Made by a program: the position numbers and the translations under genes. Of a stretch of 64,000 nt of DNA, positions 1 through 64,000 are shown piece by piece (position 1 is the first letter of the stretch; every line of letters starts with the position of its first letter). The notes under the pieces are model-generated. The model did not search any database, had not been told where the DNA came from, and saw nothing but the letters and a program-made list of their open reading frames with translations. This stretch comes from Phycisphaerae bacterium. Its GTDB lineage: Bacteria; Planctomycetota; Phycisphaerae; SM23-33. The stretch is taken from assembly GCA_009783465.1 (NCBI GenBank), contig WRDM01000008.1, positions 2,943 through 66,942 on the forward strand, read 5' to 3'.

Positions 1-158
1 TAGCCAGTAGCCAATCGCCAGTAGCCAACAGGTATGGGACGACAAGGGCGAAAGGCAATGAAAGCGGAAACAGGTAAACGCGTAGCGACGAATCGGGATC
101 GTGTGATTTGCGACAGACCTCGCCGTACCTGGTGGCTATTGGCTACTGGCTGTTGGCT
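1..158. repeat. HS-A hairpin element (GCCAGTA/GCCAATA heptad arms), left arm cut by the window edge
   Basis: Arms 1-29 and 123-158. Junctions AGGTATGG / CGTACCT. The loop carries blocks GGCGAAAGGCAATGAA and GGATCGTGTGATTTGCGACAG. Confidence 0.8.
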
Positions 159-189
159 TTTTCCCCACAGACTTTATAGAGTACTCACT

Positions 190-837
190 ATGACAACCCA
201 CGAACCCCATTCGCATCGACACAGGATTCGGCGGCATTATGAGCCGCGGATCGAGGCGGGGCGGGCGAATTATGACATTCTCGACTGGGCCAGTCCGCAG
301 TCGCAGCGGGCGCGGTTTGAGGTGTTGGCGCGGCACGTCGACCTGGCCGGACGGAGCCTGCTGGACATCGGCTGCGGACTTGGCGATCTGCTGGGCTTTT
401 TGCGCGACCGCCGTATCGACATGCGGTATACGGGTGTGGATATTCTCGACAAAATGGTCGCCGCCGCCCGCGACCGCCATCCTGACGGCTTGTTTATCCA
501 CGCCGACATTTTTAGCCAGGACGATCAACCCCACCAGCCTCATCAACCGATTTTCGAAGCCAACTCGTTCGACGTAACGTTCTGTAGCGGCGCGTTCAAT
601 CTCAACCTGGACAACAACGCGCAGTTTCTCCCGCACGCGGTGGCCGAGATGGTCCGCCTCGCCCGCCACGCCGCCGTGTTCAATCTCCTCCATCACCGCG
701 CCCGGCAGGGGGATGAAACCTATTTCTATTACGAGCCGGAAAACATCCCGTCGCTCGTGGCGGGCCTGGACGTGACGGTGCAAATTTTCGACGATTATCT
801 GCACAACGATTTCACGGTGATTTGCCGGAAAAAATAA
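190..837 (+). CDS. class I SAM-dependent methyltransferase
   Basis: ORF 34..837. The first ATG after the upstream hairpin repeat is at 190. SAM motif I 'LLDIGCGLGDLLGFL'. Confidence 0.75.
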   Translation: MTTHEPHSHRHRIRRHYEPRIEAGRANYDILDWASPQSQRARFEVLARHVDLAGRSLLDIGCGLGDLLGFLRDRRIDMRYTGVDILDKMVAAARDRHPDGLFIHADIFSQDDQPHQPHQPIFEANSFDVTFCSGAFNLNLDNNAQFLPHAVAEMVRLARHAAVFNLLHHRARQGDETYFYYEPENIPSLVAGLDVTVQIFDDYLHNDFTVICRKK

Positions 838-839
838 CC

Positions 840-2921
840 ATGCTGGGATTCCTCACATTCCTGGTGCCTGCGGTTCTGGGGGCTGCTGCGGCGGTGGCGG
901 CGCCGGTGGTGATTCATTTGTTGTTGCGGTCCAAGCCGCGGCAGGTGGTGTTTCCGGCGATGCGGTTTGTCCGCAAGACACAGTTGGCGAGTGTGTCCTC
1001 GCAGCGGCTGCGGCAGTTGATTCTGCTGGCGATGCGGATGTTGGTGATCGCGTTGGTGGTGGGGTTGGTCGCGCGGGCACAGTTGCCGGCGTTCAGCCAG
1101 GCGCCGGCGGAGGAACTGCCGTGCGACATGATCGTGATTGTCGACAACAGCGGCTCGATGAATTACCTTCAGGGCGGCGTCAGTCGGCTGGGCAAGGGCA
1201 AGCAGTTGGCCCGCGAGCGGATCGGTCGTCTGCCGGCGGGGTCGCGGGCGGCGGTCATGTGGGTGTCCGACCCGGCGGCGGGCGGGACGTTTCTGGACAC
1301 GTCGACGGCCGTCGGCGAGGTCGATCGCATCGAGCCCACATGGGGCGGTCAGGCGTTGGGCGATTGTCTCCGCCGGGCTGTTGAGTTGGCGGCGAAGGCA
1401 GACAGCGGCCGACGCAAGGAGATCGTGCTCGTCACCGACATGACCGGTCCGGCGTGGCGGGACGTGACGGCGGTCGGCGAAATCGACGCGTGGTTTGTCG
1501 TGCTCGATCCCACGCAGGGGCGGACGAATAATTTGTCGTTGAGCGAGCCGAAACTCAAGGCCAGTGCCGTGCCGGCGGGATCGTCGACGGAGTTGGCGGT
1601 CACGCTGGCCAGCGTGGGGATCGACGGCGAATGCATGGTTCGCCTTGACGTATCAGGCGAGGCGGTCGGTCAATGGGCCCGCGCGGTGCAGGACGGCGTG
1701 TCGTCGCGACTGTCGATGGAGGTTCGTCCGGCGCGGGAGGGCGTGGCGCAGGGTCAGGTTTCGCTGTCGCAGCCGGACAATCTGGAGCTGGACGACGTGC
1801 GGTATTTCACGGTGCGGGTTGGTGCGGCGGCGCGGGTGCTGGTGGTTCGCGACGGCGTGAACGTCGGGCGCGGCGATGCGACGAGCCGGCTGATGACGGC
1901 GGCGATCATGCCGGCCGGCTCGGGCGTGCGTGGCGAGGGCATCACCAGCGGGCCGTTGGGGCGGACGGATTTGTCGTCGTTCGACGGTGTGGTGCTGGCG
2001 AACGTGGCCGGGCTGACGCTCGAGCAGTGGGACGCGCTGGACGCGTACGTTCGCGGCGGGGGGCAGTTGTGGGTGGTGCCGGGCGACCTGGTGTCGGCGG
2101 CGGCGTACAACATTCGGCCAGCGCAGCGGCTGTTGCCGGCGACGCTGGGGGAGGTGCAGTCGCCGTCGGGCGGCGTTCGGCTGCGGGCGGCGGAACTGGA
2201 TCATCCGCTGGTGTCGCCGTTTGCTGGCGGGGAGAATCCGCCGCTGTCGGACGTGGTGGCGGCGCGTCGGTGGGCGATCGAGTCGCGTGCGGAGGACGCG
2301 GAGGTGGCGTTGGCGTACGCTGACGGCGTGCCGGCGATTCTGCGTCGGCCTGTCGGGCTTGGCGCGTGCGTGCTGTGGAATCTTTCGCCGGCGGGCGAAT
2401 TTTCCAACCTCGCGCCGCTCCAGCAGTTTCCGATTCTCGTGCAGCAGACGGTTCGGCTGATGGGGGCCGACCAGGACGCGCGGACGTTGTACAGGCTGGG
2501 CGAAACGGTGTACGTGCCGCTGCCGCGCCAGATGGCTTCGCCGGCGGTCGGCGTCCGCGGGCCCGGCCAGGCGGTAGAGACGGCGGAGGCGTTGCGTGGC
2601 GACGCGCGCGAATTGGCCATGACGGCCGACCGGGTGGGGCACTACGTCGTTTCGTTCACGCAGGACGGGCGGCGGCGGGAGTTCGGCTTCAGCGTGAACG
2701 CGCCGGAGGCAGAGAGTGACCTGGCCGTTGTGGCGGCGGAGCAGGTTCAAGACAAATTTCCCGCCGGCCGATTCCGCGTCCTCACGCCCGACCAGGCCAA
2801 CGACGCCGACGACCGAACCGTGAAAAAAAACCTGGATTTAACCGCTCCGCTGCTGTTGGCCTTATTCGCCCTGCTGACCGGCGAGGCGTTTTTCGCCAAC
2901 CGATTCTACAAACGCGCGTAA
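840..2921 (+). CDS. BatA-N-terminal/VWA-domain membrane protein
   Basis: ORF 822..2921, ATG at 840. N-terminal two-TM 'HLLLRSKPRQVVFPAMRF' (aerotolerance BatA-like). MIDAS-like 'VDNSGSM'. Confidence 0.75.
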   Translation: MLGFLTFLVPAVLGAAAAVAAPVVIHLLLRSKPRQVVFPAMRFVRKTQLASVSSQRLRQLILLAMRMLVIALVVGLVARAQLPAFSQAPAEELPCDMIVIVDNSGSMNYLQGGVSRLGKGKQLARERIGRLPAGSRAAVMWVSDPAAGGTFLDTSTAVGEVDRIEPTWGGQALGDCLRRAVELAAKADSGRRKEIVLVTDMTGPAWRDVTAVGEIDAWFVVLDPTQGRTNNLSLSEPKLKASAVPAGSSTELAVTLASVGIDGECMVRLDVSGEAVGQWARAVQDGVSSRLSMEVRPAREGVAQGQVSLSQPDNLELDDVRYFTVRVGAAARVLVVRDGVNVGRGDATSRLMTAAIMPAGSGVRGEGITSGPLGRTDLSSFDGVVLANVAGLTLEQWDALDAYVRGGGQLWVVPGDLVSAAAYNIRPAQRLLPATLGEVQSPSGGVRLRAAELDHPLVSPFAGGENPPLSDVVAARRWAIESRAEDAEVALAYADGVPAILRRPVGLGACVLWNLSPAGEFSNLAPLQQFPILVQQTVRLMGADQDARTLYRLGETVYVPLPRQMASPAVGVRGPGQAVETAEALRGDARELAMTADRVGHYVVSFTQDGRRREFGFSVNAPEAESDLAVVAAEQVQDKFPAGRFRVLTPDQANDADDRTVKKNLDLTAPLLLALFALLTGEAFFANRFYKRA

Positions 2922-3998
2922 TTCTTGTGGGGTCATATCGGGGGAGTAGTGGATGATCGCGCCGCGTTTGGCGGGGGAAGAGAAGAGGTAGTGGGCGATC
3001 AAGCCCAGGCGGTAGACGTCGGCGGTAGAGGTGGGCGAGGGCTGGGCGGCGGTGTCGCAAGCGGCGGCCATGGCGGCGAGTGTGGCGGCGAGTTGTTCGT
3101 CGGTGGGGGTTTGGCTGAGGGGGGCGATTTTCGTCACGGCGGGGCCGACGGCGAGGAAGACGTCCCGCCATTTTTTTGACGCCGCCGGTTGCACGAGAAT
3201 GAACCGCCACTGCTCCATCGGCCTGACGTGGGCGTAGTCTTCGTGGTCCAGCGTGCGAGTGCGGTCGAGTCGTTTTTTCAGGCCTGCCGCCCGCTCGAAT
3301 TCCGTCGCGTCGGCGGCCTGCCGCATGCGTTCCCGCAGCCGCGAGAGGAATGGTTCGCGTTGCCCGCTTGCGAAGGCGGCCGCCTCGGCGACCTGCTGGC
3401 GATATGGCTCCAGCGAGATCGCGCCGTGGCAAGGCCCGGTGCATCGGCCCATTTGCCAGTACGTGCACGCGGGCCCGTGGGGCGACTGCCGCAGGCACGC
3501 GACGTCGCGGCAAAGGTCGAACAGATCCTCAATGGTTTCGATGAATCCCCGGGCGGCCTGTCCGCTGGGAAAAGGCCCGACGGTCAGCCCGGCCTGCCCC
3601 GGCTGGCGGGTCCGCGAAAAATGCGGGAACTCCTCCGACGGGTCCACGTGCACCAGCCAGGCACGCCGCCAGGAGAGCAGCTCCGCGAACGAGGCCGGGA
3701 ACAGCGATCGGGCCAATTCCAGAAACGTCGCGTCGGCTTCCCAGTGGCTCGGCGTGAGCGTGTAGAGAATTTTCCGCGTGATCTGGCGAAGATCGGCGGA
3801 TTTGCGCCGCGTGTCGTCGGCAGGCTCGGCCAGGCGATGGCGAAGCCGGGCGCGAAGATCCGCCGCCGTCAACAGCAGAATGGGCGCGTCGCGTTCATCG
3901 GCCAACAACAGCACACCGCGCTTGGCGGGAATGTCCGCCAACGCCTCCTCACTCAACGGCGGCTCCACGGCGATTGCATGGGAAAACAACGTGTTCAT
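2862..3998 (-). CDS. UvrC N-terminal-like protein (degenerate GIY-YIG region, Cys-rich segment, UVR-like helix)
   Basis: ORF 2862..4103; the ATG at 3998 ('MNTLFSH') lies outside the hairpin repeat. 'CLRQSPHGPACTYWQMGRCTGPC' resembles the UvrC Cys cluster. 'EFERAAGLKKRL' is UVR-like. Confidence 0.5.
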   Translation of the reverse strand: MNTLFSHAIAVEPPLSEEALADIPAKRGVLLLADERDAPILLLTAADLRARLRHRLAEPADDTRRKSADLRQITRKILYTLTPSHWEADATFLELARSLFPASFAELLSWRRAWLVHVDPSEEFPHFSRTRQPGQAGLTVGPFPSGQAARGFIETIEDLFDLCRDVACLRQSPHGPACTYWQMGRCTGPCHGAISLEPYRQQVAEAAAFASGQREPFLSRLRERMRQAADATEFERAAGLKKRLDRTRTLDHEDYAHVRPMEQWRFILVQPAASKKWRDVFLAVGPAVTKIAPLSQTPTDEQLAATLAAMAAACDTAAQPSPTSTADVYRLGLIAHYLFSSPAKRGAIIHYSPDMTPQELRAFVESVGEKRLAGQQGE

Positions 3999-4030
3999 GG
4001 GTTTCGTTGCTCGATGGTGAAAACGTGCCG

Positions 4031-4208
4031 CGCGTTCGAGGGAACCTAGCCAGTAGCCAATAGCCAGTAGCCAATAGGTATGGGTAAATCTGTGGCGGAT
4101 CACACGATCCTGATTTTGACCACGCTCGTATCCATTCCCACGATCACTGCCAATTTCGCCGTTGTCTTTCCTTACCTACTGGCTACTGGCTTGGTTCCCT
4201 CGAACGCG
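4031..4208. repeat. HS-A hairpin element with TTCGAGGGAAC clamp; loop inverted relative to copies 1 and 3
   Basis: Clamp CGCGTTCGAGGGAACC / GGTTCCCTCGAACGCG. The arms are heptad arrays. The loop blocks are present as reverse complement. Confidence 0.85.
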
Positions 4209-4240
4209 CGGTTCATTTTTACCCGCGTGCCGCGAACAGC

Positions 4241-4714
4241 CTACAGCCACATGCCCGTGATGAGGCCTTCGAAGACGAATTGGTCTTTGACGAAGCCCTG
4301 CACGGCGCCGATGGCGCGGCGGGGGCGGCTTTCGACCATTTTGGCCACCATGATCAGGCGGTCGCCGGGCACGACCTGGCCTCGGAATTTCACGTCCGTC
4401 ACGCCGCCGAACCCCAGGAATCCTTTGCCGGGATTGCGGGACATCTCGAGGTAGCTGACCAGTTGGGCGGCGGTCTCGATCATCAGCACGCCGGGGAACA
4501 GCGGCCGGCCTGGGATGTGCCCGCGAACCCAGAACTCGTCGCTTCGGCAGTCGCGGAAACCGGCCAGCGCGCAGGTGGTTTCGTCGACGAAAAAAATCCC
4601 ATCCAGCAGTTGAAACTCATACGCGTGCGGGTTGACCTTGTAAATGCCGGCCTTGTCGACGGCAATTTTCGATGGGTCCAACGTCGCCAGATCAATGTAC
4701 GGTTGCGGGGGCAT
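4241..4714 (-). CDS. FabA/FabZ-family 3-hydroxyacyl-ACP dehydratase (hotdog fold)
   Basis: ORF 4241..4825, ATG at 4714. Active-site region 'RGHIPGRPLFPGVLMIETAAQ' is typical of FabZ. Confidence 0.75.
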   Translation of the reverse strand: MPPQPYIDLATLDPSKIAVDKAGIYKVNPHAYEFQLLDGIFFVDETTCALAGFRDCRSDEFWVRGHIPGRPLFPGVLMIETAAQLVSYLEMSRNPGKGFLGFGGVTDVKFRGQVVPGDRLIMVAKMVESRPRRAIGAVQGFVKDQFVFEGLITGMWL

Positions 4715-4838
4715 AAGTTTTTCCTCATGAAGACAATGATTGAGCGTATCCGAATCCGCTGGCGGTTTCAACCGGATTGCTGCGCTCGTCCAGGGCGAAC
4801 GCATATGCATTTCTCTTTCTCGCACGGGATCCGTGTGT

Positions 4839-4958
4839 CGGCGCGACTGGCCGCAGGCCCTGCCGTTTTACGCTGTAGATCGGTGTGTACGACGAAGCGT
4901 TCTGTCGCGCATCATGTTTTACAACGCAAAATGGCAGGGCCTGCGGCCAGTCGCGCCG
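4839..4958. repeat. H-family hairpin element, copy 1
   Basis: Arms CGGCGCGACTGGCCGCAGGCCCTGCCGTTTT / AAAATGGCAGGGCCTGCGGCCAGTCGCGCCG. The loop shares ACGAAGCGTTCTGTCGC with copy 2. Confidence 0.85.
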
Positions 4959-5241
4959 ACCGTGAAGGTCGCGCGAAAAGTCGGAAAGTGCCCGTGCGGT
5001 TTCCCACCGCCCTCGTCGGTTCCTGTCGTTCACTTTAGAAAAAAGGCGAAAAAAATTCCCGCGCCATTTGCCTGCCCGCCCATTGCATCGTACGTTCCCG
5101 TTTGAAAAGGAAATATCTGGCAGCGTGGCCCCTTGTGTTTGCAGGGTCGTGTGTCGTGTTCGCTGTCGGATGATGCCTGGTCGAACGCAACCCTGCGGTA
5201 ATCCATTGTGGTTACGGGGTAACTCTCTAGGAAGAGGAGGA

Positions 5242-5916
5242 ATGAACATGAAAAGTCTGGCTCGAAGTCTCATTGTGGTGTTGGCCGTCATGGCTGTTCC
5301 AGCCTATGGGGCCGTTCTATCTATTAACAGCAGTTTTGCCACCGGCCTGGACGGTTGGACCGGGATCAACAACAGCAAACTGGACTGGATAAGTTCAGGA
5401 GGTCCTGACGGCGGCGGGTATCTCCAGTGGACCGATCTGGGCGACGGGTGGGGAACCATTGTCGCCCCCAGCAAGTTCGTGGGCGATTTGCGGGAATTTG
5501 ACGAAGGCGTGTTGGCGTTCGACTACAAAGTGTTCACCTATGGCGACGGGCTCATGCAGTACAACCCCATTATCGTGAAACTCGTCACGGGGGCCCGCAC
5601 CTATGAGTACACGGTGGCCACGGCCGCGGAGGTGGGGGCGCTGGGGACCACGGACTGGCATCACTTCGAGGTGTCGATGACGGCGGCGGCCTGGGGCGTC
5701 ACGGAATTTGAGTGGGAATTGATTCTTCGCAACGTGAAGGGGATTCAGATCGCCGTCGAACCCGCCTTCAACTCGAAGAAACCCTACGATGTCATCGGCG
5801 TCGGCGGCATCATATTGCAGTCGAAGGACGATGTGGGCGACGTTCCCGAACCTGCCACGCTGACGTTGATGGGCATGGGCGCGCTGGCCTTGCTACGCCG
5901 CCGCTGCCGCAAATGA
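5242..5916 (+). CDS. PEP-CTERM-anchored secreted protein
   Basis: SD 'GGAAGAGGAGG' upstream of the ATG at 5242. Signal peptide present. C-terminal 'VPEPATLTLMGMGALALLRRRCRK'. Confidence 0.8.
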   Translation: MNMKSLARSLIVVLAVMAVPAYGAVLSINSSFATGLDGWTGINNSKLDWISSGGPDGGGYLQWTDLGDGWGTIVAPSKFVGDLREFDEGVLAFDYKVFTYGDGLMQYNPIIVKLVTGARTYEYTVATAAEVGALGTTDWHHFEVSMTAAAWGVTEFEWELILRNVKGIQIAVEPAFNSKKPYDVIGVGGIILQSKDDVGDVPEPATLTLMGMGALALLRRRCRK

Positions 5917-5950
5917 CAGGGTACGCGGAACCGGAGTAAGCACACGAAGC

Positions 5951-5985
5951 AACCCTCGGCCTGGCAAACAGACCGAGGGTTTTTC
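5951..5985 (+). terminator. intrinsic terminator after the PEP-CTERM gene
   Basis: Stem CCCTCGGCC/GACCGAGGG followed by TTTTT. Confidence 0.6.
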
Positions 5986-6080
5986 GCGGGACAAACGTAC
6001 GTATAGCCCTTTTTCGCATACAACGGTCATGCAAAAAATCGAGGAATGTGCATGCGATCGTCCTGAGGTTTTTCGTGCGT

Positions 6081-7508
6081 TCACTCCGTCGGAAACGCGA
6101 ACTCCCGCACGCGGCGGACGACGATGGACATCATGCGTTCGAGTGTGGGCAGGTCGATCGCCGGCGGGGGCATGAGCACGATCACATCGTCCAGCGGGCG
6201 GATGATCAGGCCGTCCGGGCGCGCGGTGCGACACACCGCCGAACCGATCCGCCGCGTCCAGTCGTACTGCTCCCAGGGCCGCCGATCCGCGCCGCGCCGC
6301 CCGCGGGATTTCACCAACTCGATGCCCGCCATCAGGCCGCACTGGCGAATGTCGCCCACGTGCGGATGATCCGCCAAGGCCGACAAATGCCGCCGCATCA
6401 ACTCCACCTTCGCCGGCAGCGACGCCAGCAGCCCGCTCGTGAAAATCAACTCCAGACTTGCCACCGCCGCCGCACAACCCAGTGCGTTGCCGGTGAACGT
6501 ATGGCCGTGATAAAACGTTCGCGCCTGTCCCGCTTCGCCGAGGAACGCGTCGAAAATTTCCTGCGTTGCCAGCGTCGCAGACACCGGCAGATACCCGCCC
6601 GTCAGGCCTTTGCCGAGGCACAGCAGGTCCGGCCCGATTTGCTCATGTTCGCACGCGTACAGCGTGCCCGTACGGCAGAATCCTGTGGCCACTTCGTCGG
6701 CGATGAGCAACACGTCGTGTTCGCGCGTCAGTTGACGCAGCGCCCGCATGAATCCCGGCGGTTGCGTGAGCATGCCGCCGGCGCCCTGGATCATCGGTTC
6801 GACGAACACGGCGCAGTACTCGCCCGGCGAAGTTTCGAAGGCATGGCGAGTCTGCGCGAGCGGCCCTGCTTCGTTCTCCGAGCTACGCAGGGTTACATCA
6901 TTTTTTCCGTAGTGTTCGTTGGGGCAATCGACGAACGTCGTTTCGAACAGCAGCGGGCGGAACACGCGGTGGAACAGGTCGATGCCGCCCAGGCTGACCG
7001 CGCCGACGGTGTCGCCGTGATAGCCTTCACGGAAGGCGATGAATTTCCGCCTTGCCGCCTGCCCGCGGTTTTGCCAATACTGGAACGCCATTTTGCAGGC
7101 GATTTCGGTGGCCGTCGCGCCGCTGTCGCTGAAGAATACTTTGCGGAGCCCGCTCATGCACTCCGGCAGCGTGGTGATAAGTTTTTCCGCCAGCCGAATG
7201 CTTGGTGGCGAGGCGAATCCCAGCAGCGTCGAGTGCGCGATGCGATCGAGCTGCTGGCGGATGGCGTCGTCGATTGCCGTCACGCGATGGCCGTGCAGAT
7301 TGCACCACAGGCTGCCGAAGCCGTCGATGTAGCGTCGGCCCTGCACGTCGATCAATTCGAACCCCTCGCCCGCGACGAGGAGCGCGTCGGACAGATCCGC
7401 CGCGTCGAGCCATGGCTGCATCGGCGTGAAGGGGTGCCAGACGTACCGCTTGTCGGCGTCGATGAGTTCGTTCGCATGTTCGGTTGGGATGGACGGTTTT
7501 TCGTTCAT
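6081..7508 (-). CDS. bioA: adenosylmethionine-8-amino-7-oxononanoate aminotransferase
   Basis: 475-aa ORF. 'YVWHPFTPM', 'FFSDSGATATEIACKMAFQYW' and 'LLIADEVATGFCRTG' are BioA/class-III aminotransferase hallmarks. Confidence 0.9.
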   Translation of the reverse strand: MNEKPSIPTEHANELIDADKRYVWHPFTPMQPWLDAADLSDALLVAGEGFELIDVQGRRYIDGFGSLWCNLHGHRVTAIDDAIRQQLDRIAHSTLLGFASPPSIRLAEKLITTLPECMSGLRKVFFSDSGATATEIACKMAFQYWQNRGQAARRKFIAFREGYHGDTVGAVSLGGIDLFHRVFRPLLFETTFVDCPNEHYGKNDVTLRSSENEAGPLAQTRHAFETSPGEYCAVFVEPMIQGAGGMLTQPPGFMRALRQLTREHDVLLIADEVATGFCRTGTLYACEHEQIGPDLLCLGKGLTGGYLPVSATLATQEIFDAFLGEAGQARTFYHGHTFTGNALGCAAAVASLELIFTSGLLASLPAKVELMRRHLSALADHPHVGDIRQCGLMAGIELVKSRGRRGADRRPWEQYDWTRRIGSAVCRTARPDGLIIRPLDDVIVLMPPPAIDLPTLERMMSIVVRRVREFAFPTE

Positions 7509-7523
7509 TTTCGTTGGTTTTTG

Positions 7524-8456
7524 TTATTTTTCGGGGCTGGCTTGGGTGAACAGTCGCGTTTGTCCGGCGTGGAGGGGCAGGGAGATCGCCCGGCCTGGAT
7601 GCACGACGGATTCGTCGGCTCGGAATTCGGCCATGGTCTGGTAGGCGGGCACGAGCGGGCGGTCGGTGGCCCAGTGCGTGCTTCGCAGGGCGGAGATGGC
7701 GGTGAGTTCGCCAGCTCCCGCGCCGCGGACGGCGGGCAGGCGTTGTTCACGAACGTCCGGCTGTGAGTGCAGATACGTGGCGGCGAAGATCGTCAGCCCC
7801 GCTGCCACGGCGACGGCGGCGGCCACACGCCACGCCGGCGCGCGGATCAGCAATGTGGCGGCCAACGCCAGCAGACCCAGCGACAATAGCGTGATCGCGT
7901 TGCGTTTCACGTCGGCAGGCCAGTGGGCTCGTTCGTAATCGGCTTGGATAAACTCGCGGCGGACGTGCTCGACTGGCCATTCGATGGTTGTCTCCGTTAC
8001 GGCGAGGGGGGCGGCGTGAGGCGACTCCTCGGGCAGCAGACTCACCGCGTACGGCTGTGTGTGCGAAAACGGAGGCAGCGGCAGATTCACGGTTTGCCGC
8101 GTACTCGCCGGCACGACGCACGGCCAATAAATGTTCGGCCCGCCTCCGGCGGGCGCCAACAACACCGCGCGAATCGTGTGCGCCGTCGTGTTGTGCACGG
8201 TGAGCGTGGCGGGGCGGAAAAACGTTTCCGTCGCCGCCGTCGAGTCCGCCGCCGGCGCGAGCGTAACGGTGACGGGATCGGCCGACGATTGCGCCGACGT
8301 GGATGCGGTGAGGGTCAACGCAATGCACAGGATGACAGTGTAGACAAACGATTCAACAATGGAAATGGTTGTCGGTATGTGTCGATCAAGCGGATTGTGT
8401 TTTCGTCTTGAAAACAACCGATTGGCCTCCCCGGCCTCGCGTTGGATGGCCGGCAC
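7524..8456 (-). CDS. hypothetical secreted/membrane protein
   Basis: Maximal ORF starting at GTG 8456. A TTG at 8417 would give a plausible signal peptide ('FSRRKH...ILCIALTLTASTSAQS'). C-terminal TM segment. Start uncertain. Confidence 0.5.
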   Translation of the reverse strand: MPAIQREAGEANRLFSRRKHNPLDRHIPTTISIVESFVYTVILCIALTLTASTSAQSSADPVTVTLAPAADSTAATETFFRPATLTVHNTTAHTIRAVLLAPAGGGPNIYWPCVVPASTRQTVNLPLPPFSHTQPYAVSLLPEESPHAAPLAVTETTIEWPVEHVRREFIQADYERAHWPADVKRNAITLLSLGLLALAATLLIRAPAWRVAAAVAVAAGLTIFAATYLHSQPDVREQRLPAVRGAGAGELTAISALRSTHWATDRPLVPAYQTMAEFRADESVVHPGRAISLPLHAGQTRLFTQASPEK

Positions 8457-8508
8457 ACTGTTTCCAACATCCTACATCGCAAAACGGCAAGCCATATCCA
8501 CATCGAAC
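8408..8508. repeat. fragments of the I-family (TTGAAAACAACCGAT...) and of the 34.4-kb palindrome arm
   Basis: Left half of the I hairpin, then 'CTACATCGCAAAACGGCAAGCCATAT', which is similar to the reverse complement of 34445-34475. Confidence 0.4.
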
Positions 8509-8521
8509 GTCCGTGCCGCGT

Positions 8522-9949
8522 TTACACGTTCAATTCGCTTTGTTGTCCCAGTTTTCCGGCGTATTTTTCCAGGATCGGCGCGATTTCGCCGGTGAGGAAT
8601 TCGTCTACCTGCTCGGGTGATCGGCCGATGTAGGCGCGGGGTTCCAGCACGGCGTTGAAATCGACGCGGTCGAATGCGTCGTCGTTTTGCAGGCGGTCCA
8701 GCAGGTCGTTGGGGTGGCCCCAGTTGACCTGTTCGGCCGAGGCGAGGCTGTGCACGCGGATGCGTTCGTGCAGTTTCTGCCGGTCGCCGCCGGCCCGGAC
8801 GGCCGCCATCAGGATGTTTTCCGTGGCCATGTACGGCAGCTCCGCGACGAAGTTCTGCGCGATGATATTCGGGTGCACCACGAGTCCCTGCGCCACGTTG
8901 AGCACGATGCGCAGGCAGGCGTCGGCGGTGAGGAAGGCCTCGGGAATCGCCAGCCGCTTGTTCGCCGAATCGTCGAGTGTGCGTTCGAACCACTGCTCGG
9001 CGGCCGTCTGGAGCGGCTGCGCGCTGATGCCGATCAGCCATCGCGCCAGCCCCGTCGCCCGCTCGCATCGCATGGGGTTGCGTTTGTACGCCATCGCGGA
9101 CGAGCCGACCTGGCTGGAGCCGAACGGTTCCTCGATTTCCCGGCAGTGGGACAGCAGGCGGATGTCATTGCAGAATTTGTGGACGCTGGCGCCGATGCCG
9201 CCCAGGGCGGCCGCGATGGCGGCGTCGATTTTCCGGCTGTAGGTTTGGCCCGTCACGGGGCAGACGCGCGCGAAACCGAATCGCTGCGCCACCGTGCGAT
9301 CGAGCCGCTTGACCTTCTCGTGGTCGCCGTCGAACAGGGCGAGGAAACTCGCCTGCGTGCCCGTGGTGCCCTTGACGCCGCGGAATTCGAGCGTCTCGAG
9401 GCGGTGTTCGAGTTCGCGCAGGTCCATGAGGAAATCCTGACACCAGAGGGTCGCGCGTTTACCGACGGTCGTGAGCTGGGCGGGCTGAAAGTGCGTGAAG
9501 GCCAGGCAGACCGTGTCGCGCTGCTTCCGCGCGAAGTCCGCCAGCGTGGCCGCGATGTTCGCGAGTTGGCCGATCAGGAGGCGCATGCCTTCGCGCATCA
9601 CGATGAGATCGGTGTTGTCGTTGACGTACTGGCTGGTGGCGCCGAGATGGATGATCGGTCTGGCGGCGGGGGCGGCGTCGCCGAACGTGTGAATATGCGC
9701 CATCACGTCGTGGCGGAGCCTGCGTTCGTGATGGCTGGCCGCGGCGAAGTTGATGTTGTCGAGATTCGCCTCCATCTGCGCGATCTGTTCGTCGGTGATG
9801 TCCAGGCCCAGTTCCTTCTGGCACCGGGCCAACTCCAGCCACAGCCGCCGCCACGTGGAGAATTTTTTCTGGTCGCCGAAGAGCGTCCGCATCTCCTTGC
9901 CGGCGTAGCGAGTTTCGAGCGGGCTGGTGTACGTGTTGCGATCTGGCAT
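8522..9949 (-). CDS. purB: adenylosuccinate lyase
   Basis: 475-aa ORF. 'SPLETRYAGKEMRTLF' and 'SSAMAYKRNPMRCE' (fumarate-lyase signature) are typical of PurB. Confidence 0.9.
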   Translation of the reverse strand: MPDRNTYTSPLETRYAGKEMRTLFGDQKKFSTWRRLWLELARCQKELGLDITDEQIAQMEANLDNINFAAASHHERRLRHDVMAHIHTFGDAAPAARPIIHLGATSQYVNDNTDLIVMREGMRLLIGQLANIAATLADFARKQRDTVCLAFTHFQPAQLTTVGKRATLWCQDFLMDLRELEHRLETLEFRGVKGTTGTQASFLALFDGDHEKVKRLDRTVAQRFGFARVCPVTGQTYSRKIDAAIAAALGGIGASVHKFCNDIRLLSHCREIEEPFGSSQVGSSAMAYKRNPMRCERATGLARWLIGISAQPLQTAAEQWFERTLDDSANKRLAIPEAFLTADACLRIVLNVAQGLVVHPNIIAQNFVAELPYMATENILMAAVRAGGDRQKLHERIRVHSLASAEQVNWGHPNDLLDRLQNDDAFDRVDFNAVLEPRAYIGRSPEQVDEFLTGEIAPILEKYAGKLGQQSELNV

Positions 9950-10230
9950 GGTGTTGTCCTGATTGTCCTGGGTTTCGGTTGACGTTTGCGCGCACGAACG
10001 ATCGCGCCGCCGCCGTTGCGGTTTGCGTAAGTATTCCCTGATTCGGCGGCTACGTCAACCCTCACCAAAACTCTGCGCGCGCGGATTCGTCCGCGGCTTG
10101 TGGCGTGAAAAATTTTTCAAAGATTTTTACCGCCTGTAATCGCCGCGAGTTATGTGTTCGAACAGGCCGATGCCGGCCATGCCTGTGCGCAGTCTCCCCA
10201 CCGCGAAACCCCAGGGTGAGGAGACGACAC

Positions 10231-11874
10231 ATGACCTTCGAGATTGAAAGTTTCCAGGACGACACACTTGACGCGGAGTACATCGACCACCTGATCGACC
10301 GTGTGCTGCCCGAACAGATTCAGCAGACCGGGCGGCTGTGGGAGTACTTCCGCAACCCGATGGTGCCGCTTTCGGGGGCCGTTTCGATGGTGGCCAACGC
10401 GGCCACCAGGCCGTACATGCAGGCCCAGGAGCAGGGCTTGCCCGCCCGCATCACGGGCATCGCCGGCGCCAGCCGCGTGGGCGGCGACCGGAACCGCAAA
10501 GAAGTTGTCGTCGAGAACGACATCGCCTGGCGCGTCCACACGATGGTCGATTTTCTCTTCGGCCAGGAACCCACGATCCGCTCGACGGCCAGCGATCCCG
10601 AATTGGCCGGCGCGATCGAAGCCGTCATCGAGGCCATGCTCCAGGCCAACGGCGGCATGGGATTTTTGCAGGAAATGGCCCTGATGGGCAGCGTGTACGG
10701 CCACGTGGACGTGGCCGTCCGCGTGCCGGATGGATTGGTCCTACCCACCCCGGCCCAGGGATCGTGGGCGCCACGCACTTCTCCACGCCAAACGCGCCGA
10801 GTCAATCCCACCGCCGCCGACGAACCTTCCACCGTCGCGGCGGACGGGCCGGGCACTTCTACTACCTCCGACGCCGCGGGCGTCGATCGAGCGGATGCGG
10901 CAGGATCGGCCGGAGATCGGTCTAGCACGTTCGCACGGGCCGTCGAACTGGCCCGATTGATTACGCTGGAGGCCGTCGAGGCTCCGCGAATCCTGCCCAT
11001 CCTCGATGAGGACGACTACCGCACCATTCGCTACTGGGTGCAGGCCTATCACAAACGCCCGGCGCGGATGAACGTCCGCCGCCGGGGCCTGCTGGGACTG
11101 CGACGCGAAGCCAGTCCCGCCGAGGTCGAAGTCGTCGAAATCATCTCGCCGCATTGGTGGCAGCGGTACGAGGACCGCGTGCTGCTGGCCCAGGGCCCCA
11201 ATCGACTTGGCGTGCTGCCGGTGGTGCATGTGCAGAATCTTTCGGTGCCCAACAGCTACGAGGGGCTTTCGGACGTCGAGCCGCTGATTCCGCTCCAGGA
11301 CGAGTTGAACACGCGGTTGTCGGACCGTGCCAACCGCGTGACGTTCCAGTCGTTCAAGATGTACCTGGGCAAAGGTATCGAGGATTTCCTGGAGCGGCCT
11401 GTCGGGCCGGGACAGATGTGGGCGACGCACAACTTGTCCGCCAGCGTCGAGGAGTTCGGCGACGATCACGGCAGTCCCAGCGAGGATGCGCACATCGCAC
11501 AGGTTCGTTCGGCGATGGATAAGGTTTCGGGTGTGACGCCGGTTGCGGCGGGGCTGATCAACGGCAACGTGGGAAATCTCACGAGCGGCACGGCGTTGAA
11601 GATCGTGCTTGGCGGGCTGCTGACGCGGACGAACCGCAAGCGGCTGACGTACGGCGCGGGGTTGGCGGGCATGGTGGAGTTGGCGTTGCGGTATCTCGAT
11701 TACGCCGGCGTGCTGCCGACGCGCAAGGAGGACCGCAACGTGGAGATTCACTGGCCCAATCCGCTGCCCAACGACGAAAGCGAAGCCCTCCGCAACGCAC
11801 AGATCAAGGCCCAGCTCGGCCTGCCGCCCGACCGCGTCCTGGCCGAATTGGGCTATACGCGGGATAACCGGTAA
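10231..11874 (+). CDS. phage portal protein (SPP1 gp6-like)
   Basis: SD GAGGAG upstream of the ATG at 10231. 'GLSDVEPLIPLQDELNTRLSDRANRV' is a portal-family core. Low-complexity insert at about 10725-10960. Confidence 0.8.
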   Translation: MTFEIESFQDDTLDAEYIDHLIDRVLPEQIQQTGRLWEYFRNPMVPLSGAVSMVANAATRPYMQAQEQGLPARITGIAGASRVGGDRNRKEVVVENDIAWRVHTMVDFLFGQEPTIRSTASDPELAGAIEAVIEAMLQANGGMGFLQEMALMGSVYGHVDVAVRVPDGLVLPTPAQGSWAPRTSPRQTRRVNPTAADEPSTVAADGPGTSTTSDAAGVDRADAAGSAGDRSSTFARAVELARLITLEAVEAPRILPILDEDDYRTIRYWVQAYHKRPARMNVRRRGLLGLRREASPAEVEVVEIISPHWWQRYEDRVLLAQGPNRLGVLPVVHVQNLSVPNSYEGLSDVEPLIPLQDELNTRLSDRANRVTFQSFKMYLGKGIEDFLERPVGPGQMWATHNLSASVEEFGDDHGSPSEDAHIAQVRSAMDKVSGVTPVAAGLINGNVGNLTSGTALKIVLGGLLTRTNRKRLTYGAGLAGMVELALRYLDYAGVLPTRKEDRNVEIHWPNPLPNDESEALRNAQIKAQLGLPPDRVLAELGYTRDNR

Positions 11875-11972
11875 GAGGCTGTAGGCTGAAGGCTGTAGGC
11901 GCAGCACAGGCTTATGCGAGTTTAGACCCAACGAGACATAAGCCTCTCCCTACAGCCTACAGCCCACAGCCT
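11875..11972. repeat. HS-C hairpin element (CTGTAGG heptad arms)
   Basis: GAGGCTGTAGGCTGAAGGCTGTAGGC...GGCTTATG-loop-CATAAGCC...CCTACAGCCTACAGCCCACAGCC. Starts 1 nt after the portal stop codon. Confidence 0.85.
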
Positions 11973-12167
11973 GAAACGGCTCACGTCGCGAAGAACCACA
12001 CGAAGACGACACGCTATGGATGCACCCATCTATGAGGCATTCGGGATTCGGCAACGGCGGCGAGCGCCGCGCGAGGGGGATCGGCACGAACCTCCTGCCG
12101 ACCCGAATGCCTGAACGGAACACAGGCCATGGGCCCGGCGCCCATGACACAACGAAAGGAACTCATC

Positions 12168-12713
12168 ATGGCAGAACCCGTGGAAACTCAGCCGTCCTCT
12201 GACGCGTCCGACAAACTCGTCCCGGTGGGCGAGTCGATCAAGTATCGGCGTCGCGCGCAGCAGGCCGAGGGGCGGCTGACCCAGTTGGAGCAGCAGCTCA
12301 CGCAATTGCAGGGGCAATTGCAGACCCGGTCCGATGAGTTGGCGACGGCCGAGGCGCAGCGCGACGAAGCCCGCCAGCACATGACGCAGATGAACAACCA
12401 GTTCTCCGTCGACCGCCTGCTGATCCAGGCCGGCGTCGTGGATATGGAGGCCGCGAGACTGCTGCTGCAAAATCGCGTGGACCTCGGCGAGGAACTGGAG
12501 TCCACCGACATCGAACAGGCGGTGCAGCAACTGTTGGTGGACAAGCCGTTCCTCCGCGTCGGCAGCGCGTTTCCCCCCAAGAGCGCCAGCGCCAGCCGGG
12601 GCGGCGCGTCGCTGACGGCCCGGATCGCCAACGCCGCCGACCGCGCCGTCGAAAGCGGCGATCGACGCGACGTGGCCGAGTACCTCCGCCTGCGACGTCA
12701 GGCGAATCGTTAG
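12168..12713 (+). CDS. phage scaffolding protein (GP20-like coiled coil)
   Basis: SD AAAGGA upstream of the ATG at 12168. Coiled-coil 'LTQLEQQLTQLQGQLQ'. Sits between portal and capsid genes. C-terminal 'VQQLLVDKPFL'. Confidence 0.65.
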   Translation: MAEPVETQPSSDASDKLVPVGESIKYRRRAQQAEGRLTQLEQQLTQLQGQLQTRSDELATAEAQRDEARQHMTQMNNQFSVDRLLIQAGVVDMEAARLLLQNRVDLGEELESTDIEQAVQQLLVDKPFLRVGSAFPPKSASASRGGASLTARIANAADRAVESGDRRDVAEYLRLRRQANR

Positions 12714-12776
12714 CCCGTCCCCGCGGCCGGCACAGTGCCGACCGCACAAACCCACTGAACATCAAGGAGAAACATT

Positions 12777-13934
12777 ATGCCGTTTACTGGCAAGGCAACC
12801 TATTCCGCCGGCAGCACGCTGCCGGAAATCGCCGATGACGTGTCGGACATCGTCAGCATCGTCAGTCCGTACGAAACCCCGCTGCTGGATCACCTGGGCG
12901 ACCCGGCCCGCGCGGCGTCGAGCACGTATCACGAGTGGCTTGAGGACAGCCTGATTCCCAACATGGACGTGATCAACGACACGGTCATGACGGACCCGGC
13001 CAACAAGACCACGATCACGATGACCAACGGTTCGCGGTTCCGCGTCGGCGACCAGATTCGTCCGCACGGCAGTCTCGAGATTCTGTACGTGACCAACGTG
13101 ACGAACAATGTGATCACCGTCACGCGCGGCTACGGCGCAACGCCCAAGACCGCCATCGCCAACGGGCAGACACTGCACATCATCGGCAACGCCGCCCTGG
13201 AAGGCGACGACGCGCCGCTGACCCGATTCACCAGTCGCGTGCGAAAAGGCAACTGGACGCAGATTTTTGTCTCCACCGTCCGCGTCAGCGGCAGCGACCT
13301 GGCCGTCCGCAAACTGGCCGTCAGCGACGAATTGGATTACCAGAAGCAGGAACGTCTGCGCGAGATGCTCCGCGACCTGGAGAGCACCGTGCTTTGTGGC
13401 CGTTCGCCGCTGATGTCGCCCGAGGGCAGTTCCACCGTCCGCCGAACGATGATGGGCATCCTGCCGTCGATCACCACCAACGTGTTCAAGCCCAGCGTCG
13501 GCGGCTTCCCCAACGACACGGCCCTGACCGAGGCCCAACTGAATCTCGCGATGCGGCGGATCTGGGAAGGTTCCAGCGCCCGCGTGGACACGATCGTCGT
13601 TGGCGGCTTCCAGAAGCGGCGGATCAACGGCTTCATCGCGTCGGGGGCGAGGAATATCAACGGCCGCGAGACGACCTACCGTGATCTGGTGAGCGTGTAC
13701 GAGAGCGATTTCGGCGTGTGCCGGATCATTCTCAGCCGCTCGCTGCCGGCTGACAGCGTGCTGCTGCTGGACTCCAGCCGCGTGAGCGTGATGCCGCTGA
13801 ACGGACGACACTTCCACTACAAACCGCTGGCCACCACTGGCGATTACGAAGCCGGCGAAGTCATCGGCGAGTACACGGTCGAACTGCGTAACGAAATCGC
13901 CCACGGCATCATCACGGGCCTGGATGCGAGCTAA
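12777..13934 (+). CDS. phage major capsid protein (DUF5309/SU10-like)
   Basis: SD AAGGAG. 'VSIVSPYETPLLDHLG...YHEWLEDSL' and 'NWTQIF...VSGS' match the DUF5309 capsid pattern as I recall it. Confidence 0.7.
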   Translation: MPFTGKATYSAGSTLPEIADDVSDIVSIVSPYETPLLDHLGDPARAASSTYHEWLEDSLIPNMDVINDTVMTDPANKTTITMTNGSRFRVGDQIRPHGSLEILYVTNVTNNVITVTRGYGATPKTAIANGQTLHIIGNAALEGDDAPLTRFTSRVRKGNWTQIFVSTVRVSGSDLAVRKLAVSDELDYQKQERLREMLRDLESTVLCGRSPLMSPEGSSTVRRTMMGILPSITTNVFKPSVGGFPNDTALTEAQLNLAMRRIWEGSSARVDTIVVGGFQKRRINGFIASGARNINGRETTYRDLVSVYESDFGVCRIILSRSLPADSVLLLDSSRVSVMPLNGRHFHYKPLATTGDYEAGEVIGEYTVELRNEIAHGIITGLDAS

Positions 13935-13937
13935 CGG

Positions 13938-14094
13938 CAGCCAATAGCCAGTAGCCAATAGCCAATAGGTACGGAACGATATTGGCGAAAGGCAATGAAT
14001 GTGGGAGTTGGCATAAATCTCAAACAGATCACGATCGTGTGATTTTCGACAGGTTTCACCATACCTATTGGCTACTGGCTGCTGGCTACTGGCT
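13938..14094. repeat. HS-A hairpin element, copy 3
   Basis: Arms 13938-13969 and 14061-14094. Loop blocks are the same as in copy 1. Confidence 0.85.
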
Positions 14095-14111
14095 TTTTCA
14101 GGAGAATTCCC

Positions 14112-14762
14112 ATGACCCCACAATGTACCGACCGTGATTTGCTGGCCTTGGAAACGATTCTGTTTCTCGGCGCCGGCGGGACGCAGCAGTTGACTGGCGG
14201 AGCGAACGGGCAGTTGAGCGGCACGACGTTCACCGCCGCCGGCGCCGATTTTCCGGAGGCCGGCATTCAGCCCGGCATGGTGCTGACCACGTACGACCCC
14301 GCCCGCGGGCCGGCGGAAGGGCGGGCCTGCGAAATCGTCGCCGTGCGGGCGGCGACGCAACTGGACGTCTCCGTCCTCCGCGCCGCCGCGGACGCCCCGT
14401 CCGTCGCGCCGTATCCAGGGGGAACCCACTTTCTCATCCGCACCTATCAGCCGCAAATCCAGGCCGTCCATGACGCACTGATGGAGCGGCTGATGCGGGC
14501 GCGTGCGGCCGACCGGGCCAATGTTGGTTCGTTTCTGCCTTCGCCGCAACTGCGGCAGGCCCTGGCGTGCGGGACGCTGGCGGCCGTGTTTGTCAGCCGG
14601 GCGCAGGATGGCACCGCCGCCGACGCCAACTGGCTCAAGGCCGAGCACTACCGCCGCGAGTTCGAGCGGCTCTCGTCCTCGCTGCAACTGACGCCCGAAT
14701 CCTCCGACGGCCTGGGCGGTGGCGTAGTTGCGATGGGCAACGTGACATTGAGGAGGGTGTGA
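14112..14762 (+). CDS. phage structural protein, head-tail connector candidate
   Basis: SD CAGGAGAA. Position immediately after the capsid gene. No recognisable motif. Confidence 0.5.
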   Translation: MTPQCTDRDLLALETILFLGAGGTQQLTGGANGQLSGTTFTAAGADFPEAGIQPGMVLTTYDPARGPAEGRACEIVAVRAATQLDVSVLRAAADAPSVAPYPGGTHFLIRTYQPQIQAVHDALMERLMRARAADRANVGSFLPSPQLRQALACGTLAAVFVSRAQDGTAADANWLKAEHYRREFERLSSSLQLTPESSDGLGGGVVAMGNVTLRRV

Positions 14763-14764
14763 TC

Positions 14765-15883
14765 ATGACCGACAACCCTCTTCCGAACGGATTCAAACGC
14801 CTGGAGCACATGCTGTTCCTTCGCACGCCAGCCCTGTTTGTGACGGACTGGCTGCTGGCGGAGACGGACGGCGTCTGGGTGGATTATCAGCCGCGAAACG
14901 ACATGCCCAGCGTCACCTACGGAAACTATTTCGGCGTGGCGTTTGGCTCGTCCTCCACGGTGTCGATGGGTGCCGCGTCCTATTCCGTCGGGAGAAACTG
15001 GCCCGTCACGACGCAGAACGGGCATATCTATTGGGGCGGGCGATACCGCAGCATCACGGGCATCGGCGACGTGGACAATCAGAGGCACACCCATTCGGTG
15101 AACTGGCTCAACGACCGGACGACGCGATGGGATGGGTCGATCCGCGATACGCTGCCCTCCACGTCGGGCAGTTTTTACACCGAGCCGCTCTGCATCGGCG
15201 GATCGAGCCAGATGGGCGCGCCTAACAGTTACTTCATGTTCGCCGGCGAGATCTACCGGCTGAAGGTCAGCCGCGACGACCAGGTCGTCCGCGACTACGT
15301 TCCCTCCCTCGACGCCTCCGGCGTGCTGGTGTGGTGCTGCCTGCTGACAGGCCACGTAGCCCGGCGACTGGAACACACGACATCGACTTGGCCGGAAGCG
15401 GGGCCCGTCGTGCCCGACGATCCCGTCGAGCCTCCGCCACCGTCACCGATTGCGCCGCACTCCACGGCCACAAAGATTCTGAATCATATCGTCGCGACGC
15501 TGCGGGACACGGGTGCGTTTGCCGAGGTGTCGCTGGCCGCCACCGACGCGGCGCGGATGACCTTACCACGGGCCGACGTGACGTTCGACGGCCTGGAACG
15601 GCTGGCCTTGGACGACGCGCCCGTTGCGGCCTGGCGACTGGCGGCCGTCGTGCGAATCCGCGTCCGCAACGAGCACAACGACGACGCGCTGCGGCGGGCG
15701 CTGGACCTGGCCGACAAGGCCGTTACGACCCTGCGGAACAGCCGGTTCCGTGGCGGACTTTGCCAGGACATCCCTCGCGGCCTGGCGACCGTGGTAACGG
15801 AAACCAAGCCGGCGTCGCCGCATCGGCCGGACGCGGAAGTCCGGCTGTTGGTCCACTGTCATTATCTGGAGGCATCGACATGA
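14765..15883 (+). CDS. phage tail/fibre-like fusion protein
   Basis: The N-terminal domain resembles the fibre-associated 'LEYIESTGTQYIDTG ... VRDFVP' jelly-roll ('FKRLEHMLF...IYRLKVSRDDQVVRDYVPS'). A Pro-rich linker follows, then a C-terminal tail-completion-like domain. Confidence 0.55.
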   Translation: MTDNPLPNGFKRLEHMLFLRTPALFVTDWLLAETDGVWVDYQPRNDMPSVTYGNYFGVAFGSSSTVSMGAASYSVGRNWPVTTQNGHIYWGGRYRSITGIGDVDNQRHTHSVNWLNDRTTRWDGSIRDTLPSTSGSFYTEPLCIGGSSQMGAPNSYFMFAGEIYRLKVSRDDQVVRDYVPSLDASGVLVWCCLLTGHVARRLEHTTSTWPEAGPVVPDDPVEPPPPSPIAPHSTATKILNHIVATLRDTGAFAEVSLAATDAARMTLPRADVTFDGLERLALDDAPVAAWRLAAVVRIRVRNEHNDDALRRALDLADKAVTTLRNSRFRGGLCQDIPRGLATVVTETKPASPHRPDAEVRLLVHCHYLEAST

Positions 15884-16284
15884 TGCGATTTGCGACGATC
15901 GTTTCCGCCCGCTTCGGCGAGGTGGAGTTGCCGCTGCCGATGTCGGCGCGGATTGGCCGGCGAAGCCAGGTGCTGCCGGCCGCCGGAGATGCCGACCGGT
16001 TTGTCCGCAGCGTGCAACTGGCCCCGGCGATGCTGACGGGCGAAGTGACGCTTCGCGGTATCGCCGCCGCGGAGGAGCTGGCGCTCGGGCAGTCGGGCGA
16101 ACTCTCGCTCACGCTGGGCGCGACGCAGGCGGGTCAGCCGCCACGAGTGGTCCGCCTGAGCGGGGCCGTCCTGCACGACATCGAACTGACGTACACGCAA
16201 CAGGGCATGGCGCAGGCGACACTGAAATTCGCCGCCCAGGCCGACGACGACTGCGAACCCTTTGTCGCCAACGACGACGAATAG
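15880..16284 (+). CDS. phage structural protein (small)
   Basis: ATGA start/stop overlap with the upstream gene indicates translational coupling. 134 aa. Confidence 0.5.
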   Translation: MMRFATIVSARFGEVELPLPMSARIGRRSQVLPAAGDADRFVRSVQLAPAMLTGEVTLRGIAAAEELALGQSGELSLTLGATQAGQPPRVVRLSGAVLHDIELTYTQQGMAQATLKFAAQADDDCEPFVANDDE

Positions 16285-16286
16285 CA

Positions 16287-16390
16287 GACTGTAGGCTGTA
16301 GGCTGAAGGCTGTAGGCTGTAGGCGCGGGCTTATGAAACATTAGGCCTAATCCTTCATAAGCCTGCCCCCACAGCCCACAGCCCACAGCC
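16287..16390. repeat. HS-C hairpin element
   Basis: 5 CTGTAGG-type units, core GGCGCGGGCTTATG...CATAAGCCTGCC, then CACAGCC x3. Confidence 0.85.
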
Positions 16391-16409
16391 TTACAACCAC
16401 GAGGAACGT

Positions 16410-16775
16410 ATGACGACGATTGATACCGACAACCTGTTTTCCTCCGGGCCTTGCCGTGTCAGGCCGACGTCGTGGCACCGCCAACTGGAACGCCGCGCCT
16501 TTGCCGGCCTGCACGGCGAACTGGTGCTGGACCTCGGCGCCCGAAGCCGCACGATCGTGCAGCAGGGCCGGCTACAGGCCGCCACCGCTGCCGGCCTGCA
16601 CGCGATCATCGAGAGCATCGAAGCCTACGCCGACGGCGCCTTCCACACACTGGTCGACAACCACGGCCATCCGTATGAACGCGTGCTGCTGGAATCATTC
16701 GAGCCCACAACGCCCGTCGCCCACGGCAACGCATTCTGGTGCGAGTACACCCTCACCTGGCGGCAGATGCCATAA
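16410..16775 (+). CDS. phage structural protein (small)
   Basis: SD GAGGAA upstream of the ATG at 16410. 121 aa. Bounded by hairpin repeats on both sides. Confidence 0.5.
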   Translation: MTTIDTDNLFSSGPCRVRPTSWHRQLERRAFAGLHGELVLDLGARSRTIVQQGRLQAATAAGLHAIIESIEAYADGAFHTLVDNHGHPYERVLLESFEPTTPVAHGNAFWCEYTLTWRQMP

Positions 16776-16780
16776 CTCAG

Positions 16781-16921
16781 GCGTCTGACGTGGCGAGGGC
16801 GTTTCGCCCTCGCGTCTCGCGGGCATCTTGCCCGCACCGGATAACGAAGTCGATTCGACGTTTTCCACTGACTAGGCCAATGGAGCACACAACGCGGGCG
16901 AGACGCCCGCGTCACGTGACG
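16781..16921. repeat. GC-rich palindromic element (GC-pal, CACGTGACGCGGGCG subtype), intergenic
   Basis: Three small hairpins: GGCGAGGGCG-TTT-CGCCCTCGC, GCGGGCA-TCT-TGCCCGC and GCGGGCG-AGA-CGCCCGC. Terminus CGTCACGTGAC. Confidence 0.75.
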
Positions 16922-16938
16922 GCCACAAGGAGTCACAG

Positions 16939-18660
16939 ATGACAACAACCCTTTCCGAAGACGCCGACCGCGCGATGCCCGCCGTGACGCCGGCGGTGTT
17001 TGTGGACGGCCTGCTGCGCGAGGATCTGGTGTGCGTGCGGTGGCAGTGGCTTGGCGGGCCAGAGTTCGGGCGGGCCGTCGTGCAGGCCCGTGGCGGCGGC
17101 GACGGGCGGCTGCCGCGCGTCGAGGAGATCGACGTTCTGCCGCCCATCGGGGCCGACGTGTGCATCGCCGGCGAGCCGGGCGGGATGGCCGACACGGAGT
17201 TCATAGGCCGGGTCGCTGCACACGAACTCGTCGCCGGACCCGAGGGCGAACAACTTTCCGCCGTCGTCGAACACCAACTCAACGATGTATTGGCCGGCAC
17301 GATCACGTCGTCGTTTCACGTGGGTGTCGGCCAGGGGCTGGTGGAACTGCCGGAGGCGGCGATTCGTTTTGGCCCGCCCGACGGCCTGTGTTCGACGCAC
17401 ACGGTCCTGCACAACGGGCGAATGACGCCCGCGTTCTCTGCCGCCGCCGATGCCACCGTCTGGACCGTCGCCGACGCGCTGGCGTATCTGCTCGCGACGG
17501 CCGTGCCCTCCACCGTCAACGCGCCGACGCATGCGCAGCTTCAACTGCTGACGAACTTTCTGCCGCTGGACGACCTGAGCATCACCGGCAAGAGCGTGGC
17601 GGCGGCGTTGCAGGCGGTGGCGGAGTTGGCCGGCCTGTCGCTACGGGCCGCCCGAGAGAATGTGGGGCTGGTGTTCTACCGCGCTGGATTCGACGGGCGG
17701 GATGCAAATGTCGCCCTTCAGCCGGCAATGGAACCGTTCTCCGCCGAGGCGACGAATCTGTGGCGCGGGCGGATCGCTTTTCGCCGCCGCCCCAGCCGCC
17801 GCGGCGTGTTGATGCTCGGCGAACGCAGACGCTACGAACTCTCCACCGGCATGCTGCCCGGCTGGAACCCGGCAAGACACACCACGCGATGGCGCGACTG
17901 CGTCCGCAGCCTGTCGCCCAACTGGGCAGCCTACGGCGACGTGTATCGCAAATGGGTGCTCAACGAACACGCGTGGTACGGCGGTTCGCCGTGGAATTTG
18001 CCGACGTGGACCGGCGCGCAGGTCAACGCGAACCATTTTCTGCTTTGCCAGCCGCGACAATTTCTGCCGTGTCTTTCCGCCAACCAGGCCAACAAAAGCA
18101 TGGGCATCGTGGTGGAAGTCAGTTGGCCCAACAGCCCGTGGCGGCGTTGGCGCGGGCCGTTGTGGGTCAGCCGCGACGAGTGCTCGGTGTACCTGGGAGG
18201 CGACGCGTTGCCGGGAGAATTTTTCCAGGCCGCCGCTGCCGGCACGGCAGGCGTTCGCGTGACGGCGTGCGTCGACGCCGACGCGAGGCTGACGGCTTCG
18301 CTGCCCGGCGACGGCGGCGCGTGGATCGTCGTGCCGGCGCCGAAAGGCCAGGGACTGTGGCGGCAGATTCACAACAGCAGCGTTTTCCTTGGCGCCTCCG
18401 GCATGGGCCAACCGGGCGTCTGCGACGACAGCGAGGTCCTGTCCCGCCTGGCCACGCGACGCCAGGAACGCCCGCCCGATGCGGTCGATGCTGATTTCGA
18501 ACTGGCGTGGGTGGATCTGGGCGTCGGCGTCGGCGACGTCGTGGACCGCGTGGCCGGCCGCGAGATCGACCTGACCGCGTGGGCCGACGCCACGCCCAGC
18601 GTGAAGGCCGTTACGCACGATTTTCTCAAACAGACCACGCGCCTGGAGGTGCACGGATGA
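16939..18660 (+). CDS. phage tail/baseplate-like large protein
   Basis: SD AAGGAG. 573 aa. Largest ORF of the module, in the tail-gene position. Confidence 0.55.
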   Translation: MTTTLSEDADRAMPAVTPAVFVDGLLREDLVCVRWQWLGGPEFGRAVVQARGGGDGRLPRVEEIDVLPPIGADVCIAGEPGGMADTEFIGRVAAHELVAGPEGEQLSAVVEHQLNDVLAGTITSSFHVGVGQGLVELPEAAIRFGPPDGLCSTHTVLHNGRMTPAFSAAADATVWTVADALAYLLATAVPSTVNAPTHAQLQLLTNFLPLDDLSITGKSVAAALQAVAELAGLSLRAARENVGLVFYRAGFDGRDANVALQPAMEPFSAEATNLWRGRIAFRRRPSRRGVLMLGERRRYELSTGMLPGWNPARHTTRWRDCVRSLSPNWAAYGDVYRKWVLNEHAWYGGSPWNLPTWTGAQVNANHFLLCQPRQFLPCLSANQANKSMGIVVEVSWPNSPWRRWRGPLWVSRDECSVYLGGDALPGEFFQAAAAGTAGVRVTACVDADARLTASLPGDGGAWIVVPAPKGQGLWRQIHNSSVFLGASGMGQPGVCDDSEVLSRLATRRQERPPDAVDADFELAWVDLGVGVGDVVDRVAGREIDLTAWADATPSVKAVTHDFLKQTTRLEVHG

Positions 18661-19220
18661 CCGCGCCGAAATTCCATGATTCGCTGTATCGGCTTGCCCA
18701 GATCGGCACGAGCCTGGGCGTGCAACTGGTTCGACTGACCGCATGCCACGGCGACAATCAGTACGCCGCCCTGCCGGTGGAGTTCGATTCCGCCGGCCTG
18801 ACGCAGGTGGCGGAGAACGCGCCGCTGACCGTATTGAACCTGGCCGAGCCTGCCGACGCGGCGGGCACGCTGCCGGCCGACACGGAGGCCGTCGCCATCG
18901 ACGTCGAGGGCAAGTGGGTGATTTTTGTCCGGCAGGCGCCGTCGTCGAATCCCTCGTCGACGCGGCTGGCCCGCGTCAGCGGCGTGCAGTCCGGCGTGGG
19001 GCGGTATTACATCCGCTGGCAGGAGTGCCTCGCGAACGGGCAGTTCCAGGACACCAGCGATCCAGACCCCGCCGTCGCGACGAACCTGGCCGAGCTGTCG
19101 TTCGGCTCGGTGGCGGCGGTGGATCTCAACACCATCGTGCCGATTCTGACCGTCGTCGACGTCACCGGCGTCGCACGGTACGTCTTCGACCATCCGGCGT
19201 ACGCGAAGTATCTGGATTAA
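18657..19220 (+). CDS. phage structural protein
   Basis: ATGA overlap with the upstream gene. 187 aa. Confidence 0.5.
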   Translation: MTAPKFHDSLYRLAQIGTSLGVQLVRLTACHGDNQYAALPVEFDSAGLTQVAENAPLTVLNLAEPADAAGTLPADTEAVAIDVEGKWVIFVRQAPSSNPSSTRLARVSGVQSGVGRYYIRWQECLANGQFQDTSDPDPAVATNLAELSFGSVAAVDLNTIVPILTVVDVTGVARYVFDHPAYAKYLD

Positions 19221-19225
19221 TTGCA

Positions 19226-19453
19226 AAAGCCACTAGCCACCAGCCACCAGGGCTTGCGTGACGCGTAGGTGAAGGAAAACCATTTGCCAGAGGGAAACGT
19301 TTCGTTGACTCGTTAACTGGTTAACTCGTTAATTCGGCGCCAAGTCAACCAGTTAACGAGTTAACCAGTTAACGAAAATGTTCCCTCGAATCTGCGACAT
19401 GATTTCACCGCCGAGCAGTCGAAAAACCTATGTGCTACGTAGCTGGTGGCTTT
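19226..19453. repeat. HS-B hairpin (GCCACTA/GCCACCA arms) containing a nested HS-E (GTTAAC) hairpin at 19290-19387
   Basis: Outer arms 19226-19252 and 19441-19453 (right arm short). The inner element is flanked by GAGGGAAAC / GTTCCCTC. Confidence 0.7.
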
Positions 19454-19470
19454 CTGAAGGGGACTTAACC

Positions 19471-20583
19471 ATGACGACAATCTATACGCCGCAGTGGGCC
19501 AATGCCAACTCGGCGGGTCTGGTGGATTCGAGCCGGTATATCCGTCGTTGTGATCTGGACGAGCTGGCCGCGGCGATCAATCGGCGGCGGCTGCTGGTGA
19601 TTCAGAATCCGTACGAGTACGGCCCGCTGCTGGATGCCCGTCCGTACGTCAGCCAGTATGCGATCGACGACAGCTCCGAGATGTCCGCGCAGGATCACTA
19701 CGCGATGGCCATGCGGCATGCGGTGATTAACAGAATTCTCTACGCGCAGCCAGGCCGCGACACCCTGCATCAGCCGGCATCGCCGAAGTCGATCACGTGG
19801 CTGTGGCCTCTGGCGGACGCCGACGAAAACAAGGCCATCACGACCTGGCTGGCGTCGCCGTCGTCGACCGCGGTAGGCCTGTTCAACCGGCTCAACGGTT
19901 CGGCCACGTGGACTCAGCCCACGCTGCACGCCAACGGCGTGGATTACGCCAAGGCCGTCCACGTCAACGAGCTTCGTCAGGCCCTCGAATGGCTGCGGCG
20001 AGGACGATGGGAACTTCCGATCTATTGGAATCTGGGGATGCTCTCGGAGGTTCCCGACACGGGGTGGTTTGGCGACAGCATCGCCAACACCGGTTCGGGC
20101 GAGTTGCGAAGTCTCGGCCTGTTGCGGGCGGTTCTTCTGGCGTCGGAAATTGGCGGCGGGATGGCGCCAAACGTGTACGGGCTTCACGGCGTGCGGGTGC
20201 TGTCGGCGTCGATTTCCATCGCGGTGAACACCGCGTGCGTCGTGGAGCTTCGCCAGGTGTTGCGTCCAATTTCGCTGGTGCGGACCGCGGGCGACTTGCC
20301 GACGTGGAATCACTATCGCGGCACGAGCAAGCTGGCATGGGCGCAGCCGGGTGGCATGGGGGCGGGCGACAGCGTGGCGATCGGCGGCGGCGCGACATCG
20401 GCGTCCCCCGGCTCGCCAGCCGTCTTCAGCGGCGGCGATCTGCTGCCGGTGTTGCAGGCAATGTTCGATCAGGAGGCGGGCCAGTTCTTCCTGCTCCGCC
20501 GCGTCGACGTCGCCAACACGATGGTCGACATCACCGGCACGACGTTGACGGTGGATTTCGAACTCACCTCGCCGCCGGCGTGA
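19471..20583 (+). CDS. phage tail-fibre-like protein
   Basis: ATG at 19471. Two 'xxNELRxAxxxLR'-type motifs ('DLDELAAAINRRR', 'HVNELRQALEWLRR'), which I have seen in phage fibre/structural proteins. Confidence 0.5.
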   Translation: MTTIYTPQWANANSAGLVDSSRYIRRCDLDELAAAINRRRLLVIQNPYEYGPLLDARPYVSQYAIDDSSEMSAQDHYAMAMRHAVINRILYAQPGRDTLHQPASPKSITWLWPLADADENKAITTWLASPSSTAVGLFNRLNGSATWTQPTLHANGVDYAKAVHVNELRQALEWLRRGRWELPIYWNLGMLSEVPDTGWFGDSIANTGSGELRSLGLLRAVLLASEIGGGMAPNVYGLHGVRVLSASISIAVNTACVVELRQVLRPISLVRTAGDLPTWNHYRGTSKLAWAQPGGMGAGDSVAIGGGATSASPGSPAVFSGGDLLPVLQAMFDQEAGQFFLLRRVDVANTMVDITGTTLTVDFELTSPPA

Positions 20584-20593
20584 AGATGCAGAT

Positions 20594-20805
20594 GCCACAA
20601 GCCACCAGCCACAAGCCACCAGGGCTTGTGGGGCGCGACGGTAAATTTTTCCATCGCGGTGGCGAGAGAGGTCCCGATGCTTCGCGGATACGGCGGTCAA
20701 GGCGGATAACTTACGTTTCGAGTCAGCGAAGCATCGGGACCTCTCTCTCTCGGACAAACGGAACGATTTTCCATTCATGCACCGCAAACCCTTGTCGCTT
20801 GTGGC
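20594..20805. repeat. HS-B hairpin with nested inner hairpin (20664-20748)
   Basis: Arms GCCACAAGCCACCAGCCACAAGCCACCAGGG / CCCTTGTCGCTTGTGGC. Inner hairpin GAGAGAGGTCCCGATGCTTCGC...GCGAAGCATCGGGACCTCTCTC. Confidence 0.8.
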
Positions 20806-20844
20806 TTTGTACCTGCGTGACGAACCACCCGAGAGGAGGGCAGC

Positions 20845-21159
20845 ATGATCAGCGTGATCACGGATTTGACGAGCATGGGGGCGGCGGGGGTGATGGGGGC
20901 GATGTGGCTGTGGGAGCGGCGTGCATCGGCCCAGCGGGAGCGGGAGTTGACCGAGTCGCACGGGCGGATCCTGCGGGACGAGCAGCGGTTGGACAAACTC
21001 ACGCACGTCGTGGAGCAGGCGACGGCGGCCATCACCCGGTTTCAGCAGACGCAGCAGGAGATGAGCGAGTTGATCAAGCACGTTCTTAAGGAGATTCATC
21101 ATGGCGGCACAACGGAAACTCGAAATCAGAAACCCGAAACTCGAAACAAACCCCAATGA
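20845..21159 (+). CDS. small N-terminal-TM coiled-coil protein (i-spanin/holin-like)
   Basis: SD GAGAGGAGGG. TM 'MGAAGVMGAMWLW' followed by a coiled coil. The last ~15 codons are encoded by a repeat arm. Confidence 0.45.
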   Translation: MISVITDLTSMGAAGVMGAMWLWERRASAQRERELTESHGRILRDEQRLDKLTHVVEQATAAITRFQQTQQEMSELIKHVLKEIHHGGTTETRNQKPETRNKPQ

Positions 21160-21342
21160 ACGGCGGAAGTTCGAAATCCAAAGCATGAAATCCGAAACAA
21201 ATTTCAAACAACAAATTCGAAACTCGAAACGGCGCCGCCAAACATCATGCCTGCGCTCCAAGGCGTCATGCGTTACCGTTTGGAATTTGCTGTTTGGGTC
21301 ATTGGGGTTTGTTTCGAATTTCGAATTTCGAATTTCGAATTT
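21114..21342. repeat. HS-F hairpin (GAAACNC / CGAATTT heptad arms)
   Basis: Left arm GGAAACTCGAAATCAGAAACCCGAAACTCGAAACAAACCCCAATGA. Right arm TCATTGGGGTTTGTTTCGAATTTCGAATTTCGAATTTCGAATTT. Confidence 0.75.
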
Positions 21343-21370
21343 ATCACGCCTGGCGATCGTGGCGTGTCTT

Positions 21371-21829
21371 ATGACGTTGCTGGGCGGCTGTGCGGCGCCG
21401 ACGGCCACGCTGGATTTGATTGCCGTCGCCCGCGCGGGATTGGCCGACGCGCGGGATGCGCAGCGGCAGTCGCACGAGACCTTGATACGGCAGTTCTCTC
21501 AGCAGCAGGCGGCGCTCGACGCGGCCTTCGACGCCGACGTCCGGCTGGCGGAGGCCGGGGCGATCCGCGACGCGCAGGGCAACCCCGTCGCGCTGGACGG
21601 GCGATGGGTGATCGCCGCCCGCAAAGGCTATGTGGCCGCCCGCGACGCCGTGGCACAACAGGCCGTTGCCGCGCAGGCCGCCCACGCCACGCGGCTGGAC
21701 AACCTCGCCGCCGCCGACGACGCGCTCCACATGGCCTGCACGCTCATCATCGAACAACAGGGCCTGAACATCCGCATGCGGCAGTACCTCCAGAAAGCCA
21801 CAAGCCACAAGCCACTAGCCACAAGGTAA
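21371..21829 (+). CDS. helical lipoprotein
   Basis: Lipobox 'LLGGC'. Start ambiguous (GTG 21359 or ATG 21371). The C-terminal 'KATSHKPLATR' is encoded by a repeat arm. Confidence 0.45.
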   Translation: MTLLGGCAAPTATLDLIAVARAGLADARDAQRQSHETLIRQFSQQQAALDAAFDADVRLAEAGAIRDAQGNPVALDGRWVIAARKGYVAARDAVAQQAVAAQAAHATRLDNLAAADDALHMACTLIIEQQGLNIRMRQYLQKATSHKPLATR

Positions 21830-21947
21830 GGATAGTCTCTGGCTAAAAGACAATGATCGCGGAAATGGCTGTACCTGTTCGATGAACCAGGATCGGCTGA
21901 TGGGTAACAGGTTTTGCCATACCTGGTGGCTAGTGGCTAGTGGCTTT
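21794..21947. repeat. HS-B hairpin
   Basis: Arms AAAGCCACAAGCCACAAGCCACTAGCCACAAGGTAAGG / CCATACCTGGTGGCTAGTGGCTAGTGGCTTT. Confidence 0.85.
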
Positions 21948-21983
21948 TTTCGTTTATCGCCGAATCACAATAAAAGGAAAACC

Positions 21984-22238
21984 GTGGACAATCAACTTAA
22001 CGACATCGTTTCTCGGGCCGTGGGACAACGCTACGACGAATGGGCGACGCAGCATCCGTCGCTGGCGAGCGTGATCGACCACGTGGAACTTTCGCAACAG
22101 ACGGCCGAGAGGCTCCGCGAAACCCCCGCGTACTGGCAGGCCGTCAACGAGTACCACACCAGCCGCAACGAACTGAACTTCCTCACCCGCCTGCTGGACC
22201 TGGCCGGCCCGGTTCTCCGGGATATCCTGGCGAAGTGA
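21984..22238 (+). CDS. hypothetical small protein
   Basis: GTG at 21984 preceded by AAAAGGAAA. 84 aa, helical. Confidence 0.35.
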   Translation: MDNQLNDIVSRAVGQRYDEWATQHPSLASVIDHVELSQQTAERLRETPAYWQAVNEYHTSRNELNFLTRLLDLAGPVLRDILAK

Positions 22239-22265
22239 GGCGACGTCAGGACGGTTCGTTTCGCC

Positions 22266-23504
22266 CTACGGCGTTTCGAGGAGATTCTGCCAGCAGCACT
22301 TGGCCGTGACGTTGTGGCGGCGGCATATGTCCAGCAGTGGGGCGGTGATGGCGGATTGGGCGGTTGGCGGCAGTCGCCAGCTTCCGCCGCGGAAGGTCAG
22401 GCGTTCGGGCGGCTGGGATTCGTGGGCGATGGATTCGTAGAGGGTTCGCATGTGTCGCATCGTGGGCGAGAGCGGGCGGTTTCGCGGCTGGACGATTTTG
22501 GCCGTGGAATATACGACGTGACGGACGCCGACCTCTTTGGCGAACGCGACCAGCCGTTCCAGGTCGTCGAGCGTTTGCGGCCATTCTCGTGACGCGGGCG
22601 TCTCGCCCGCGTTGTGTGTTCCATGGGCTTGGCCGTTGAAAGACGAAAAATCTTTTTCATCGGCTGACGGCGAGGGCTGGAAGCCCTCGCGACACGCGGG
22701 CGAGACGCCCGCGTCACGTTTTTCGGCACGCGGGAACAGCGGGTCGATTCGCAGGACCACGTCCACGCCGGCCTGGCGGAGACGGCGGATGCCTGCAACG
22801 CGGTCTTCAACGCTCGGCGCGCCGGGATCATAGAGTTTCCTGGCCTCGTCACGCCAGAACGCCAGGCTGACCTCGAGGAGAAAACCAGGCCGTGGCGAGT
22901 TGTGTTTGGACGCGTGGAGTTTTCGGAACAGTTCGTCGCAGCCCAACTCCACGGCCAGGCGTGGATTTTTCGTCAGGACGACGACGCTCGTGAATCGGTT
23001 GCGATGGTCGAGGATCCGCCGCAGCGTCAGTCGCGTGTGGCCGGCGTCGGCTTCGAGCGGTTGAAACGCGTCGGTGCTGTTGGACAGATGAATCGGCGCG
23101 GGCGGGACGTTGAAGCGTTCCAGATCGGCGAGGTCCTTATCGAGCGACCGTGCGAAATCCCGCTTCACGCCCGCTTCGGACGGCTCGTATGCGGCGGCGT
23201 AACAGTACTCGCACGCGTGCGAACAGCCGGTGTAGACGTTGACGCAGTAGCGATGCCCGCTGGGAAAATACCGTTGGCTGGCGAACGGACAATACCACTT
23301 GACGACGCGAGGCCGCGTGGGGCAGAGCGTCGGCTTTTTCGATCCGTGCGGCAGAAAATACAACGCCATGGCCGCCTGCTCTCGCGGCGTTTTTTTTTGC
23401 CAGGCCGGCGCGTATTTTTCGTCGATCCGCCGAACCAGCGACAGGCCCTCATCGATGTGGGTTGAGTTGATTGAGAACAGGCTCAATCCGCCTCCTCCGG
23501 CCAC
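22266..23504 (-). CDS. radical SAM protein (COG1533 'DNA repair photolyase'/SplB-like) carrying an in-frame repeat insertion
   Basis: 'NVYTGCSHACEYCYA' is the CxxxCxxC cluster. The central ~44 aa are encoded by the palindromic element 22588..22718. Confidence 0.8.
   Translation of the reverse strand: MAGGGGLSLFSINSTHIDEGLSLVRRIDEKYAPAWQKKTPREQAAMALYFLPHGSKKPTLCPTRPRVVKWYCPFASQRYFPSGHRYCVNVYTGCSHACEYCYAAAYEPSEAGVKRDFARSLDKDLADLERFNVPPAPIHLSNSTDAFQPLEADAGHTRLTLRRILDHRNRFTSVVVLTKNPRLAVELGCDELFRKLHASKHNSPRPGFLLEVSLAFWRDEARKLYDPGAPSVEDRVAGIRRLRQAGVDVVLRIDPLFPRAEKRDAGVSPACREGFQPSPSADEKDFSSFNGQAHGTHNAGETPASREWPQTLDDLERLVAFAKEVGVRHVVYSTAKIVQPRNRPLSPTMRHMRTLYESIAHESQPPERLTFRGGSWRLPPTAQSAITAPLLDICRRHNVTAKCCWQNLLETP
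22588..22718. repeat. GC-pal element inserted in frame in the radical SAM gene
   Basis: Termini CGTGACGCGGGCGTCTCGCCCGCG / CGCGGGCGAGACGCCCGCGTCACG. Internal GGCGAGGGCTGGAAGCCCTCGC hairpin. Confidence 0.8.
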
Positions 23505-25909
23505 CAGTCGCCGCCGGGGGGCATTTCACAGGTGCCGAGCGTTTGGAGGATGCCGCCCATGGCGGCCATGACGCCGACGAGGGCGCCCTCGTAGCCGCAC
23601 GGGTAGCCGTCCCATGTGAAGAATTCCGTTCCGGTGCGATAGCCGCCGGTGAACAGGCCTCGCTCGAAGCCGCGGTCGACGCCGCGGGCGATCGTTTCTG
23701 CCTCGGCGGCCATCCCGTACTTGCGCAGGGCGTAAAGAAAATAGGTAACCCAGAGCGGCGTGAGGCAGCCGTTGACGTAGATGCCGAAACTGTCCCAACT
23801 GTCCTGGCGGCGCGACTCCTGCACCGGCGGAATGTCCGAATGCGGCAGCGGGATCAGGTTGACCGGCAGGCCGTAGGTGAAGTAGTCCAGGCCCATATCC
23901 CGCATGTTGTTCCACAGGCCCGTCAGGGCGCGCTGGGCGGCGGCATCGTCCAGCAGGCCGAAACAGATCGGCAGAGCGGTGAACGCGACGAACGCGTGAT
24001 CGTGCAAGGCGCCGTCCTGGCTGCGCCAGCCGGCCACGAAACCGGTCTCCGGGTTGACCAGGACCTTCTGGAAGGAGGCCTTGATGCCGTCGGCCGCCGC
24101 CCTGGCCGTGGCCGACATCTCCGCGTCGCCGGCCGCCGTCGCCATCGCCTGAACATTTCGCAACCCGCGATACGCCAGGGCGTTCGTATACGCGTCGATG
24201 TGGCCGCTGCTGATGACGTCCCACCCCATGCAACTCCACAGCTTGGTGCCGCTGTTGCCGGTGAGCGTCCGGCAGCACACCAGGCCGGATTCCGTGTCAA
24301 TGTTCGCCAGCACGCGACGCGTCACTTGGAGGATCCACGGCCACATCTCGCCAAGCCAGGTCTTGTCGCGCTGGAGTTGGTACACCCGTCCGGAGGCGAT
24401 CAGCAGGCTGGGGTCGGCGTCGATGTACAGGTCGCGCACGTCGCCGTAGCCGGGCCCGCCCGTCAGCGCCATCTGGATCGTGTAACGCAGCAGATCCGCC
24501 GTGGTCGGCATGCCGGCGGGGGTGTCGGCCAGATGCGCCATGTCGGCTGGCGGATACTGCGACAGGTGGCAGTTGCACGAGACGTTGTTGTTGCTGTAGC
24601 CGCCGAACTCGGCACGGAACGTGTACGCCGACGCGAACGCACGCCGCATGCCCGCGGGAATGTCCCGCTCGGTTTTGCCGGGGGCCAACTTCGGCAGCAG
24701 CGGCGTCACCGCGAAGGACAGGTTGGCCTTGTACGTGCCCGGCGGAATCGTGAATAGGCCGTGCGGGTCCTCCGTGGCGCCGTCCAGGAGAATGCCCGCC
24801 CACGCGATGTTACGATTCCGCCAGGAGTCCACCTTCAGGCGGGCGTTCGTGCCCGACACCAGCACCGTGCCCCGGCCTGGCGCGTTGAGCATCGCCGGCA
24901 GCGACACCAGGCCGCACCGGCCTGTCGCGAACCGCGGCATGCCCAGCACGCCCGTCAGCGTCGTGCAGATGTCCCAGCAGAAGCGGAAGTCGTCCATGTC
25001 GGCCGCGACGATCGTTCGGTCCACGTGGCGGGTGATGTCGATGTCCACGCCCTTTTCGTTGACGGTGAAGCACAGGTCGAGTTTCATGCCAGGCCGGCTG
25101 CCGCTGATGTCGGTGTACACAACGCGGTTGCCCTCGACGCGTACCTGCCCGCCCATGGCCATGGCGGAGTAGTCGTCCTCAACAACGCGGAGCGACGGCC
25201 CGCTGAGCAGATCGCCGTGATAGCGGCTGGAACCGCTCCCGCTGCCGAAATCCCAGATCGTGTTTTTTGTCGTGAGGCTGGCCGTGTTTCCGAGACCGCG
25301 ATCGTCCCAGCCCAGGGCGGTGACCATCGGACGGCGCAGCGAGAAGGCGATGGCGAAGTGTGGGCTTTCGTAAAAGACCTGCGCGCCTTCGACGCGTGCC
25401 TGCATCCCCGGCGCCGCGGGCTTGCCGACGCCCGCGGGCGTCAGCGGCGGCTGATACGGCGGTTCGTAGGCGGGCCTCATCGTGCCGAGAAAATCGACCT
25501 TGTTCAGCGTGTCAAACGGAACGACGCGCTGGCTGGCCCAGAACTCCCCGTGCGACGGGCCGACGGGATACTCGTCGTCGCACACGAGCCGGAAAAGCCG
25601 CCCGCTCTCGGGGCCAGGCAGCGGGAGCTGGTGCGGCTGGGGATTCTCGGTGTCGAAGGCCGGCAGCACGCGGTCGAGGATTGTGACGAATTCCTGCGAC
25701 GATTCGCGAAAGACGTCAAGCCGTACGTGGCGAGGCAGCGCGATGCGGTAGGGCGTGTATCGCGTGCCGACCGGATGAATCACGATGGCATCGACGTCGG
25801 CGTCGCCGGCCATGCGGAAATATCGCACGCAGGCCAACCCGAGCGGCTGGCCTGGCTGAATATCAAACGCGGCGTTGGCGAAGGTCGTGAAGGCGAGCGG
25901 TGTTGTCAT
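23483..25909 (-). CDS. large hypothetical protein, C-terminal (alpha/alpha)6-barrel glycoside-hydrolase-like region (tentative)
   Basis: 808-aa ORF with ordinary composition. The C-terminal half resembles six-hairpin glycosidases by eye only. Confidence 0.55.
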   Translation of the reverse strand: MTTPLAFTTFANAAFDIQPGQPLGLACVRYFRMAGDADVDAIVIHPVGTRYTPYRIALPRHVRLDVFRESSQEFVTILDRVLPAFDTENPQPHQLPLPGPESGRLFRLVCDDEYPVGPSHGEFWASQRVVPFDTLNKVDFLGTMRPAYEPPYQPPLTPAGVGKPAAPGMQARVEGAQVFYESPHFAIAFSLRRPMVTALGWDDRGLGNTASLTTKNTIWDFGSGSGSSRYHGDLLSGPSLRVVEDDYSAMAMGGQVRVEGNRVVYTDISGSRPGMKLDLCFTVNEKGVDIDITRHVDRTIVAADMDDFRFCWDICTTLTGVLGMPRFATGRCGLVSLPAMLNAPGRGTVLVSGTNARLKVDSWRNRNIAWAGILLDGATEDPHGLFTIPPGTYKANLSFAVTPLLPKLAPGKTERDIPAGMRRAFASAYTFRAEFGGYSNNNVSCNCHLSQYPPADMAHLADTPAGMPTTADLLRYTIQMALTGGPGYGDVRDLYIDADPSLLIASGRVYQLQRDKTWLGEMWPWILQVTRRVLANIDTESGLVCCRTLTGNSGTKLWSCMGWDVISSGHIDAYTNALAYRGLRNVQAMATAAGDAEMSATARAAADGIKASFQKVLVNPETGFVAGWRSQDGALHDHAFVAFTALPICFGLLDDAAAQRALTGLWNNMRDMGLDYFTYGLPVNLIPLPHSDIPPVQESRRQDSWDSFGIYVNGCLTPLWVTYFLYALRKYGMAAEAETIARGVDRGFERGLFTGGYRTGTEFFTWDGYPCGYEGALVGVMAAMGGILQTLGTCEMPPGGDWWPEEAD

Positions 25910-25924
25910 GGGGACCTCGTTTCA

Positions 25925-26105
25925 AACGTAGCACCGGGCGTCCCGCCCGTGAGTCGCATGGGCGTCTCGCCCATGCGACGCCCCAGCATGGGCGTCGTGG
26001 AGTTCGCGTGGGCGGTATAAGGGTTTCGCGTCACAAAATTTCAGCCAGCCGCTGCCACGGGCGAGACGCCCGTGGGACTCATGGGCGGGACGCCCATGCT
26101 ACGTT
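25925..26105. repeat. GC-pal element (GTAGCACGGGCG subtype), intergenic
   Basis: Arms of about 50 nt, each made of two CA(C/T)GGGCG-NNN-CGCCC(G/A)TG mini-palindromes. Termini AACGTAGCA / TGCTACGTT. Confidence 0.8.
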
Positions 26106-26115
26106 ACGCCCCGCG

Positions 26116-28428
26116 TCACGCCGATTTCGGCATCGCCGGGCTCAGATGCGTCGGGATGGCGGTGCCTTCGTTGAGTTTTCGGCGGTTGGCGATGAGGGCT
26201 TCGACGATCAGCAGGAGGATGACGAGGGGCAGGAATTTGTCCCACCACGGGGCGCCCTGGCTGGCTTCGGCGGCGCGTTCCTGGACGTCCTTGAGGGACG
26301 AGCCGACGAAGACGGTGTTGAAATCGCGGTCGTCGCAGGCGTTTTGCATTTCCTCGGTGCCCAGGGCGAGCAGGAAGGATTCGTCGCCGTCGGGGTTGAC
26401 GGCGAAGGCGCCTTCGGATCGTCGGGTGGCCAGGTCGTCGGGGGCGTCCTGGAGGGTCCAGGTGTAGACGCCCGGCAGGGCGTTTTCCTTCGACAGTCGG
26501 ACGGTGTATCCGGTGGCGTTGTCGAGTTCGGCGGTCAGGGGCAGGATTTTTTTGTCGGGCGTGGTGACGGCGAAGGTGACGGTATTGGGCCTGGAGGAGT
26601 CGGCGCGGAGCGGGCCTGTGCTGATGGGCACGTTCGTCTGCGCGAGGAAGATTTGCTGGGACTGCATTTGTTGCGGCGCCGCCAGGGCCATGCGATAGAG
26701 CATGGAGAAGAAGACGGGGCTTCCGCCGGCACAGAAGTTGGACCATCTCGGCGAGGCGGTGGTGGGGAAGACGACGGCGCGGCCCTTGCCGAAGGGCCTG
26801 GTGGCCACGAGGGGCGATCCGCTGCGGAGGGTCATGATGGCCGAGGCGGGCGCGACGACGTCTTCGATGGTGTAGTATCGGTTGACCATCATGACGCGGT
26901 AGCTTTCGGCGTTGGGGTACAGGCCGGCCAGGAAGGGGCTGGTCAGGTCCATGAGTTCGACGTCCTCGGCCATCGCGCCCGGCCCGACGTCGCCCTGGGC
27001 TCCGCCGATTTTCCCCGGCAGCAGCGGCCCCATGCCGGCGATGCCCAGGTCGTCGTAGAACATCTTATTGTAATTCGCCACGTCGCACTCGGGGCCCAGG
27101 AAGAACAAGGCCGTGCCGCCGGCGTCCACGAAGTCGATGACGCACTGCGCCTGCTCGTCGGTGAAGTGGTCCACCTCGTTGAGCAGCAGCATCGACGCGT
27201 TGGTCAACGCCTCCGGGCCGAAATCCGCGATGTCGATGACGTCCGGCTCGATCGACCACGGGCGATTGACGTTTCGCAGCCCGTCCAGGGCGGGCTTGAG
27301 ATAGGTCGTGCCGTCCAGGCCGCTGCCGTCCTCGCCCGCGTGGCCTCTGACGATGACCGCCCGCACGCGATCGCCGATCTCCAGCGCGAAGTACCTCCGG
27401 TTGTCGGTGTCGAGCTGGTCCACCAGCGAATTGGCGTTGCCGGCTTCGCTGATGATGGCCACGCTCACGCTGCCCGAGAACATGTCCGGCCGCGTGAACG
27501 TGTGGCGGAACTGCCGCGTCTCCTTGCCCATCGGCGGCAGGGTGATCGTCTGGCGGTCGGAGGCCGACATGCCCTCGATGTGCAGGTCGACGTTGACGCG
27601 GATGTTTTCGTTGGTGGAGTTGGTCAGCGTGACGTTGAACTGGATGGGTTGATCGGCGATCCGCCGCCCGGCGATTTCCAGATCGGTCACGCCGACGTTC
27701 ACGGCGTTGGGTTGGCCGACATTGACGATGAGCACGTGGACGCCGTTGTCGCGGGCCAGTTGGAGCACGTTGTCTTCGGCTTCGCCGAGCAGATCGTCGA
27801 TGCTTTCGCGTTGCAGGTCGGTGAGGATGTAGACGGTTTTTTCGGGCGTGGATCCGACGTTGGACAACTGGGCGACGGCCTCGCGCACGCGGGCGGCGAT
27901 GGGCGTTCCCTTGCCGTAGCCGACCGTCATGGTTTTGAGCGGCTCTTCGATGCTCTTGATGTTGCCGGTGAGGTTGACGGATCGTTTGTCGTCGTGGGTC
28001 AGCAGCAGGGCGGCTTCCTTGGGGCGTTTTCGTTCGTCGTCGTTGAAGAGCAGTTCGCGGGCTTCGGTGCGGGCCAACTCCAGGCGGGAGCCTTTTTCCT
28101 CCAGCGTGTTCATGGAGTAGCTGTTGTCGATAATGACGACGCAGGCGGCGTTGTTGGCGTTGAACCACTCCTTGCCGCCCTTGAAAAGCGGCTCGGACAC
28201 CACGATGGCCAGCAGCCCCAGCATGAGCGCGCGGATGATCAGCAGCAGCCAGTGCTGCAAGTGCCGCCGCCGGGCGGTCTTTTCCATCGAGAGCTTCAGG
28301 AACCGCAGCGTCGGGTAGTACACTTCCTGCGCGCGGACCGACGAGAGCAGGTGCAGCACAAACGGAATCGCCGCGGCCAGCAGGCCCAGCAACATCGCCG
28401 GGGCGCCAAATTGTAAGCCTTCAAACAT
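26116..28428 (-). CDS. BatA-N-terminal/VWA-domain membrane protein
   Basis: 'IPFVLHLLSSVRAQEVYYPTLRFL' N-terminal domain. MIDAS-like 'IDNSYSM'. C-terminal TM segment. Confidence 0.8.
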   Translation of the reverse strand: MFEGLQFGAPAMLLGLLAAAIPFVLHLLSSVRAQEVYYPTLRFLKLSMEKTARRRHLQHWLLLIIRALMLGLLAIVVSEPLFKGGKEWFNANNAACVVIIDNSYSMNTLEEKGSRLELARTEARELLFNDDERKRPKEAALLLTHDDKRSVNLTGNIKSIEEPLKTMTVGYGKGTPIAARVREAVAQLSNVGSTPEKTVYILTDLQRESIDDLLGEAEDNVLQLARDNGVHVLIVNVGQPNAVNVGVTDLEIAGRRIADQPIQFNVTLTNSTNENIRVNVDLHIEGMSASDRQTITLPPMGKETRQFRHTFTRPDMFSGSVSVAIISEAGNANSLVDQLDTDNRRYFALEIGDRVRAVIVRGHAGEDGSGLDGTTYLKPALDGLRNVNRPWSIEPDVIDIADFGPEALTNASMLLLNEVDHFTDEQAQCVIDFVDAGGTALFFLGPECDVANYNKMFYDDLGIAGMGPLLPGKIGGAQGDVGPGAMAEDVELMDLTSPFLAGLYPNAESYRVMMVNRYYTIEDVVAPASAIMTLRSGSPLVATRPFGKGRAVVFPTTASPRWSNFCAGGSPVFFSMLYRMALAAPQQMQSQQIFLAQTNVPISTGPLRADSSRPNTVTFAVTTPDKKILPLTAELDNATGYTVRLSKENALPGVYTWTLQDAPDDLATRRSEGAFAVNPDGDESFLLALGTEEMQNACDDRDFNTVFVGSSLKDVQERAAEASQGAPWWDKFLPLVILLLIVEALIANRRKLNEGTAIPTHLSPAMPKSA

Positions 28429-28430
28429 TC

Positions 28431-28550
28431 GTTAACTCGTTAACTGGTTGATTCGTTAACTCGCTAACGGGTCGACTAGCTAACTGATTGACTAGTTAAC
28501 TAGTTAACTAGTTAACTAGTTAACTAAAGCGTTTCCCTCGAACCACGGGT
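28431..28550. repeat. HS-E element (GTTAACNN octad arrays) with a right-hand GTTTCCCTCGAAC clamp
   Basis: GTTAACTC GTTAACTG ... then GTTAACTA x4. Arm pairing is imperfect. Confidence 0.65.
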
Positions 28551-28559
28551 TCCATATCA

Positions 28560-29465
28560 CTATCGTCTGGCCATGTTTCGCCGGGCCAGGTAATTCAGCA
28601 GCATTTTCTCATACGGCGTGTCGGTGGGCGTCAGGACGTATTCCACGTGCCGGTTGGAGCATTCCTTGCGGTAGCGGTCGATGAACGCGTTCATCTCGGT
28701 CAGGTACTGATCGCGAATGAACCGCGGGTCCACCTGGAGCTTCTCGTTGTTCTCCATGTCCACGAACGTCATGACCTTCTTGAACGGGAAATCCAGCTCC
28801 GACGGGTCCATCAGGTGGAACAGGATAATCTGGTGCTTCTTGAACACAAAGTGCTGAATGGCCTTGAGGACCTCGCTCTGCTCGTCGTAGAGATCGCTGA
28901 TGATGATGACCAGGCTGCGCTTGCCGAGCGTGGCCGCCAGTTCGTGAAACACCGGGCCGATCTTCGTGTCCTTGCCGGGCTTGAGTTCTTCGAGATTTTT
29001 GAACATCCGGTCCAGGTGGGCCGGCGTGGAGCCGGGGGGCATGTGGAACTTCATCTCGTTGTCGAAGGCGATCATGCCCACCACGTCCTGCTGTTGGCAC
29101 ATCAGGTAGCTCAGGCAGGCCGACAGAAAACAGCCGTACACGAACTTGGTGGCCGTTCCGCCGTACTTATAGCCCATGGACCCTGACACATCCAGCAGGA
29201 TGTACGTTCGCAGGTTGGTCTCCTGCTCGTACTGCTTGATGTAGTAGCGGTCGGAGCGGGCGTAGGCGACCCAGTCGAGGTGGCGGATGTCGTCGCCGGC
29301 CACGTATTCGCGGTGCTCGGCGAACTCGACGCTGAACCCCTTGTGCGGACTGCGGTGCAGGCCCGAAATAAACCCCTCCACCGCCGACCGCGCCAACAAG
29401 CTGATATTCCGAAGCCGTCCAATTTTGTCCGGCTCGTAGTACGTGTATTTGTTTTCGTCAGCCAT
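28560..29465 (-). CDS. DUF58 domain protein (MoxR/VWA-associated)
   Basis: 'HRSPHKGFSVEFAEHREYVAGDDIRHLDW' and 'LLDVSGSM' are the DUF58 hallmark. Confidence 0.85.
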   Translation of the reverse strand: MADENKYTYYEPDKIGRLRNISLLARSAVEGFISGLHRSPHKGFSVEFAEHREYVAGDDIRHLDWVAYARSDRYYIKQYEQETNLRTYILLDVSGSMGYKYGGTATKFVYGCFLSACLSYLMCQQQDVVGMIAFDNEMKFHMPPGSTPAHLDRMFKNLEELKPGKDTKIGPVFHELAATLGKRSLVIIISDLYDEQSEVLKAIQHFVFKKHQIILFHLMDPSELDFPFKKVMTFVDMENNEKLQVDPRFIRDQYLTEMNAFIDRYRKECSNRHVEYVLTPTDTPYEKMLLNYLARRNMARR

Positions 29466-29493
29466 GGTTGTATTTTACCAACAAGTACCCCGC

Positions 29494-29806
29494 AGCCACA
29501 AGCCACAAGCCACCAGCCACAAGGTATTCGAAATTCGGTGCTCCCATCGTAGCAAAATTTTCCGCGATTGGCATGCCGAATAGCGAATACTTTCAGGGCC
29601 ATCGCATCGTAAAAGGCCCATTTTTCGGCTGTAGGCTGTGGGCTGTAGGCTGTAGGTTGATTTTCCTTTGCGAAACATCGGTCGCAAAGGCATGTCTCCT
29701 ACAGCCTACAGCCCACAGCCTACAGCCTTTTCGCGAAAAAACGCGGAAATTTAGATGCGATGGCCCTGGCGAATACCTTGTGGCTAGTGGCTGGTGGCTT
29801 GTGGCT
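29494..29806. repeat. four-level nested hairpin (HS-B outer, HS-C inner)
   Basis: Level 1: 29494-29527/29770-29806. Level 2: CAGGGCCATCGCATC/GATGCGATGGCCCTG. Level 3: CTGTAGG arrays 29626-29727. Level 4: CCTTTGCGA..TCGCAAAGG. Confidence 0.85.
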
Positions 29807-30380
29807 GGGTCTTCAGGAAAAACCGCACCGCCATGTCGCCGTACGCCTTGACCCGTGTGCAGGTCAACGGCCCGAGGGTGTCCGGGACGTCGGCGTGTTC
29901 GTCGGTTCGCAGGACGACGCAGCCGTCGTTTTCGGACAGTTTCGGCGCCAGCGGCATGAAAATCGCGTCAGCCGCCCGCTGCCAGTCCCACTGCCGCGCG
30001 TCGGCGTAGGGCGGATCGACGAAGGCGACGTCCACCGGGGCCTGCACCTGCGTCAGCCACTCCGTCAGCCGGGCCTCCACGTCGCCGCGCCAGACCGTCG
30101 CCCGGTCCGTCGCGCGCAGGTCGCGCAGATTCCGCGCCAGCCGCTCCAGAACGCGCGGATCCTTCTCGGCAAAGAAACACCGCGCCGCGCCACGCGATAA
30201 ACACTCAATCCCCATCGTGCCCGTGCCGCAGTACAGGTCAATCACCGTCTGGCCATGCAATTCCTCGCCCAGCATGGCAAAGAGCGACTTCTTCACCAGT
30301 CCCGTCACGGGTCGGGTGATACTCTTGCCAGGCGGCGGCAAAATCTCCCGCCCACGAAATTCACCAGCCAGGATGCGCAT
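29784..30380 (-). CDS. rsmD: 16S rRNA (guanine966-N2)-methyltransferase
   Basis: 'RPVTGLVKKSLFAML', 'DLYCGTGTMGIECLSRGA' and 'FVDPPY' motifs. The last 7 codons lie in a repeat arm. Confidence 0.8.
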   Translation of the reverse strand: MRILAGEFRGREILPPPGKSITRPVTGLVKKSLFAMLGEELHGQTVIDLYCGTGTMGIECLSRGAARCFFAEKDPRVLERLARNLRDLRATDRATVWRGDVEARLTEWLTQVQAPVDVAFVDPPYADARQWDWQRAADAIFMPLAPKLSENDGCVVLRTDEHADVPDTLGPLTCTRVKAYGDMAVRFFLKTQPQATSH

Positions 30381-30430
30381 GCTACATGGAACGTTTGGCG
30401 CGGAGGGGAGTTTCGGAATTTTCGATACGA

Positions 30431-30748
30431 AAAGCCAGTAGCCAATAGCCAGTAGCCAATAGGTATGGAACGTCTCTGGTTATGAGGTAGTGTAAGCGGG
30501 AATGGTTACGCCTGTCGGGGTGGTTGAGTTTCCTGCACGACGAAAGCATCTGGTTTTGTGAGGAAAACAACCGATTATCCTCCCCGGTCTCGTACGGCAG
30601 TGCCGGTTCTTCCGCGCGAGACCGGGGAGATCAATCGGTTGTTTTCCACATCGAATCCGCACAGGCCAGCAACACGACAGTCACCACAAAATCATCCATC
30701 ATACCTGCTGGCTACTGGCTGGTGGCTATTGGCTTTGTTCCTTCGAAC
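30431..30748. repeat. HS-A hairpin with nested I-family hairpin (30562-30647)
   Basis: Arms 30431-30461 and 30701-30736. Inner hairpin GGAAAACAACCGATTATCCTCCCCGGTCTCG...CGAGACCGGGGAGATCAATCGGTTGTTTTCC. Confidence 0.8.
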
Positions 30749-31073
30749 GAGTGGTTCGCCTTTGCCGTTATGTACACGGAGACCGAATAAAAAGTGCCCC
30801 GGTCGGGCAAGACCGGGGCTGGGGGCATCAGTGCCGGAACTGCAAGGGGAGGCAGAACCGGCTGCGGTTGGGTACGTTTGGGGTCGCCTTCGGAGGCGTG
30901 AAGCGGTGGGAGGTTCCCGTCGCGTGTCTGGGCGTCATGTCCATTCCGCGTCGGCTCGTCTCGGTTACGGCTGTTGCTTCAATCGAATAGTACGATATAA
31001 TCCCGACACGAGCAAAATTCCGCGACGCTTTTACGATGGTTTTATTTTGCTGCCTTGGGAGACATATTCCGTG

Positions 31074-31295
31074 ACAAGCCACAAGCCACTAGCCACCCGG
31101 CTCCGCCAAAGCTACGTCGGGCAAGCAAGCCACAAGGTATGGCGAAATCTTTTTCGCGCCAGACGATCCCCGTTTCGGCTGGTGGTATCGTTGTTTCCGC
31201 TTTTATTGTCGTTTCGCCCTGTGCGTCCCTTACCTTGTGGCTTGCTTGCCCGACGTAGCCTTGGCGGAGCCGGGTGGCTAGTGGCTTGTGGCTTG
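31074..31295. repeat. HS-B-related hairpin with ~65-nt near-perfect arms
   Basis: Left arm ACAAGCCACAAGCCACTAGCCACCCGGCTCCGCCAAAGCTACGTCGGGCAAGCAAGCCACAAGGTA. The right arm is its reverse complement. Confidence 0.85.
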
Positions 31296-31862
31296 CTGTT
31301 CTCCGGCTGCGCGAATTACACGACGCCGATTGTGTCGGAGTCCGACCTGACGCCGGCGGAGCGGAATTTCAATGTGGTGTGGCGGGGCACGATGGACACG
31401 CTGACGGAGTTGGGGTTCACCGTCGATCAGCAGGACCGCCGCGAGGGCCTGATGGCCACGCTGCCCCTGACCGGGCAGCAGTGGTTCGAGTTCTGGCTCC
31501 AGGATGCCGCCACGCCGCGCGACGTGGCCGAGGGCTCGCTTCAGACGATCTACCGGACCGTTCGCGTGTACGTCGAGCCGGTGACCGGCGTCGAGGGCCA
31601 GTTCGCCGCGCGCGTCGAGGTGATCGCGTCGCGTTCGGAGCGGACGGTCGCCCCGATGACCAACACGGTGCAGGCGTACAATCTGTTCGCGATTCCAGGC
31701 CAGCCGTACCGCATGGAGTCCATGTTGATCCGCCAGAGCGTCGAGGACATTCCCGAGGCGAAGGTCAAACGCATCGGCCGCGATGTCGGGCTCGAATCGA
31801 ACATCGCCATGGCCATCGCCGTCCGCGTGGCGGGAAGACAGGAAGCCGCGACAAGCGACTAG
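31242..31862 (+). CDS. lipoprotein whose signal peptide is encoded by a repeat arm
   Basis: A TTG at 31242 gives 'LARRSLGGAGWLVACGLLFSGC' (n-region, h-region, lipobox). GTG 31281 is an alternative start. The ORF upstream of 31242 is repeat sequence. Confidence 0.5.
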   Translation: MLARRSLGGAGWLVACGLLFSGCANYTTPIVSESDLTPAERNFNVVWRGTMDTLTELGFTVDQQDRREGLMATLPLTGQQWFEFWLQDAATPRDVAEGSLQTIYRTVRVYVEPVTGVEGQFAARVEVIASRSERTVAPMTNTVQAYNLFAIPGQPYRMESMLIRQSVEDIPEAKVKRIGRDVGLESNIAMAIAVRVAGRQEAATSD

Positions 31863-32022
31863 CCCCCCGGCCCTCGTGATTCGAGGGTATCCATGAGCGT
31901 ATGGCAAGCAACGCAGACATCATTCGTCGCAAGTATGGTGTTTTCCCGGAGCTTCCTCTGAGTCGCAGCGCCTGTAGTAAAAAGTAGCGGTGCCTTCCGC
32001 GTCTCTGTGGTACATTCCCCCC

Positions 32023-34431
32023 ATGCCACAACACTACATCGACGCCATTCTGAAGTATCTCGCCGACCGCAGTTATCGCCCCGTCAAGCCGCGGCAGTTT
32101 GCGAGGCAGCTTGGCATTGACGACAACGAGTACGGCGCGTTTCGCGAGGCCGTCAAGCAGTTGCGTGACGAAGGCCGCGTCGTGCTCGGCGCCAACAACG
32201 CGCTGACGCTGCCGGAAATTTCCTCGCAAATCACGGGGTTTTACAGGCCGAATCCTCGCGGGTTCGGCTTCGTCATCCCGGAGACGCCCAACGCGCACGG
32301 GGATTTGTTCATTCCCGAAGGCTCCGCCGGCACGGCGATGGCGGGGGACCTGGTGGTCGCCCGCGTGTTTCATCAAGGCAAAAAAGCGGGCAAGGCCATG
32401 TATGCCGGCGAGATCATTCAGATCGTTCGTCGCGGGCGGAACCGCTTCGTGGGCACGATGGCGCGGGCCGACGACGGCACGTGGTTCGTCCTGCCCGACG
32501 GGGCGGCGATGACCCAGCCGATCGTCGTTCGCGACGTCTCCACCGCCAGCCCGAAGGCGGGCACGAAAGTCGTCGTCGAAATCACCGAGTATCCCAAGCC
32601 CGGCCGGCTGCCCATCGGCGTCATCGTCGAGCGGCTCGGCGAGGCCGGCGAACTTGACGTGGAAACGCGGGCCGTCATCCGCGCCCATGGTCTGTCGGAC
32701 GAATGGCCCGCCGCCGCGCTGACCGACGCCCGCGACGCCATCGCGGCGTTCGACCGTAGCACGGGCGTCTCGCCCGTGCCGTCTCGCGCCGCAAAGGAAA
32801 CGTCCGCTGTACGGACGGACCGCCACGGGCAAGATGCCCGTGCTACGGGTCGCGAGGACCTCACCGCGATGACCGTCGTCACGATCGATCCGCCCGACGC
32901 GCGGGATTACGACGACGCGATATCGATTCAGCCGGGGCCGGACGGCTCCGTTGTGCTGGGCGTGCACATCGCCGACGTGTCGCATTTCGTCCGCGAAGGC
33001 TCGGCGTTGGATCGCGAAGCCCGGCAGCGCGGCAACAGCACGTACTTCCCGCGACGCGTCGTGCCCATGCTGCCGGAAATTCTCTCCAACGGCGTGTGCA
33101 GTCTCCAGGCCGGCCAACGGCGATTCTGCAAGAGCGTGTTCATCCGTTACGACGACGAGGGCAACGTGCTCGGCACGCGATTCGCCGACAGCGTGATCCG
33201 CTCCGCCGGGAGGCTGACGTACATCGAGGCGCAGGGCATCATCGACCGTGGTGCGGGCATCTCACGTGACGCGGGCATCTTGCCCGCGTTGATCACGCCT
33301 GCGCCGTCAGCCAATGTTGACGGCAAATCCACGCACAACGCGGGCGAGACGCCCGCGTCACGTGAGACGCCACGGTCGGGCGGCTTCGCGCCTGGCGTCG
33401 CTGAACTCGTCCTTGCGATGAACGTGCTGGCGAAAACCATCGAAGCCCGTCGCCGCCGGGCCGGCATGCTGCACCTGGACCTGCCCGAAGTCGAACTGGT
33501 CTTCGACGAACAGGATCACGTCGTCGACGCGACGCCCCGCGACGATTCCTACACGCACACCGTCATCGAAATGTTCATGGTCGAAGCCAACGAAGCCGTC
33601 GCGACCCTGCTCGATCGGCTCGGCAGGCCTTGCGTGCGGCGAATCCACCCTCAGCCCGACGACGCCGGCGCCAAGCAGCTCCGCACGTTCGTGCACGCGT
33701 GCGGCCACAAGCTGCCGGGCAACCTCTCGCGGCGGGACATGCAGGAACTGCTCCGCGCCGTCCGCGGCAAGCCCGAAAGTTACGCGGTGAATCTGGCCCT
33801 GCTCAAAACGTTCGAGCAGGCGGTGTACAGTCCGATGACGGTCGGCCATTTTGCGCTGGCCAGCGAACATTACTGCCATTTCACGAGCCCGATCCGCCGC
33901 TACGCGGACCTGACGGTGCACCGCCTGCTGGGCGAGCACATTCGCGGCACGCTCGAAAGCAGGCCCGGCGAGGACAGGAGCGAACTGGTCCACCTCGGCG
34001 AAAATCTCACCGCGACGGAGCGCCGCAGCAAGGCGGCAGAGGATGAACTGCGCGAGGTGCTGATTCTCGAATTTCTCGCCACCAAAATCGGCGAGGATTT
34101 CGACGGCGTGGTGACGGGCGTGACGAGTTTCGGCCTGTTCGTGCAGTCGATGCGGTTCCTCATCGAGGGCCTGGTCCGGCTGGAGGATCTTGGCGACGAC
34201 TGGTGGGAAGTGGATCCGAAAACCGGCACGGTGGTCGGGGAGCGTACGCGGCGGAAGATACGGCTCGGCGACATGATGCGCGTCCGCATCGCCAGCGTGG
34301 ACATCGCCAAACGCCAACTCAACCTCTCGCCGACACGCGAGCGAAAGAGCGGACGGGTGACGAAAAAGGTGAAAAAACCAAACAAAAACAAGAAAACCTT
34401 CACATCTCGCAAGAAACGTCGAGGGCGGTGA
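32023..34431 (+). CDS. rnr: ribonuclease R with two in-frame repeat insertions
   Basis: 'YRPVKPRQFARQLG' N-terminus, RNB core 'TIDPPDARDYDDAISI' and 'HFALASEHYCHFTSPIRRYADL', S1 domain and a basic tail. Confidence 0.9.
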   Translation: MPQHYIDAILKYLADRSYRPVKPRQFARQLGIDDNEYGAFREAVKQLRDEGRVVLGANNALTLPEISSQITGFYRPNPRGFGFVIPETPNAHGDLFIPEGSAGTAMAGDLVVARVFHQGKKAGKAMYAGEIIQIVRRGRNRFVGTMARADDGTWFVLPDGAAMTQPIVVRDVSTASPKAGTKVVVEITEYPKPGRLPIGVIVERLGEAGELDVETRAVIRAHGLSDEWPAAALTDARDAIAAFDRSTGVSPVPSRAAKETSAVRTDRHGQDARATGREDLTAMTVVTIDPPDARDYDDAISIQPGPDGSVVLGVHIADVSHFVREGSALDREARQRGNSTYFPRRVVPMLPEILSNGVCSLQAGQRRFCKSVFIRYDDEGNVLGTRFADSVIRSAGRLTYIEAQGIIDRGAGISRDAGILPALITPAPSANVDGKSTHNAGETPASRETPRSGGFAPGVAELVLAMNVLAKTIEARRRRAGMLHLDLPEVELVFDEQDHVVDATPRDDSYTHTVIEMFMVEANEAVATLLDRLGRPCVRRIHPQPDDAGAKQLRTFVHACGHKLPGNLSRRDMQELLRAVRGKPESYAVNLALLKTFEQAVYSPMTVGHFALASEHYCHFTSPIRRYADLTVHRLLGEHIRGTLESRPGEDRSELVHLGENLTATERRSKAAEDELREVLILEFLATKIGEDFDGVVTGVTSFGLFVQSMRFLIEGLVRLEDLGDDWWEVDPKTGTVVGERTRRKIRLGDMMRVRIASVDIAKRQLNLSPTRERKSGRVTKKVKKPNKNKKTFTSRKKRRGR
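32756..32846. repeat. GC-pal element (GTAGCACGGGCG subtype) in frame in rnr
   Basis: GTAGCACGGGCGTCTCGCCCGTGC ... CCACGGGCAAGATGCCCGTGCTAC. Confidence 0.8.
33261..33366. repeat. GC-pal element (CACGTGACGCGGGC subtype) in frame in rnr
   Basis: CTCACGTGACGCGGGCATCTTGCCCGCGTT ... AACGCGGGCGAGACGCCCGCGTCACGTGAG. Confidence 0.8.
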
Positions 34432-34435
34432 GGAT

Positions 34436-34537
34436 GTGTAAATTTGGCTTGCCTCTTTGCGATGTAAGACGTTGTGGACTACAAAACGTTTGTAGTCCAC
34501 AACGTCTTACGGCGCAAAGAGGCAAGCCAAATTTACG
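34436..34537. repeat. ~100-bp near-perfect palindrome between convergent genes (probable bidirectional terminator)
   Basis: GTGTAAATTTGGCTTGCCTCTTTGCGATGTAAGACGTTGTGGACTACAAAACGTTTGTAGTCCACAACGTCTTACGGCGCAAAGAGGCAAGCCAAATTTACG. Confidence 0.8.
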
Positions 34538-34552
34538 TCTGTCTGTTTGTTC

Positions 34553-35623
34553 TTACTTCCGTCGCCGCAGCAGCGCCAGGCCGCCCAGGGCCAGCAGGCT
34601 CATCGTTGCCGGTTCGGGAATGGCGGAGACGTACAGTTCCATTTCGCTCATGGCGTTTCCGCCGGCGAATCGCACGCGGATCCACTTGGCCTCCACGCCG
34701 TCGCCCTCGTTCAGCCAGATGAACTGGGTGGACTGAGCCGCAGGATTGGCGTAGATGCTGGTCCACGCGTCGGCGTCATAGCCGTCGGTCAGCGCGCTGG
34801 CAATGGGCATCTCGTCGGCGGTGGAGACGTCGATATAGCAGCAGCCCCACCCGTCGAGGAAGCCCATGTTGATGCCCCACAATTCCTTGACCTCGCCCAG
34901 CGGCACGACGAACCAAGCCAATCCATCCGCCTGTCCTTCCGCCCCATACGCACGCACCCAGCCGTTTCGGCTGTTATTGAACGCGATGGTGGGATTTTCC
35001 GACACGAACGTCACCCCATTGTCACTGCCGGCATACGTGGGGCGGTTGACCGCGTTGACCATGATATTGAAGCCGTCCTTCTGGTCGTCAAACGTATTGT
35101 TGGCGGCGGCGAAGAGGTAGATGCTGTCCATGCGGATGTGATTGTCCACCGAACTGGGTTCCTGAACGATTTTCAGGTACTTGATGGCCGTGCCGTCGTC
35201 CCCGCCAGGCAGCATGAACACCCATTTGTCCTGGTGCGAGGTCATCTGCGAGGTTTCGTTCAGCACCAGCGGTGTCCAATCGTCATCCAGCCCCGTTGTC
35301 GAATAATAAATCGAGAACGAATCGGGGTGATAGTTCGTGTAGTACAACTCCAGTCTGGAGGCGTAGTACACGTCGTTCAGGGTGAACAGCATGTCCCACC
35401 GCGCGGTGTTGCCGTCGACCTGCTGGTTTTGCCGGCCGCCGTCGATCAGCACGTCGGTGCGACTGTTCTGCGCGCTCTCAACGGTCACCAACTGTTGACC
35501 GGTCGCGCGGTCGTAGTGGCGGAACAGGTCGATCTGGGTCTGATCCGCGTAGATCGCGCCCATCGCGGGCAGCGCCGCCGCGGCCAGCAGCATGCACGTC
35601 AGGATACGAAACACGTTGGTCAT
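34553..35623 (-). CDS. PEP-CTERM-anchored secreted protein
   Basis: Signal peptide present. C-terminal 'IPEPATMSLLALGGLALLRRRK'. Confidence 0.8.
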   Translation of the reverse strand: MTNVFRILTCMLLAAAALPAMGAIYADQTQIDLFRHYDRATGQQLVTVESAQNSRTDVLIDGGRQNQQVDGNTARWDMLFTLNDVYYASRLELYYTNYHPDSFSIYYSTTGLDDDWTPLVLNETSQMTSHQDKWVFMLPGGDDGTAIKYLKIVQEPSSVDNHIRMDSIYLFAAANNTFDDQKDGFNIMVNAVNRPTYAGSDNGVTFVSENPTIAFNNSRNGWVRAYGAEGQADGLAWFVVPLGEVKELWGINMGFLDGWGCCYIDVSTADEMPIASALTDGYDADAWTSIYANPAAQSTQFIWLNEGDGVEAKWIRVRFAGGNAMSEMELYVSAIPEPATMSLLALGGLALLRRRK

Positions 35624-35835
35624 GAGAGGCTCCTTCTCCGTTCAAAAGACTGGATCGAAAATGGCAACGGCCACGGCACACGACGCCGCGACACACATAC
35701 TTACCTATATAGTTGTATCACTAAATGGCAGGGCGTCAATCGGAAAACAGGTCCTTTGCATTCGCGCTTGTGATTTCGGTTTCTTTTTGGTACCGTTCTC
35801 GCACGCAACGATAACGCGATATGAAGGAACCGATC

Positions 35836-38598
35836 ATGCGAGCATTTCTGGTGACGGCGGTGGTGTTGACGGCGGTGGCGACGGGGTTGGTGATTGCGCA
35901 GGACGGTGGCGAGGCGGCGGCGCCGTTGAAGGGGGTTTTCCCGACGGCCACGGCGGCCCCGGCGGTGGCGCTCGACGGGGCGGCCACGATATTGCCCTGC
36001 TACGAACTGCCCGCCGACGCGGCGGCGGACGGCAACCTTGAAAAGTGGCGAGGCGTGCAGCCGGCGGTGTCGGCCCACTGGTTTAAACACAACGACTCCA
36101 ACGCGATCATGACGCCCAGCGACGACTTCTCGCCGGCGCTCTACGTCGGGCGGCCCAAGGGCACCAACGACCTCATGGTTCTCGTCGTCATCCAGGACCG
36201 CTGCGTATTCGGCGACGTCTCGTCCGGGTGGACCTTCGCCGACAACGTGGAGCTCTTCCTCGACTTCGGCAGGCAGGCGCGGCTGAAGGACAACCCCGGC
36301 GCGACCACGCAGCCGGACAAATACCAAAACCCGCCCGAGCACGCTCAAATCGGGCTGCTGCCGCGCACGCCGCTGGCCAAGGGCACCATGCTCCACTCCA
36401 AGCACTCCTCACGGCAGTGGAACGTGACCTACACCTCCACGCCTGTCTCCGGCGGAATCGCCTACGAGGTCAAGGTCGACGGCAAGGCCCTGCTGGAGTA
36501 CCTCAACAAGGCCCTCCTGGCGAGCATCAACAAGGACCTGGCGGAGGATGCCAAGGTCGAGGACCTGCCGGAGAACCTCACGATCGCCGCCCTGCCTGAG
36601 ATCATCGGCATCGACCTGGCGATCCTGGCTGTGGATTATCCGCTGCTGCTGGAGACCGGCGCGTGGAAGAACCATCGCGGGTATTTCCGCATTTTCGGCG
36701 ACCACACGGTGGTTGGATCGCCGGTTCGTCTGGGTGGGTTGAGCACCACGCCGCTTTCGCCCGAAGGCGACGCGCTGCCGGGCGTCACGCTGGCGTCGAA
36801 ATTCGGCAGCGACAAAGAAGAACTCGCCAAGCAGGTGAAGGATCTCAAGGAAACCCTGCACGAAAGGCCCTGGTCGGAATCGGGCGAGCTGATCTACTGG
36901 GCCTCCTGCAACGGCGTAGTGATCGACAAGGAAGCCTTGCTGCCGTTCACGGGCCTGGGCTGGGAGAGGGAGTTGACCATCGCCGAATGGGTGCGGGCGC
37001 AGGAGTTGGTCGCGCAGGCGATGCTTAATCCGGCCCAGGATGTGGACGCGCGTCGTGAAATGGTGGCGGCGATTCACGCGAATCTCGGCGACGACAAGCG
37101 GGCGCCCACGCATCGGGCCATCGTCACCGCCAACGTGATCGCCACCGAGTTGAAGTGCGGCGATCCCGTCGCCCTGGGGGCCATGCTTAACCACGAGGAC
37201 ATGACGGTCGTCGTGTCGGCCTCCAAGGCGCTGTCGGCGGTGGGCGAAAAGAAGCAGGCCAAGGACTTCCGCGCGATGTATGACGAGAAGGTGGCCGCCC
37301 TGGCCGCGAGCAAAAGACCCGACGACCGCGCGACGTTGCTGGCGATGCGCGTGTTCGTCATGCCGGAGCTGGAGTTGCTGGAGTACCGCGTCGATCCGCC
37401 GGCCGAGCCGAAGACGGCGCTGCGACGCGAGATTCAGCAGGCCAACACCGATCTGCCCCGCATGATGCCTCTGGACAACAATCACGTGTATAACGGCAAG
37501 CTGCTCCGCGAATGGCCCAAGGAAGGCCCGACGAAGCTGTGGGAGTTGAAAATCGGCAGCGGCGTGACGGCGGCGGTCGAGGTCGGCGGCAAGACGTTCG
37601 CGATGGGCGGTGAGGGCGAAGGCGAGGAGGCCGGCACGCACGGCTACTGCATCGACGCCGCCAGCGGCTCGGTGATCTGGAAGCAATTTTTGAACAAGGG
37701 CAGGCCTCACTGGGCGGCGGCAGGCCCCGTCGTCGACGGCGAGAATGTCTACTTCTTCACCGACGGCGGCGCGGTCGTCTGTCTCAAGGTCGAAAACGGC
37801 GAGGAAGTCTGGCGCGAGGACAAGGCCTACCGAGGCCCGTCGTTCTCCTGCCCGCTGATCGTCGGCAACATCCTCTATCTGCCGGGCAAGTCGCTGCTGG
37901 CGATCGACAAGGCCGACGGCAAGGTGCTCTGGACCGCGCCGGAAAAACCGGAAGAACGCCGCGACACCAGCCCGGCCTCGCTCGCCTACGGCGAGATCGA
38001 CGGCGTGGGCGTGATCGTGATGGGATTCGGCAACGGCGCCGACGCCGAAGTGATGGGCCTGTCCGCCGCCACCGGCGAGGTCTTCTTCCGCAAGGCGATC
38101 CAGATCGGCTTTGGCCTCTGCACGTCGCCGGTGATCGACGGCTCGCGGCTGTACGTCTCCAGCGGTCAGCCGGGGCAGGAATTTTTCGTCGCCTACCAGA
38201 TGTTCGTCAAGGACGGCAAGGTCAACGCGCTGCCGATGTTCAGCCGCAAGGACACCCAGTGCAACTACGCCAACACGCTGACGGTGTGGGACGGCGCGGT
38301 GTACGGCTTCAGCAACCATCAGCTCGAGTGCAGCGACGCGACGACCGGCGACCGGCTGTGGGCGACCCGCCCGCACGGCGTGCACAACGGCAGCCACCTG
38401 CTCCTGGCCGACGGGCTGCTGCTCATCCAGGCCAGCGCGGACATGGTGCTTGCCGAGGCGAACAAAACCGAATACCGCGAACTGGGCCGCTTCACCGTCC
38501 CCGTGCCGGTGGGCGAGCAGCAGCACACCCTCGCCAACGGCCGGCTGTACATCCGAGGCCGAGACACGCTCGTCGTGTACGACGTGGGGGCGAAGTAG
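35836..38598 (+). CDS. secreted multidomain protein with C-terminal PQQ-like beta-propeller
   Basis: SD AAGGAA upstream of the ATG at 35836. Signal peptide present. Repeated 'G..lW...' propeller blades ('GSVIWKQ', 'GEEVWRE', 'GKVLWTA', 'GDRLWAT'). Confidence 0.7.
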   Translation: MRAFLVTAVVLTAVATGLVIAQDGGEAAAPLKGVFPTATAAPAVALDGAATILPCYELPADAAADGNLEKWRGVQPAVSAHWFKHNDSNAIMTPSDDFSPALYVGRPKGTNDLMVLVVIQDRCVFGDVSSGWTFADNVELFLDFGRQARLKDNPGATTQPDKYQNPPEHAQIGLLPRTPLAKGTMLHSKHSSRQWNVTYTSTPVSGGIAYEVKVDGKALLEYLNKALLASINKDLAEDAKVEDLPENLTIAALPEIIGIDLAILAVDYPLLLETGAWKNHRGYFRIFGDHTVVGSPVRLGGLSTTPLSPEGDALPGVTLASKFGSDKEELAKQVKDLKETLHERPWSESGELIYWASCNGVVIDKEALLPFTGLGWERELTIAEWVRAQELVAQAMLNPAQDVDARREMVAAIHANLGDDKRAPTHRAIVTANVIATELKCGDPVALGAMLNHEDMTVVVSASKALSAVGEKKQAKDFRAMYDEKVAALAASKRPDDRATLLAMRVFVMPELELLEYRVDPPAEPKTALRREIQQANTDLPRMMPLDNNHVYNGKLLREWPKEGPTKLWELKIGSGVTAAVEVGGKTFAMGGEGEGEEAGTHGYCIDAASGSVIWKQFLNKGRPHWAAAGPVVDGENVYFFTDGGAVVCLKVENGEEVWREDKAYRGPSFSCPLIVGNILYLPGKSLLAIDKADGKVLWTAPEKPEERRDTSPASLAYGEIDGVGVIVMGFGNGADAEVMGLSAATGEVFFRKAIQIGFGLCTSPVIDGSRLYVSSGQPGQEFFVAYQMFVKDGKVNALPMFSRKDTQCNYANTLTVWDGAVYGFSNHQLECSDATTGDRLWATRPHGVHNGSHLLLADGLLLIQASADMVLAEANKTEYRELGRFTVPVPVGEQQHTLANGRLYIRGRDTLVVYDVGAK

Positions 38599-38631
38599 TC
38601 GGATTTTCGCGGCGTGTGGGTGAAGAGGAAT

Positions 38632-38764
38632 CGTTGGTTCGAGGGAACGGTTTTAGTTGACTGGTTAACTGGTTAACTGGTTAACTGGTGGCTTCGCGAA
38701 TGAATTAACTAGTTAACCAGTCAACCAGTTAACTAGTTACCATCATGATTCCCTCGAACCAACG
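38632..38764. repeat. HS-E hairpin with full TTCGAGGGAAC clamp
   Basis: CGTTGGTTCGAGGGAAC, then GACTGGTTAACTGGTTAACTGGTTAACTGG ... TTAACTAGTTAACCAGTCAACCAGTTAACTAGTTA, then TTCCCTCGAACCAACG. Confidence 0.85.
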
Positions 38765-38799
38765 GTCCGCTTTCACCGTCACGCAAAGGAGAACGCACA

Positions 38800-40206
38800 A
38801 TGTCCCTCGAAGTGAACGTCGTGATCGACAGCGGGCCTGGCGATTGGCAGATTGTTCAGCAGGTCGGCGGGGCGGCGGATATTCCGCTGGCCGGGCGATG
38901 GCAGACGGTGACGAGTGAGACGTGGGCGTCGCACATCGTGTTGGCCCGGCTGGTGAAGGAGGAGACCGGCGTGCTGCTGACGCCGTGGACGGCGATGAAA
39001 ACCGCCGCCGACGGCACGTGGCGTGGCGTGTTGCGCTGCGTGCCCGCGGGCGGGCTGTATCGGCTGGAGACGATGCTCGTGCCCAAACCGCACGTGCAGT
39101 GGGGGGCGATCGGGCAGGCCAGGCACCACCTCGGCGTGGGGGATCTGTGGATTATCGCCGGCCAGTCGAACTCCGCCGGTTACGGCCAGGGGCCTGTGTG
39201 GGACCCGCCCGAGAACGGCGTGCATCTGTTCAATAACGCGATGCGTTGGGGCCAGGCCTGCCATCCGCTCAACGAGTCGACGCACACCGCGCACGCGGCC
39301 AATCGCGAGTGGACCAACCCGATGCACTCGCCGTGGCTGCACTGGGCGCGGCGCGTGAAGCAGGAGATCGGTTGGCCGATCGGGCTGATTCAGACGTCGC
39401 TGGGCGGCTCGCCGCTGGTGAGCTGGAACCCCACCGAGCCGGGTGAGCACGCGTTGTTCGACGCCATGGTGCAGGCCGTTCGCGCCGCGGGCGGGGCGGC
39501 GCGAGGCATGCTGTGGTATCAAGGCTGTTCCGACGCCAACCCCGTCGCGGGTAAAACGTATTTGAAGCGGTTCACCAGCGCGGTGAAGGCCTGGCGGAAG
39601 GCGCTGAAGAATCCGCGGCTGTTTGTGCTGACCGTGCAGATCAATCGCGCCTACGCGCCGCCGTCCGCCGAGGGCGACCTCGGCTGGTCGACGGTTCGCG
39701 AAGCCCAGCGGCAGGCCGCCCGGACGATCGAACACTGCTGCGTGATCCCGACGATCGACCTGCCGCTCAGCGACGTCGTGCACAACTCGGCGCACGGCAA
39801 CCTGGTGATCGCCGAACGCTCCGCCCTGGCCGCCCTCGGCGCTGCCTACGGCAAACCGACCGCCTGGCAAGCGCCGGAAATCGCCTCCGCCCAGGTCAGC
39901 CGCGACGGCATGAGCGTCGCCCTCGCCTTCGACCACGTCACCAACGCCCTCTACCGCTGCGACGAACAAACCATCCCGTTCGCCGTCACCGACGCGCAAG
40001 GCCCCGTGCCGATCACCAAACTGGATATCACACCGCCGAACGTCGTGCAACTCACGCTGGGCCGAAAACTCCAAGCCCCCGCCACCCTCGACGGCGCGCC
40101 GGGCATCAACCCGCCCCGCGCCCTCCACGACTGGGGCCGCTTCCAGTCCATGCTCGCGTTCGCAAAATTCCCGATCGCGCCGGCGGCGAAGAAAAAACGT
40201 TCGTAG
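38800..40206 (+). CDS. sialate O-acetylesterase-like (DUF303/SGNH) protein
   Basis: SD AAAGGAGAA. 'DLWIIAGQSNSAGYG' and 'GLIQTSLGGSPL' are typical of the family. Confidence 0.75.
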   Translation: MSLEVNVVIDSGPGDWQIVQQVGGAADIPLAGRWQTVTSETWASHIVLARLVKEETGVLLTPWTAMKTAADGTWRGVLRCVPAGGLYRLETMLVPKPHVQWGAIGQARHHLGVGDLWIIAGQSNSAGYGQGPVWDPPENGVHLFNNAMRWGQACHPLNESTHTAHAANREWTNPMHSPWLHWARRVKQEIGWPIGLIQTSLGGSPLVSWNPTEPGEHALFDAMVQAVRAAGGAARGMLWYQGCSDANPVAGKTYLKRFTSAVKAWRKALKNPRLFVLTVQINRAYAPPSAEGDLGWSTVREAQRQAARTIEHCCVIPTIDLPLSDVVHNSAHGNLVIAERSALAALGAAYGKPTAWQAPEIASAQVSRDGMSVALAFDHVTNALYRCDEQTIPFAVTDAQGPVPITKLDITPPNVVQLTLGRKLQAPATLDGAPGINPPRALHDWGRFQSMLAFAKFPIAPAAKKKRS

Positions 40207-40275
40207 CCCGCAAGACGTCTCTGAGGCCAAGAGAACAGCCACCGCCGGGAGTGCGGGCGTGACCGGAGAAACCCG

Positions 40276-40616
40276 ATGAACGGATTGAATGTCACCCTGT
40301 TGGCTCACGGCGGGTTGGAAGGCCTGCTATATCTGTTCGCTATTCCCTCGATTTTTTTGCCGTCGTGGGGTTGATTTGTTCGTTCTTTCCACAAGGCAAA
40401 TCGTGGGCGCTCGGGATGGCCGCCCTGAGTTGCGGCATTCCCATGGTGTTCGCGTCGCAAAGGGGAATGGAGGCAATCTTCCTGGATTGGGACGTGTATT
40501 CATTGCTCCTGAAAGCCCCGTTTCTCCTCGGACTGATTACTGCCGGCCTGGTATATTACTGGCATCGGAAAGAGAAACCGCTACGACAGGAAACGGTGAA
40601 TGGCGAACGCGAGTGA
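40276..40616 (+). pseudogene. small multi-TM protein, paralogue of 40726..41121, interrupted at a T7 tract
   Basis: The ATG 40276 frame stops at about 40372. Homology to the paralogue continues in the frame of ORF 40365..40616. One extra T in T7 (40352-40358) would fuse the two frames. Confidence 0.4.
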
Positions 40617-40725
40617 CCTCCTTTCCCAACATGGTTTCGCGCAGTGGTGGAACGGCTACGCAAATTCTATGGCTGAATTGTCCGACAGGCTGGATTTTCC
40701 AAGCCCCGGCAGGGGCTAAGACAGG

Positions 40726-41121
40726 ATGAACCCGATGGACGGATTGAACATGGTCATGCTCGCTGACGCTCCCATGATTATGTCGTCCCAAGCGGCCATT
40801 CTCGCAGCGTTGATCTTTTTGGGGCCGATCCCGGTGGCCCTGGCGGGGCTGATTCTCGCGTTGAATCAACGAAAAAAGTGGGCGCTCGCGATGGTGACCG
40901 TCAGTTGCGGCACGATGCCGGTGTTCGCGTTGATAAAAGGCGAACTGCTGACGGTGTGCGGATTCATCTTCCTGGAGTGGGACGCGAAGGGCGATGACAT
41001 GGAGTGGATACTCCTGTTCTTTTTGAAATTGCCGTTTATACTTGGCGTGATAACCCTCGTCCGGGTGGGTGCCTTGTATTGGTATGAGAAAAACCAAAGG
41101 AGAAACGACGATGCCACGTAA
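40726..41121 (+). CDS. small multi-TM membrane protein
   Basis: 131-aa ORF with 3-4 hydrophobic segments. Nucleotide-level similarity to 40276.. ('CCCGATGxACGGATTGAA'). Confidence 0.5.
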   Translation: MNPMDGLNMVMLADAPMIMSSQAAILAALIFLGPIPVALAGLILALNQRKKWALAMVTVSCGTMPVFALIKGELLTVCGFIFLEWDAKGDDMEWILLFFLKLPFILGVITLVRVGALYWYEKNQRRNDDAT

Positions 41122-42544
41122 GATCGCGATGATTGGCGCCGGGTCGGTGATTTTCTGCAAGACGTTGATGAGTGACATCATGGCCACGCCGGCGTTGTCG
41201 GATTGTGAGTTTGCGTTGATGTCGCCGACGGAGGGCAAGCTTCGCCGCATGGAAGCGTTTGCCAAACGGATGATCAAGGATAACGGCCTGAAGGCGACGG
41301 TGTGGGCGACCACGGACCGTCGCGAGGCCATCCGCGGCGCGGACTTTGTCGTCGTGATGATCCAGGTCGGCGGGGTGGAGGCGTTTGGGATTGACTACGA
41401 AATCCCGATGAAATACGGCGTGGACCAGTGCATCGGCGACAGCCTCGGGCCTGGCGGCGTGTTCCGGGGCCTGCGGAGCGTGCCGGTGCTGTCGGCCATC
41501 GCCAGGGACATGGAAGAACTCGCCCGCCCCGGCGCGATCATGTTGCAGTACGCCAACCCGATGGCGGGCAACTGCCTCGCGCTGGGCAGGGTAACGAACG
41601 TGCCGTTCGTGGGCCTCTGCCACGGCGTGCAGACGACGCTCGATCTGATCGCCGGCTACTGCCGCGTGCCCAAGGATGAAATTTCGTACACCTGCGGCGG
41701 CATCAATCACATGGACTGGTTCCTGACGCTCCAGCACAAAGGCCGCGACTTGTACCCGATGCTTCGCGAGCTGTTCGAGATGCCCGAGTACTACAAGAAC
41801 GAAAAAGTTCGCGGCGAGGTGTTCCGCCAGTTTGGCTATTTCATGACCGAATCGACAGGCCATCTGAGCGAGTACGTGCCCTGGTTCCGCAAGAACAAAA
41901 AGGCGTTGGATCTGTACTGCGACGAGCCGGCCTTCGGCGGCGAGACGGGCGCCTACTATAATTACTGCAAGGCCCTGGCGGAGAAATACAAGCAGCACGA
42001 CCCGCTGGAGTTCGAGTCGACGACGATCGACACGCGGTCGTGCGAGTATTGTTCGTACATCCTGGAGGCCGTCGTGACGGGCAAGCCGTTCCGGCTGATG
42101 GGCAACGTTCGCAACGACGGGTACATCGCGAATCTGCCGGCGGGCTGCTGCGTGGAAGTGCCGGTGTTCGCCGACGACACGGGGCTGCATCCGACGTTCG
42201 TCGGGGCGTTGCCTGCCCAATGTGCGGCCTTGTGCCAGACGAATATCAACGTGCAGACACTCGGCGCGATCGCGGGCATCGAGGGCGACACGGAGGCGGT
42301 CGTTCACGCGGCGGCGCTGGATCCGCTGGCCTCGGCGGTGTGCACGCTGAAGGAGATCCGCCAGATGTGCTCCGAGATGCTCGAAGCCCAGCGGGCGTGG
42401 CTGCCGCAATTCGCCGGTAAAACGATTCGCTCGACGCCGACGATTTCGATTCCGCCCAATTGTCAGCCGGCCGAAGTCCCGACCGACCCGGCCCTGGCGA
42501 TCAGCAAACGCTTCGGCACGCTGATAACGCAGAAGACCGAATAG
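41111..42544 (+). CDS. glycoside hydrolase family 4 (alpha-gluco/galactosidase-type, NAD/Mn-dependent)
   Basis: 'KIAMIGAGSVIF' Rossmann motif, 'GDSLGPGGVFRGLR' and 'GLCHGV' are typical GH4. Confidence 0.85.
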   Translation: MPRKIAMIGAGSVIFCKTLMSDIMATPALSDCEFALMSPTEGKLRRMEAFAKRMIKDNGLKATVWATTDRREAIRGADFVVVMIQVGGVEAFGIDYEIPMKYGVDQCIGDSLGPGGVFRGLRSVPVLSAIARDMEELARPGAIMLQYANPMAGNCLALGRVTNVPFVGLCHGVQTTLDLIAGYCRVPKDEISYTCGGINHMDWFLTLQHKGRDLYPMLRELFEMPEYYKNEKVRGEVFRQFGYFMTESTGHLSEYVPWFRKNKKALDLYCDEPAFGGETGAYYNYCKALAEKYKQHDPLEFESTTIDTRSCEYCSYILEAVVTGKPFRLMGNVRNDGYIANLPAGCCVEVPVFADDTGLHPTFVGALPAQCAALCQTNINVQTLGAIAGIEGDTEAVVHAAALDPLASAVCTLKEIRQMCSEMLEAQRAWLPQFAGKTIRSTPTISIPPNCQPAEVPTDPALAISKRFGTLITQKTE

Positions 42545-42585
42545 GCACACGCGGCCGTGTGGGAATAAACGCCATTAGCGATAAC

Positions 42586-42711
42586 AGCCACAAGCCACTA
42601 GCCACAAGCCACCAGGTAAGGAATGACGACGGCGAAAACGAAATTTTTGTTTCGATTCGCGGCAGGTTTTCCATACCTTGTGGCTTGTGGCTAGTGGCTT
42701 GTGGCTAGTGG
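42586..42711. repeat. HS-B hairpin
   Basis: AGCCACAAGCCACTAGCCACAAGCCACCAGGTAAGG ... CCATACCTTGTGGCTTGTGGCTAGTGGCTTGTGGCTAGTGG. Confidence 0.85.
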
Positions 42712-42717
42712 AGAGTC

Positions 42718-43605
42718 ATGATGTTGTCCATGTTCGTGTTGTCGGTGTTCGAATGGAATCTGGACCCGGTGCTGGTGCAGTGGGGGTCGTTGACGATTCG
42801 GTATTATGGCGTGATGTTTTCGTTGACGTTGCTGGTGGGGTATTTTTTGTGGCGGTGGCAGGTGTTGCGCGGGGGGTATGGGATGAAGATTGCGGACGGT
42901 TTTTTGTTGTGGGGCGTGGTGGGCGTGGTGGTTGGCGCGAGGCTGGGGCATTGTTTGTTTTACGATCCGCACATTTATCTGCCGCATCCCGAGCGGATTA
43001 TCGAGGTCTGGCACGGCGGGCTTTCCAGTCATGGGGCGCTGGTGGGGCTGGCGCTGGTGTTGTGGCTGTTTTCGCGGCGGCACAAGTTGCGAACGCTGGA
43101 GGTGATGGATCGTTTTTCGTTCGCGGCGGCGGCGGGGGCGGTCGGGATTCGCGTGGCGAATTTTCTCAATTCCGAAATCATCGGCCGGGTCACCGACGTG
43201 CCGTGGGCGGTGGTGTTTCTTCATTCGGAAGATCAATCCCTTCGCACGGAACCGCGTCACCCGGCCCAGTTGTACGAAGGCCTGCTGGCGTTGTTCGTGT
43301 TGATGGTGTTGTGGCTGGTGGATCGCCGGGCCGGCAAGGAGAAGCGTCCGCTGGGCCTGCTGACGGGGTTGTTTTTCGCGTTGTATTTCGGCGGGCGGAT
43401 TGTTACGGAGTTTTTCAAGGAATACCAAACGGATTGGGAGGAGGCCATTCGCGTCAACGCGGGGCAGTTGCTGTCGATTCCGCCGTTCGTGGTGGGCGTG
43501 GCGATCTTGTGGTGGACGTGGCGCAAACGCATCCCCGGCGGACGGCTGGTGGAGCCGGAAATACCGTCGCCGCCAAAGCCGAAAAAAACGGCGAAAAAAC
43601 GGTAA
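42718..43605 (+). CDS. lgt: prolipoprotein diacylglyceryl transferase
   Basis: 'IRYYGVMF', 'WHGGLSSHGALVG' and 'HPAQLYEGL' are Lgt signatures. Confidence 0.85.
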   Translation: MMLSMFVLSVFEWNLDPVLVQWGSLTIRYYGVMFSLTLLVGYFLWRWQVLRGGYGMKIADGFLLWGVVGVVVGARLGHCLFYDPHIYLPHPERIIEVWHGGLSSHGALVGLALVLWLFSRRHKLRTLEVMDRFSFAAAAGAVGIRVANFLNSEIIGRVTDVPWAVVFLHSEDQSLRTEPRHPAQLYEGLLALFVLMVLWLVDRRAGKEKRPLGLLTGLFFALYFGGRIVTEFFKEYQTDWEEAIRVNAGQLLSIPPFVVGVAILWWTWRKRIPGGRLVEPEIPSPPKPKKTAKKR

Positions 43606-43651
43606 TTCCGCGGGGCAATCGCATGGGTTTGGATCGTGTTCCCGTTGTGGA

Positions 43652-43710
43652 CGCAGGCGGATGAATCATTAGGCCAAATCGTTCATAAGCCTGCGCCTAC
43701 AGCCTACAGC
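43652..43710. repeat. HS-C partial element (core plus right arm only)
   Basis: GCAGGCGGATGAATCATTAGGCCAAATCGTTCATAAGCCTGCGCCTACAGCCTACAGCC. No left heptad array. Confidence 0.6.
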
Positions 43711-44678
43711 CGCAACGTCAATTCGCCGCCGTTGGCGTCGAGGGTGACGCTGAAGGTGTCGATTCGCAGCACGCGCATGCCGTCGACATTGTCGCCCACG
43801 CGCACGTTTCTGTTATTGACGATGGCGGTCGGTTGGCCGTCGACGATCATGATGGCGCTGAGCAGGGGTCGCCCGTCGAAGGGCTTGGCCCTGGCGACGG
43901 TTTTCGCGCTGCCGCTGCCACCGCTGCTCTTGGCGGGGACGGGTTTTTTCGTCAACTGATTGAGGCGGATGATGCCGTAGGCGAACGGGTCCTCGAAAAA
44001 CGCGTCCAGCGGATCGGGGGTTTCCACGGCGACGGGTGTCCGTGCCGCCAGCAACACCGCCGCGCGATTCATCCAGGGCGTTTCGGGGGAAATCCGGCTC
44101 AGATCGGCCAGCATTTCCTGATGCTTCGCGCAGGCCTCCTCACTTTCCTTGCCTTTTCCATAGCCGAAGATGGCTGCCAGTTGGCTTGCCAACCCCTTGA
44201 GTCCGTTGGTGGCGGGGGGGGGCTCGCTTTGGGGGACCACCTTTTTGTGTGCCGGCGGTATCGCGGGCTTGTTTTTGGGCAGCAGATTGGTGTTGATTTT
44301 CACCGAGGCCTGCGCCTTCTTCATCGTGGTCAACTGCTTGAGCTCCTGCGTGACCCACCACGCCACGCCCGCCAACACGCCGATCATGACCATGTACATC
44401 AAGACTTCCTTGCCCGTCAGCGAGGGCTTGGCCATCTCCTCATAGTTGGGGATATTATTCTGGTACTTCGGCGTTCTCGTGGGCGAAGGCGCTGGCGCCG
44501 CGAAGGACGGTTCCGTCGTCACGGGAGGCTGATCGGGGGCATCCAGGTCGGGCAGCGGCGGAAATTCATCGAGCGGTTCGAACGCGAGATCGTCCGAATC
44601 ATCCAACGGACCGATATCCGCATCGGTCAACTCGGATGGAGGTTCCTGCCTGCCGTGTTGTGCGTCAAAGCCCATCAT
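43704..44678 (-). CDS. hypothetical single-pass membrane protein
   Basis: Acidic/Pro-rich N-terminus, one TM ('VLMYMVMIGVLAGVAWWV'), C-terminal small beta-domain. Confidence 0.5.
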   Translation of the reverse strand: MMGFDAQHGRQEPPSELTDADIGPLDDSDDLAFEPLDEFPPLPDLDAPDQPPVTTEPSFAAPAPSPTRTPKYQNNIPNYEEMAKPSLTGKEVLMYMVMIGVLAGVAWWVTQELKQLTTMKKAQASVKINTNLLPKNKPAIPPAHKKVVPQSEPPPATNGLKGLASQLAAIFGYGKGKESEEACAKHQEMLADLSRISPETPWMNRAAVLLAARTPVAVETPDPLDAFFEDPFAYGIIRLNQLTKKPVPAKSSGGSGSAKTVARAKPFDGRPLLSAIMIVDGQPTAIVNNRNVRVGDNVDGMRVLRIDTFSVTLDANGGELTLRL

Positions 44679-44800
44679 CGCGAATCTCCCGGCGCAGCCG
44701 CCGCGCGGGCGGCATAGTACGCCGTAGTTTCTATTGTCGGTCGATCCCGCGGCTTGGTTTATTAGGAAATATAAGTAGAAGGAATATTGTGAAGAGGCGG

Positions 44801-44895
44801 TTAGACTGTTAGGCTGTTAGGCGCGGGCTTATGCGAATTCAGGCCGAAATGCTCCATAAGCCTCTCCCTAACAGTCTAACAGCCTAACAGTCTAA
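44801..44895. repeat. HS-D hairpin (CTGTTAGG octad arms)
   Basis: TTAGACTGTTAGGCTGTTAGGCGCGGGCTTATG...CATAAGCCTCTCCCTAACAGTCTAACAGCCTAACAGTCTAA. Confidence 0.85.
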
Positions 44896-44896
44896 A

Positions 44897-45496
44897 ATGA
44901 TGAAACGTACGATGGACATTCTCCTGAGCCTGTCGGCGACGATGGTGTTGGCCGGCGTGATGCTGTTGATTGCGGCGGCGGTTCGGCTGGAGTCGCCGGG
45001 GGCGGCCATTTTCCGCCAGCGGCGGGCCGGGTGGCGCGGTCGGGCGTTCGTTATGCTCAAATTCCGCTCGATGCGGAGCGACGTGGATCCGTACGGCGGG
45101 TCGCCGCATTCGGGCGCGGACGCCCGCCTGACGCGGGTGGGACGGTTCCTTCGCGAAACCAGCCTCGACGAACTGCCCCAACTGCTCAACGTGCTCCGCG
45201 GCGACATGAGTCTCGTCGGCCCACGCCCGCTGTACGAACGCCAGGCGGCCGAGTGGGACAGCAACCAACGTCGCCGCCTCGACGTTCGCCCCGGCATCAC
45301 CGGCTATGCCCAGGCCTATGGCCGCGGCGAGCTGCCCATCGAAGACAAAATCGAAATGGATCTGTATTACGTGGATCATCAGTCGTTCTGGCTGGACGCG
45401 CGGATCATGGTTCGCACGGTGCTGAATATGTTCTTCCGGCGAGGCGACGTGTACGAAAAGCAGTACAGCCGCGACAAAAAACACGAGACGGACTGA
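44897..45496 (+). CDS. undecaprenyl-phosphate sugar phosphotransferase (bacterial sugar transferase family)
   Basis: 'FRQRRAG..GRAFVMLKFRSM', 'DELPQLLNVLRGDMSLVGPRP' and 'RPGITG'. Confidence 0.85.
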   Translation: MMKRTMDILLSLSATMVLAGVMLLIAAAVRLESPGAAIFRQRRAGWRGRAFVMLKFRSMRSDVDPYGGSPHSGADARLTRVGRFLRETSLDELPQLLNVLRGDMSLVGPRPLYERQAAEWDSNQRRRLDVRPGITGYAQAYGRGELPIEDKIEMDLYYVDHQSFWLDARIMVRTVLNMFFRRGDVYEKQYSRDKKHETD

Positions 45497-45498
45497 GG

Positions 45499-45638
45499 CG
45501 TCGCATGGGCGTCCCGCCCATGAGTCCCACGGGCATCTTGCCCGTGGTGGCCTGTCTGGAGTACAAACGGTTCGTCTACAGGCTGGCGTTGCATGGGCGA
45601 GACGCCCATGCGACTCACGGGCAAGATGCCCGTGCTAC
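45499..45638. repeat. GC-pal element (GTAGCACGGGCG subtype), intergenic
   Basis: GCATGGGCGTCCCGCCCATGAGTCCCACGGGCATCTTGCCCGTGG ... GCATGGGCGAGACGCCCATGCGACTCACGGGCAAGATGCCCGTGCTAC. Confidence 0.8.
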
Positions 45639-45649
45639 GACGGAGCGAT

Positions 45650-46666
45650 ATGACGGAACTGAACATCCTGTTCACGTGCGCCGGGCGGCGTGTCGCCTTG
45701 ATGGAGACGTTTCGGCAGGCCTTGGCGGCGGTGGGGGCGCGCGGGAAACTATTGGCCGTCGATGCCACGGCCGCCTCGCCGGCATACCATAAAGCCGACG
45801 TCGGCCTGCTCGCGCCGCGCACGCGCGACGAGGCGTACATTCCCACGCTGCTGGAGTACGTGCGCCGCCATCGTGTCGCCCTGCTGGTGCCGATGACCGA
45901 TCTGGATCTGCTGCCGTTGGCGAGGCGGCGGGAGGAGTTCGCCCAGGCCGGCTGTACTGTGATGGTCGGCAGCGAATCCGCCGTGGCCGTCTGTTCGAGC
46001 AAGTCCGCCGTCAACGACGCCATCGCCCGCGCGGGGCTGGACACCGTGCACACGGCCGCGCTCGACGAATTTTTCGCCGCGCCGTTTTATCCGTGTTTCG
46101 CCAAGCCGACGCACGGCTCGGCCGGCGTGGGGGCCCTCCGCGTCGAGAACGAAAACCAACTCCGCCAGCACGTCGCGGCGCACGGGCGGGACCTGGTGGT
46201 GCAGGAATATCTCGACGGGCAGGAGTACACGATCGACGTCTACCGCAGCCGCGACGGCCTGGTGCGGAGCGTCGTGCCGCGGCAGCGGTTGCTGGTCCGT
46301 AGCGGCGAGGTGGAAAAAGGCGTGACGGTCCGCGACGACGGATTGATCGACGCCGGGCGGCGGCTTGGCGAAGCGGTCGAGGGGCTGTGGGGCGCCTTCT
46401 GCTGCCAGTGCCGCCGCGAGCGCGACGAGGGGCGCATCCGCTTTTTCGAAATCAATCCGCGGTTCGGCGGAGGCATGCCGCTGTCCATCGCCGCCGGCGC
46501 CAACCTGCCGCTCTACCTGTTACAGGAAGTCCTCGGCCTGCCCATCACCGCGCGACTGGGCGACTTCACCGACCGCCTCCTCATGCTCCGCTACGACGAG
46601 GCCGTGTACACGCAAGTGGATGACCCACGTGAATTGCCAGGATATGATAAGCCGCAGTTTCGATAG
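45650..46666 (+). CDS. ATP-grasp domain enzyme (polysaccharide-cluster type)
   Basis: ATG at 45650, downstream of the repeat. 'FAKPTHGSAGVG', 'VVQEYLDGQEYTIDV' and 'FFEINPRFGGG'. Confidence 0.7.
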   Translation: MTELNILFTCAGRRVALMETFRQALAAVGARGKLLAVDATAASPAYHKADVGLLAPRTRDEAYIPTLLEYVRRHRVALLVPMTDLDLLPLARRREEFAQAGCTVMVGSESAVAVCSSKSAVNDAIARAGLDTVHTAALDEFFAAPFYPCFAKPTHGSAGVGALRVENENQLRQHVAAHGRDLVVQEYLDGQEYTIDVYRSRDGLVRSVVPRQRLLVRSGEVEKGVTVRDDGLIDAGRRLGEAVEGLWGAFCCQCRRERDEGRIRFFEINPRFGGGMPLSIAAGANLPLYLLQEVLGLPITARLGDFTDRLLMLRYDEAVYTQVDDPRELPGYDKPQFR

Positions 46667-46750
46667 AAACGAGCCACAAGCGACAAGAGCAGGAGAAGCT
46701 TGTCTTTCAAAGCGTTCGCATGGAGCGAGAACATGAAATAAGACAAGACA

Positions 46751-47206
46751 GTAGCGTTGCAGGTGTGTCATTTCGACGTTGAAAACAAATCGAACGGCCT
46801 TCCCGGTCTCACGTGGAAGGGCCGGCGCACAGCCGCGAAGCGGCGTCGTGTATAGCCTAGGGCGAGCCGTACTCGGCGAGCCCTGGGGCAGGCATTGGGG
46901 CAGTTCGTTTATCGTGCCTGACGCCACTGGCCGAGGTCACACCGTCGCGCGAAGGCGGCCTCGAACGGCCCGCACGTTCCCCTGTGATGCCATTCGAAGC
47001 CGTACAGGCCCGCGTGCGCGGCCTCGGCCAGTGGCGTCAGGCACGATGTGGGAACAAAAATAGCTTGTCCCCAGGGCTCGCCGAGTACGGCTCGCCCTGG
47101 GCTATACACGACGCCGCTTCGCGGCTGTGCGCCGGCCCTTCCACGTCAGGCCGGGGAGGCCGCTCGATTTGTTTTCAACGTCGAAATGACACACCAGCAA
47201 CGCTAT
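46751..47206. repeat. ~456-bp multi-level palindrome (I-family termini)
   Basis: Arms of about 140 nt (46751-46890 and 47065-47206). Inner palindrome 46913-47045 (CGTGCCTGACGCCACTGGCCGAGG / CCTCGGCCAGTGGCGTCAGGCACG). Confidence 0.85.
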
Positions 47207-47276
47207 AGTCTTACAAAACGGACGCAGCTTGCGCTTGTCGCTGGTCAGTAACTGCCTAACCAAAGGATTTATAACA

Positions 47277-47687
47277 ATGTCCGACTGTATTTTCTGCAAC
47301 ATCGTGGCGGGGCGGATTCCGTGCGCGAAGCTTCTGGAGGATGACGCGGCGCTGGCGTTTATGGATATCGGCCCGCTGGCGCCGGGGCATGCGATGCTGA
47401 TTCCCAAGGGGCACTACGAAACCGTCGACCAGATCCCCGCCGACGAAGCCGCCGCCGTGTTGCGGCATTTGCCTGCCCTGGTCAAGGCGGTGCGGGCCGC
47501 TACCGGGGCCACCGGCGTGAACGTGCTGCAAAACAACGGTCGATCCGCCAACCAACTCGTGCCGCACGTCCATTTCCACATCATCCCCCGCCGCGAAGGC
47601 GACGCCTGGCACTTCAATTGGCCCGCCGGCAAATACGGACCCGGCGAGATGGACGACATGGCCAGGCGAATCCGTGAGGGCTTGTAA
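47277..47687 (+). CDS. HIT-family (histidine triad) hydrolase
   Basis: 'CIFCNIVAG' and 'HVHFHIIPR'. Confidence 0.85.
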   Translation: MSDCIFCNIVAGRIPCAKLLEDDAALAFMDIGPLAPGHAMLIPKGHYETVDQIPADEAAAVLRHLPALVKAVRAATGATGVNVLQNNGRSANQLVPHVHFHIIPRREGDAWHFNWPAGKYGPGEMDDMARRIREGL

Positions 47688-47705
47688 ATCCAGCGACAAG
47701 CGAAG

Positions 47706-47892
47706 AAAGCCACAAGCCACTAGCCACCAGGTATTGCAGCGTTTGCTGTCATCACAGGGCACACTGCCGGTGTGCGAATGAAAACGTGATCACGAGTCCG
47801 CGAAGCATCGAGACCACTCTCTCGAACGAGAGGAGCGGTTTTACCGTCGTGCCGCGAAAACCCTGGTGGCTAGTGGCTTGTGGCTAGTGGCT
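47706..47892. repeat. HS-B hairpin
   Basis: AAAGCCACAAGCCACTAGCCACCAGGTA ... GGTTTTACCGTCGTGCCGCGAAAACCCTGGTGGCTAGTGGCTTGTGGCTAGTGGCT. Confidence 0.85.
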
Positions 47893-47942
47893 CGGATGTG
47901 GTAAAGTTTTTCCTCCGGACGAATCCGGGAAAAGGATAAACC

Positions 47943-48452
47943 ATGACCCAAGCGAATCCCAGTGTTGTGATCGAAACGTCCAAGGGCGATATCACCGTCG
48001 AGTTGAATGCCGAGAAGGCGCCGTTGACGGTGGCGAATTTTCTCGCGTATGTTGAGGAAGATTTTTTCGCCGGCACGATTTTTCATCGCGTGATTTCGAA
48101 TTTCATGATCCAGGGCGGCGGCATGACGCCGGACATGCGGCAAAAGCCCACCAAGTCGCCGGTGAAAAATGAAGCCGACAACGGCTTGAAGAACGACCGC
48201 GGCACGATCGCGATGGCCCGCACGGGCGTGGTGGACAGCGCGACGGCCCAGTTTTTCATCAACGTCGAAAACAACACGTTCCTCAATTTCCGAGGCAAAA
48301 GTCCCGACGCGTACGGCTACGCGGTGTTCGGCAAGGTGACGGCAGGCCTGGAGGTCGTCGACGCCATCCGCGCCGTCAAAACCACCAGCAAAGGCATGCA
48401 CGACGACGTCCCCGCCGAGGCGATCACGATCAAAACGATCCGCAGGGCGTGA
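47943..48452 (+). CDS. ppiB: cyclophilin-type peptidyl-prolyl cis-trans isomerase
   Basis: 'TIFHRVISNFMIQGGG' and 'GTIAMARTG..DSATAQFFIN'. Collinear with E. coli PpiB as recalled. Confidence 0.9.
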   Translation: MTQANPSVVIETSKGDITVELNAEKAPLTVANFLAYVEEDFFAGTIFHRVISNFMIQGGGMTPDMRQKPTKSPVKNEADNGLKNDRGTIAMARTGVVDSATAQFFINVENNTFLNFRGKSPDAYGYAVFGKVTAGLEVVDAIRAVKTTSKGMHDDVPAEAITIKTIRRA

Positions 48453-48464
48453 GGCGGGACGCGA

Positions 48465-48583
48465 AAAGACTGTTAGCCTGTTAGGCTATTAGCCTGTTAG
48501 GCGCAGGCGTACGGAATGTTGGGCCAAATCTTTCATAAGCCTGCGCCTAACAGTCTAATAGCCTAACAGGCTAACAGTCTTTT
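48465..48583. repeat. HS-D hairpin between convergent ppiB and marC-family genes
   Basis: AAAGACTGTTAGCCTGTTAGGCTATTAGCCTGTTAGGCGCAGG ... CATAAGCCTGCGCCTAACAGTCTAATAGCCTAACAGGCTAACAGTCTTT. Confidence 0.85.
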
Positions 48584-48584
48584 C

Positions 48585-49166
48585 TCATGCCTCCATCATA
48601 AACGCCTTGACGCCTTCGAGGAACATTTGGACGGCCAGGACGATCAGGAGCATGCCCATGAGGCGTTCGAGGGCTTCGAGGCCTCGCGGGCCCAGGAGGC
48701 GTTGCAGGACGTCCGAGAGCATGAGGATGGCGGCGACGGCCAGCCATGCCAGTCCCAGTGCCGCGGCCACTTGGGGCAGCGGGGCGGTCCGGGAGAGGAT
48801 CAGCAGGGTGGTCATGGCCGAGGGCCCGGCGATCAGCGGGACGGCCAGCGGCACGATGAACGGTTCTCGCGGTGGCGTGCCCGGCTGAACGCTGGGGATC
48901 GGAAACACCATGCGGATCGAGATGACGAACAGGATCACTCCGCCGGAAATGTACAGGGCAGGCGGGGAGATTTTCAGCGTGGCCAGCAGGTACGAGCCGG
49001 TCAGCAGGAACGCCGCCAGCACCGCCAGCGCGATGAGCAACTCCCGCGCCAACACCCGTCGTCGCCGCGGGCGGGGCATCTCGCGCAGCGCGGCGGCGAA
49101 CAGCGGCAGATTCCCCAGCGGGTCCATCACCACAAACAACAAAATGGCAGCCGACGCGAGCGACAT
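48585..49166 (-). CDS. MarC-family (UPF0056) membrane protein
   Basis: 'LFVVMDPLGNLPLF' N-terminal motif. Six hydrophobic segments. Confidence 0.85.
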   Translation of the reverse strand: MSLASAAILLFVVMDPLGNLPLFAAALREMPRPRRRRVLARELLIALAVLAAFLLTGSYLLATLKISPPALYISGGVILFVISIRMVFPIPSVQPGTPPREPFIVPLAVPLIAGPSAMTTLLILSRTAPLPQVAAALGLAWLAVAAILMLSDVLQRLLGPRGLEALERLMGMLLIVLAVQMFLEGVKAFMMEA

Positions 49167-49201
49167 GGTACACGATAGGCGCGTGGGTGAACGGGGCGGT
49201 T

Positions 49202-49451
49202 GGTTCGAGGGAACAGCTTAGCCACAAGCCACCAGCCACCAGGGTTTTCGTGTGTCCGATGGTGAAAGTGAACATCACGTACGAGAGAGGGGACTCAATG
49301 CTTCGCAGACTCGGGAGGTAATTCACAGGCCTTGCGTTTCGTGTCTGCGAAGCATTGGGACCATTCTCGCCAGCGTGAGGTGTGGTTTTACCGTCGCGCT
49401 GCGAAAGCCCTGGTGGCTAGTGGCTGTTGGCTAGTGGCTTTCGTTCCCTCG
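49202..49451. repeat. HS-B hairpin with TTCGAGGGAAC clamp and nested inner hairpin
   Basis: GGTTCGAGGGAAC, arms 49219-49244 and 49408-49440, then CGTTCCCTCG. Inner hairpin ...CAATGCTTCGCAGAC...GTCTGCGAAGCATTG... Confidence 0.85.
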
Positions 49452-49654
49452 TCCCGTCGGTCCGCTTTTGCCGTCGAGAAAAGAAAGTAATTCGCACAAC
49501 CAGCGAAAAAACTATTGACGAGGCTGGGCATGAAACGGGATACTGGCAGTACTTGGGCTTAGAGTGAGATGCCACAGAGCGGGCGACATGGAGTTCCCCG
49601 TGACGCGTCGAATGTCTCCCTGGGTCCCTTGAGCATTTTATTGAGGAGTAGCGC

Positions 49655-51058
49655 ATGGCACGCGTGGTTCAGCGACGCAGCACCCCCCCGTATCTCCTGA
49701 TTGTTTTTGTGTTTTTGTTCCTGATCGCCACCGTGGTGGCCGTCCTGATGTATCTCAAGAGCGACGAACTCACCGCGCAGTTGGCGGCTGAGAAGGACAA
49801 GACCAAGGCGGTCGGCACCACGGAAGAACTGAACGCCGCCAGGGCGTTGGCCAGCGGGGCCCCGAAGGGCACGTCCTACCTGAAGGCCTATCAGGACGAG
49901 TTGAGGAAACTCGCCCAACTCGTCGATTCCCGCGCCACCGCTGCCGACGCGTACGGCCGCGTGGAGAATCTCGACGTGGCCGAGCCGTTCACCAAGAACA
50001 AGGGTGTGCTTCCCCTGGTCGACGACCTCAAGGAGGCGTTGACGGCCAAGGATGTGACCATCCGCGAACTGACCGGGAAGTTCGATCTTGCCAGGGAGAA
50101 TCAGGCCAAGGCCGAGCAGGCCCTTGAGGCCGTCTCGGACATGGTCAAGGAATTGCAGGCCCAGAGCGAAGCCGGCACCGCGAAGGTCGTCGCGGACATC
50201 GCGAACCTGAAAGAAGCCGACGCCGCCGAACGGCAGGAGATCCGGCGGGAGTTGGAGAAGAAGCAGGCCGACATCATGAACCAGGTGGTTCAACTGGAGG
50301 CGGAGAAGCGAGGGCTTCACCGGCGAATCGCCGACCTCGAACGCGACAAGCAGGAAATCGTCGACGCCAAGCGGGAAGCCGCCGCCCAGATGAGGGTCTC
50401 GGAAAACATCGCGTCTTCCATGACCAATCAGCCCGCCGGAAAAATCATGAAGGTGTACGACGACACCGTATACATCAACCTGGGCAAGAACGACAAGGTG
50501 CTGCCGACCATGACGTTCTCCATCTACCCGGCCGGGCCTGTCACGGATGAGAACAAGCTTAAGGGCACGCTGGAGATTCTCCAGGTCAGCGACACCACGT
50601 CGGAGTGCCGCATTACCAATCGCTACGCCTCCTCCGGGACGATCACGGCTGGCGACATCATCGGCAACATCACCTTCGTCCGCAACCGGACGTTCGTTTT
50701 CGTCGTCAAGGGCGGGTTCGACATGAGTGGTTCCGGCAGGGCCACCGCCGAAGGCGCCTCCGCCATCCGGGACATGGTTGTCCGCAACGGCGGGAAGCTG
50801 ATGGACAATGTCACGATCGCGACCGATATCCTCGTCATTGGCGCCGAGCCGCCCACGCCCCCCAGGCCTGGCGACGATGCCACCGAAGCGGAAATCGACA
50901 TCTTCACCCAGCAAATGCAGGTCGTGCGGGAGTACAACAAGGCCATCGAAGAGGCCGACAAGTACAAAATCCCCATCCTGAACGCCAACCGCTTCATGGC
51001 CCTGATCGGCCACCAGCCAGGCAGCGTCGAATTGCCCAGACTCGTCCAGGGCAACTAG
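49655..51058 (+). CDS. membrane-anchored coiled-coil protein
   Basis: N-terminal TM, long coiled coil, C-terminal globular (BRCT-like?) domain. Confidence 0.55.
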   Translation: MARVVQRRSTPPYLLIVFVFLFLIATVVAVLMYLKSDELTAQLAAEKDKTKAVGTTEELNAARALASGAPKGTSYLKAYQDELRKLAQLVDSRATAADAYGRVENLDVAEPFTKNKGVLPLVDDLKEALTAKDVTIRELTGKFDLARENQAKAEQALEAVSDMVKELQAQSEAGTAKVVADIANLKEADAAERQEIRRELEKKQADIMNQVVQLEAEKRGLHRRIADLERDKQEIVDAKREAAAQMRVSENIASSMTNQPAGKIMKVYDDTVYINLGKNDKVLPTMTFSIYPAGPVTDENKLKGTLEILQVSDTTSECRITNRYASSGTITAGDIIGNITFVRNRTFVFVVKGGFDMSGSGRATAEGASAIRDMVVRNGGKLMDNVTIATDILVIGAEPPTPPRPGDDATEAEIDIFTQQMQVVREYNKAIEEADKYKIPILNANRFMALIGHQPGSVELPRLVQGN

Positions 51059-51089
51059 CGCACAGGTTGTGCACAACTCATGATAATGC

Positions 51090-51120
51090 AAAACGCCCCG
51101 GAAACGGGGCGTTTTGTGTT
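51090..51120 (+). terminator. intrinsic terminator
   Basis: AAAACGCCCCG-GAAA-CGGGGCGTTTT followed by GTGTT, 31 nt after the stop at 51058. Confidence 0.65.
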
Positions 51121-51129
51121 GATGAGTCG

Positions 51130-51292
51130 GTTTCCATGATCGTCATATTCCGGCGCCACTGGCCACAGGCCCTGCCATTTTGCGTTGCAGATCGTTGTGA
51201 CAGACGAAGCGTTCTGTCGCTCAACAACATTTTACAACGCAAAATGGCAGGGCCTGTGGCCAGTGGCGCCGGAATATGACGATCATGGAAAC
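51130..51292. repeat. H-family hairpin element, copy 2 (longer arms)
   Basis: GTTTCCATGATCGTCATATTCCGGCGCCACTGGCCACAGGCCCTGCCATTTTGCGTTG ... reverse complement. Confidence 0.85.
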
Positions 51293-51335
51293 AACGGGAA
51301 CATGTGATGCGATCGCTCGGCCTACAGCCTGTAGT

Positions 51336-51881
51336 CTATTTTTTCTTTTTCTTGTCGTCGGCCATGGCTTCGAGGGCGGAGAAGATGTCGTCGTCATCGC
51401 CGTCATCGCTGCCGGCTTCGCCGAGTTGGGCCAGCGCGTCGGCGGCGTCATCGTCGTCTTCGTCGAGGACGATGGCTTCTTCCTCGTCGTCGACGTCGAG
51501 TTCGACGACTTCGTCGTCATCGTCGGCCATCGGGGCCGCGGCGGATTTTTTCTTCTTCGTTGCCGCCGGGGCCGTCACGCCTGCCGGCTTGCCGTCGAGT
51601 TGCACGACGAACGAGACAGGCCCGAGCGTCAGCAGGTCGCCCGCCCGCAGCGGCGACTCCGTCACGCGTTTGTTGTTGACGAACGTGCCGTTGGACGACC
51701 CCAGATCGGCGACGACCAGTTTGCCGCCCTCGATCCGCAGTTCGCAGTGCCGCCGGCTGACATCCGTCAACGGCACACGGAGGTCGCACTCATCGCCGCG
51801 CCCCACGATGGTGACGTCGCCCGCCACGGGAAAATCTTTGCGCTGACCATTGGCCTTGAACATTACGAGTTTTACGTCCAT
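51336..51881 (-). CDS. FHA-domain protein with acidic/basic tail
   Basis: 'IVGRGDECDLRV..VSRRHCEL...DLGSSNGTFVNN' is the FHA core. Confidence 0.8.
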   Translation of the reverse strand: MDVKLVMFKANGQRKDFPVAGDVTIVGRGDECDLRVPLTDVSRRHCELRIEGGKLVVADLGSSNGTFVNNKRVTESPLRAGDLLTLGPVSFVVQLDGKPAGVTAPAATKKKKSAAAPMADDDDEVVELDVDDEEEAIVLDEDDDDAADALAQLGEAGSDDGDDDDIFSALEAMADDKKKKK

Positions 51882-51958
51882 GATTCACCTATGTCGCCGC
51901 ACGGGAAAGGGTTTTACCGAACACCGAAACCTGAACACGAACTTCACGCATTGTAAAA

Positions 51959-53248
51959 ATGACCAACGCGCCCTGCAAACAAAATAGCGACGGACTTTCG
52001 TATCTTCCGCCAGGAGCATTATATCTCCATGTGCCGTTCTGTCTGGCCAAGTGTCGATATTGCGATTTTTATTCCCGTCCCATCCGCGCCGCCGACGCGG
52101 ACCGTTACACTGCCGCCGTTACGCGGCAGTTGCGACGGCTATGTAGCACGGGCGTCTCGCCCGTGAGTCGCATGGGCGTCCCGCCCATGCAAAACCAACC
52201 TGTCGGCGAAACGTGCGACCATGGCCAGATCGCTATGGGCGAGACGCCCGTGCTGCGGACGCCTCTGGCGACGGTGTTCCTCGGCGGCGGCACGCCGACG
52301 GCCCTTGGCGGGGAGCGGCTTGGGGACATTTTTCGCGCCGTCGCGCCGCTGTGCGACGCCCGCACGGAAATCTCCGTCGAAGCCAATCCCGGCGCGTTCG
52401 ACGGGCCGCTGGCGCGTCGGCTGATCGCGGCGGGCGTCAATCGCGTGAATATCGGCGTGCAGTCGTTTCAAGGCGACGAATTGGCCGTGCTGGGCCGTCT
52501 GCACGACGCCGCGGCGGCGAGGCACGCGGTGGCCCTCGCGAGGGACGCGGGGTTCGCGAATGTCGGCATCGACCTCATGTACGGCCTGCCGGGCCAAACG
52601 TTGGCGTCCTGGCGGGATTCGCTGCGGCAGGCGTTCGATCTGGGCGTGGAGCACCTCAGCGGCTACGCGTTGAGCATCGAGCCAGGCACGCCGCTGCACG
52701 CCGATTGGCAGGCCGGCGCGGTCGAGGAGATGGACGAAACCCTGCAACGTGAGATGTACTACGCGATGATCGAGCAGGCCGGCGGGGCGGGGTTGGCACA
52801 CTATGAAATGTCCAATTTCGCCAGGCCCGGTTTTGCGTGCCGACACAATCTGACGTACTGGCACAATTGGCCGTACCTTGGCCTTGGCCCGGCGGCGGCG
52901 AGTTACATGGCCGGCGTGCGTCGCACGAATCGCCCGGACGCCGACGCGTGGGCGACGGCGGTGCTGGCGGATCGGCCCCCGCCCGCGGACGAAGAGCGGC
53001 TGCCGCGGCATCTCCGCATGGCCGAGACGTTGATGCTAGGCCTTCGCCTGACGGCGGGCGTGGATCGGTCCGCCTTCGCGTCGCGTTTTGGCCTGGACGC
53101 ATTGGCCGCCTTCCCGCACTCCCTGCCACGCTACGCCGCGCAAGGCGCACTGCTCATCGAGGCCACGCACATCCGCCTGGCGAGTTGGGCGCTGTTCGGC
53201 GCGGACACGATTTTGGCGGATATCGTCGAGGAGGGGCGGCGAGAGTAG
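51959..53248 (+). CDS. hemW: radical SAM heme chaperone/coproporphyrinogen-oxidase-like protein with in-frame repeat insertion
   Basis: 'LYLHVPFCLAKCRYCDFYS', 'VFLGGGTPT' and 'NIGVQSF'. About 38 extra aa between the cluster and GGGTP are encoded by 52143..52256. Confidence 0.8.
   Translation: MTNAPCKQNSDGLSYLPPGALYLHVPFCLAKCRYCDFYSRPIRAADADRYTAAVTRQLRRLCSTGVSPVSRMGVPPMQNQPVGETCDHGQIAMGETPVLRTPLATVFLGGGTPTALGGERLGDIFRAVAPLCDARTEISVEANPGAFDGPLARRLIAAGVNRVNIGVQSFQGDELAVLGRLHDAAAARHAVALARDAGFANVGIDLMYGLPGQTLASWRDSLRQAFDLGVEHLSGYALSIEPGTPLHADWQAGAVEEMDETLQREMYYAMIEQAGGAGLAHYEMSNFARPGFACRHNLTYWHNWPYLGLGPAAASYMAGVRRTNRPDADAWATAVLADRPPPADEERLPRHLRMAETLMLGLRLTAGVDRSAFASRFGLDALAAFPHSLPRYAAQGALLIEATHIRLASWALFGADTILADIVEEGRRE
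52143..52256. repeat. GC-pal element (GTAGCACGGGCG subtype) in frame in the hemW-like gene
   Basis: GTAGCACGGGCGTCTCGCCCGTGAGTCGCATGGGCGTCCCGCCCATGC ... TATGGGCGAGACGCCCGTGCTGC. Confidence 0.8.
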
Positions 53249-53335
53249 CGATCAGAAGCACAGCCAATCGGGTTGTTTTGCGCCCAAGTCGTACGTACAA
53301 TTACACGATAGATGATACGTACAGGAGTTGCGACG

Positions 53336-53587
53336 ATGCAAAAACTCACGCTCAGTATGGACCCGGAAGTGATTGACATGGCCAAGCAATTGGCCAAACA
53401 ACGAGGTATCAGCGCTTCGGAAATGATTAGCCGGATCATCCGGGTGATGGCAGACCCAGAACGTCCCGCCCGAATTGGCCCCCTGACTCGGCAGGCCACC
53501 GGTATGTTTAAGCTTCCCGAAGGAAAGTCTGTCGAGGAACTGATTGAAGAGGCGAAAGCGGAACGGGCGGCGAGATATCTACGATGA
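53336..53587 (+). CDS. type II antitoxin (RHH/DUF6364-like)
   Basis: 83 aa. 'LSMDPEVIDMAKQLAKQRGISASEMISRII'. ATGA overlap with the PIN gene. Confidence 0.6.
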   Translation: MQKLTLSMDPEVIDMAKQLAKQRGISASEMISRIIRVMADPERPARIGPLTRQATGMFKLPEGKSVEELIEEAKAERAARYLR

Positions 53588-54006
53588 GCCGGCGAATTCT
53601 TGTGGACATCAACGTGTTGGTGGACGTGCTGATGCAGCGTCATCCGCACTATGCCGCTTCGGCCGCGGTTTGGACGGCCGTTGAACAGCACGGTTTGTCT
53701 GGTTGGGTATCGGCCGACAGTTTTACCACATTGTACTACCTGCTACGCAAAACGTCGGACCATATCGAGGCATGTCGTGGCATTCAAAGGGTCCGCAAGG
53801 TGTTTGTCATTGTCCCGGTGGATGCGGCCTTGATTGAAGACGCGTTGCATTCGCCTCTCAACGATTTTGAAGACGCCGTGCAGCATGAGTGTGCCCTGCG
53901 TGTCAAAGCCACATCGATTGTCACCCGCAACATCCGCCATTTTCGCAACACCTCCGTCCCGGCGGTGACTCCAGAAGCCTTCGTCGCCACGCTCGACCTT
54001 ACGTGA
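53584..54006 (+). CDS. vapC: PIN-domain toxin
   Basis: 'ILVDINVLVDVL' and '...DFEDAVQ...IVTRNIRHF' carry the PIN acidic residues. Confidence 0.8.
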   Translation: MSRRILVDINVLVDVLMQRHPHYAASAAVWTAVEQHGLSGWVSADSFTTLYYLLRKTSDHIEACRGIQRVRKVFVIVPVDAALIEDALHSPLNDFEDAVQHECALRVKATSIVTRNIRHFRNTSVPAVTPEAFVATLDLT

Positions 54007-54607
54007 CCAGCAATCGTTTCACCGTGTGCACGATGTTCGGCAGGGATGTTACGAGTGCGTCTCGGCCGGTGGGGGCGGGGGTGGCCAGGAGGATCGCGTG
54101 GCGGCGGATTTCCACACAGCCGCCGTGCGCGAACCATTCGTCGCCGGCGGCGATGAAGCCGTCGGCCAACTCCGCGTTGCCGAGGAAACTCCAGGGGCCG
54201 CGAGTTTGCGTCGCCTGTCTCGCGGGGATTGGCGTGAAGTCGCCGTTGTGCCACATCAGCAGGCGCGGCAGCGGCGAAGGCATTTCGACGACAACCACAC
54301 CGTACTGTCGCGTCATGCGGCGCGTGCCGTGTCCGACCTCGTATTGGAAATCGAACGCGCGAACGGCCAGGCCTTCGAGGTGCCCGGAAATCACGTTGGA
54401 GGCCAAGAGGCAGTGCCCGCTGGTGACGAGGGCGAATTCCGCGTATCGCACCGGAACGTTGAAGAGGTCCTCCCGCGAGTAGCGAAACCCGAGGTCGCTG
54501 GCGACCCTGGCCAGCCGCATCCGCCGCCGCTGCCGCAGCGACACGACGGTCAGCACCGCCAGGCCGGCCGCCGCCAGCGACAACACCAACAACAAAAGTA
54601 TCCCCAT
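53999..54607 (-). CDS. hypothetical membrane protein
   Basis: ATG at 54607 gives the N-terminal TM 'MGILLLLVLSLAAAGLAVLTVV'. Confidence 0.45.
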   Translation of the reverse strand: MGILLLLVLSLAAAGLAVLTVVSLRQRRRMRLARVASDLGFRYSREDLFNVPVRYAEFALVTSGHCLLASNVISGHLEGLAVRAFDFQYEVGHGTRRMTRQYGVVVVEMPSPLPRLLMWHNGDFTPIPARQATQTRGPWSFLGNAELADGFIAAGDEWFAHGGCVEIRRHAILLATPAPTGRDALVTSLPNIVHTVKRLLVT

Positions 54608-54632
54608 CGGTTGCGGCACGGTTGCGTCCTGC

Positions 54633-55865
54633 TTACTCTTCCGGCTCGGTGGACACGTCATCGTCCTCTTCGGTGCTGTCGAATCGGCTGTCGTCGCTGC
54701 CGAGTTTTCGTCCGACGGGGGGCTGATATTTCGTGTCGTACATGGCCTCGGGCGAACGGACGGCTTCGAGTTCCCGGATGAACTGCGCGAGTTTTTTGTA
54801 ATTGGTTACGTTTTTGTTGGCGAAGATGACCTTCATCTGCGGCGTCAGTTCCGGGTGTTTGTACCGCGCGTTGGCATGGGGCAGGCCGTACTGAAGCACC
54901 AGCGAATCCTCGGGCCTGTCGCGGTCGAAGAGCCGTTTGCCGTCTTTTTCCCACAGATTGAGGATGAGGTAGTTGGTGTAGTCGATGCGGTCGTTCTTGG
55001 CGTTGCCTTTGGGGAAGAGCTTGAGTTCGCCTTTGCCCTTCGCGCCGCCGTGACAGTTGATGGAGGCGCAGTTCTGGTCGATCGTTGGCCAGATCGTGCG
55101 GAAATCCTTCATGAATTTCGGATCGCTCTTGATGATGATGTCGTCTTTCACCCCGCCGTACCCTGGCGTCTCGCGGATGAAGATGACCTGCCTGACGTTG
55201 CTGAGCTTACGGAATCGGTCAATTTCCTCTTTGCTTTCCAGGCCTCGCTGGCCCTGCTCGGCCTTGATGAAATTGTTGAGCGCCTGATTCTTGAACTCAA
55301 TGCTCATGCCCGTGTCGCTGGGCCGCAGATCGGCGAAACGGATTTTGTTGATGTCCTCGTCGGTGATGAGATCCTTGACGTCGATGCCGCCCGACGCGCC
55401 CGAGGAGGTCGACTTGTTCGAGGACGCCGTCGTCGCCGGCTTGGTGGCGGGCTCGGCGGGGGGCGCCAGGGCGGCCTCGATCCGGCGGAGCCGCATCCGC
55501 GCCTCTTCATGATCCTTCGCCAGTGTCAGGCAACGCTTGAGTTCGGTTTGCGCGATTTTCAATTGGCCGTTCTGCTCGGCCCATTTCGCCAACTCCAGAT
55601 GGGCGTCGGCGTCTTTGTCGCCGATCTTCGCGAGGCGGTCCTTGTATTCTTTTTCGAAGGCGGCGTGATCGACCACGCGGTCGACTTCGGTGGTTTTGTA
55701 CAGCATCTCGCCGTTTTCGGTTTTGACGCGGTAGCCCGAGTCGGTCCGCGTGACGTCGCCGGCGATTTTCCGCCCGTCTTTGAGAATGATCGTTTGGCTG
55801 GCCCCGTAGGCGACCGCGGAGAACACGCCGCACATCACAAGCGCCAGGAGGATGGTTCGTGTCAT
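54633..55865 (-). CDS. secreted hypothetical protein
   Basis: ATG at 55865. Signal peptide present. TPR-like helix pair. The C-terminal domain contains 'NCASINCHGGAKGKGELKLF'. Confidence 0.55.
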   Translation of the reverse strand: MTRTILLALVMCGVFSAVAYGASQTIILKDGRKIAGDVTRTDSGYRVKTENGEMLYKTTEVDRVVDHAAFEKEYKDRLAKIGDKDADAHLELAKWAEQNGQLKIAQTELKRCLTLAKDHEEARMRLRRIEAALAPPAEPATKPATTASSNKSTSSGASGGIDVKDLITDEDINKIRFADLRPSDTGMSIEFKNQALNNFIKAEQGQRGLESKEEIDRFRKLSNVRQVIFIRETPGYGGVKDDIIIKSDPKFMKDFRTIWPTIDQNCASINCHGGAKGKGELKLFPKGNAKNDRIDYTNYLILNLWEKDGKRLFDRDRPEDSLVLQYGLPHANARYKHPELTPQMKVIFANKNVTNYKKLAQFIRELEAVRSPEAMYDTKYQPPVGRKLGSDDSRFDSTEEDDDVSTEPEE

Positions 55866-55903
55866 GGCATACCTCAAGGTAAAAAGTTCACGGGCAGTAA
55901 AAC

Positions 55904-55977
55904 AGGCGGCGGTGGGATTCGAACCCACGAATGAGCGATTTGCAATCGCTTCCCTTGGTCCGCTTGGGTACGCCGCC
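55904..55977 (-). tRNA. tRNA-Cys (anticodon GCA)
   Basis: Hand-folded 74-nt cloverleaf: acceptor GGCGGCG/CGCCGCC, anticodon stem AGCGA/TCGCT with loop TTGCAAA, T-arm GTGGG-TTCGAAT-CCCAC. Confidence 0.85.
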
Positions 55978-56200
55978 GGAGCGGATTCACTACTGCATAT
56001 TATCGGCCGGCGGTGGCGGGGTCAATGAGACTTTTCTTTTCATGGCGCGCGGGTGGGTGCACGTCACGTTTGTCGGTGGTGGTAACCTTGTGATCGTGAG
56101 GCGTGGAAAACAACCGGGCGGCCTGGCAGGGCGATGTGTTGTTGTTTCATACCAGCCGTGCTACAGTCTCCATCATCCAAAACGTCAATGGAGACATCTC

Positions 56201-56770
56201 ATGACGACACGGTGGACTGTTGTGGCGGCCTTTGTTCTGGCGGGCGCGGTGACGATGGGGTGTTCCCATGCGCCGTTGAATCCAGGCCTGGAACCTACTC
56301 CGCCTCAAAGTCGTCCTGATGTGTATCGCAGCCAGGAGCACGGGTACTCGTTCATTCCGCCGGCGTCGTGGGAGTTGGGGGCCAGCGGCGGCATGATTGA
56401 CGTGATCTACATGAGGCCTGCCGCCGCGCAGCCGGAGGTTTTTCGCGAAAATCTCAACGTCGCGGTGGAAAAACTGCCCCAGGTCCTGACGCTGGATGAG
56501 TACGCGCAGGCCGCCCAGGCGATGATGGCCTTGGCATTCCGTGAGTTTGAGGTGGTTTCGCTCACGGACATCGTCATGGGCAACATCCAGGGAAAGCGGC
56601 TGGTCTGCACGTACTCTTGGGGCGGCATCGAGCTTTTTGTCCAGTCGGCCTTCTATATCGCCGTGAAGGACCAAAAGGCGTACGTCATGACCTGCGGGTC
56701 CACGCCGGAGAATTTCGCGGCATACGAGAAAACGTTCGACGAGTGCGCCAGAACGTTTCGGGTAGAGTAG
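56201..56770 (+). CDS. lipoprotein (DcrB/PsbP-like, tentative)
   Basis: SD GGAGA upstream of the ATG at 56201. 'VLAGAVTMGC' lipobox. Confidence 0.55.
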   Translation: MTTRWTVVAAFVLAGAVTMGCSHAPLNPGLEPTPPQSRPDVYRSQEHGYSFIPPASWELGASGGMIDVIYMRPAAAQPEVFRENLNVAVEKLPQVLTLDEYAQAAQAMMALAFREFEVVSLTDIVMGNIQGKRLVCTYSWGGIELFVQSAFYIAVKDQKAYVMTCGSTPENFAAYEKTFDECARTFRVE

Positions 56771-56783
56771 GCGGGCACATTCG

Positions 56784-57860
56784 ATGTTCAATTTCTTCAA
56801 GAAAAAGAAAAAAACTCCTTCGCCTTCCCCGCCTCCTCCCGCCGCGTCGCTGGAAGGGATTGATCTTTACCTCAAGGACATTCCCGGCGCGATCGAACAG
56901 GCCGGCGACGACATGCCTCGCGTCGACTGGTCGAAGGTCGCCCAGGCCGTTCGTCCCTATGACGATCATGCCGCCATTGACCTGTTGTGGACAGAGTTGG
57001 CCGCCCAATGGCTGGGCATCCTTGGCCGCCATTTCGAGCTCGACGACGAGTACCGTCTCTACGAGGGCAACCATCTGCTGATGCTCAGCGCCGACGAGCC
57101 GCAACAGGTCACGGAACTCATGAACGCCGGCGACGTGGCCTGGCAGCGCCTCGACGAGTTGGTCCAACGCACCCCGAAAGAACGCGGCTTCGGCAAGCAC
57201 GCGGTCCTCGTGCTCGCCGACCAGAACACCTACTACGATTATATCAGCCATTACGATCCCGGCTCGGCCGAGACCTACGGCACTTCCAGCGGCGTGCACA
57301 TTTCCGAGGGGTATCGGCACACGGTCATCAACGGCGTGCTGCGTTCGCAGGAAGGCACCCTTGTTCACGAGTTGGCCCACACCATGCTGTGCGGGCGCGG
57401 TGTTCCCGTATGGGTGGACGAAGGCTTGGCGCAATGGGCGGCGAGCACGGTCGGCTTCAATCAGGGCTGGGGCGGCGGGGGGCCTCGTCTCGACGCCCGC
57501 CAGACCCGCATCGTCCGCCGGTACTGGAACGGGAAAGGTGTCGGCACGTTCTGGAGCGGCCAATCGTTTTCGCTTGCCACCTCGCAACGGGCCAGTTACC
57601 AGTTGGCGGACGTCCTGTTTCGCAATCTGCTGGGCCATCCATCCCGCCGCGATCGGCTTGGCGAATTCCTTGCCACCGCCACGCACCACGACGCCGGCGA
57701 TGCCGCATGCCGGACCTGCTTCGGCGTCCCGCTGGCGTTGTTGGTGGAAGAGTTTCTAGGCCCAGGCCCCTGGCAGCCCGCAGCGCCACGGGATCGCAGG
57801 CCCTCGCGAGGCGATTCCTGGCCGCCCGGAGCCTCCCCGGTGCCCTCTAGGCCTTCATGA
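56784..57860 (+). CDS. putative zinc metallopeptidase (HExxH)
   Basis: 'LVHELAHTM' followed by 'WVDEGLAQW'. Confidence 0.5.
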   Translation: MFNFFKKKKKTPSPSPPPPAASLEGIDLYLKDIPGAIEQAGDDMPRVDWSKVAQAVRPYDDHAAIDLLWTELAAQWLGILGRHFELDDEYRLYEGNHLLMLSADEPQQVTELMNAGDVAWQRLDELVQRTPKERGFGKHAVLVLADQNTYYDYISHYDPGSAETYGTSSGVHISEGYRHTVINGVLRSQEGTLVHELAHTMLCGRGVPVWVDEGLAQWAASTVGFNQGWGGGGPRLDARQTRIVRRYWNGKGVGTFWSGQSFSLATSQRASYQLADVLFRNLLGHPSRRDRLGEFLATATHHDAGDAACRTCFGVPLALLVEEFLGPGPWQPAAPRDRRPSRGDSWPPGASPVPSRPS

Positions 57861-57903
57861 TGAAAAAAAACTCGAAATCACAAAAAAACTTGTCGGAAAA
57901 GAA

Positions 57904-57931
57904 TTGACATTGCGATTGGCGTCAGTACACT
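57904..57931 (+). promoter_or_regulatory. sigma70-type promoter candidate for the S10 operon
   Basis: TTGACA, 16 nt spacer, TACACT. Preceded by A-tracts (57849-57900) that could act as an UP element. Confidence 0.45.
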
Positions 57932-57990
57932 AGCTAAGCTCTATTCCTGTTTGCCCTATGGCGGGGCGGGCGGCGTCGGAGAATGGTTTT

Positions 57991-58299
57991 ATGGTGCAAG
58001 ACAAGATACGTATTCGTATGGAAGCCTACGATCACCGGGCGCTGGACGCGTCGGCGAAGGAGATCGTGGATCATGCCGAACGGACGGGCGCTCGTGTCCG
58101 CGGGCCCATCCCGCTGCCGACACGCGTTGAGCGGTACACCGTGCTTCGCAGCCCGCACGTGGATAAGAAGTCCCGCGAGCAGTTCGAGATGCGGACGCAC
58201 AAGCGGGTCATCGACATTTACGAACCGACCGTTCGGACGATCGAGGCCCTCAACCGCCTCGTGGTCCCCGCGGGCGTCTTTATCAAGATCAAGGCCTAG
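57991..58299 (+). CDS. rpsJ: 30S ribosomal protein S10
   Basis: '[14 protein letters not shown]...GPIPLPT' and operon position. Confidence 0.95.
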
Positions 58300-58307
58300 G
58301 TGCAGTC

Positions 58308-59012
58308 ATGAAGTCGATCCTCGGTAAAAAAATAGGCGTCACGCAGGTCTACGACGACGCCGGCGTGCTCCAGCAGGTGACGGTCGTGCAGGCCGGCCCG
58401 TGCCGCGTGCTTCAGGTCAAGACCCCGGACGTGGACGGCTATCATGCCGTTCAGTTGGGTTTCGGCGAGGCGAAGGCGTCACAGGCCCGGCTGCCGGAGA
58501 TCGGTCATGCCGCCAAAGTCGGCGCCAGGCCGTCGCGGTTCGTCCGCGAGGTGCGTCTCCAGGCCGCCGCCGACGGCGTGGAAGCGGGCCAGCAGGTCAC
58601 GCTGGAGATTTTCGACGGCGTGTATGCGGTGGACGTGATCGGCACGAACAAGGGCAAAGGTTTCGCCGGCGGCATGAAGCGTTGGCACTTTGCCGGTCAG
58701 CCGATGAGCCACGGCACCGAACGCAAGCACCGCAGCCCGGGCGCCATCGCAGGCCACGGCACCAACCGTGGTTTCGGCGGCGACATCAAGAAGGGCAAAA
58801 AGATGGCCGGCCACATGGGCGACGCCCGTGTCACCAGCCGAAACCATCGAATCATCAAGATTGACAAAGACAACAACCTCCTGTTGGTCAAGGGCAGCGT
58901 TCCCGGAGCCAAAGGAGGTTTCGTTTTTATCCGCGCCAGCAAGAAGTTGGCGCCCCAGCCCAAGGCGGCCCCGGTGTCCAAGAAGGGCGCGATGAAGGCG
59001 GGCAAGAAGTAG
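58308..59012 (+). CDS. rplC: 50S ribosomal protein L3
   Basis: 'ILGKKIGVTQVY' and 'GKGFAGGMKRW'. Confidence 0.95.
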   Translation: MKSILGKKIGVTQVYDDAGVLQQVTVVQAGPCRVLQVKTPDVDGYHAVQLGFGEAKASQARLPEIGHAAKVGARPSRFVREVRLQAAADGVEAGQQVTLEIFDGVYAVDVIGTNKGKGFAGGMKRWHFAGQPMSHGTERKHRSPGAIAGHGTNRGFGGDIKKGKKMAGHMGDARVTSRNHRIIKIDKDNNLLLVKGSVPGAKGGFVFIRASKKLAPQPKAAPVSKKGAMKAGKK

Positions 59013-59150
59013 GGTAAACCGCGGGAATAATCGTTGCCGGATTGTTCTTGCCAGGTTTTCCGGTGTGTAGTACACTCACGGTTTCGCGAAAATTCGCGGA
59101 ATTTGCGGCCGGGCCAGTGGGCCTGGAGATAGTCGAACCAGGATACGAAC

Positions 59151-59789
59151 ATGTTGGAAGTCCCCGTATACAACACAGAAGGCCAGCAGGTCGACACGGT
59201 GCAGGTCGACGAGGCCTTGTTCGGCGGTGAAGTGAACATTTCACTGCTCAAGCAGGCGTTGACGACGTACCACGCCAACCGCCGGCAGGGCACGGTCGGG
59301 ACGAAGAGCCGAGGCATGATCGAAGGCTCGACGCGGAAGCTCTTCAAGCAGAAGGGCACGGGCAACGCCCGCCGCGGCGCGGTCCGCTCGCCGGTGATGA
59401 AGGGCGGCGGCGTCACGTTCGCCAAGGGCCCGGTGCGCGACTTCCGAAAGACCTTCCCGAAAAAGATGCGACAGGCCGCCGTGGACTCCGCTCTGTTGGC
59501 CAAAATGCAGGACAACAGCCTGATGGTCGTCAAAGGCCTCAAAGCCGACGCCCCGAAAACCAAAACGATGGTGTCGGTCCTCCGCAATCTCAAGATCAAT
59601 CGCCGCTGCCTGCTGACCCTGGCGGCCCCCGATAAAAATATCTACCTCAGTTCCCGCAATATTTCCGACTTGGCCGTCTGCCCGCTGGCCGAGTTGAACG
59701 CGTGGGACATCCTCACCCGCCCCAAGATGCTCCTGACCGACGACGCGATGCAGGCCATCATGGCGCGCAAGCAGGAGGCCGCCAAGTGA
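59151..59789 (+). CDS. rplD: 50S ribosomal protein L4
   Basis: 'KQKGTGNARRGAVRSPVMKGGGV'. Confidence 0.95.
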   Translation: MLEVPVYNTEGQQVDTVQVDEALFGGEVNISLLKQALTTYHANRRQGTVGTKSRGMIEGSTRKLFKQKGTGNARRGAVRSPVMKGGGVTFAKGPVRDFRKTFPKKMRQAAVDSALLAKMQDNSLMVVKGLKADAPKTKTMVSVLRNLKINRRCLLTLAAPDKNIYLSSRNISDLAVCPLAELNAWDILTRPKMLLTDDAMQAIMARKQEAAK

Positions 59790-60070
59790 AAAACGATATC
59801 TATGCCGTGTTGATCCGCCCGCTGGTGACGGAAAAGGGCACGAAGCTCTCCCAGACCCGCCACGCGTTCTCGTTCCAGGTGAATCCCAACGCGAACAAGG
59901 CGCAGATCAAGCAGGCCGTCGAGAAGATTTACAACGTCCGCGTGCTGGAAGTCCGCACCGCCAACCGTAAGGGCAAACCCCGCCGTGCCGGCTATCGCTG
60001 GAGCGAGACGTCGCAGTGGAAAAAAGCCGTTGTCGTCCTTCACCCGGATCACAACATCGACCTGTTCTAA
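59786..60070 (+). CDS. rplW: 50S ribosomal protein L23
   Basis: GTG start overlapping the rplD stop. 'IRPLVTEKGT' and 'KKAVVVL'. Confidence 0.9.
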   Translation: MKNDIYAVLIRPLVTEKGTKLSQTRHAFSFQVNPNANKAQIKQAVEKIYNVRVLEVRTANRKGKPRRAGYRWSETSQWKKAVVVLHPDHNIDLF

Positions 60071-60088
60071 AAGACGACCGAGACAGTC

Positions 60089-60937
60089 ATGATTAAAATC
60101 TACAAAAAAACGAGTCCGGGCCGACGATTCAGCTCCGTGCTCATCCGCGAAGACGTGACGACGGATAAGCCGGAAAAATCGCTGCTCCGTCCGCTGAAGA
60201 GGCGCGGTGGCCGAAACCACCTGGGCGTCATCACCGTGCGACATCGCGGCGGCGGTGCGAAAAAGATGTACCGCGTGATCGACTTCAAACGCAACAAGGA
60301 CGGGCAGGCCGCCACCGTCAAGACGATTGAATACGATCCCAACCGCAACTGCAATATCGCTCTGGTCCAGTATGAGGACGGCGAGAAACGATACATCCTT
60401 GCCCCGCAAGGGCTGAAAATCGATCAGAAAATCTATAACGGCGAGACGGCCGAGCCTCGTATGGGCAACTGCCTGCCGCTGAGCAAAATCCCGGCCGGCT
60501 TGGAAATCCACAACGTCGAGCTGCGTCCGGGGCAGGGCGGCAAACTGGTCCGCTCCGCCGGTGGTGTCGCCCGATTGGCCGCCAAAGACGGCAAGCACGC
60601 CCACCTGGTGATGCCCTCCGGCGAAATGCGCATGGTGAACGTCAAGTGCCGCGCGACGATCGGGCAGTTGAGCAACATCGACTACGCGTCGATCCGCTGG
60701 GGCAAAGCAGGCCGAAAACGCCATCTGGGCATCCGCCCGACGGTCCGCGGCTCGGCGATGAACCCGCACGCTCACCCGATGGGCGGCGGCGAAGGCCGAC
60801 GAAGCGGTGGTCGTCACCCGGTCAGCCCGTGGGGTCAGCTCGCCAAGGGCGGCAAGACCCGCAAGCGTCGCAACACGAATAACAAGATGATCCTGCGGCG
60901 TCGCCGCAACGTCCGCACAGGCCAGTTGGTGCTGTAA
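60089..60937 (+). CDS. rplB: 50S ribosomal protein L2
   Basis: '[16 protein letters not shown]' and '[16 protein letters not shown]'. Confidence 0.95.
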
Positions 60938-60951
60938 GAGGAAATTAGAGC

Positions 60952-61233
60952 ATGACTCGAAGCACGAAAAAAGGCCCTTACGTGGATGAAAAGCTCTATC
61001 GTAAGGTGCAGAAGAACATTCAGACCGGCAGCCGCGAACCGATCAAGACGTGGGCGCGGGCCAGCACGATCGTGCCGGAGATGTTGGGCTATACGTTTAT
61101 GGTCCACAACGGCAAGCTGTTTCACAAGGTGTTCGTGACGGAAGATATGGTCGGTCACAAACTGGGCGAGTTCAGCCCGACGCGCGTCTTCCGCGGCCAC
61201 AGCGGCGGGAAGAAGGAAGCCGCTTCGAAGTAA
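60952..61233 (+). CDS. rpsS: 30S ribosomal protein S19
   Basis: '[11 protein letters not shown]' and 'VHNGK.F..V.V...MVGHKLGEF'. Confidence 0.95.
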
Positions 61234-61246
61234 ATGAAGGTGTCTC

Positions 61247-61576
61247 ATGGCATGGCGAGCAACATATAAGTACGCACGTGGCAGCGCCCGTAAGGCCCGT
61301 TGGATGGTCGATATGATCCGAGGCCGAGCGGTGCAGGATGCCCTGAACATTCTGAAGTTCACGCCGAATCTGGCGGCGACGCAGGTCCGCAAGGTGCTGA
61401 CGTCGGCCGTGGCCAACGCCAACGAAGCCGAGGCCAAGGTCGAAAGCCTGGTCGTCCAGGAGGCGTTCGTGAATGACGGGCCCGTGATGAAGCGGTTCCA
61501 CCCCAAGGACCGCGGCCGGGCGCACTCGATTCTCAAGCGAACCAGCCACATTACCGTGGTGGTCGAAGAGGCGTAA
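61247..61576 (+). CDS. rplV: 50S ribosomal protein L22
   Basis: 'SARKARWMVDMIRG' and operon order. Confidence 0.95.
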   Translation: MAWRATYKYARGSARKARWMVDMIRGRAVQDALNILKFTPNLAATQVRKVLTSAVANANEAEAKVESLVVQEAFVNDGPVMKRFHPKDRGRAHSILKRTSHITVVVEEA

Positions 61577-61587
61577 CGAAGGACACT

Positions 61588-62484
61588 ATGGGTCAAAAAG
61601 TAAATCCCACTGGTTTTCGCACAGGCGTGACGATCGGCTGGAAGAGCCGTTGGTTTGCCCCCAAGGCCAACTACGGCGAATTCCTGGTCGAGGATGAAAA
61701 AATCCGCCGTTTCGTCGACGACAAACTCAGCCGCCAACCCCCGCACGCGGCCATCAGCTGCGTCGAGATCGAGCGGACCCGCGAGGAAGTGAAGGTTCTT
61801 CTCAAGACCGCCAGGCCTGGCTTGGTCATCGGCCCCAAGGGCGCCGAAGTGGACAAGCTCAAGGGCCATCTTGAGGACCTCACCAACCGCCGCGTGAGCA
61901 TCAATATTCTTGAGATCAAGAATCCTGATATCGACGCGCGTCTGGTGGCCGAGAATATCGCCGAGCAGCTCAAGCGTCGCGCGAGTTTCCGTCGGACGCT
62001 CAAGCAGCGGGCCGACGCGGCGATGCAGGCCGGCGCCAAGGGCGTGAAGATCCAGGTGTCAGGCCGGCTGGGCGGGGCGGAGATGAGTCGCACCGAGCAG
62101 ATTATTCTGGGCAGCATTCCGCTGCACACGCTGGAAGCGGACGTGGATTTTGGCTTCGTGCCGGCCTTCACGACATACGGCGTGATCGGCTGCAAGGTGT
62201 GGGTGTATCGCGGGATGTTCGGCGAGACGCCGAGCGAGGAAGAGCAGGCCGCTGCGGCGGCGATGACGCGGGCGCGTCGTCGTCGCGAGCGTGGCGGCCC
62301 GGGCGGCGGTCCTGGTGGCGGCGGTGGTGACCGTCGCGGTGGTGGCCGAGGCGGGCGTGACGATCGTCGTCCGACGGTCGAGGGCGGCGCGTCCAGGCCC
62401 GGCGGCAGCCGGCTTGGCAGCCTCAAGCAGCAACCGCAGCAGGCCCCGCAGGCGGCCCCGGAAGAGCCGTCGCAGCCGCAATAA
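61588..62484 (+). CDS. rpsC: 30S ribosomal protein S3 with long Gly/Arg- and Gln/Pro-rich C-terminal tail
   Basis: 'MGQKVNPTGFR' and the KH domain 'GPKGAEVDKL'. About 75 extra low-complexity residues. Confidence 0.95.
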   Translation: MGQKVNPTGFRTGVTIGWKSRWFAPKANYGEFLVEDEKIRRFVDDKLSRQPPHAAISCVEIERTREEVKVLLKTARPGLVIGPKGAEVDKLKGHLEDLTNRRVSINILEIKNPDIDARLVAENIAEQLKRRASFRRTLKQRADAAMQAGAKGVKIQVSGRLGGAEMSRTEQIILGSIPLHTLEADVDFGFVPAFTTYGVIGCKVWVYRGMFGETPSEEEQAAAAAMTRARRRRERGGPGGGPGGGGGDRRGGGRGGRDDRRPTVEGGASRPGGSRLGSLKQQPQQAPQAAPEEPSQPQ

Positions 62485-62590
62485 CGCGTCCGTCGCGGCG
62501 GAATGGAATGGATGTAAACCGCAGTGTTGTTGTAACGCAGAGTTTATTGACGGGTGAGACCCCCGTGTTACGGATAAGACAGGTGCCCTT

Positions 62591-63010
62591 ATGGCGATGA
62601 TGCCAAAACGAATCAAGTACCGTAAGATGCAGCGTGGCAAGATGCCCGGCATGGCCACGCGAGGCAATACGGTTTCTTACGGTGAATACGGCCTCCAGAG
62701 CATGATGGCGGCATGGATTTCCGGCAAGCATCTGGAAGCCGGTCGCGTGGCGGCGACGCACTTCCTGCACCGCGAAGGCCGCGTGTATATTCGCGTCTTC
62801 CCGGACAAACCGATCTCCGCCAAGCCGCTGGAAGTCCGCATGGGCACCGGCAAGGGCGAGACGGACGACTGGGTGGTTCCGATCAAGCCGGGCACGATTC
62901 TGTTCGAGGTGGGCGGCGTGGATGAAGCCACCGCCAAGGGCGCGCTGCGTCGCATCGCGGCCAAGATGCCCGTGAAATGCCGCCTGATTCACCGACGACA
63001 TGGCCACTAA
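62591..63010 (+). CDS. rplP: 50S ribosomal protein L16
   Basis: 'MPKRIKYRKMQRG'. The start could instead be 62597. Confidence 0.95.
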   Translation: MAMMPKRIKYRKMQRGKMPGMATRGNTVSYGEYGLQSMMAAWISGKHLEAGRVAATHFLHREGRVYIRVFPDKPISAKPLEVRMGTGKGETDDWVVPIKPGTILFEVGGVDEATAKGALRRIAAKMPVKCRLIHRRHGH

Positions 63011-63030
63011 AGGCCGAAGGATTGCAAGCG

Positions 63031-63231
63031 ATGAAGATCAGTGAAATACGAAACTTGTCTGACGACGAGTTGCAGATCGAGATGGATCGGCTTCGCCGGC
63101 ACCTCTTCGACCTTCGGTCGCAGTCGGTGACGGAGAAGCTGGAGAATCCGACGCAGATCGGCAAGGCGCGTCGGGATGTGGCGAGAATTTTGACGGTCAA
63201 GCGTCAGCGTGAGCTGGCCGCCCAGAAATAG
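63031..63231 (+). CDS. rpmC: 50S ribosomal protein L29
   Basis: 'EIRNLSDDELQIEMDRLRRHLFDLR'. Confidence 0.9.
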   Translation: MKISEIRNLSDDELQIEMDRLRRHLFDLRSQSVTEKLENPTQIGKARRDVARILTVKRQRELAAQK

Positions 63232-63243
63232 CGAGTGGTTTCG

Positions 63244-63561
63244 ATGGAAAACGCACAGACGACCCCGCAGACCCAGGAACAGGAAGCGCATCGCCCCCGC
63301 CGGACGGGACTGGTGACGTCGGCTTCGGGCAACAAGACGATCCGCGTGCTGGTGGAATCGCAGGTACAACACCCGATGTACGGCAAGTACCTTCTCCGCC
63401 GGACGAAGCTGGCCGCCCACGATCCGGCCAATGAGGCCAAGAAGGGCGACACGGTGGAGATCATCACCTGCCGCCGGATCAGCAAGATGAAGAGCTGGCG
63501 TCTGGTGCGGGTGGTCAAGAAGGCGACCATCTCCTCGCAGGCCAAAGCGGAACGAGGTTAA
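63244..63561 (+). CDS. rpsQ: 30S ribosomal protein S17
   Basis: 'GLVTSASGNKTIRVLVE...HPMYGKY'. ATG 63244 (GTG 63235 is possible). Confidence 0.9.
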   Translation: MENAQTTPQTQEQEAHRPRRTGLVTSASGNKTIRVLVESQVQHPMYGKYLLRRTKLAAHDPANEAKKGDTVEIITCRRISKMKSWRLVRVVKKATISSQAKAERG

Positions 63562-63564
63562 GCC

Positions 63565-63948
63565 GTGATACAACAGGAAACCAGGTTAGACTGTGCCGAC
63601 AATACCGGCGCCAACGAGCTGTACTGCATCAAGGTGCTGGGCGGCTCGACCCGCGCGGGCGGCTTTTACCGCCGCACGGCCAGTTTGGGCGACGTGATCA
63701 TCTGTTCGGTGAAGAAGGCCGTTCCCGACGGCACGGTGAAGTCCGGCGACGTGGTTCGCTGCGTCATCGTGCGGACGGCGAACCCGGTCCGTCGGGCCGA
63801 CGGCAGTTATGTGCGGTTCGACCGTTCGGCGGCCGTCATTATCGACGAGAACGGCAACCCGCGAGGCACCCGCATTTTCGGCGCGGTCGCCCGCGAGTTG
63901 CGAGAGAACTTCATGAAGATCGTCTCGCTGGCGTCGGAGGTGGTGTAA
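63565..63948 (+). CDS. rplN: 50S ribosomal protein L14
   Basis: GTG start. '[15 protein letters not shown]'. Confidence 0.95.
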
Positions 63949-63950
63949 TT

Positions 63951-64000
63951 ATGTCGATACACGTGAAAAAAGGCGACATCGTCGTGGTGCTCGCCGGCGA
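63951..64000 (+). CDS. rplX: 50S ribosomal protein L24 (5' fragment, runs off the window)
   Basis: 'MSIHVKKGDIVVVLAG' and operon order. Confidence 0.85.
   Translation, partial: MSIHVKKGDIVVVLAG

Follow-up and report, generated by a model that had tools for sequence, protein, structure and literature searches.

On balance, the element at 13938-14094 is probably a lineage-specific, ORF-less miniature of a family of foldback cassettes whose full-length members carry a PF05635/TIGR02436 gene, and it is probably co-transcribed with the genes around it. PF05635/TIGR02436 is the "23S rRNA intervening-sequence protein," a four-helix bundle distantly similar to Avd. The DNA analyzed here, referred to as the window, is 64,000 nucleotides long (C8:2943-66942) and belongs to a 2.48-Mb assembly of 70 contigs, about 70% complete, with 62% GC. 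Using an nhmmer profile with 69 loops as input, we found 100 cores of the same kind, which we call type A, in the 2.48-Mb assembly, 49 on the plus strand and 51 on the minus strand; 89 of these 100 matched cores are full length. The type A core is about 105 nt long and lies between inverted arrays of a GCCA(G/A/C)TA heptamer and an inner repeat, AGGTATGG/CCATACCT. Read from the outside in, the consensus runs from the heptamer arrays, GCCA(G/A/C)(T/A/C)A, through the inner repeat AGGTATGG and then GGAACGACAAGGGCGAAAAGGCAATGAAAGCGGGAAC, about 25 nt of low conservation, GGATCGTGTGA, about 16 nt, and CCATACCT to the complementary arrays. Like a MITE, type A is short and non-coding, is present in many dispersed copies, and has terminal inverted repeats.

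The copy at 13938-14094 (copy 3, plus strand throughout) lies in a phage-like structural module, with an SU10-type major capsid gene upstream and the next gene of the module downstream. Its upstream border (13932-13939) consists of the TAA stop codon of the capsid gene (13932-13934) followed by CGGCA. The left arm (13940-13966) is a tandem array of heptamers, GCCAATA GCCAGTA GCCAATA GCCAAT, in which TAG/ATAG at 7-nt spacing places a stop codon in each of the three frames. It is followed by the left half of the inner repeat (13967-13974), AGGTACGG here and AGGTATGG in the family consensus, with seven of eight positions invariant in 86 to 87 of 87 copies and the sixth position variable. Block 1 (13984-13998) reads GGCGAAAGGCAATGA, falls within the family block GGCGAAAAGGCAATGAAAGCGGGAAC, and matches the leader of the PF05635 cassettes in its 5′ part. 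The middle of the loop (13999-14032) is more diverged, with a degenerate consensus (..GGATAYRYGTGGCGAAAATCAG..) and many columns near saturation, and leads to block 2 (14033-14052), GATCGTGTGATTTTCGACAG, the family core of which, ATCGTGTGA, is kept in 77 to 85 of 87 copies. The right half of the inner repeat (14059-14066), CCATACCT, is invariant in 82 to 87 of 87 copies. The right arm (14067-14093) is the complementary array of heptamers, ATTGGCTACTGGCTGCTGGCTACTGGC, and has no stop codon in any frame; the downstream border (14094-14111) holds a T-run (14094-14098) and then an AGGAG Shine-Dalgarno-like motif; the gene that follows starts with ATG at 14112 and encodes 216 amino acids. The hairpin folded from 13932-14100 has an energy of −73.9 kcal/mol (z = −9.5).

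The initial annotation listed three copies, at 1-158, 4031-4208, and 13938-14094. All three are where it placed them, but the window has five type A copies in all, and the word GCCAGTAGCCA occurs in it 35 times against 0.6 expected. Copy 1 (1-158, plus strand) is sense to a methyltransferase gene starting at 190. It is made up of AGGTATGG at 30-37, block 1 at 47-61, block 2 at 96-116, CCGTACCT at 123-130, and a T-run from 158, all on the plus strand, and its left outer arm, TCGAGGGA, lies just beyond the window edge. Copy 2 (4028-4211, minus strand) is located between two minus-strand genes, a FabA-like gene at 4241-4825 and a gene for a UVR-motif protein ending at 2862. An outer palindrome, CCGCGCGTTCGAGGGAACC at 4028-4046 and GGTTCCCTCGAACGCGCGG at 4193-4211, encloses this copy, and its blocks appear as reverse complements, block 2 at 4099-4109 and block 1 at 4144-4160. 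Copy 4 (21802-21946, plus strand) is a type A core with GCCACTA/GCCACAA arms and has the same orientation as the flanking plus-strand genes. It is a naked copy, by which we mean a type A copy without the outer TTCGAGGGAA palindrome (..CGTTCGAGGGAA.. / ..TTCCCTCGAACG..); copies with both outer arms are referred to as outer2. Copy 5 (31075-31295, minus strand) is a type A core nested within a further palindrome layer.

The two blocks that the initial annotation described as common to the loops are indeed shared, with corrections: its pattern for block 1 has one letter too many and no match, since copies 1 and 3 read GGCGAAAGGCAATGA there and copy 2, once reverse-complemented, reads GGCGAAATTGGCAGTGA, and the distance between the blocks is 32 to 33 nt instead of about 40 nt. 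The core of the 4-kb copy is reverse-complemented, as proposed, but its arms are not unchanged. The innermost arm unit is asymmetric, with ..AATAGG on the left (ATAGG) and CCTGATGG.. on the right (CCTGA), and flips together with the loop, so that the whole element is inverted.

Type A loops have diverged to a mean pairwise identity of 59%, with nearest neighbors at 72 to 75%, and conservation is concentrated in a few places. AGCCA of each heptamer and the inner-repeat columns are invariant in 85 to 87 of 87 copies; with GCGG and ATCGTGTGA included, and seven of eight positions counted per inner-repeat half, the set is kept in about 77 to 87 of 87. The variable positions of the heptamers co-vary between the two arms across the 87 copies. 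We considered a hypervariable, guide-like segment in the loop and rejected it, as the middle retains a degenerate consensus and is simply less constrained.

Type A has a number of structural variants. Many loci have up to three or four palindrome layers around the core (for example, C29:26759-26998 and C6:31033-31261), in the order ..TTCCGTTCTCGTGGCG.., ..CGTTCGAGGGAA.., arrays, inner repeat, and these multi-layer elements seem to occupy the apex of other hairpins. Four "half" copies (C24:174-258, C22:23278-23361, C28:26162-26244, and C18:39934-40011) have a common start at profile position 22 to 25, inside GGCGAAAAGGCA, so that what remains is the 3′ part together with the right arm and T-run; the shared breakpoint suggests a site-specific event. 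The copy at C5:50366-50562 has an insert of about 55 nt between a duplicated GGCGAAA(T/C)GGC, so block 1 may be a target of another small element. The window also contains a GCCAGTA-armed hairpin with a 250-nt loop (30434-30733), which starts like type A (GGAACG..AAGCGGGAATGG) and is otherwise unrelated to it; the unrelated part recurs at C1:100291-100555 (..CCTCCCCGGTCTCGT..). A separate family of 90-nt hairpins, GCCACTGGCCA CAGGCCCTGCCA(G/T)TTTGCGTTG .. CAACGCAAA(C/A)TGGCAGGGCCTG, is found in the window at 51155-51267 (C8:54097-54209) and at no fewer than six other loci.

We then examined the orientation of the cores relative to genes, which were called with a self-trained, home-made codon-usage model; in the window, its calls are consistent with the genes supported by Pfam and with those publicly annotated on the source contig. 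Between co-directional genes, 53 cores point the same way as the genes and 11 point the opposite way (binomial p = 1e-7). The proposal that loop orientation follows transcription, based on three copies, thus holds across the genome: orientation is not random, and the blocks are conserved. There is no bias in divergent spacers (10:10), and the split in convergent spacers is 6:2. As a much noisier cross-check, longest-ORF gene calls give 30:12 overall and 19:5 for naked copies; at 62% GC such direction calls are unreliable, and just 37 of 82 contexts come out as they do under the codon model.

A replication-strand bias would mimic this rule if type A moved by single-strand DNA transposition of the IS200/IS605 or REP/RAYT type, the link with transcription being a by-product of gene-strand bias. 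Type A is a hairpin repeat, its arm words GTAG/ATAG/CTAG recall GTAG-tagged REPs, and the genome does have a gene for a Y1 transposase (PF01797, RAYT-like; C23:13440-13916). However, where gene direction and local GC skew are in conflict, the core goes with the genes in 17 cases and with the skew in 4, and overall agreement with the skew is only 59:41 (p = 0.09), with no relation to skew in divergent spacers. The orientation correlate is therefore transcription and not replication, and on this local skew test we rejected the replication-strand explanation, which we regard as very improbable. The RAYT-like gene was also rejected as a mobilizer, being flanked by different, GC-rich REPs and not by GCCA arrays. 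Within C23:13300-14100, this gene of about 160 codons has inverted REP pairs of its own on both sides (GCCCCGAAGGGGC.. and GGGTAGCCCAGGGTGAGC..), and it looks like a separate REP/RAYT system. Taken as a conserved, oriented unit that tracks transcription rather than replication, the loop is, as the initial annotation argued, more than a spacer.

The rule does not apply equally to all copies. In co-directional junctions, 30 naked copies have the same orientation as the genes and 2 the opposite, while outer2 copies split 7:5 (Fisher p = 0.011). Gene context differs as well: naked copies are found in 32 co-directional versus 5 divergent or convergent spacers, and outer2 copies in 12 versus 17 (Fisher p = 2e-4), mostly in divergent spacers (13). 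It is the naked copies, in tight gene junctions, that give rise to the genome-wide orientation rule. Same-orientation copies begin close behind the upstream stop codon (median, about 6 nt) or overlap it, which is possible because the left arm has TAG in three frames, and end about 15 to 30 nt ahead of the next start (about 0 to 30 nt to the next gene). Opposite-orientation copies occur in much longer spacers, with 69 to 548 nt before the next gene. The sequence (stop)..AACGGCA immediately precedes the left arm in at least seven naked copies and in two metagenomic cassettes. Among 27 naked same-orientation copies, 14 have a T-run after the right arm and 5 have an A-run before the left arm. A terminator scan flags 14081-14093 plus TTTTT, with the next gene 17 nt downstream. 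An intrinsic (Rho-independent) terminator is a GC-rich hairpin directly followed by a U-run, and the type A stem of about 35 bp with a loop of about 85 nt is far from this canonical form.

The relatives of type A pointed to what the element may be. Four genes for PF05635 (the 23S rRNA IVS protein) are present in the genome; each lies within inverted tandem-repeat arrays of its own unit, clearly heptameric in three of the four, and all four are co-oriented with their neighbors. The units are GTGACAA at C18:23700-24380, CTGTAGG/CTGTAGA at C31:13250-13800, and GAATGACGAAAC-like at C50:1040-1500. The fourth cassette, C18:27125-27724, has arms and inner repeat in common with type A: GCCAATA/GCCATCA arms, AGGTAAGG..CCATACCTGA, and the leader CACGATAAGGGCGAA. 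Its protein matches TIGR02436 and, weakly, Avd, and a PADLOC search assigned this four-helix-bundle protein to no defense system. Four metagenomic relatives of this cassette (L017-L020) have 73 to 77% protein identity and an identical chassis, and one of them is syntenic. When the type A profile was run against the GCCA-armed cassettes, it matched all five at the left end (model positions 2 to 25 or 30) and at the right end (65 or 78 to 104), collinearly and on the ORF strand. The end matches are individually weak (E between 1e-3 and 0.08, the search space being small), and the symmetric inner repeat makes up part of each; opposite-strand matches are weaker. The central 45 nt or so of type A (AATGAAAGCGGGAAC..GATCGTGTGA) has no clear counterpart in the cassettes.

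By these alignments, type A shares with PF05635 cassettes its arms, its inner repeat, and, probably, the first ~25 to 30 and last ~25 to 40 nt of its loop, on the ORF strand; since the end matches are collinear in five cassettes, the "sense" strand of type A would correspond to the cassette ORF strand. For what had been called cargo in the loop, a remnant or chassis of a selfish cassette is the better reading, given that the loop ends appear homologous to the cassette leader and trailer. With this apparent homology limited to the loop ends, type A could equally be a deletion derivative or the same chassis with a different cargo. The loop (~105 nt, with no maintained ORF) lacks the PF05635/S23p ORF, and since only full-length relatives with the same arms carry one, type A is at most an ORF-less derivative and not a strict member of the IVS-type PF05635 cassettes. 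No copy was found in 23S rRNA; all are between or at the ends of protein-coding genes. To see how general the cassette layout is, we looked at 80 metagenome PF05635 loci, where the neighbors are co-oriented 48:10 and 51:9. In 62 of the loci the flanks were long enough to look for inverted repeats; 30 of these have flanking repeats that exceed all control pairs, with a period of 7 in 26 of the 30.

None of 40 related genomes has the type A core or chassis, and when 185,579 species genomes were scanned for the pattern, one chance match was all that turned up. From these comparisons, type A is confined to one lineage. A search with the neighboring capsid protein returned the source contig only, no empty site was found, and no direct repeats indicative of target-site duplication were seen at type A borders. 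We found no transposase parent with type A ends, the only relative with those ends being the one that encodes PF05635, which is not known to be a transposase. The 70%-complete assembly yielded no reverse transcriptase. The genome does have an RNase III gene (rnc).

Selection alone might produce the polarity of type A. Elements would insert in random orientation, and antisense copies in operons would be purged because antisense loop RNA is harmful. The antisense loop is an unstructured stretch of about 85 nt with 31% C, 18% G, and 35% U, resembling a Rho-loading site, and its RNA would be complementary to the sense transcripts of other copies. The long spacers of the opposite-orientation copies fit this explanation, as does the lack of bias where read-through is not needed, in divergent spacers and in outer2 copies. 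A sister family argues otherwise. Type B loops, of about 140 nt, are found in the window at 47716-47891 (C8:50658-50833) and at about 30 other loci, and are oriented with transcription 19:5 overall and 16:3 in copies without an outer palindrome; yet they have no purine or G/C skew (G, 27.2%; C, 26.8%). A C-rich, Rho-site-like antisense loop is thus weakened as a general cause of polarity. Furthermore, naked copies are enriched in operon junctions, not depleted, and random insertion with purifying selection predicts otherwise. As a full account of the data, selection alone is unlikely, but selection against antisense copies is a serious rival for the cause of the polarity.

Type B itself is a chimera. 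At its 5′ end, 38 nt correspond to the type A 3′ end in reverse complement; the remainder is the right half of a fully palindromic loop of about 185 nt, type C (AGGGCTTGCG..TTCGAGAGAGTGGTCTC..). Since type B is biased too, and yet carries this shared segment in reverse complement, no single shared module explains the polarity of both families.

A host-beneficial RNA module, in which the sense copy yields a functional RNA of about 90 to 150 nt or an mRNA processing or protein-binding signal and the blocks are under RNA selection, would also account for a core oriented with transcription and for blocks that are far better conserved than the rest of the loop. The sense loop is unstructured, with a purine content of 66% (A, 34.5; G, 31.1; C, 18.4; T, 16.0) and several GGA motifs, and stem mispairs in naked sense copies tend to be of the G·U type over the A·C type (51 versus 33), which at p = 0.06 is a trend only. 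The initial annotation had favored such a functional RNA, or else a strand-specific protein site. We found no structured RNA in the loop: RNAalifold, run on both strands, paired only the inner repeat and arms, with no consensus fold within the loop, and neither APC-corrected mutual information nor an analysis of two candidate helices (GGCGAA with TTCGCC) gave Watson-Crick covariation in the loop. A search of Rfam 15 returned only a tRNA at the gathering threshold, and at permissive thresholds 13880-14140 had only a chance snoRNA match (E = 3). The family is confined to one lineage, and the outer-palindrome copies, whose blocks are no less conserved, have no orientation bias. Identity of the blocks to the consensus in outer-palindrome, divergent-spacer, and opposite-orientation copies equals or exceeds that in naked sense copies. 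Since these copies are not transcribed in sense within operons, their equal or higher conservation speaks for blocks that serve the element itself as sites, and against motifs under selection in the sense RNA. We consider the host RNA module quite unlikely; a strand-specific protein site on the blocks is possible.

The proposal that the loop encodes a micro-protein of 15 to 32 amino acids, running from the ATG in GCAATGAAAGC to the TGA in GTGTGA or from the ATG in GGTATGG to the TGA in CCTGA, is hardly credible and was rejected, for although a frame of 15 codons plus stop is open in the consensus and in copies 2 and 3, it is not maintained across copies: the spacing from ATG to TGA, 45 nt in 40 copies, shifts to 46 nt in 21 and to 44 or 47 nt in 6, the start position reads ATG, GTG, ACG, AGG, AAG, ATA, or GCG, and about a dozen copies have in-frame stops.

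The site after the capsid gene adds a comparison across genera. In nine other genera, the orthologous spacers between the capsid gene and the next gene (100 to 236 nt) all hold strong but unrelated stem-loops, which start about 15 to 140 nt after the capsid stop; five were folded and have z of −3.3 to −5.2. From these hairpins at orthologous junctions, it follows that a post-capsid stem-loop is conserved in position, and type A supplies it in this genome. Three of the loci, L106, L110, and L114, from three other genera, have a homologous GC-rich hairpin of about 90 to 120 nt (CCGGCGCC..GGCGCCGGGCC..) just past the capsid stop, apparently an older structured element that is conserved in the phage-like (GTA-like) module.

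We favor the miniature-cassette reading and propose the following course of events. A type A element would be transcribed together with its host genes. The stem of about 30 to 35 bp would loop the insert out, such that the upstream stop and the next start stay close. For the host transcript, the operative part would be the stem, which by analogy with IVSs and with Correia and ERIC elements is probably cleaved by RNase III and/or serves as a 3′ stabilizer or attenuator; it would take the position of a post-stop-codon hairpin, filled in relatives by unrelated stem-loops. The blocks would be cis sites of the cassette, for its maintenance or mobilization, possibly bound by the four-helix-bundle protein, and not a host small RNA. 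The polarity would reflect the life of the cassette family inside transcription units. Of the two causes considered for it, polar insertion at post-stop hairpin sites seems to us somewhat the better one, given that naked copies are overrepresented in operon junctions, which goes beyond mere tolerance. A bolder version, which we hold improbable, is that heptamer-armed cassettes with a PF05635 Avd-like gene, together with their ORF-less miniatures, form an unrecognized class of mobile elements with transcription-polar integration at post-stop-codon hairpins. The route of such integration could be the transcript, or else the transcription bubble together with the hairpin apex. If true, it would explain the sense position of the cassettes both in rRNA, as in classical IVSs, and in mRNA junctions, as well as the retained polarity of copies that have no gene (30:2).

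The closest known systems are the 23S rRNA IVSs with an S23p/PF05635 ORF in Coxiella burnetii and Leptospira (PMC4990558), which, like type A, have a long terminal inverted repeat and a stem of about 28 to 35 bp. For the rRNA IVS, excision by RNase III midway in a 28-bp stem is documented (PMC4990558). Both are sense within the host transcript, a position that for type A we infer from gene direction. The IVS protein family is also present in the full-length relatives of type A, and RNase III, which excises IVSs, is encoded here. Unlike an IVS, type A resides in mRNA gene junctions and not in 23S rRNA, has tandem-heptamer arms, and has lost its ORF or never had one; there are about 100 copies per genome, compared to one IVS per rRNA operon.

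Small, non-coding, dispersed hairpin repeats that are co-transcribed, as we read type A to be, include the Correia elements (NEMIS) of Neisseria and the ERIC/IRU elements of enterobacteria (PMC3049150). Correia elements are cleaved by RNase III, and ERIC elements have orientation-dependent effects on the upstream mRNA (summarized in PMC3049150). Type A differs in having no sequence relation to them, no DDE-type parent or TA duplication that we could see, and arms built of heptamer arrays. We know of no description of a strong genome-wide sense bias, such as that of type A in operon junctions, for Correia or ERIC elements. RAYT-mobilized REP/BIME/REPIN sequences are, like type A, abundant extragenic palindromes often found just past stop codons, with a modular mosaic structure and GTAG-like words in the arms. 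In contrast to them, type A is oriented by transcription and not by replication, has a long conserved loop (~85 nt), and shares its genome with a single RAYT-like gene, the only one found, that has different flanking REPs. The cyanobacterial STRR and the TAACTGA repeats of Beggiatoaceae (PMC4679880) resemble type A in their intergenic 7-nt tandem units with stops in all frames in one orientation, and the TAACTGA repeats have a transcription-related orientation (PMC4679880). STRR and TAACTGA repeats form mostly direct arrays without a conserved loop, whereas type A has inverted arrays around a conserved, oriented core.

To our knowledge, IVSs have been known for 35 years with no accepted origin or mobility mechanism, and the heptamer tandem repeats of bacteria are likewise unexplained. 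Type A brings together, in about 100 diverged copies within one genome, a polarity rule, a contrast between junction and nested copies, and a sequence link to an IVS protein cassette. This makes it possible to test how cassettes enter transcription units and how a large stem affects a polycistronic mRNA through processing, stabilization, or attenuation. Type A elements also affect the gene calls of Phycisphaerae MAGs, since they bring in stop codons and perhaps also N-terminal extensions and signals that resemble terminators.

Follow-up and report, generated by a model that had tools for sequence, protein, structure and literature searches.

A probable GC-rich REP doublet in frame within a radical SAM gene of a Phycisphaerae bacterium

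Palindromes that reside within coding sequence have been described in Rickettsia. RPE-1 and its relatives (Ogata et al. 2000) are palindromes of 105-146 bp that form a long stem-loop. RPE-1 is found between genes and is also fused in frame into conserved genes, in 19 ORFs, and the proteins tolerate it. Translation and enzyme activity were shown experimentally in the case of gmk (PMC2229807, PMC3733652). The units of RPE-4 and RPE-6 are of the CGTC class, while RPE-1 is a distinct long palindrome (PMC3733652). REPs with a GTAG or CGTC tag occur inside ORFs in many species, and most of all in Opitutus terrae (Di Nocera et al. 2013, PMC3733652). About 70 ORFs of O. terrae have in-frame REPs, either as singles or as inverted dimers (families GTAG-17, GTAG-18 and GTAG-19), and these encode 7-53 aa. 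The peptides include GTGVPPV, GTGVSPV, TGGTPVP, MGGTPMPR and HGRDARAT, and the hosts include HI0933-family and GH2 proteins (PMC3733652). The tag is GTAG, or a degenerate GYAG, GTRG or GTGG, at one end (PMC3733652). REPINs are mobilised by RAYTs and have been described as essentially extragenic (Bertels and Rainey 2011, PMC3116915).

We consider a stretch of 64,000 nucleotides from a Phycisphaerae bacterium, referred to here as the window. An element at 22588..22718 on the minus strand is read in frame in a radical SAM gene and encodes ...RDAGVSPACREGFQPSPSADEKDFSSFNGQAHGTHNAGETPASR.... The initial annotation described it as about 131 bp long with inverted termini, and that description holds. 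The arms (22588-22612 and 22694-22718) are 25 nt each, lie 81 nt apart and are 100% complementary, the right arm being the exact reverse complement of the left. The left arm is itself a GTGA-tagged REP hairpin with an 8-bp stem, ACGCGGGCG-TCT-CGCCCGCGT. A third hairpin, GCGAGGGC-TGGAA-GCCCTCGC, is found inside the element at 22670..22690 and adjoins the right arm. The predicted fold of 22588-22718 is -89.4 kcal/mol as RNA (z -10.1) and has a z of -10.4 as DNA. A REPIN is two inverted REPs with a spacer that are able to form one long hairpin, and this is the arrangement seen here.

We argue that the element would be a pair of inverted GC-rich REP hairpins of the GTAG-tagged superfamily, with a degenerate GTGA tag and a spacer of about 80 nt containing the third hairpin. 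A copy would have landed in the DNA for a variable surface loop of a radical SAM enzyme, replacing part of the native loop and leaving the frame intact. It would then be transcribed and translated within the protein as about 37 net residues of disordered loop. Taken as a whole, this account of a non-autonomous REPIN-like insertion, in frame in a functional radical SAM gene, is in our judgement very probable.

The arms have the stem-loop of the GTAG/CGTC-tagged REP superfamily, which is a GC-rich stem of 6-9 bp with a small loop. The units are also interspersed in many copies and form inverted dimers, as in that superfamily. Their stems are 7-8 bp and their loops 3-5 nt, and the hairpin is also seen singly and in clusters of 2-6 that mix hairpin types. 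The tag on the arms is GTGA(C) and not GTAG, related inserts have GTGG, and GTGA is unlisted among the degenerate tags of PMC3733652. Canonical GTAG tags are present on sister units (GTAGCACGGGCG...) at 32756, 52143, 26098 and 45634.

The 24-mer terminus of the element occurs five times in the window (16893-16916, 22588-22611, 22695-22718, 33265-33288 with 2 mismatches, and 33339-33362), against 0.00 expected from 100 dinucleotide-preserving shuffles. The same type of element had been recognised at 16781-16921 and at 33261-33366 in rnr. This is supported by a full-length alignment of those two copies, the radical SAM element and a copy from a related assembly (L001), which has a mean column identity of 77% and a nearly invariant CACACAACGCGGGCGAGACGCCCGCGTCACG end. 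The copy at 16781..16921 is intergenic, upstream of ORF 16939..18660, and its 'a' reading frame is closed by stops. Altogether the window has 20 GGGC...GCCC hairpins whose stems are at least 6 bp, and there are seven clusters of at least two. Four of these are in frame in genes (the radical SAM gene, RNase R twice and a HemW-like gene) and three are intergenic. The other intergenic clusters are at 25933..26103, between two minus-strand genes (stop 26116, start 25909), and at 45499..45639, where four REP hairpins separate a sugar-transferase ORF that ends at 45496 from an ATP-grasp ORF.

One can imagine that the extra segment is a native, lineage-specific loop whose likeness to other loci is chance GC-rich low complexity. 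The loop between RIDPLFPR and PQTLDDLE does vary in length and sequence among orthologues. However, identical 24-mer arms and a homologous spacer are found between genes at one place and within an unrelated gene at another, where 0 chance matches are expected. In the nearest empty orthologue the loop is 12 aa long and has a YQxxGLPQ motif that is lacking in the window. A native loop is refuted by the 24-mer copies elsewhere, the empty-site comparison and the full-length alignment of the family, and we give it practically no credence.

The host gene is at 22266..23504 on the minus strand and encodes an SPL/COG1533-type radical SAM protein of 412 aa. An intact CxxxCxxC cluster and an unbroken frame had been claimed for it with the strand left unstated, and both are there: the cluster is C94-x3-C98-x2-C101 and the ORF is intact. 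The product matches Pfam Radical_SAM (3e-9), is weakly similar to the PA0069/Rv2578c families of NCBIfam, and has a predicted fold like spore-photoproduct lyase and PFL-activase. A sequence search of the PDB with this protein gave no match. An identical protein is annotated at NCBI in a Phycisphaerae MAG.

The insert occupies about aa 262-305, between the invariant RIDPLFPR and PQTLDDLE. Homologues of the protein number 759 and are mostly 362-378 aa long. In an alignment of 27 sequences the position is a variable loop, and the extra residues are present only in the window protein and in P0002; the other 25 orthologues are without the segment. The initial annotation had proposed this comparison and held that a homologous peptide in distant orthologues would speak against an insertion. 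No such peptide was seen in the orthologue alignment. It also proposed a structure prediction to see if the segment is a surface loop. An AlphaFold model based on the 27-sequence alignment has a pTM of 0.81. Confidence is low at both ends of the chain, over a few residues at 73-82 and over 264-302, which is the insert, and pLDDT below 50 is confined to aa 264-302. These residues sit between a strand (249-252) and a helix (312-325), both well modelled, so the insert is predicted to be a disordered surface loop. If the insert is translated, its predicted tryptic peptides include EGFQPSPSADEK and DFSSFNGQAHGTHNAGETPASR.

Could the gene be a pseudogene, or the insert an artefact of a repeat-rich assembly? 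The window is from a short-read MAG, and palindromic multi-copy repeats are error-prone in assembly. However, the 1.2-kb ORF is intact and dN/dS is 0.16, 0.14 and 0.12 for the three pairs among the window protein, P0002 and P0003 (dS 0.53-0.90, loop left out). The low dN/dS means that purifying selection was kept in both element-bearing lineages. In L001, which was assembled independently from a different sample, the same codon position also holds an element, again in frame. The same pattern recurs in 12 further intragenic cases, with Pfam domains in phase flanking the element (one of them, L046, has no Pfam domain). A frameshift or stop was to have counted against the insertion, and what is found is a frame kept in two independent assemblies. 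We regard a pseudogene or artefact as very unlikely. Judging from purifying selection, the host enzyme probably stays functional. The insert would be translated in vivo and would be neutral.

The radical SAM site is known in empty and filled form. L002 (protein P0003) is the empty site and has a loop of 12 codons (QSVNYQQVGLPQ). The window loop is 49 codons, a net gain of 37 over L002. About 44 codons had been attributed to the element; the peptide is indeed present at about aa 262-305, but the net gain is 37 codons. The element's 131 bp are not divisible by 3, and the loop is 147 nt as compared to 36 nt at the empty orthologous site. L001 (protein P0002) is a filled site with the same left junction as the window, GAA[A/G]AA|CGTG[A/G]CGCGGGCG. 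The YQxxG part of the loop, which is typical of the family (YQxxGLPQ), is missing from both filled alleles. The window protein and P0002 are sisters, with 84% identity versus 81% to P0003 when the loop is left out.

The two filled alleles differ in orientation. Compared with the window's element in gene sense, the L001 element aligns as the reverse complement, with 60/84 matching positions in the centre, versus 49/93 and a score of 0 in the same sense. By alignment, then, one radical SAM site has the element in opposite orientations in two lineages, and it is in frame in both. Both orientations are open because the frame RDAGVSPA...AGETPAS has no stop on either strand of the element. The arms differ at 2/48 nt between the window and L001, versus 17.8% for the gene (binomial P = 0.005). 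The flanking codons common to both alleles and the loss of YQxxG in both support one insertion followed by inversion in situ. However, the centre of the L001 element is 78% identical to the window's intergenic copy (16781-16921) and 71% to the window's radical SAM copy, which weakens a single insertion with a simple inversion. The history may have been an inversion in situ, ectopic conversion or overwriting via the shared arms, or independent insertion at a permissive site. In RNase R independent hits at one linker do occur. Special selection for invertibility was considered and rejected: flips in silico keep the ORF open in 9/13 cases, which is the background of 63-69% open frames.

The RNase R gene (31990..34431, plus strand, 813 aa) has two in-frame REP doublets. 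At site 1, in the CSD2-RNB linker (about aa 250-287), a GTAG-tagged doublet at 32752..32875 encodes STGVSPVPSRAAKETSAVRTDRHGQDARAT. At site 2, in the RNB domain (about aa 417-476), the insert at 33261..33366 is a 106-bp copy of the radical SAM element's family and encodes SRDAGILPALITPAPSANVDGKSTHNAGETPASRE. Both are read on the plus strand. Solved RNase R structures and most orthologues lack both segments. Overall there are three insertion sites in RNase R, and REP blocks are present or absent at two of them among genes that are 92-94% identical (L065, L066 and L067, from related Phycisphaerae). The blocks are bounded by GTGGCA...TGCCAC, and filled sites have 11-22 nt of native sequence replaced. 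The sequence lost at site 3 includes codons of the conserved RPPED motif. It must be noted that the native sequence at site 3 (CACGATCGCCTCGCGCCCG) is loosely like a REP hairpin, and this resemblance hints at homology-assisted insertion. The remaining intragenic cluster of the window is at 52143..52250 on the plus strand, in the HemW/HemN-like radical SAM ORF 51959..53248. The Radical_SAM domain is split by this cluster, which encodes STGVSPVSRMGVPPMQ...MGETPVLR.

Relatives of the element were also examined in other assemblies. Among the matches listed, the 21-mer of the arm is multi-copy in two planctomycete MAGs, on at least about 27 contigs of CAZYDC01 and at least 8 of DASRRR01. Among the matches listed for CAZYDC01, 9/22 clusters are deep in long ORFs. 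In eight of the nine, Pfam domains flank or enclose the element and stay in phase. The CAZYDC01 hosts are SMC, GcvT, an HI0933-like protein, a CheB/CheR-PAS kinase, a PD-(D/E)XK nuclease, LipB/LipA, rSAM/NirDL and GH2. L046, a span of 1293 codons with an element in the 'a' frame and no Pfam domain, was counted as intragenic. L057 and L019 were candidates for intragenic copies outside the 'a' frame and were rejected, as they have no Pfam support and L057 is the antisense shadow of a real minus-strand gene.

Some CAZYDC01 spans join two genes. In L010 (5268-7154) the C-terminus of LipB, a REP doublet and the N-terminus of LipA are in one stop-free frame, with LplA-B_cat at aa 38-230, the element at 239-283 and Radical_SAM beginning at aa 337. 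The two genes appear to be fused across the element. rSAM+NirDL (L013) and GcvT+SHMT (L026) form comparable long spans. Separately, among the matches listed, the exact 21-mer hairpin ACGCGGGCGAGACGCCCGCGT occurs singly in MAGs of many unrelated phyla, including Chloroflexota, Acidobacteriota, Verrucomicrobiota and Proteobacteria. These copies are often inside longer perfect stems (L005-L009, L012, L014, L015, L020-L025 and others). They may go back to a common REP origin or to convergence, as of terminators.

The initial annotation had called for a count of intragenic copies and of their reading frames. With one hairpin definition and one exact 21-mer, and in metagenome assemblies throughout, 13/29 clusters are intragenic in the window and the related MAG CAZYDC01. 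Downstream domains are in phase across the element in the 13 (L046 again being the one without a Pfam domain). Of 30 intragenic hairpins, 29 put GGC in codon phase and so encode xGVSPx or xGETPx (P ~3e-13 versus one-third). Hairpins of one cluster are non-independent in this test; counted by cluster, 13/13 enter in the favoured frame. Stop codons alone fail to explain the bias because most frames of these elements, about 63-69%, are stop-free. We suggest that the other frames, whose peptides are arginine-rich, are selected against. Insertions would survive only if they change the length by a whole number of codons, are read without a stop and have their stems in the frame of small, neutral residues. 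This favoured frame would be A-G-V-S-P-A / A-G-E-T-P-A and not one that gives arginine-rich peptides.

The frame bias also bears on whether the insert is removed after transcription or translation, as an intron, an intein or by translational bypass. An RNA hairpin of -89 kcal/mol would be a strong obstacle to the ribosome and might favour processing or bypass. However, removal would not need a stop-free, in-phase segment in a single preferred frame (29/30 hairpins), and the intergenic copy at 16781-16921 does have stops in that frame. Rfam matched no intron or other RNA family at 22588-22718. There are no intein motifs either, and 44 aa is too short for an intein. Removal therefore has very little to recommend it, and an insert that is read as part of the protein is the reading we keep.

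Three empty/filled comparisons, of the radical SAM site and of sites 1 and 3 of RNase R, showed no target-site duplication, and 11-36 nt of native sequence are missing at every filled site. Since there is no duplication and native sequence is missing, a simple cut-and-paste or copy-in model does not match. The element could instead be a classical MITE, derived from an IS by deletion and moved by a DDE transposase that acts on the terminal inverted repeats. In favour of this, the terminal repeats are perfect over 25 nt, the length is near 130 bp and the transcript would be a long stem-loop, all of them general MITE properties (PMC2229807). However, the three comparisons without a target-site duplication do not fit a MITE. 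Each supposed terminal repeat is moreover a self-complementary REP hairpin that is also found singly or in mixed clusters of 2-6, and that is the behaviour of REPs and BIMEs rather than of IS ends. We consider a MITE improbable. On the REPIN-like account, a RAYT-type HUH tyrosine transposase would mobilise the element in trans, or copies would recombine with one another. A crude regex for the HUH plus Y..NP motifs in six-frame translations found no RAYT-like ORF in the window and 68 loci (about 0.5 Mb), which is a weak negative. Because neither a RAYT transposase nor a target-site duplication was found, we can only infer the mechanism.

A bolder scenario is that REP doublets are a major and actively maintained source of protein-loop insertions in this Phycisphaerae clade, a heritable and recombining system of loop cassettes. 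This is suggested because near half of the clusters are in frame in genes and because the arms have 2/48 differences at a host dS of ~0.5. We think it doubtful, though less so than a MITE origin. If it were true, resident copies would be flipped or overwritten through their shared arms to give alternative loop peptides at one site (window versus L001). REP doublets would even bridge neighbouring genes into fusions (LipB-element-LipA, L010), and intragenic REPINs could possibly have RNA-level effects on genes such as rnr.

How, then, does this locus compare with the described systems? It is closest to the O. terrae REPs. Both are from the PVC superphylum, both have a GC-rich hairpin of the CACGGGCG..CGCCCGTG type, and both are found in frame as singles and inverted dimers. 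Some of the peptides are nearly identical (GTGVSPV, TGGTPVP, MGGTPMP, HGRDARAT) and the hosts overlap in the HI0933 family and GH2. They differ in that the phylum and class here are Planctomycetota and Phycisphaerae, and in that the GCGGGCG stem and GTGA tag belong to the subfamily of the radical SAM element. The doublets here also have long spacers, about 55-165 nt, in which the sequence is conserved and a third hairpin lies. Frame use is different too: 29/30 hairpins use one frame here, whereas O. terrae uses several (WHGRPAR and VARASRP as well as HGRDARAT).

The resemblance to RPEs is one of behaviour only, in that the element resides in frame and stop-free in conserved genes where the fold tolerates it. 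There is no sequence relationship, and the element does not belong to the Rickettsia-specific RPE family. RPEs are AT-rich and come from reduced intracellular genomes, whereas this element is GC-rich and in a genome of free-living type. RPE translation is experimental (gmk), whereas translation here is predicted. It resembles REPINs in having many copies per genome and a conserved REP part. However, REPINs are essentially extragenic, while copies here are inside genes, and REPINs are defined by a single-copy RAYT gene flanked by REPs, for which the motif search of the window and 68 loci was negative.

The initial annotation proposed RPE-like behaviour as an independent example in an unrelated GC-rich lineage. 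The in-frame insertion stands, but the novelty was overstated given O. terrae (PMC3733652). This is no new class of biology, as the principle was set for Rickettsia in 2000 and for other phyla in 2013. We found no description of in-frame REPs for Phycisphaerae in the literature. What is new is this class and a GTGA-tag subfamily with long spacers, for a behaviour already published in Rickettsia, Opitutus and others. In detail, the case adds a site known in empty, filled and flipped form, a frame bias that is close to absolute, and the repeated colonisation of RNase R. The case documents GC-rich REP-type palindromes colonising coding sequence on a large scale in Planctomycetota, and a frame bias this close to absolute would cleanly mark selection on the peptide that is encoded. 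Inserts of this kind lengthen proteins, break up Pfam domains, give rise to spurious HGRDARAT-type hypothetical proteins and can fuse neighbours in MAG annotations.

Repeats affect the annotation of the window in other ways. The REP clusters at 45593-45640 and 25900-26100 read as N-terminal extensions of listed ORFs (MGETPMRLTGKMPVLR... and ...HGRDARGTHGRDAHAT...). They illustrate how repeats make over-extended starts and HGRDARAT-type hypothetical proteins in annotations. Short tandem arrays of the AAACTCGAAAT type at 21116-21230 (and on the opposite strand at about 19465-21408) produce long ORFs that are spurious, with EFEIRNSKFETNPN among their peptides, and such arrays likely mislead gene callers.

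There are also other palindromic families. A second family, unrelated to the REP hairpins, consists of arrays of 3-4 AGCCA[CA]NA octamers with inverted GTGGCT arrays about 85-105 nt away. Its arms are 30-36 nt and about 90% complementary, and it is often at gene boundaries (13939-14094 and 21802-21946; also 2-160, 4048-4191, 29494-29808, 30433-30736, 42586-42708, 47704-47894 and 49216-49441). In a third family, heptamer/octamer arrays of GGCTGTAGG flank a GCGCGGGCTTATGAA...TTCATAAGCCTGC hairpin with 46-nt arms that are 83% complementary (16300-16391; also 11870-11964, 43646-43711 and 48496-48561). Octamer arrays of GTTAACTNG at 19288-19387, 28415-28538 and 38648-38755 are perfect local palindromes, GTTAAC being self-complementary.

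Follow-up and report, generated by a model that had tools for sequence, protein, structure and literature searches.

How four inverted repeats came to lie one inside another within 313 nt is the question raised by the spacer between a DUF58 gene and an rsmD-like gene in a Phycisphaerae genome. The DNA analysed (the window) is a stretch of 64,000 nucleotides, in which the rsmD-like gene, the hairpin, the DUF58 gene and BatA follow one another on the minus strand and are co-directional. The window is part of an 85-kb metagenome contig (ENA ERZ27257304, k141_2390043) of a Phycisphaerae-like planctomycete, whose DUF58 protein is MCL2700655.1. The initial annotation described the spacer as a four-level hairpin in which one element family is nested inside another. 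Gene calls and Pfam matches confirmed both flanking genes, and a repeat search recovered all four levels, at most 1–2 bases from where they had first been placed, as strictly concentric pairs (table 1).

Table 1. Features of the spacer between the rsmD-like and DUF58 genes.
Feature	Position in window	Strand	Details
DUF58 gene, downstream neighbour	28560..29465	-	PF01882, 1e-43
Level 1 inverted repeat (I2)	29493-29530 / 29770-29807		38 nt, 95% complementary
Level 1 left arm	29493..29530		AGCCAC[A/C] heptads, then AAGGTATTCG; family-A arm; also at the orthologous spacer in L086 and L082
Outer family-A residual core	29531..29582		own small side hairpin; asymmetric bulge; colinear with L086 core (...GCCAATCGCGGAA.ATTTTGC...); aligns with other family-A copies
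Target-site duplication, left copy	29583..29593		GCGAATACTTT; direct repeat D8, 10/11 positions match 29769-29779; single copy in L086
ISAs1-derived MITE (Levels 2, 3, 4)	29594..29768	+	175 bp; absent from L086, L082, L084; 98% identical to L134 8728-8881
Level 2 pair	29594-29608 / 29754-29768		15 nt, perfect
Level 2 left terminal inverted repeat	29594..29608	+	CAGGGCCATCGCATC
Level 2 right terminal inverted repeat	29754..29768	-	perfect complement of the left one
Level 3 inverted repeat (I4)	29627-29656 / 29698-29727		30 nt, 100% complementary
Level 3 left arm	29627..29656		GGCTGT[A/G] heptads; MITE central hairpin cassette; L134 copy has two heptads fewer
Level 3 right arm	29698..29727		CCTACAG / CCCACAG heptads; L134 copy has one heptad fewer
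Level 4 inverted repeat (I17)	29665-29673 / 29682-29690		9 nt, perfect, 8-nt loop
Level 4 apical stem-loop	29665..29690		CCTTTGCGA-N8-TCGCAAAGG
Target-site duplication, right copy	29769..29779		GCGAATACCTT; also base of Level 1 right arm
Level 1 right arm	29770..29807		CGAATACCTT, then GTGGCT[A/G/T] heptads; rsmD stop codon inside
RsmD-like methyltransferase, upstream neighbour	29784..30308 (alternatively to 30380)	-	PF03602, 4.9e-39

The nesting was reproduced by minimum-energy folding in three runs, covering RNA and single-stranded DNA. The plus strand folded as RNA at -212.3 kcal/mol, compared with -107 +/- 5 kcal/mol for shuffled sequences (z = -19.5), the minus strand at -211.6 kcal/mol (z = -19.7), and the single-stranded DNA at -124.4 kcal/mol (z = -18.5). 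Since both strands fold equally well, these values are the signature of a DNA palindrome and give no evidence for an RNA. The structure was found to be asymmetric, with approximately 63 nt (29531-29593) between Levels 1 and 2 on the left and none on the right, and between Levels 2 and 3 the left and right sequences are unrelated to each other. Within the window, Levels 1 and 3 are repeat families, but the sequences of Levels 2 and 4 are unique in the 64 kb.

Level 1 is a short copy of a family of heptad-armed hairpins, here called family A. Tandem Repeats Finder, combined with a period-7/8 scan, detected about 33 heptad or octad arrays in the window, forming 19 hairpin elements that occupy 3367 of its 9964 non-coding bases (33%). 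At least six unit flavours were present, including AGCCAC[ACT], AGCCA[AG]T, [AG]GGCTG[TA], CTGTTAG[GA], GTTAACNN and TTTCGAA, and many arrays alternate two unit variants, with a period of 14 at 100% match. The arms of family A are AGCCACN heptad arrays followed by AAGGTA.. / ..TACCTT, and the order within an element is heptads, AGGTA[AT]GG, an asymmetric core (GGC[GT]AAA..GCA[AG]TGA..GCGG[GA]A..GGATCG..TGAT..), CCATACCT and heptads. The window has at least seven related copies, which occur in both orientations. In family B, arms of CTGTAGG or CTGTTAGN surround GGCGC.GGCTTATG..CATAAGCC; further families exist, some copies of which have an extra outer inverted repeat, GGTTCGAGGGAAC. At the locus under study the rsmD ORF ends (...QPQATSH*) within the right arm of Level 1, and a comparison of C-termini showed that its last ~7 codons and its stop codon come from the outer element, which lies 28 nt from the start codon of DUF58.

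The age of the layers was assessed by comparison with sister species. The GTDB species representatives, the closest of which has 76% identity in DUF58, are too distant for an empty-site comparison, and therefore the other members of a 90%-identity DUF58 protein cluster, all from the same sample (JGI 3300010167 / ENA ERZ27257304), were used. As a four-way MAFFT alignment of the spacers mispaired the heptad arms, pairwise global alignment after removal of the insert was used instead. The gene order rsmD-DUF58-BatA is kept in all cluster members, and the sister species are 80–88% identical in nucleotide sequence.

In sister species L086/L087 the spacer is free of the insert (...AAGGTATTCGC|GGTTCGATATGCCAATCGCGG...) and forms a single-level hairpin of the form heptads-AAGGTATTCGC|GGTTCGATATGCCAATCGCGGAACATTTTGCC...GGAATTTCAAATACCTTGTGG-heptads. 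The minus strand of the window is the L086 sequence broken after GTATTCGC by CAGGGCCATCGCATC...GATGCGATGGCCCTG, followed by AAA and a second GTATTCGC. When positions 29583-29768 (186 nt) were removed, the window was colinear with L086, with 152 of 177 positions identical (86%) and two gap columns. The orthologous spacer of L082 holds a full-length family-A copy with a shared right end (..CACCGAA.(G/T)TCGAATACCTTGTGG), and that of L084 holds a different family with GCGACAA/GTGACAA arms, whose closest relative is an element at another L086 locus. The inner 175-bp unit is missing at this spacer in L086/L087, L082 and L084. These spacers indicate that Level 1 is old at this site and that Levels 2 to 4 are a later insertion in the lineage of the window; the un-nested state that had been suggested as a comparison is thus represented by the empty site in L086/L087.

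The inserted unit has the properties of an ISAs1-family MITE. In a scan of JGI metagenomes, the ends CAGGGCCATCGCATC(N0-1)TAAA were matched by more than 103 stretches, and among the matches listed the paired ends fell into two size classes, 1.19–1.34 kb and 113–396 bp. A 1337-bp copy in L088 encodes a 374-aa protein identified as an ISAs1 family transposase (NF033564, 391 bits, cutoff 70; also PF13808 and PF01609), so that the terminal repeats of the window unit match those of transposase-encoding autonomous elements. A perfect 10-bp target duplication flanked 25 of the 44 paired copies among the matches listed, and no target sequence was common to the 10-bp duplications of the paired copies listed. 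The repeat that flanks the window unit can be read as 11 nt, with a single mismatch, or as 10 nt shifted by one position; it matches at 10 of 11 positions and is not a clean 10-bp duplication like that of other copies, so that the length typical of the family requires either one substitution or an offset of one base. The unit is small (175 bp) and non-coding, its relatives of 113–396 bp occur at many loci, and its empty site is intact in relatives. The shared IS ends, the 10-bp duplications and the presence of the window flanking repeat as a single copy in L086 together identify Level 2 as the two terminal inverted repeats that bound an ISAs1-derived MITE. The contigs retrieved from the same sample were searched for an ISAs1 transposase gene, and none was found.

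A second copy of the MITE, at 8728-8881 of L134, another contig from the same sample, is 98% identical to 29594-29768 of the window, Level 4 included. The sole differences are indels of 14 nt and 7 nt, i.e. two heptads and one heptad. This near-identical copy with the same interior shows that Levels 2 to 4 travel as one unit, and the indels show that heptad number changes by whole units, which is consistent with replication slippage. In approximately 250 kb of DNA from the lineage, the Level 4 core is present solely in these two copies. Hence the four concentric repeats are present, but they are not four independent layers, since Levels 2 to 4 constitute one 175-bp MITE.

The same observations bear on a quite different origin, in which the palindrome was formed in situ from unique sequence by fold-back (snap-back) replication or template switching. 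The perfect arms of Levels 2 and 3, and the uniqueness of the Level 2 and Level 4 sequences in the 64-kb window, would be expected of such an event. This origin has a negligible probability, given that Level 2 has the sequence of a widespread IS end, that the whole Level 2–4 unit has a second copy elsewhere, and that the structure is asymmetric, with unrelated sides between Levels 2 and 3.

In one sample, four different central heptad or octad cassettes occur between the same MITE ends on a related backbone. One is CTGTAGG combined with the Level 4 core and another is CTGTTAGN combined with the family-B core; the other two consist of AAATCCG-type heptads and of GTTAACNN octads. Heptads are lacking in MITEs from other environments that share these ends, and family-B cassettes were also found "naked" in the window, outside any MITE. 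Either insertion or recombination with heptad hairpins of the lineage itself could have brought the heptad hairpin into the MITE backbone.

Another explanation for the whole structure is that the layers were shuffled without transposition, by gene conversion or template switching between similar heptad arrays. The four cassettes on one backbone would fit such shuffling, as would the family-A cores with either AGCCA[AG]T or AGCCAC[ACT] arms and the presence of different families at orthologous spacers (the GCGACAA type between rsmD and DUF58 in L084, octad family B upstream of rsmD in L086). Conversion would create no target duplication, however, and the signature of DDE transposition is seen in the IS-type ends, in the duplication on either side and in the exact empty site, so this explanation appears quite unlikely for the nested structure, although Level 3 may have entered the MITE by recombination. 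Combinatorial assembly of modules, one of the two possibilities raised in the initial annotation, is seen in the MITE cassettes and in the two heptad flavours of the family-A cores, but the nested hairpin itself arose by transposition. The other possibility, insertion of one element into another, was upheld for Level 2 within Level 1 by the empty site, the flanking direct repeat, the IS-type ends and the second near-identical copy.

Taken together, the data favour two nested acquisitions of non-autonomous repeats in the rsmD/DUF58 spacer, in which an ISAs1-family MITE entered an older family-A element (probability approximately 0.85). As the comparison shows, a family-A repeat occupied the spacer before the sister species split; the copy in the window overlaps the 3' end of rsmD and supplies its stop codon. 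In the lineage of the window only, the 175-bp MITE then transposed into the base of the right arm, duplicating GCGAATACCTT. It would have landed already carrying the CTGTAGG-heptad hairpin with its 9-bp apical stem, as suggested by the same interior of the near-identical copy elsewhere. The position of the MITE at the base of the right arm, together with the target duplication, explains why the structure is lopsided, with 63 nt of old core on one side. The concentric pairing is thus a side effect of stacking one set of terminal inverted repeats within another, and not a designed four-stem RNA.

It was also considered whether selection maintains the four stems as a unit between rsmD and DUF58, as a functional structured RNA or as a regulatory hairpin such as a terminator, an attenuator or an RNase III site. 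The fold is extremely stable, the hairpin lies inside a co-directional gene string, and a heptad-armed hairpin of some kind is found in the spacer of all four sister species. Levels 2 to 4 are missing in three sister species, however, both strands fold equally, as DNA palindromes do, no Rfam family matched the hairpin and no U-tract follows it. Moreover, the family that occupies the spacer varies by species (family A or the GCGACAA type), indicating that occupancy alone is conserved and not sequence or structure. Selection for such an RNA is accordingly judged very unlikely.

Rfam 15 at gathering thresholds gave a single match in the window, a tRNA elsewhere; at E<=1 six hits were obtained, all below gathering thresholds (three microRNA precursors, the two bacterial sRNAs ar35 and NsiR1, and one viral cis-element). 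A scan of 28300-31400 detected nothing that resembled a promoter, and no terminator belonging to the large hairpin. As an intrinsic (Rho-independent) terminator the hairpin was rejected, the sequence that follows it on the gene strand being GCGGGGTACTTGTTGG. T-runs follow some other family-A copies. Upstream of DUF58, a TGnTAAAAT might speculatively serve as a -10 element with a heptad-derived TTGTGG as -35, a pair that fails the scan criteria. If the spacer is transcribed together with rsmD, it could form a long, near-perfect RNA duplex, which might serve as a barrier or a processing site separating rsmD from DUF58-BatA.

The initial annotation had further suggested that the loop of an earlier element is a preferred target. 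Such nesting would involve structure-specific integration into the loops or apices of existing hairpins, with IS1397/ISKpn1 as an analogue. Several symmetric multi-layer palindromes in the window do resemble central insertions: at 31074-31295 a perfect inverted-repeat layer of 31 nt, absent in L082, surrounds a family-A centre; at 19228-19453 a GTTAAC-octad hairpin lies within an AGCCACC-type element; and 46745-47212 holds a further multi-layer palindrome. Three of the nine distinct MITE copies in contigs of the lineage also lie inside heptad elements. None of these three nested ISAs1 MITEs is at an apex, however. The window copy entered at the base of the stem of Level 1; the L134 copy lies in the core of another family-A element, giving a structure of six concentric layers (L134 8662-9000), and the L135 copy lies within an array of TGGCTAC heptads. 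Nor is any target sequence common to the 10-bp duplications of this MITE family. In this small sample (nine copies in 64 kb of this genome and ~190 kb of sister-species DNA), three of nine equals the 33% share of non-coding DNA held by heptad elements (binomial P = 0.60 for at least three of nine), so there is no sign of targeting. The data thus speak against a preference for loops and against nesting above chance for this pair of elements, and targeted insertion is considered unlikely. Chance-level nesting was an outcome that the initial annotation had named as refuting its view.

The two-step reading leaves the nature of the older, heptad-armed repeats to be considered. In the window they sit in tandem, convergent and divergent spacers, often 1–20 nt from stop or start codons, and arrays end 1–6 nt from the start codons at 44895, 42711 and 28431. 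In ~250 kb of lineage DNA the arrays are organised as 50 inverted pairs, most with gaps of 10–320 nt. An autonomous element bounded by heptad arms was sought and rejected, as array pairs more than 400 nt apart proved to be neighbouring elements, and neither a target duplication nor a conserved target was seen at the ends of heptad elements. A role of the arms in providing stops in all three frames was likewise rejected, the trend being weak: of 100 arms read inward, 31 have stops in all three frames and 24 in none; read outward, the numbers are 20 and 45. The AGCCACA arm at the rsmD-DUF58 locus has no stops on one side.

All three spacers of the neighbourhood differ among the sister species. 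The DUF58-BatA spacer is empty in L084 (TAA CGC ATG), contains GTTAAC octads in the window and L086, and contains AGCCACAT units in L082. The spacer upstream of rsmD has family A in the window and L082, and octad family B in L086. Between rsmD and DUF58, three species have family A, whereas L084 has the GCGACAA family. These differences point to a fast turnover of elements at a small number of permissive sites. More distant Planctomycetota MAGs have this architecture as well, but with other units (CGGGNTT in L002, GAGTGCG/GAATGCG in L044, AATTCGG in L040 and CTTGTTC in L081).

No description of heptad-armed hairpins in Planctomycetes was found in the literature searched, and the outer repeat family is unusual and apparently undescribed. 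The lineage-specific units of 7–8 nt, often with period 14, the conserved asymmetric cores and the replacement of families at gene boundaries would be compatible with a clade-wide Planctomycetota (Phycisphaerae-like) repeat class that has its own mobilisation or maintenance mechanism, other than ordinary DDE transposition. The supply of stop codons to a neighbouring gene, the lack of target duplication and the capture of cassettes by ISAs1 MITEs point in the same direction. This proposal is tentative, with the odds somewhat against it; if true, copying templated from arm to arm or an enzyme specific for single strands or hairpins might, for example, be the mechanism. Should the repeats prove to be a separate mobile or structural class, they would offer a handle on genome dynamics in an uncultured clade of Planctomycetota, and a natural system for how transposons tolerate and exploit long palindromes.

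For the rsmD-DUF58 locus itself, an exotic-looking four-stem structure can be read as two dated steps of mobile-DNA insertion, for which a clean empty site exists, and as a useful worked example for the annotation of such MAGs. Gene callers extend ORFs into the arms of these elements: rsmD ends within such an arm, and in L082 a call of 299 aa runs across one.

Among known repeats, the heptad arrays can be compared with three kinds of tandem heptamers. Cyanobacterial heptamer repeats (STRR) are tandem heptanucleotide repeats. The TAACTGA repeats of marine Beggiatoaceae form direct arrays, a single one of the 170 sets in Beggiatoa being inverted (PMC4679880), and heptameric SSRs are found in Xanthomonas and Nostoc (PMC4692102). 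Like all of these, the window arrays are intergenic tandem heptamers with lineage-specific units, often a few nt from start codons. Unlike the direct, one-unit arrays of the TAACTGA and STRR type, they are dispersed inverted pairs with long stems, conserved cores and many flavours (at least six in one window), and therefore do not belong to that class.

The REP/REPIN/BIME systems of Proteobacteria (PMC3733652, PMC3116915, PMC2817692) are also abundant, extragenic and hairpin-forming, with several families per genome, mosaics, a frequent position at gene ends and no obvious target duplication. A REP is defined as an imperfect palindrome of 20–40 nt, one end of which bears an unpaired tag, GTAG or CGTC (PMC3733652). 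Some heptads of the window contain GTAG; where present it lies within the paired arrays, and the AGCCACA flavour at the rsmD-DUF58 locus has none. Unlike in REPs, the arms are tandem units of 7–8 nt, often with period 14, around an asymmetric core of ~60–100 nt, and with arms of 25–40 nt made of heptad arrays and cores of 60–100 nt the outer element falls outside the REP/REPIN definition. As to insertion into such palindromes, IS1397 and ISKpn1 insert into REP palindromic units, REP sequences being IS targets (cited in PMC3184786). In these cases, as in the window, a transposable element in an existing extragenic palindrome gives nested inverted repeats. Unlike IS1397 and ISKpn1, which are structure- or sequence-specific for the palindrome loop, the MITE has variable insertion points and a nesting rate equal to random expectation.

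The closest parallels of the inner element are the bacterial MITEs derived from DDE insertion sequences, such as Nezha and Chunjie, the latter of which sits harmlessly inside operons (PMC3184786). The window element shares with them its short, non-coding sequence, terminal repeats that match autonomous ISs, a fixed-length duplication, multiple copies, and both empty and filled sites among relatives, and like Chunjie it lies between genes of one co-directional string without disrupting them. It differs from them in that its interior is a lineage-specific heptad hairpin cassette and not a deletion remnant of an IS, and in that its sisters with the same ends carry other cassettes. Nested insertion of ISs or MITEs into extragenic palindromes is an already known phenomenon, and the mechanism at this locus is ordinary DDE transposition into a pre-existing repeat; what is unusual is the class of the host repeat, together with a MITE that carries such a hairpin as cargo.

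Besides the nested hairpin between rsmD and the DUF58 gene, the window contained 18 further hairpin elements with heptad or octad arms, which belong to several families and together with that hairpin account for 33% of its non-coding DNA. In many of the arrays two unit variants alternate, giving a period of 14 with a 100% match. The inverted-repeat module GGTTCGAGGGAAC / GTTCCCTCGAACC was found recurrently as the outermost wrap around heptad arrays of differing flavours, adding one more layer to many elements, both in the window and on other contigs, among them L134 and L135, where ISAs1 MITEs are nested in heptad elements. Hairpins of like architecture, built from lineage-specific units, were also present in metagenome-assembled genomes of more distant Planctomycetota.

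Positions of heptad/octad hairpins, outermost modules and ISAs1-family elements
Feature	Source	Positions
Heptad/octad-armed elements	Window	1-158, 4034-4205, 11876-11972, 13939-14094, 16286-16390, 19228-19453, 20594-20807, 21115-21345, 21795-21945, 28431-28543, 30433-30748, 31074-31295, 38637-38759, 42586-42711, 44795-44895, 47707-47892, 48470-48577, 49203-49451
GGTTCGAGGGAAC / GTTCCCTCGAACC module	Window	4034/4194, 38637/38748, 49203, 28532, 30737
GGTTCGAGGGAAC / GTTCCCTCGAACC module	L134	8662/8991
GGTTCGAGGGAAC / GTTCCCTCGAACC module	L135	9203/9597
GGTTCGAGGGAAC / GTTCCCTCGAACC module	L162	11073/11165
CGGGNTT-unit hairpins	L002	1870-1980, 5895-5985
GAGTGCG/GAATGCG-unit hairpin	L044	3920-4025
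AATTCGG/AAATCCG-unit hairpin	L040	6095-6385
CTTGTTC-unit hairpin	L081	8125-8430
TGAATAA-unit hairpin	L027	1440-1575
Full-length ISAs1-family elements with CAGGGCCATCGCATC ends	L088, L097, L100, L126, L156, L172, L176, L177 and others	

Layering could be followed by comparison with sister species from the same sample (contigs L082, L084/L085 and L086/L087). The element at 31074-31295 carries an extra layer, a 31-nt perfect inverted repeat (CCCGGCTCCGCCAAAGCTACGTCGGGCAAGC) between the heptads and the family-A-type centre, which is absent from L082 (2760-2850); a symmetric nesting at the centre seems to have added this layer. At one site upstream of rsmD, the family-A element of L082 (~3150-3330) is un-nested, and the window (30433-30734) holds that element plus an inner hairpin of ~140 nt. 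This site is occupied in L086 (~7880-8000) by an unrelated family-B element with CTGTTAGN octads. The DUF58-BatA spacer is likewise variable, consisting only of 'TAA CGC ATG' in L084/L085 (L084 10907-10942) and containing a GTTAAC-octad hairpin in the window (28431-28526) and L086 (9643-9782) and a hairpin of AGCCACAT units in L082 (5118-5245). The spacer hairpin stops 2 nt short of the BatA start codon.

Full-length ISAs1-family elements from many different metagenome samples, selected by a scan for that very end, had an identical 15-bp terminal repeat, CAGGGCCATCGCATC, and their transposases showed just 34-50% identity to that encoded by L088, a metagenome stretch with a full ISAs1 element. 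In L162 (11027-11422) two ISAs1-type MITEs adjoin: the first contains a GTTAAC-octad hairpin and the GTTCGGGGGAAC module, and the second, which contains a family-B octad hairpin, went in only a few bases away from where the first one ends.

A near-perfect palindrome of ~470 nt was also observed in the window (46745-47212). Its 144-nt arms are 94% complementary and enclose a second pair of 59-nt arms, GCGACAA heptads lie on both sides (46676 and 47230), and L130 and L120 contain homologous copies, with matches in both orientations.

A minus-strand block at ~30796-31010 (GCCCCGGTCGGGCAAGACCGGGGCTGGGGGCATCAGTGCCGG...) is strongly conserved with L082 and L086 and ends in a terminator-like hairpin with a T-run (30819-30796). 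It looks like a candidate small RNA gene; the sole Rfam overlap was a sub-threshold match to NsiR1 (30788-30845; 21.2 bits, gathering threshold 39; E = 0.48).

The hairpins also meet gene ends. ORFs enter the heptad arms (window 29784-29806; L082 3437-4069 and 2185-3084; L084 9169-9846), rsmD has its stop codon within the arm in each of the four sister species, and automated gene calls were stretched through whole elements (e.g. calls of 299 and 210 aa in L082). Arrays at 44895, 42711 and 28431 of the window finish 1–6 nt from predicted start codons, which recalls the TAACTGA heptamer repeats that Beggiatoaceae carry; most often these end 1 nt before a start codon (PMC4679880). TAACTG is even part of the GTTAACTG octad.

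Follow-up and report, generated by a model that had tools for sequence, protein, structure and literature searches.

The window analysed here, a 64-kb stretch of DNA from a Phycisphaerae bacterium, contains rnr (32023..34431, plus strand), an RNase R coding sequence of 802 amino acids that hosts two repeat-derived inserts at 32756-32846 and 33247-33369. Both segments had been recognised in the original prediction, and both are absent from most orthologues.

The host gene

The rnr product has OB_RNB, CSD2, RNB (1.4e-96) and S1 domains in Pfam, and its best solved relatives are the RNase R of B. subtilis (8cdu, 4.5e-113) and of E. coli (5xgu). It possesses the complete architecture of an RNase R, that is, HTH-CSD1-CSD2-RNB-S1 with a basic tail, a whole catalytic Asp cluster (D289/D295/D297/D298) and the RNase R fold: an AlphaFold2 model (mean pLDDT 86.8) resembles 5xgu and 7dcy, with TMt of 0.87-0.88. 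Every position at which 120 orthologues are invariant is conserved. The frame runs through 802 codons without a stop, its GC3 of 0.81 is usual for genes in the window, and dN/dS is 0.18 over 733 core codons in comparison with L001, an orthologue of 82% identity. The gene appears intact on these grounds and, judged by its codon substitutions, is under purifying selection.

The two insertions would suit a decaying pseudogene that is still open by chance. So would the score of the product against TIGR02063 (Ribonuclease R equivalog), which at 592.1 bits lies just below the curated cut-off of 597.85, and the NCBI name, which is only 'RNB domain-containing ribonuclease'. The shortfall, however, arises because the two inserts break the match into three stretches, and the stop-free frame, the retained invariant residues including the Asp cluster, the low core dN/dS, the typical GC3 and the confidently predicted fold all make decay hardly credible. 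RNase R is not known to be essential in general, and the earlier description of rnr as an 'essential-type gene' went too far.

Anatomy of the two inserts

Each element consists of two inverted 19-nt REP hairpins (NNNGGGC-N5-GCCCNNN) with a spacer of 45-50 nt between them, and both are in frame and without stops. Element 1 (E4, 32756..32846) is a GTAG-hairpin-spacer-hairpin-CTAC doublet that corresponds to approximately residues 245-275 in the linker between CSD2 and RNB. It starts with GTAGCACGGGC at 32756 and ends with GCCCGTGCTAC at 32846, the GTAGCACGGGC termini being an exact match on both strands, and there is 89% complementarity between the arms (32754-32781 and 32821-32848). The left REP hairpin (32760..32778, CACGGGCGTCTCGCCCGTG) is read as TGVSPV and the right one (32824..32842, CACGGGCAAGATGCCCGTG) as HGQDARAT. 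The encoded peptide, RSTGVSPVPSRAAKETSAVRTDRHGQDARAT, is the one originally given, but the right arm has to be corrected to ...AAGATGCCCGTGCTAC from ...CGCCCGTGCTAC. Element 1 is found neither in L001, where its site (site A) is empty, nor in L002 (a second, uninserted orthologue) or most other orthologues. From GTAG to CTAC it measures 91 nt, which is no multiple of three, against a net gain of 25-26 codons (75-78 nt); the insertion was therefore no clean addition. Its boundaries are approximate, as the 5.8 billion proteins searched contain no relative closer than 82% identity that would allow a clean empty-site comparison.

Element 2 (E5, 33247..33369) is a REP doublet with the stem variant CGTGA-CGCGGGC. 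In a codon alignment with L002, the net extra DNA spans 33247-33369, or 41 codons (residues 409-449), situated between the RNB helices 400-414 and 457-479. The arms (33256-33309 and 33318-33371) are 54 nt each and 80% complementary, the left REP hairpin (33270..33288, CGCGGGCATCTTGCCCGCG) is read as AGILPA and the right one (33339..33357, CGCGGGCGAGACGCCCGCG) as AGETPAS, and the whole peptide is ISRDAGILPALITPAPSANVDGKSTHNAGETPASRET. The codon alignment reveals the same element in L001, diverged but with the same junctions and a homologous spacer, and element 2 is thus older than the split from L001; the spacer is also homologous to those of two further window copies, E1 and E2 (see below). 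Over 39 insert codons the dN/dS relative to L001 is 1.18, and by this measure the element 2 peptide drifts neutrally, unlike the rest of rnr.

Comparison with orthologues confirms that both inserts preserve the frame, and their positions in the model, the CSD2-RNB linker and an RNB helix-loop-helix, agree with the expectation of linkers or surface loops. Neither insert is found in solved RNase R structures. The pLDDT of the AlphaFold2 model falls below 50 only at residues 256-273 (element 1), 416-448 (element 2) and 790-802 (C-terminal tail), and both insert loops are accordingly predicted to be disordered. The RNase R protein itself would carry the two loops; FDRSTGVSPVPSR is an example of a peptide that crosses an insert junction in the rnr translation. 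A role of the elements as internal promoters or terminators was considered and rejected, with no promoter-like sites and two terminator-like sites versus 2.5 expected from shuffles.

Relationship to known repeat families

The window contains 12 occurrences of the core motif CGGGC-RWSWY-GCCCG, where 0.02 are expected. Hairpin units with NNNGGGC-N5-GCCCNNN spacing and 7-8 paired bases number 23, and 18 of them have all three outer pairs. The window has seven elements, of which four lie inside genes. Besides the two in rnr they are E1 (16794..16918), which is intergenic and belongs to the CGCGGGC subfamily; E2 (22586..22720), an in-frame part of a radical-SAM ORF (22266-23525, minus strand) with the peptide GVSPA...AGETPAS; E3 (25927..26105), which is intergenic, has four hairpins and is bounded by GTAG and CTAC; E6 (45504..45638), a four-hairpin copy upstream of an ATP-grasp gene; and E7 (52143..52256), an in-frame part of a HemW-like radical-SAM gene (51935-53248, plus strand), whose domain match it splits and to which it contributes GVSPV..GVPPM...GETPV. 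An exact 23-mer recurs in at least 120 stretches of public genome contigs, mostly from PVC bacteria. The claim that GVSPV, HGRDA and GETPA motifs recur in all intragenic copies holds roughly: GVSPV- and GETPA-like peptides are present in E2 and E7, but HGRDA is missing from the window and element 1 has HGQDA. A crude tally of the hairpin units by frame gives 17 GVSPV/GETPV, 10 HGQDA and 2 RASRP.

Judged from their sequence, the rnr elements are REPIN-like members of an established group, the GTAG-tagged REP doublets. With 7-8 paired bases their hairpins fall within the stem length of about 6-9 bp of that superfamily, and they are dispersed in many copies, often as inverted dimers. Element 1 carries GTAG-CACGGGC on both strands, and E3, E6 and E7 share this tag and stem; element 2, E1 and E2 have CGTGA-CGCGGGC, that is, GTGA and not the GTAG tag. 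The stem of element 2 differs from that of element 1 by compensatory changes only (CAC..GTG to CGC..GCG), and the orthologous locus L123 has a cluster that contains both types of stem. The 'two different' elements of the original prediction are distinct in their stems, but they are variants of one REP superfamily and not two unrelated elements.

The closest known relative is GTAG-19 of Opitutus terrae, the intragenic copies of which are tabulated by Di Nocera et al. 2013 (BMC Genomics 14:522, PMC3733652, Additional file 3). These copies encode GTGVSPV, GTGVPPV, HGRDARAT and HGQDARAT, which the STGVSPV...HGQDARAT of the window fits, a likeness judged by encoded peptides and tag. A class of translated repeat peptides would therefore not be new. 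GTAG-19 and the rnr elements have several features in common: small G+C-rich stem-loops that bear GTAG or GTGG at the 5' end, an arrangement as inverted dimers from which a larger hairpin can form, in-frame positions within genes, and hosts of the PVC superphylum. GTAG-19 dimers inside O. terrae genes code for 20-30 residues or more, and there are genes with two hits, e.g. uvrA (GTGVPPVDSGSASDDHGRDARAT) (PMC3733652). In contrast, GTAG-19 has a host from Verrucomicrobia, whereas the host here belongs to Phycisphaerae (Planctomycetota), and RNase R is missing from the listed GTAG-19 host genes. Element 2 departs further in its CGCGGGC stem variant, its partly conserved spacer and its GTGA tag, which, unlike GTGG, is not among the degenerate tags given in PMC3733652.

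Other families share some of these properties. REPINs (Bertels and Rainey 2011, PMC3116915) likewise consist of two inverted REPs with a short spacer that form one long hairpin, and are dispersed in many copies; the CGCGGGC subfamily is REPIN-like in that the whole doublet including the spacer is the repeated unit. Classical REPINs, however, are overwhelmingly extragenic, whereas four of the seven window copies lie inside genes. Rickettsia palindromic elements (Ogata et al. 2000 and 2002, Claverie and Ogata 2003, as cited in PMC3733652) are also in-frame palindromes in apparently functional host genes. They are A+T-rich, 100-150 bp long and come from obligate intracellular bacteria of another phylum, with another sequence family and other peptides, and only their way of working is alike. 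The segments that they encode are reportedly located on protein surfaces. Bacterial MITEs (Correia/NEMIS, RUP, Nezha, ERIC) resemble the rnr elements as small, non-coding, dispersed and palindromic units with stable RNA folding, but differ in having target-site duplications and terminal inverted repeats like those of IS elements. The rnr elements show neither: no direct duplication flanks either of them, and at related filled sites native bases have been replaced, not duplicated. Rfam offered no known RNA family, the only matches being sub-threshold ones to plant miRNA precursors, which are generic long hairpins.

Filled and empty sites, and the origin of the inserts

About 110 of the 120 Phycisphaerae RNase R orthologues lack an insert, and in L002 both sites are empty at the DNA level. 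The two segments are palindromic and not conserved in RNase R, the opposite of what would have refuted the original prediction. Other Phycisphaerae lineages carry REP inserts, tagged gtag or gtgg, in the loops of elements 1 and 2 and additionally in a third loop. Independent inserts were found in the proteins P0008, P0014, P0013, P0071 and P0072, with confirmation at the DNA level for four (loci L123, L124, L125 and L126), and filled and empty alleles exist among genes that are 92-94% identical in their DNA. These independent gains in the same loops, together with 18 stop-free combinations of element and frame out of 42, support the predicted selection for tolerated sites. Two insertions in one gene are statistically unremarkable: with 4 intragenic copies and 51 genes, the chance that some gene receives two or more is P ~0.15. 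The scan of the orthologues gave 10 inserts in 120 genes, close to the intragenic density of the window, and rnr as a special or enriched target was rejected.

Very stable RNA structures are predicted for elements 1 and 2 (-67 and -90 kcal/mol; z of -7.2 and -11.5 versus shuffles), as would be expected if the inserts had been co-opted, either as hairpins in the rnr mRNA that regulate its translation or decay, or as disordered loops that modulate CSD movement or access of the substrate. A feedback loop is conceivable because RNase R, together with PNPase, degrades REP-structured mRNAs (PMC12320835). Several lineages with inserts in the same three loops would agree with such a role, as would the hairpins of element 2, which are still perfect in the window copy although the insert is old. 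Yet in L001 each of these hairpins has already gained one mismatch, the peptide of element 2 evolves neutrally, most orthologues manage without an insert, two unrelated genes of the window carry the same elements, and the REP density in rnr is within expectation. We therefore consider co-option very unlikely.

A further question concerns the manner of arrival. In the filled alleles of P0008 and P0014, compared with the DNA of P0007 (taken in place of P0006), 11 nt and ~27-30 nt of the native loop sequence have been replaced, which is a poor fit to simple cut-and-paste. Recombination or gene conversion at native loop sequences with microhomology to REP ends, instead of transposition, would explain both these replaced bases and the repeated use of sites. 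It is in keeping with the likeness of the native site C, CGCGGCACG, to the REP 5' end CGTGGCACGGGC, with the presence of ACGGGCGG in native site B of L125, and with TCGAC directly before both rnr junctions in the window; the insert in L124 follows TTGAT. The cases are few, though, the similarities are short, G+C-rich and possibly due to chance, the other window copies have no common flank that would point to a common target sequence, and loops that tolerate insertions will be struck repeatedly under any mechanism. Such an arrival seems rather unlikely to us. That the repeated capture of REPs in three RNase R loops reflects more than tolerance, be it feedback through unwinding or degradation of REP RNA or a landing site preferred for its microhomology, is quite improbable.

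Very probably, then, two REP doublets of the GTAG superfamily, closest to O. terrae GTAG-19, inserted into rnr and are translated and tolerated in loops. They would be transcribed and translated together with rnr and would lengthen the CSD2-RNB linker by a loop of ~30 residues and place one of 41 residues between two RNB helices, positions at which the inserts may persist since extra residues are tolerated. Selection would purge copies that cause a frameshift, introduce a stop or strike structured parts of the protein. The insert peptides may be without function, the older one, of element 2, drifting neutrally. A RAYT-type transposase (IS200/IS605-like HUH tyrosine) may have spread the elements, as we infer from the literature, in which mobilisation of GTAG REPs by RAYT is a hypothesis (PMC3733652, PMC3116915). 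Pfam detected no RAYT (Y1_Tnp) among the ~50 ORFs of the window, and a crude motif scan, a weak test, detected none in 893 kb of related loci.

The inserts reveal no new kind of element or mechanism. They add Phycisphaerae to Verrucomicrobia and Proteobacteria as groups in which GTAG-type REPs are documented inside genes. They also provide a natural experiment, in which three RNase R loops accept 25-60 extra disordered residues in near-identical filled and empty alleles, useful for RNase R protein engineering and for dating REP activity. Finally, the inserts split profile matches and drop a genuine RNase R just below the NCBI naming cut-off, so that under-annotation of this sort may affect REP-rich genomes.

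The RNase R gene and its two palindromes

The open reading frame at 32023..34431 (plus strand) has the complete architecture of RNase R, with Pfam matches to OB_RNB, CSD2, RNB (1.4e-96) and S1, and among solved structures it is closest to the RNase R of B. subtilis (8cdu, 4.5e-113) and of E. coli (5xgu). The window derives from a Phycisphaerae metagenome-assembled genome (MAG), and the product is identical to the NCBI entry 'MAG: RNB domain-containing ribonuclease [Phycisphaerae bacterium]', a generic name given because the TIGR02063 score (592.1 bits) falls just below the cut-off of 597.85, the match being cut into three stretches by the inserts.

The coordinates and peptides originally given for both palindromes in this gene (rnr) proved correct when checked on the sequence. 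Each palindrome is imperfect and consists of two inverted 19-nt hairpins, NNNGGGC-N5-GCCCNNN, flanking a spacer. Element 1, with arms at 32754-32781 and 32821-32848 (89% complementary), is built as GTAG-[CACGGGCGTCTCGCCCGTG]-45 nt-[CACGGGCAAGATGCCCGTG]-CTAC; element 2, with arms of 54 nt each at 33256-33309 and 33318-33371 (80% complementary), as CACGTGA-[CGCGGGCATCTTGCCCGCG]-50 nt-[CGCGGGCGAGACGCCCGCG]-TCACGTG. Differences between their stems are all compensatory, and RNA folding yields -67 kcal/mol (z-score -7.2) for element 1 and -90 kcal/mol (z-score -11.5) for element 2. Between the window and L001, the DNA locus of a relative, dN/dS is 0.18 in the core (733 codons) and 1.18 in insert 2 (39 alignable codons); judged from these substitutions, the gene appears to be alive and insert 2 to be neutral.

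Directly 3' of the rnr stop codon, a further palindrome (34438-34536; 48-nt arms, 96% complementary) separates rnr from a convergent PEP-CTERM protein gene. It has no second close copy within the window, and could serve as a terminator in both directions or be some other element.

Insertion, age and recurrence

Alignments with solved RNase R structures are interrupted exactly at both segments: residues 236-247 of the B. subtilis enzyme correspond to query residues 239-276, and residues 377-398 to 406-465. About 110 of 120 aligned Phycisphaerae orthologues have nothing at either position, so the segments are not conserved features of RNase R. An AlphaFold2 model computed from the 120-sequence orthologue alignment (mean pLDDT 86.8, pTM 0.80; TM 0.87-0.88 to 5xgu and 7dcy, normalised by target length) falls below pLDDT 50 only at residues 256-273, 416-448 and the basic C-terminal tail. 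In this predicted structure insert 1 occupies the CSD2-RNB linker, which leads from helix 230-247 to the first RNB strand, and insert 2 the loop between helices 400-414 and 457-479, in agreement with the linkers or surface loops that had been expected; both leave unbroken all predicted secondary-structure elements and all invariant columns, among them the Asp cluster D289/D295/D297/D298.

At the DNA level, both sites are empty in the related locus L002 (73% identity). In L001 (82.5% identity) site A, that of insert 1, is empty, and site B holds a copy that has diverged but shares its junctions with the window's and has a homologous spacer; insert 2 was therefore present before the lineages of the window and L001 parted, whereas insert 1 came later. 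Alignment, structures and empty sites together support the original reading as in-frame repeat insertions.

REP-derived inserts (REP, a short palindromic hairpin) occur in 7 of the 120 orthologues, in three loops: site A, after residue 244 (P0001, P0008, P0014); site B, after residue 408 (a copy shared by P0001 and P0002, and P0013, P0071, P0072); and site C, after residue 648 (P0008, P0014). The insert DNA of L123, L124, L125 and L126 contains tagged hairpins (gtag-CACGGGCATCTTGCCCGTG and similar), and in L125 the insertion point is shifted five codons downstream relative to that of the window. The P0007 gene lacks inserts at 92-94% DNA identity to the P0008 and P0014 genes, with two each, so that gain, or loss, was recent.

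Filled alleles have lost native loop DNA, 11 nt at site A and roughly 27-30 nt at site C (L127 vs L126 and L123), and element 1 measures 91 nt between its tags, yet adds a net 25-26 codons only; the insertions were thus not clean additions. Less probably than by transposition, the REPs may have arrived in these loops by a microhomology route, which would fit this replacement of native bases and the likeness of native site C, CGCGGCACG, to the REP 5' end, CGTGGCACGGGC. Both rnr elements start directly after TCGAC (32750-32760, TTCGAC/CGTAG; 33242-33252, ATCGAC/CGTGG; slash, junction), and the independent site B insert of L124 after TTGAT/CGTAG; the remaining window copies have no common flank.

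REP copies across the window

The REP core motif is present 12 times in the window, where 0.02 occurrences are expected. Four of the seven elements in these 64 kb are intragenic: E4 (32756-32846) and E5 (33247-33369), which are rnr elements 1 and 2; E2 (22586-22720), in frame within a radical-SAM gene (ORF 22266-23525, minus strand); and E7 (52143-52256), in frame within a HemW-like heme chaperone gene (51935-53248, plus strand), whose radical-SAM domain match it splits. E1 (16794-16918) and E3 (25927-26105) are intergenic, and E6 (45504-45638) lies outside genes, upstream of an ATP-grasp gene. Homologous spacers link E1, E2, E5 and the L001 copy, all of the CGCGGGC subfamily, so that in this subfamily the unit that is repeated is the entire doublet; spacers of the GTAG-CAYGGGC subfamily do not align to one another. 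Only 18 of 42 combinations of element and frame are stop-free, so that a random hit leaves a gene open about once in seven times. The four intragenic copies are all open, the result of a survivorship filter. No REP element was seen in the first part of the S10 ribosomal protein operon at 57934-63948 (S10, L3, L4, L2, S19, L22, S3, L16, S17, L14).

E1 is positioned between two genes of a phage-like head cluster (10042 to about 22000) with an SPP1-type portal (10042-11871), a scaffold protein (12036-12710), an SU10-type major capsid protein (12759-13931) and, downstream of the latter, several ORFs without Pfam matches; this may be a prophage or gene-transfer-agent-like region. Other palindromes, numerous for 64 kb and unrelated to the REP hairpins, have arms of short tandem repeats (GGCTGTAGG..., AGCCACAAGCCAC..., AGCCAATAGCCA..., TTAACTGGTTAAC...) and form four groups: 11851-11997, 16300-16391 and 29627-29727; 20607-20806, 21802-21946, 42586-42706 and 49219-49433; 13939-14094; and 38654-38737. 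Large inverted repeats (arms 61-144 nt, 82-97% complementary) lie at 46745-47212, 31075-31295, 51130-51292, 48453-48594 and 4003-4236.

Known repeat systems and rnr as a target

GTAG-tagged REPs were defined by Di Nocera et al. 2013 and are present in the PVC superphylum, with most intragenic copies reported for Opitutus terrae (PMC3733652). There, GTAG-19 inserts encode GTGVPPV, GTGVSPV, HGRDARAT and HGQDARAT, and the table includes dimers, e.g. GTGVPPVDSGSASDDHGRDARAT in uvrA, as well as twice-hit genes (PMC3733652). Element 1 (STGVSPV...HGQDARAT) agrees with GTAG-19 in architecture and peptides, a match judged by peptides and tag; RNase R is absent among the host genes tabulated for GTAG-19 (PMC3733652). 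The definition of a REPIN, two inverted REPs with a spacer, fits the rnr elements. Rickettsia palindromic elements share their way of working but, by description, not family membership, and, unlike MITEs, the rnr elements have neither duplications nor IS-like ends.

At least 120 stretches from public genomes contain the exact 23-mer GTAGCACGGGC-RWSWY-GCCCGTG; most belong to Phycisphaerae, Tepidisphaerales, Planctomycetes and Opitutaceae, and some to MAGs from other phyla. Among these outlying loci (L004, L008, L009, L018, L037, L040, L052, L070 and others) are MAGs labelled Anaerolineales, Terriglobia, Syntrophobacterales, Competibacteraceae, Bacillota, Fimbriimonadales, Ignavibacteria and Bacteroidota, which could reflect horizontal spread or binning contamination.

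From the literature, a RAYT, a Y1-type transposase, would have spread these doublets: RAYT mobilisation of GTAG REPs is a published hypothesis (PMC3733652, PMC3116915), and RAYT genes often have GTAG REPs at their flanks (PMC3733652). We infer this step only, since no Y1 transposase was found among the approximately 50 window ORFs (Pfam) or in a crude motif scan of 893 kb of related loci.

Because RNase R, together with PNPase, degrades mRNAs containing REPs (PMC12320835), the hairpins in the rnr message could have a feedback role, but this is unlikely, as the insert drifts neutrally, the hairpins have decayed in L001, and most orthologues lack inserts. When four intragenic copies fall on 51 genes, at least one gene is hit two or more times with a probability of 0.15, and 10 inserts in 120 orthologues are comparable to the intragenic density across the window. 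The inserts in rnr are a confirmed observation of a kind of element already known, and rnr is probably not special as a REP target.
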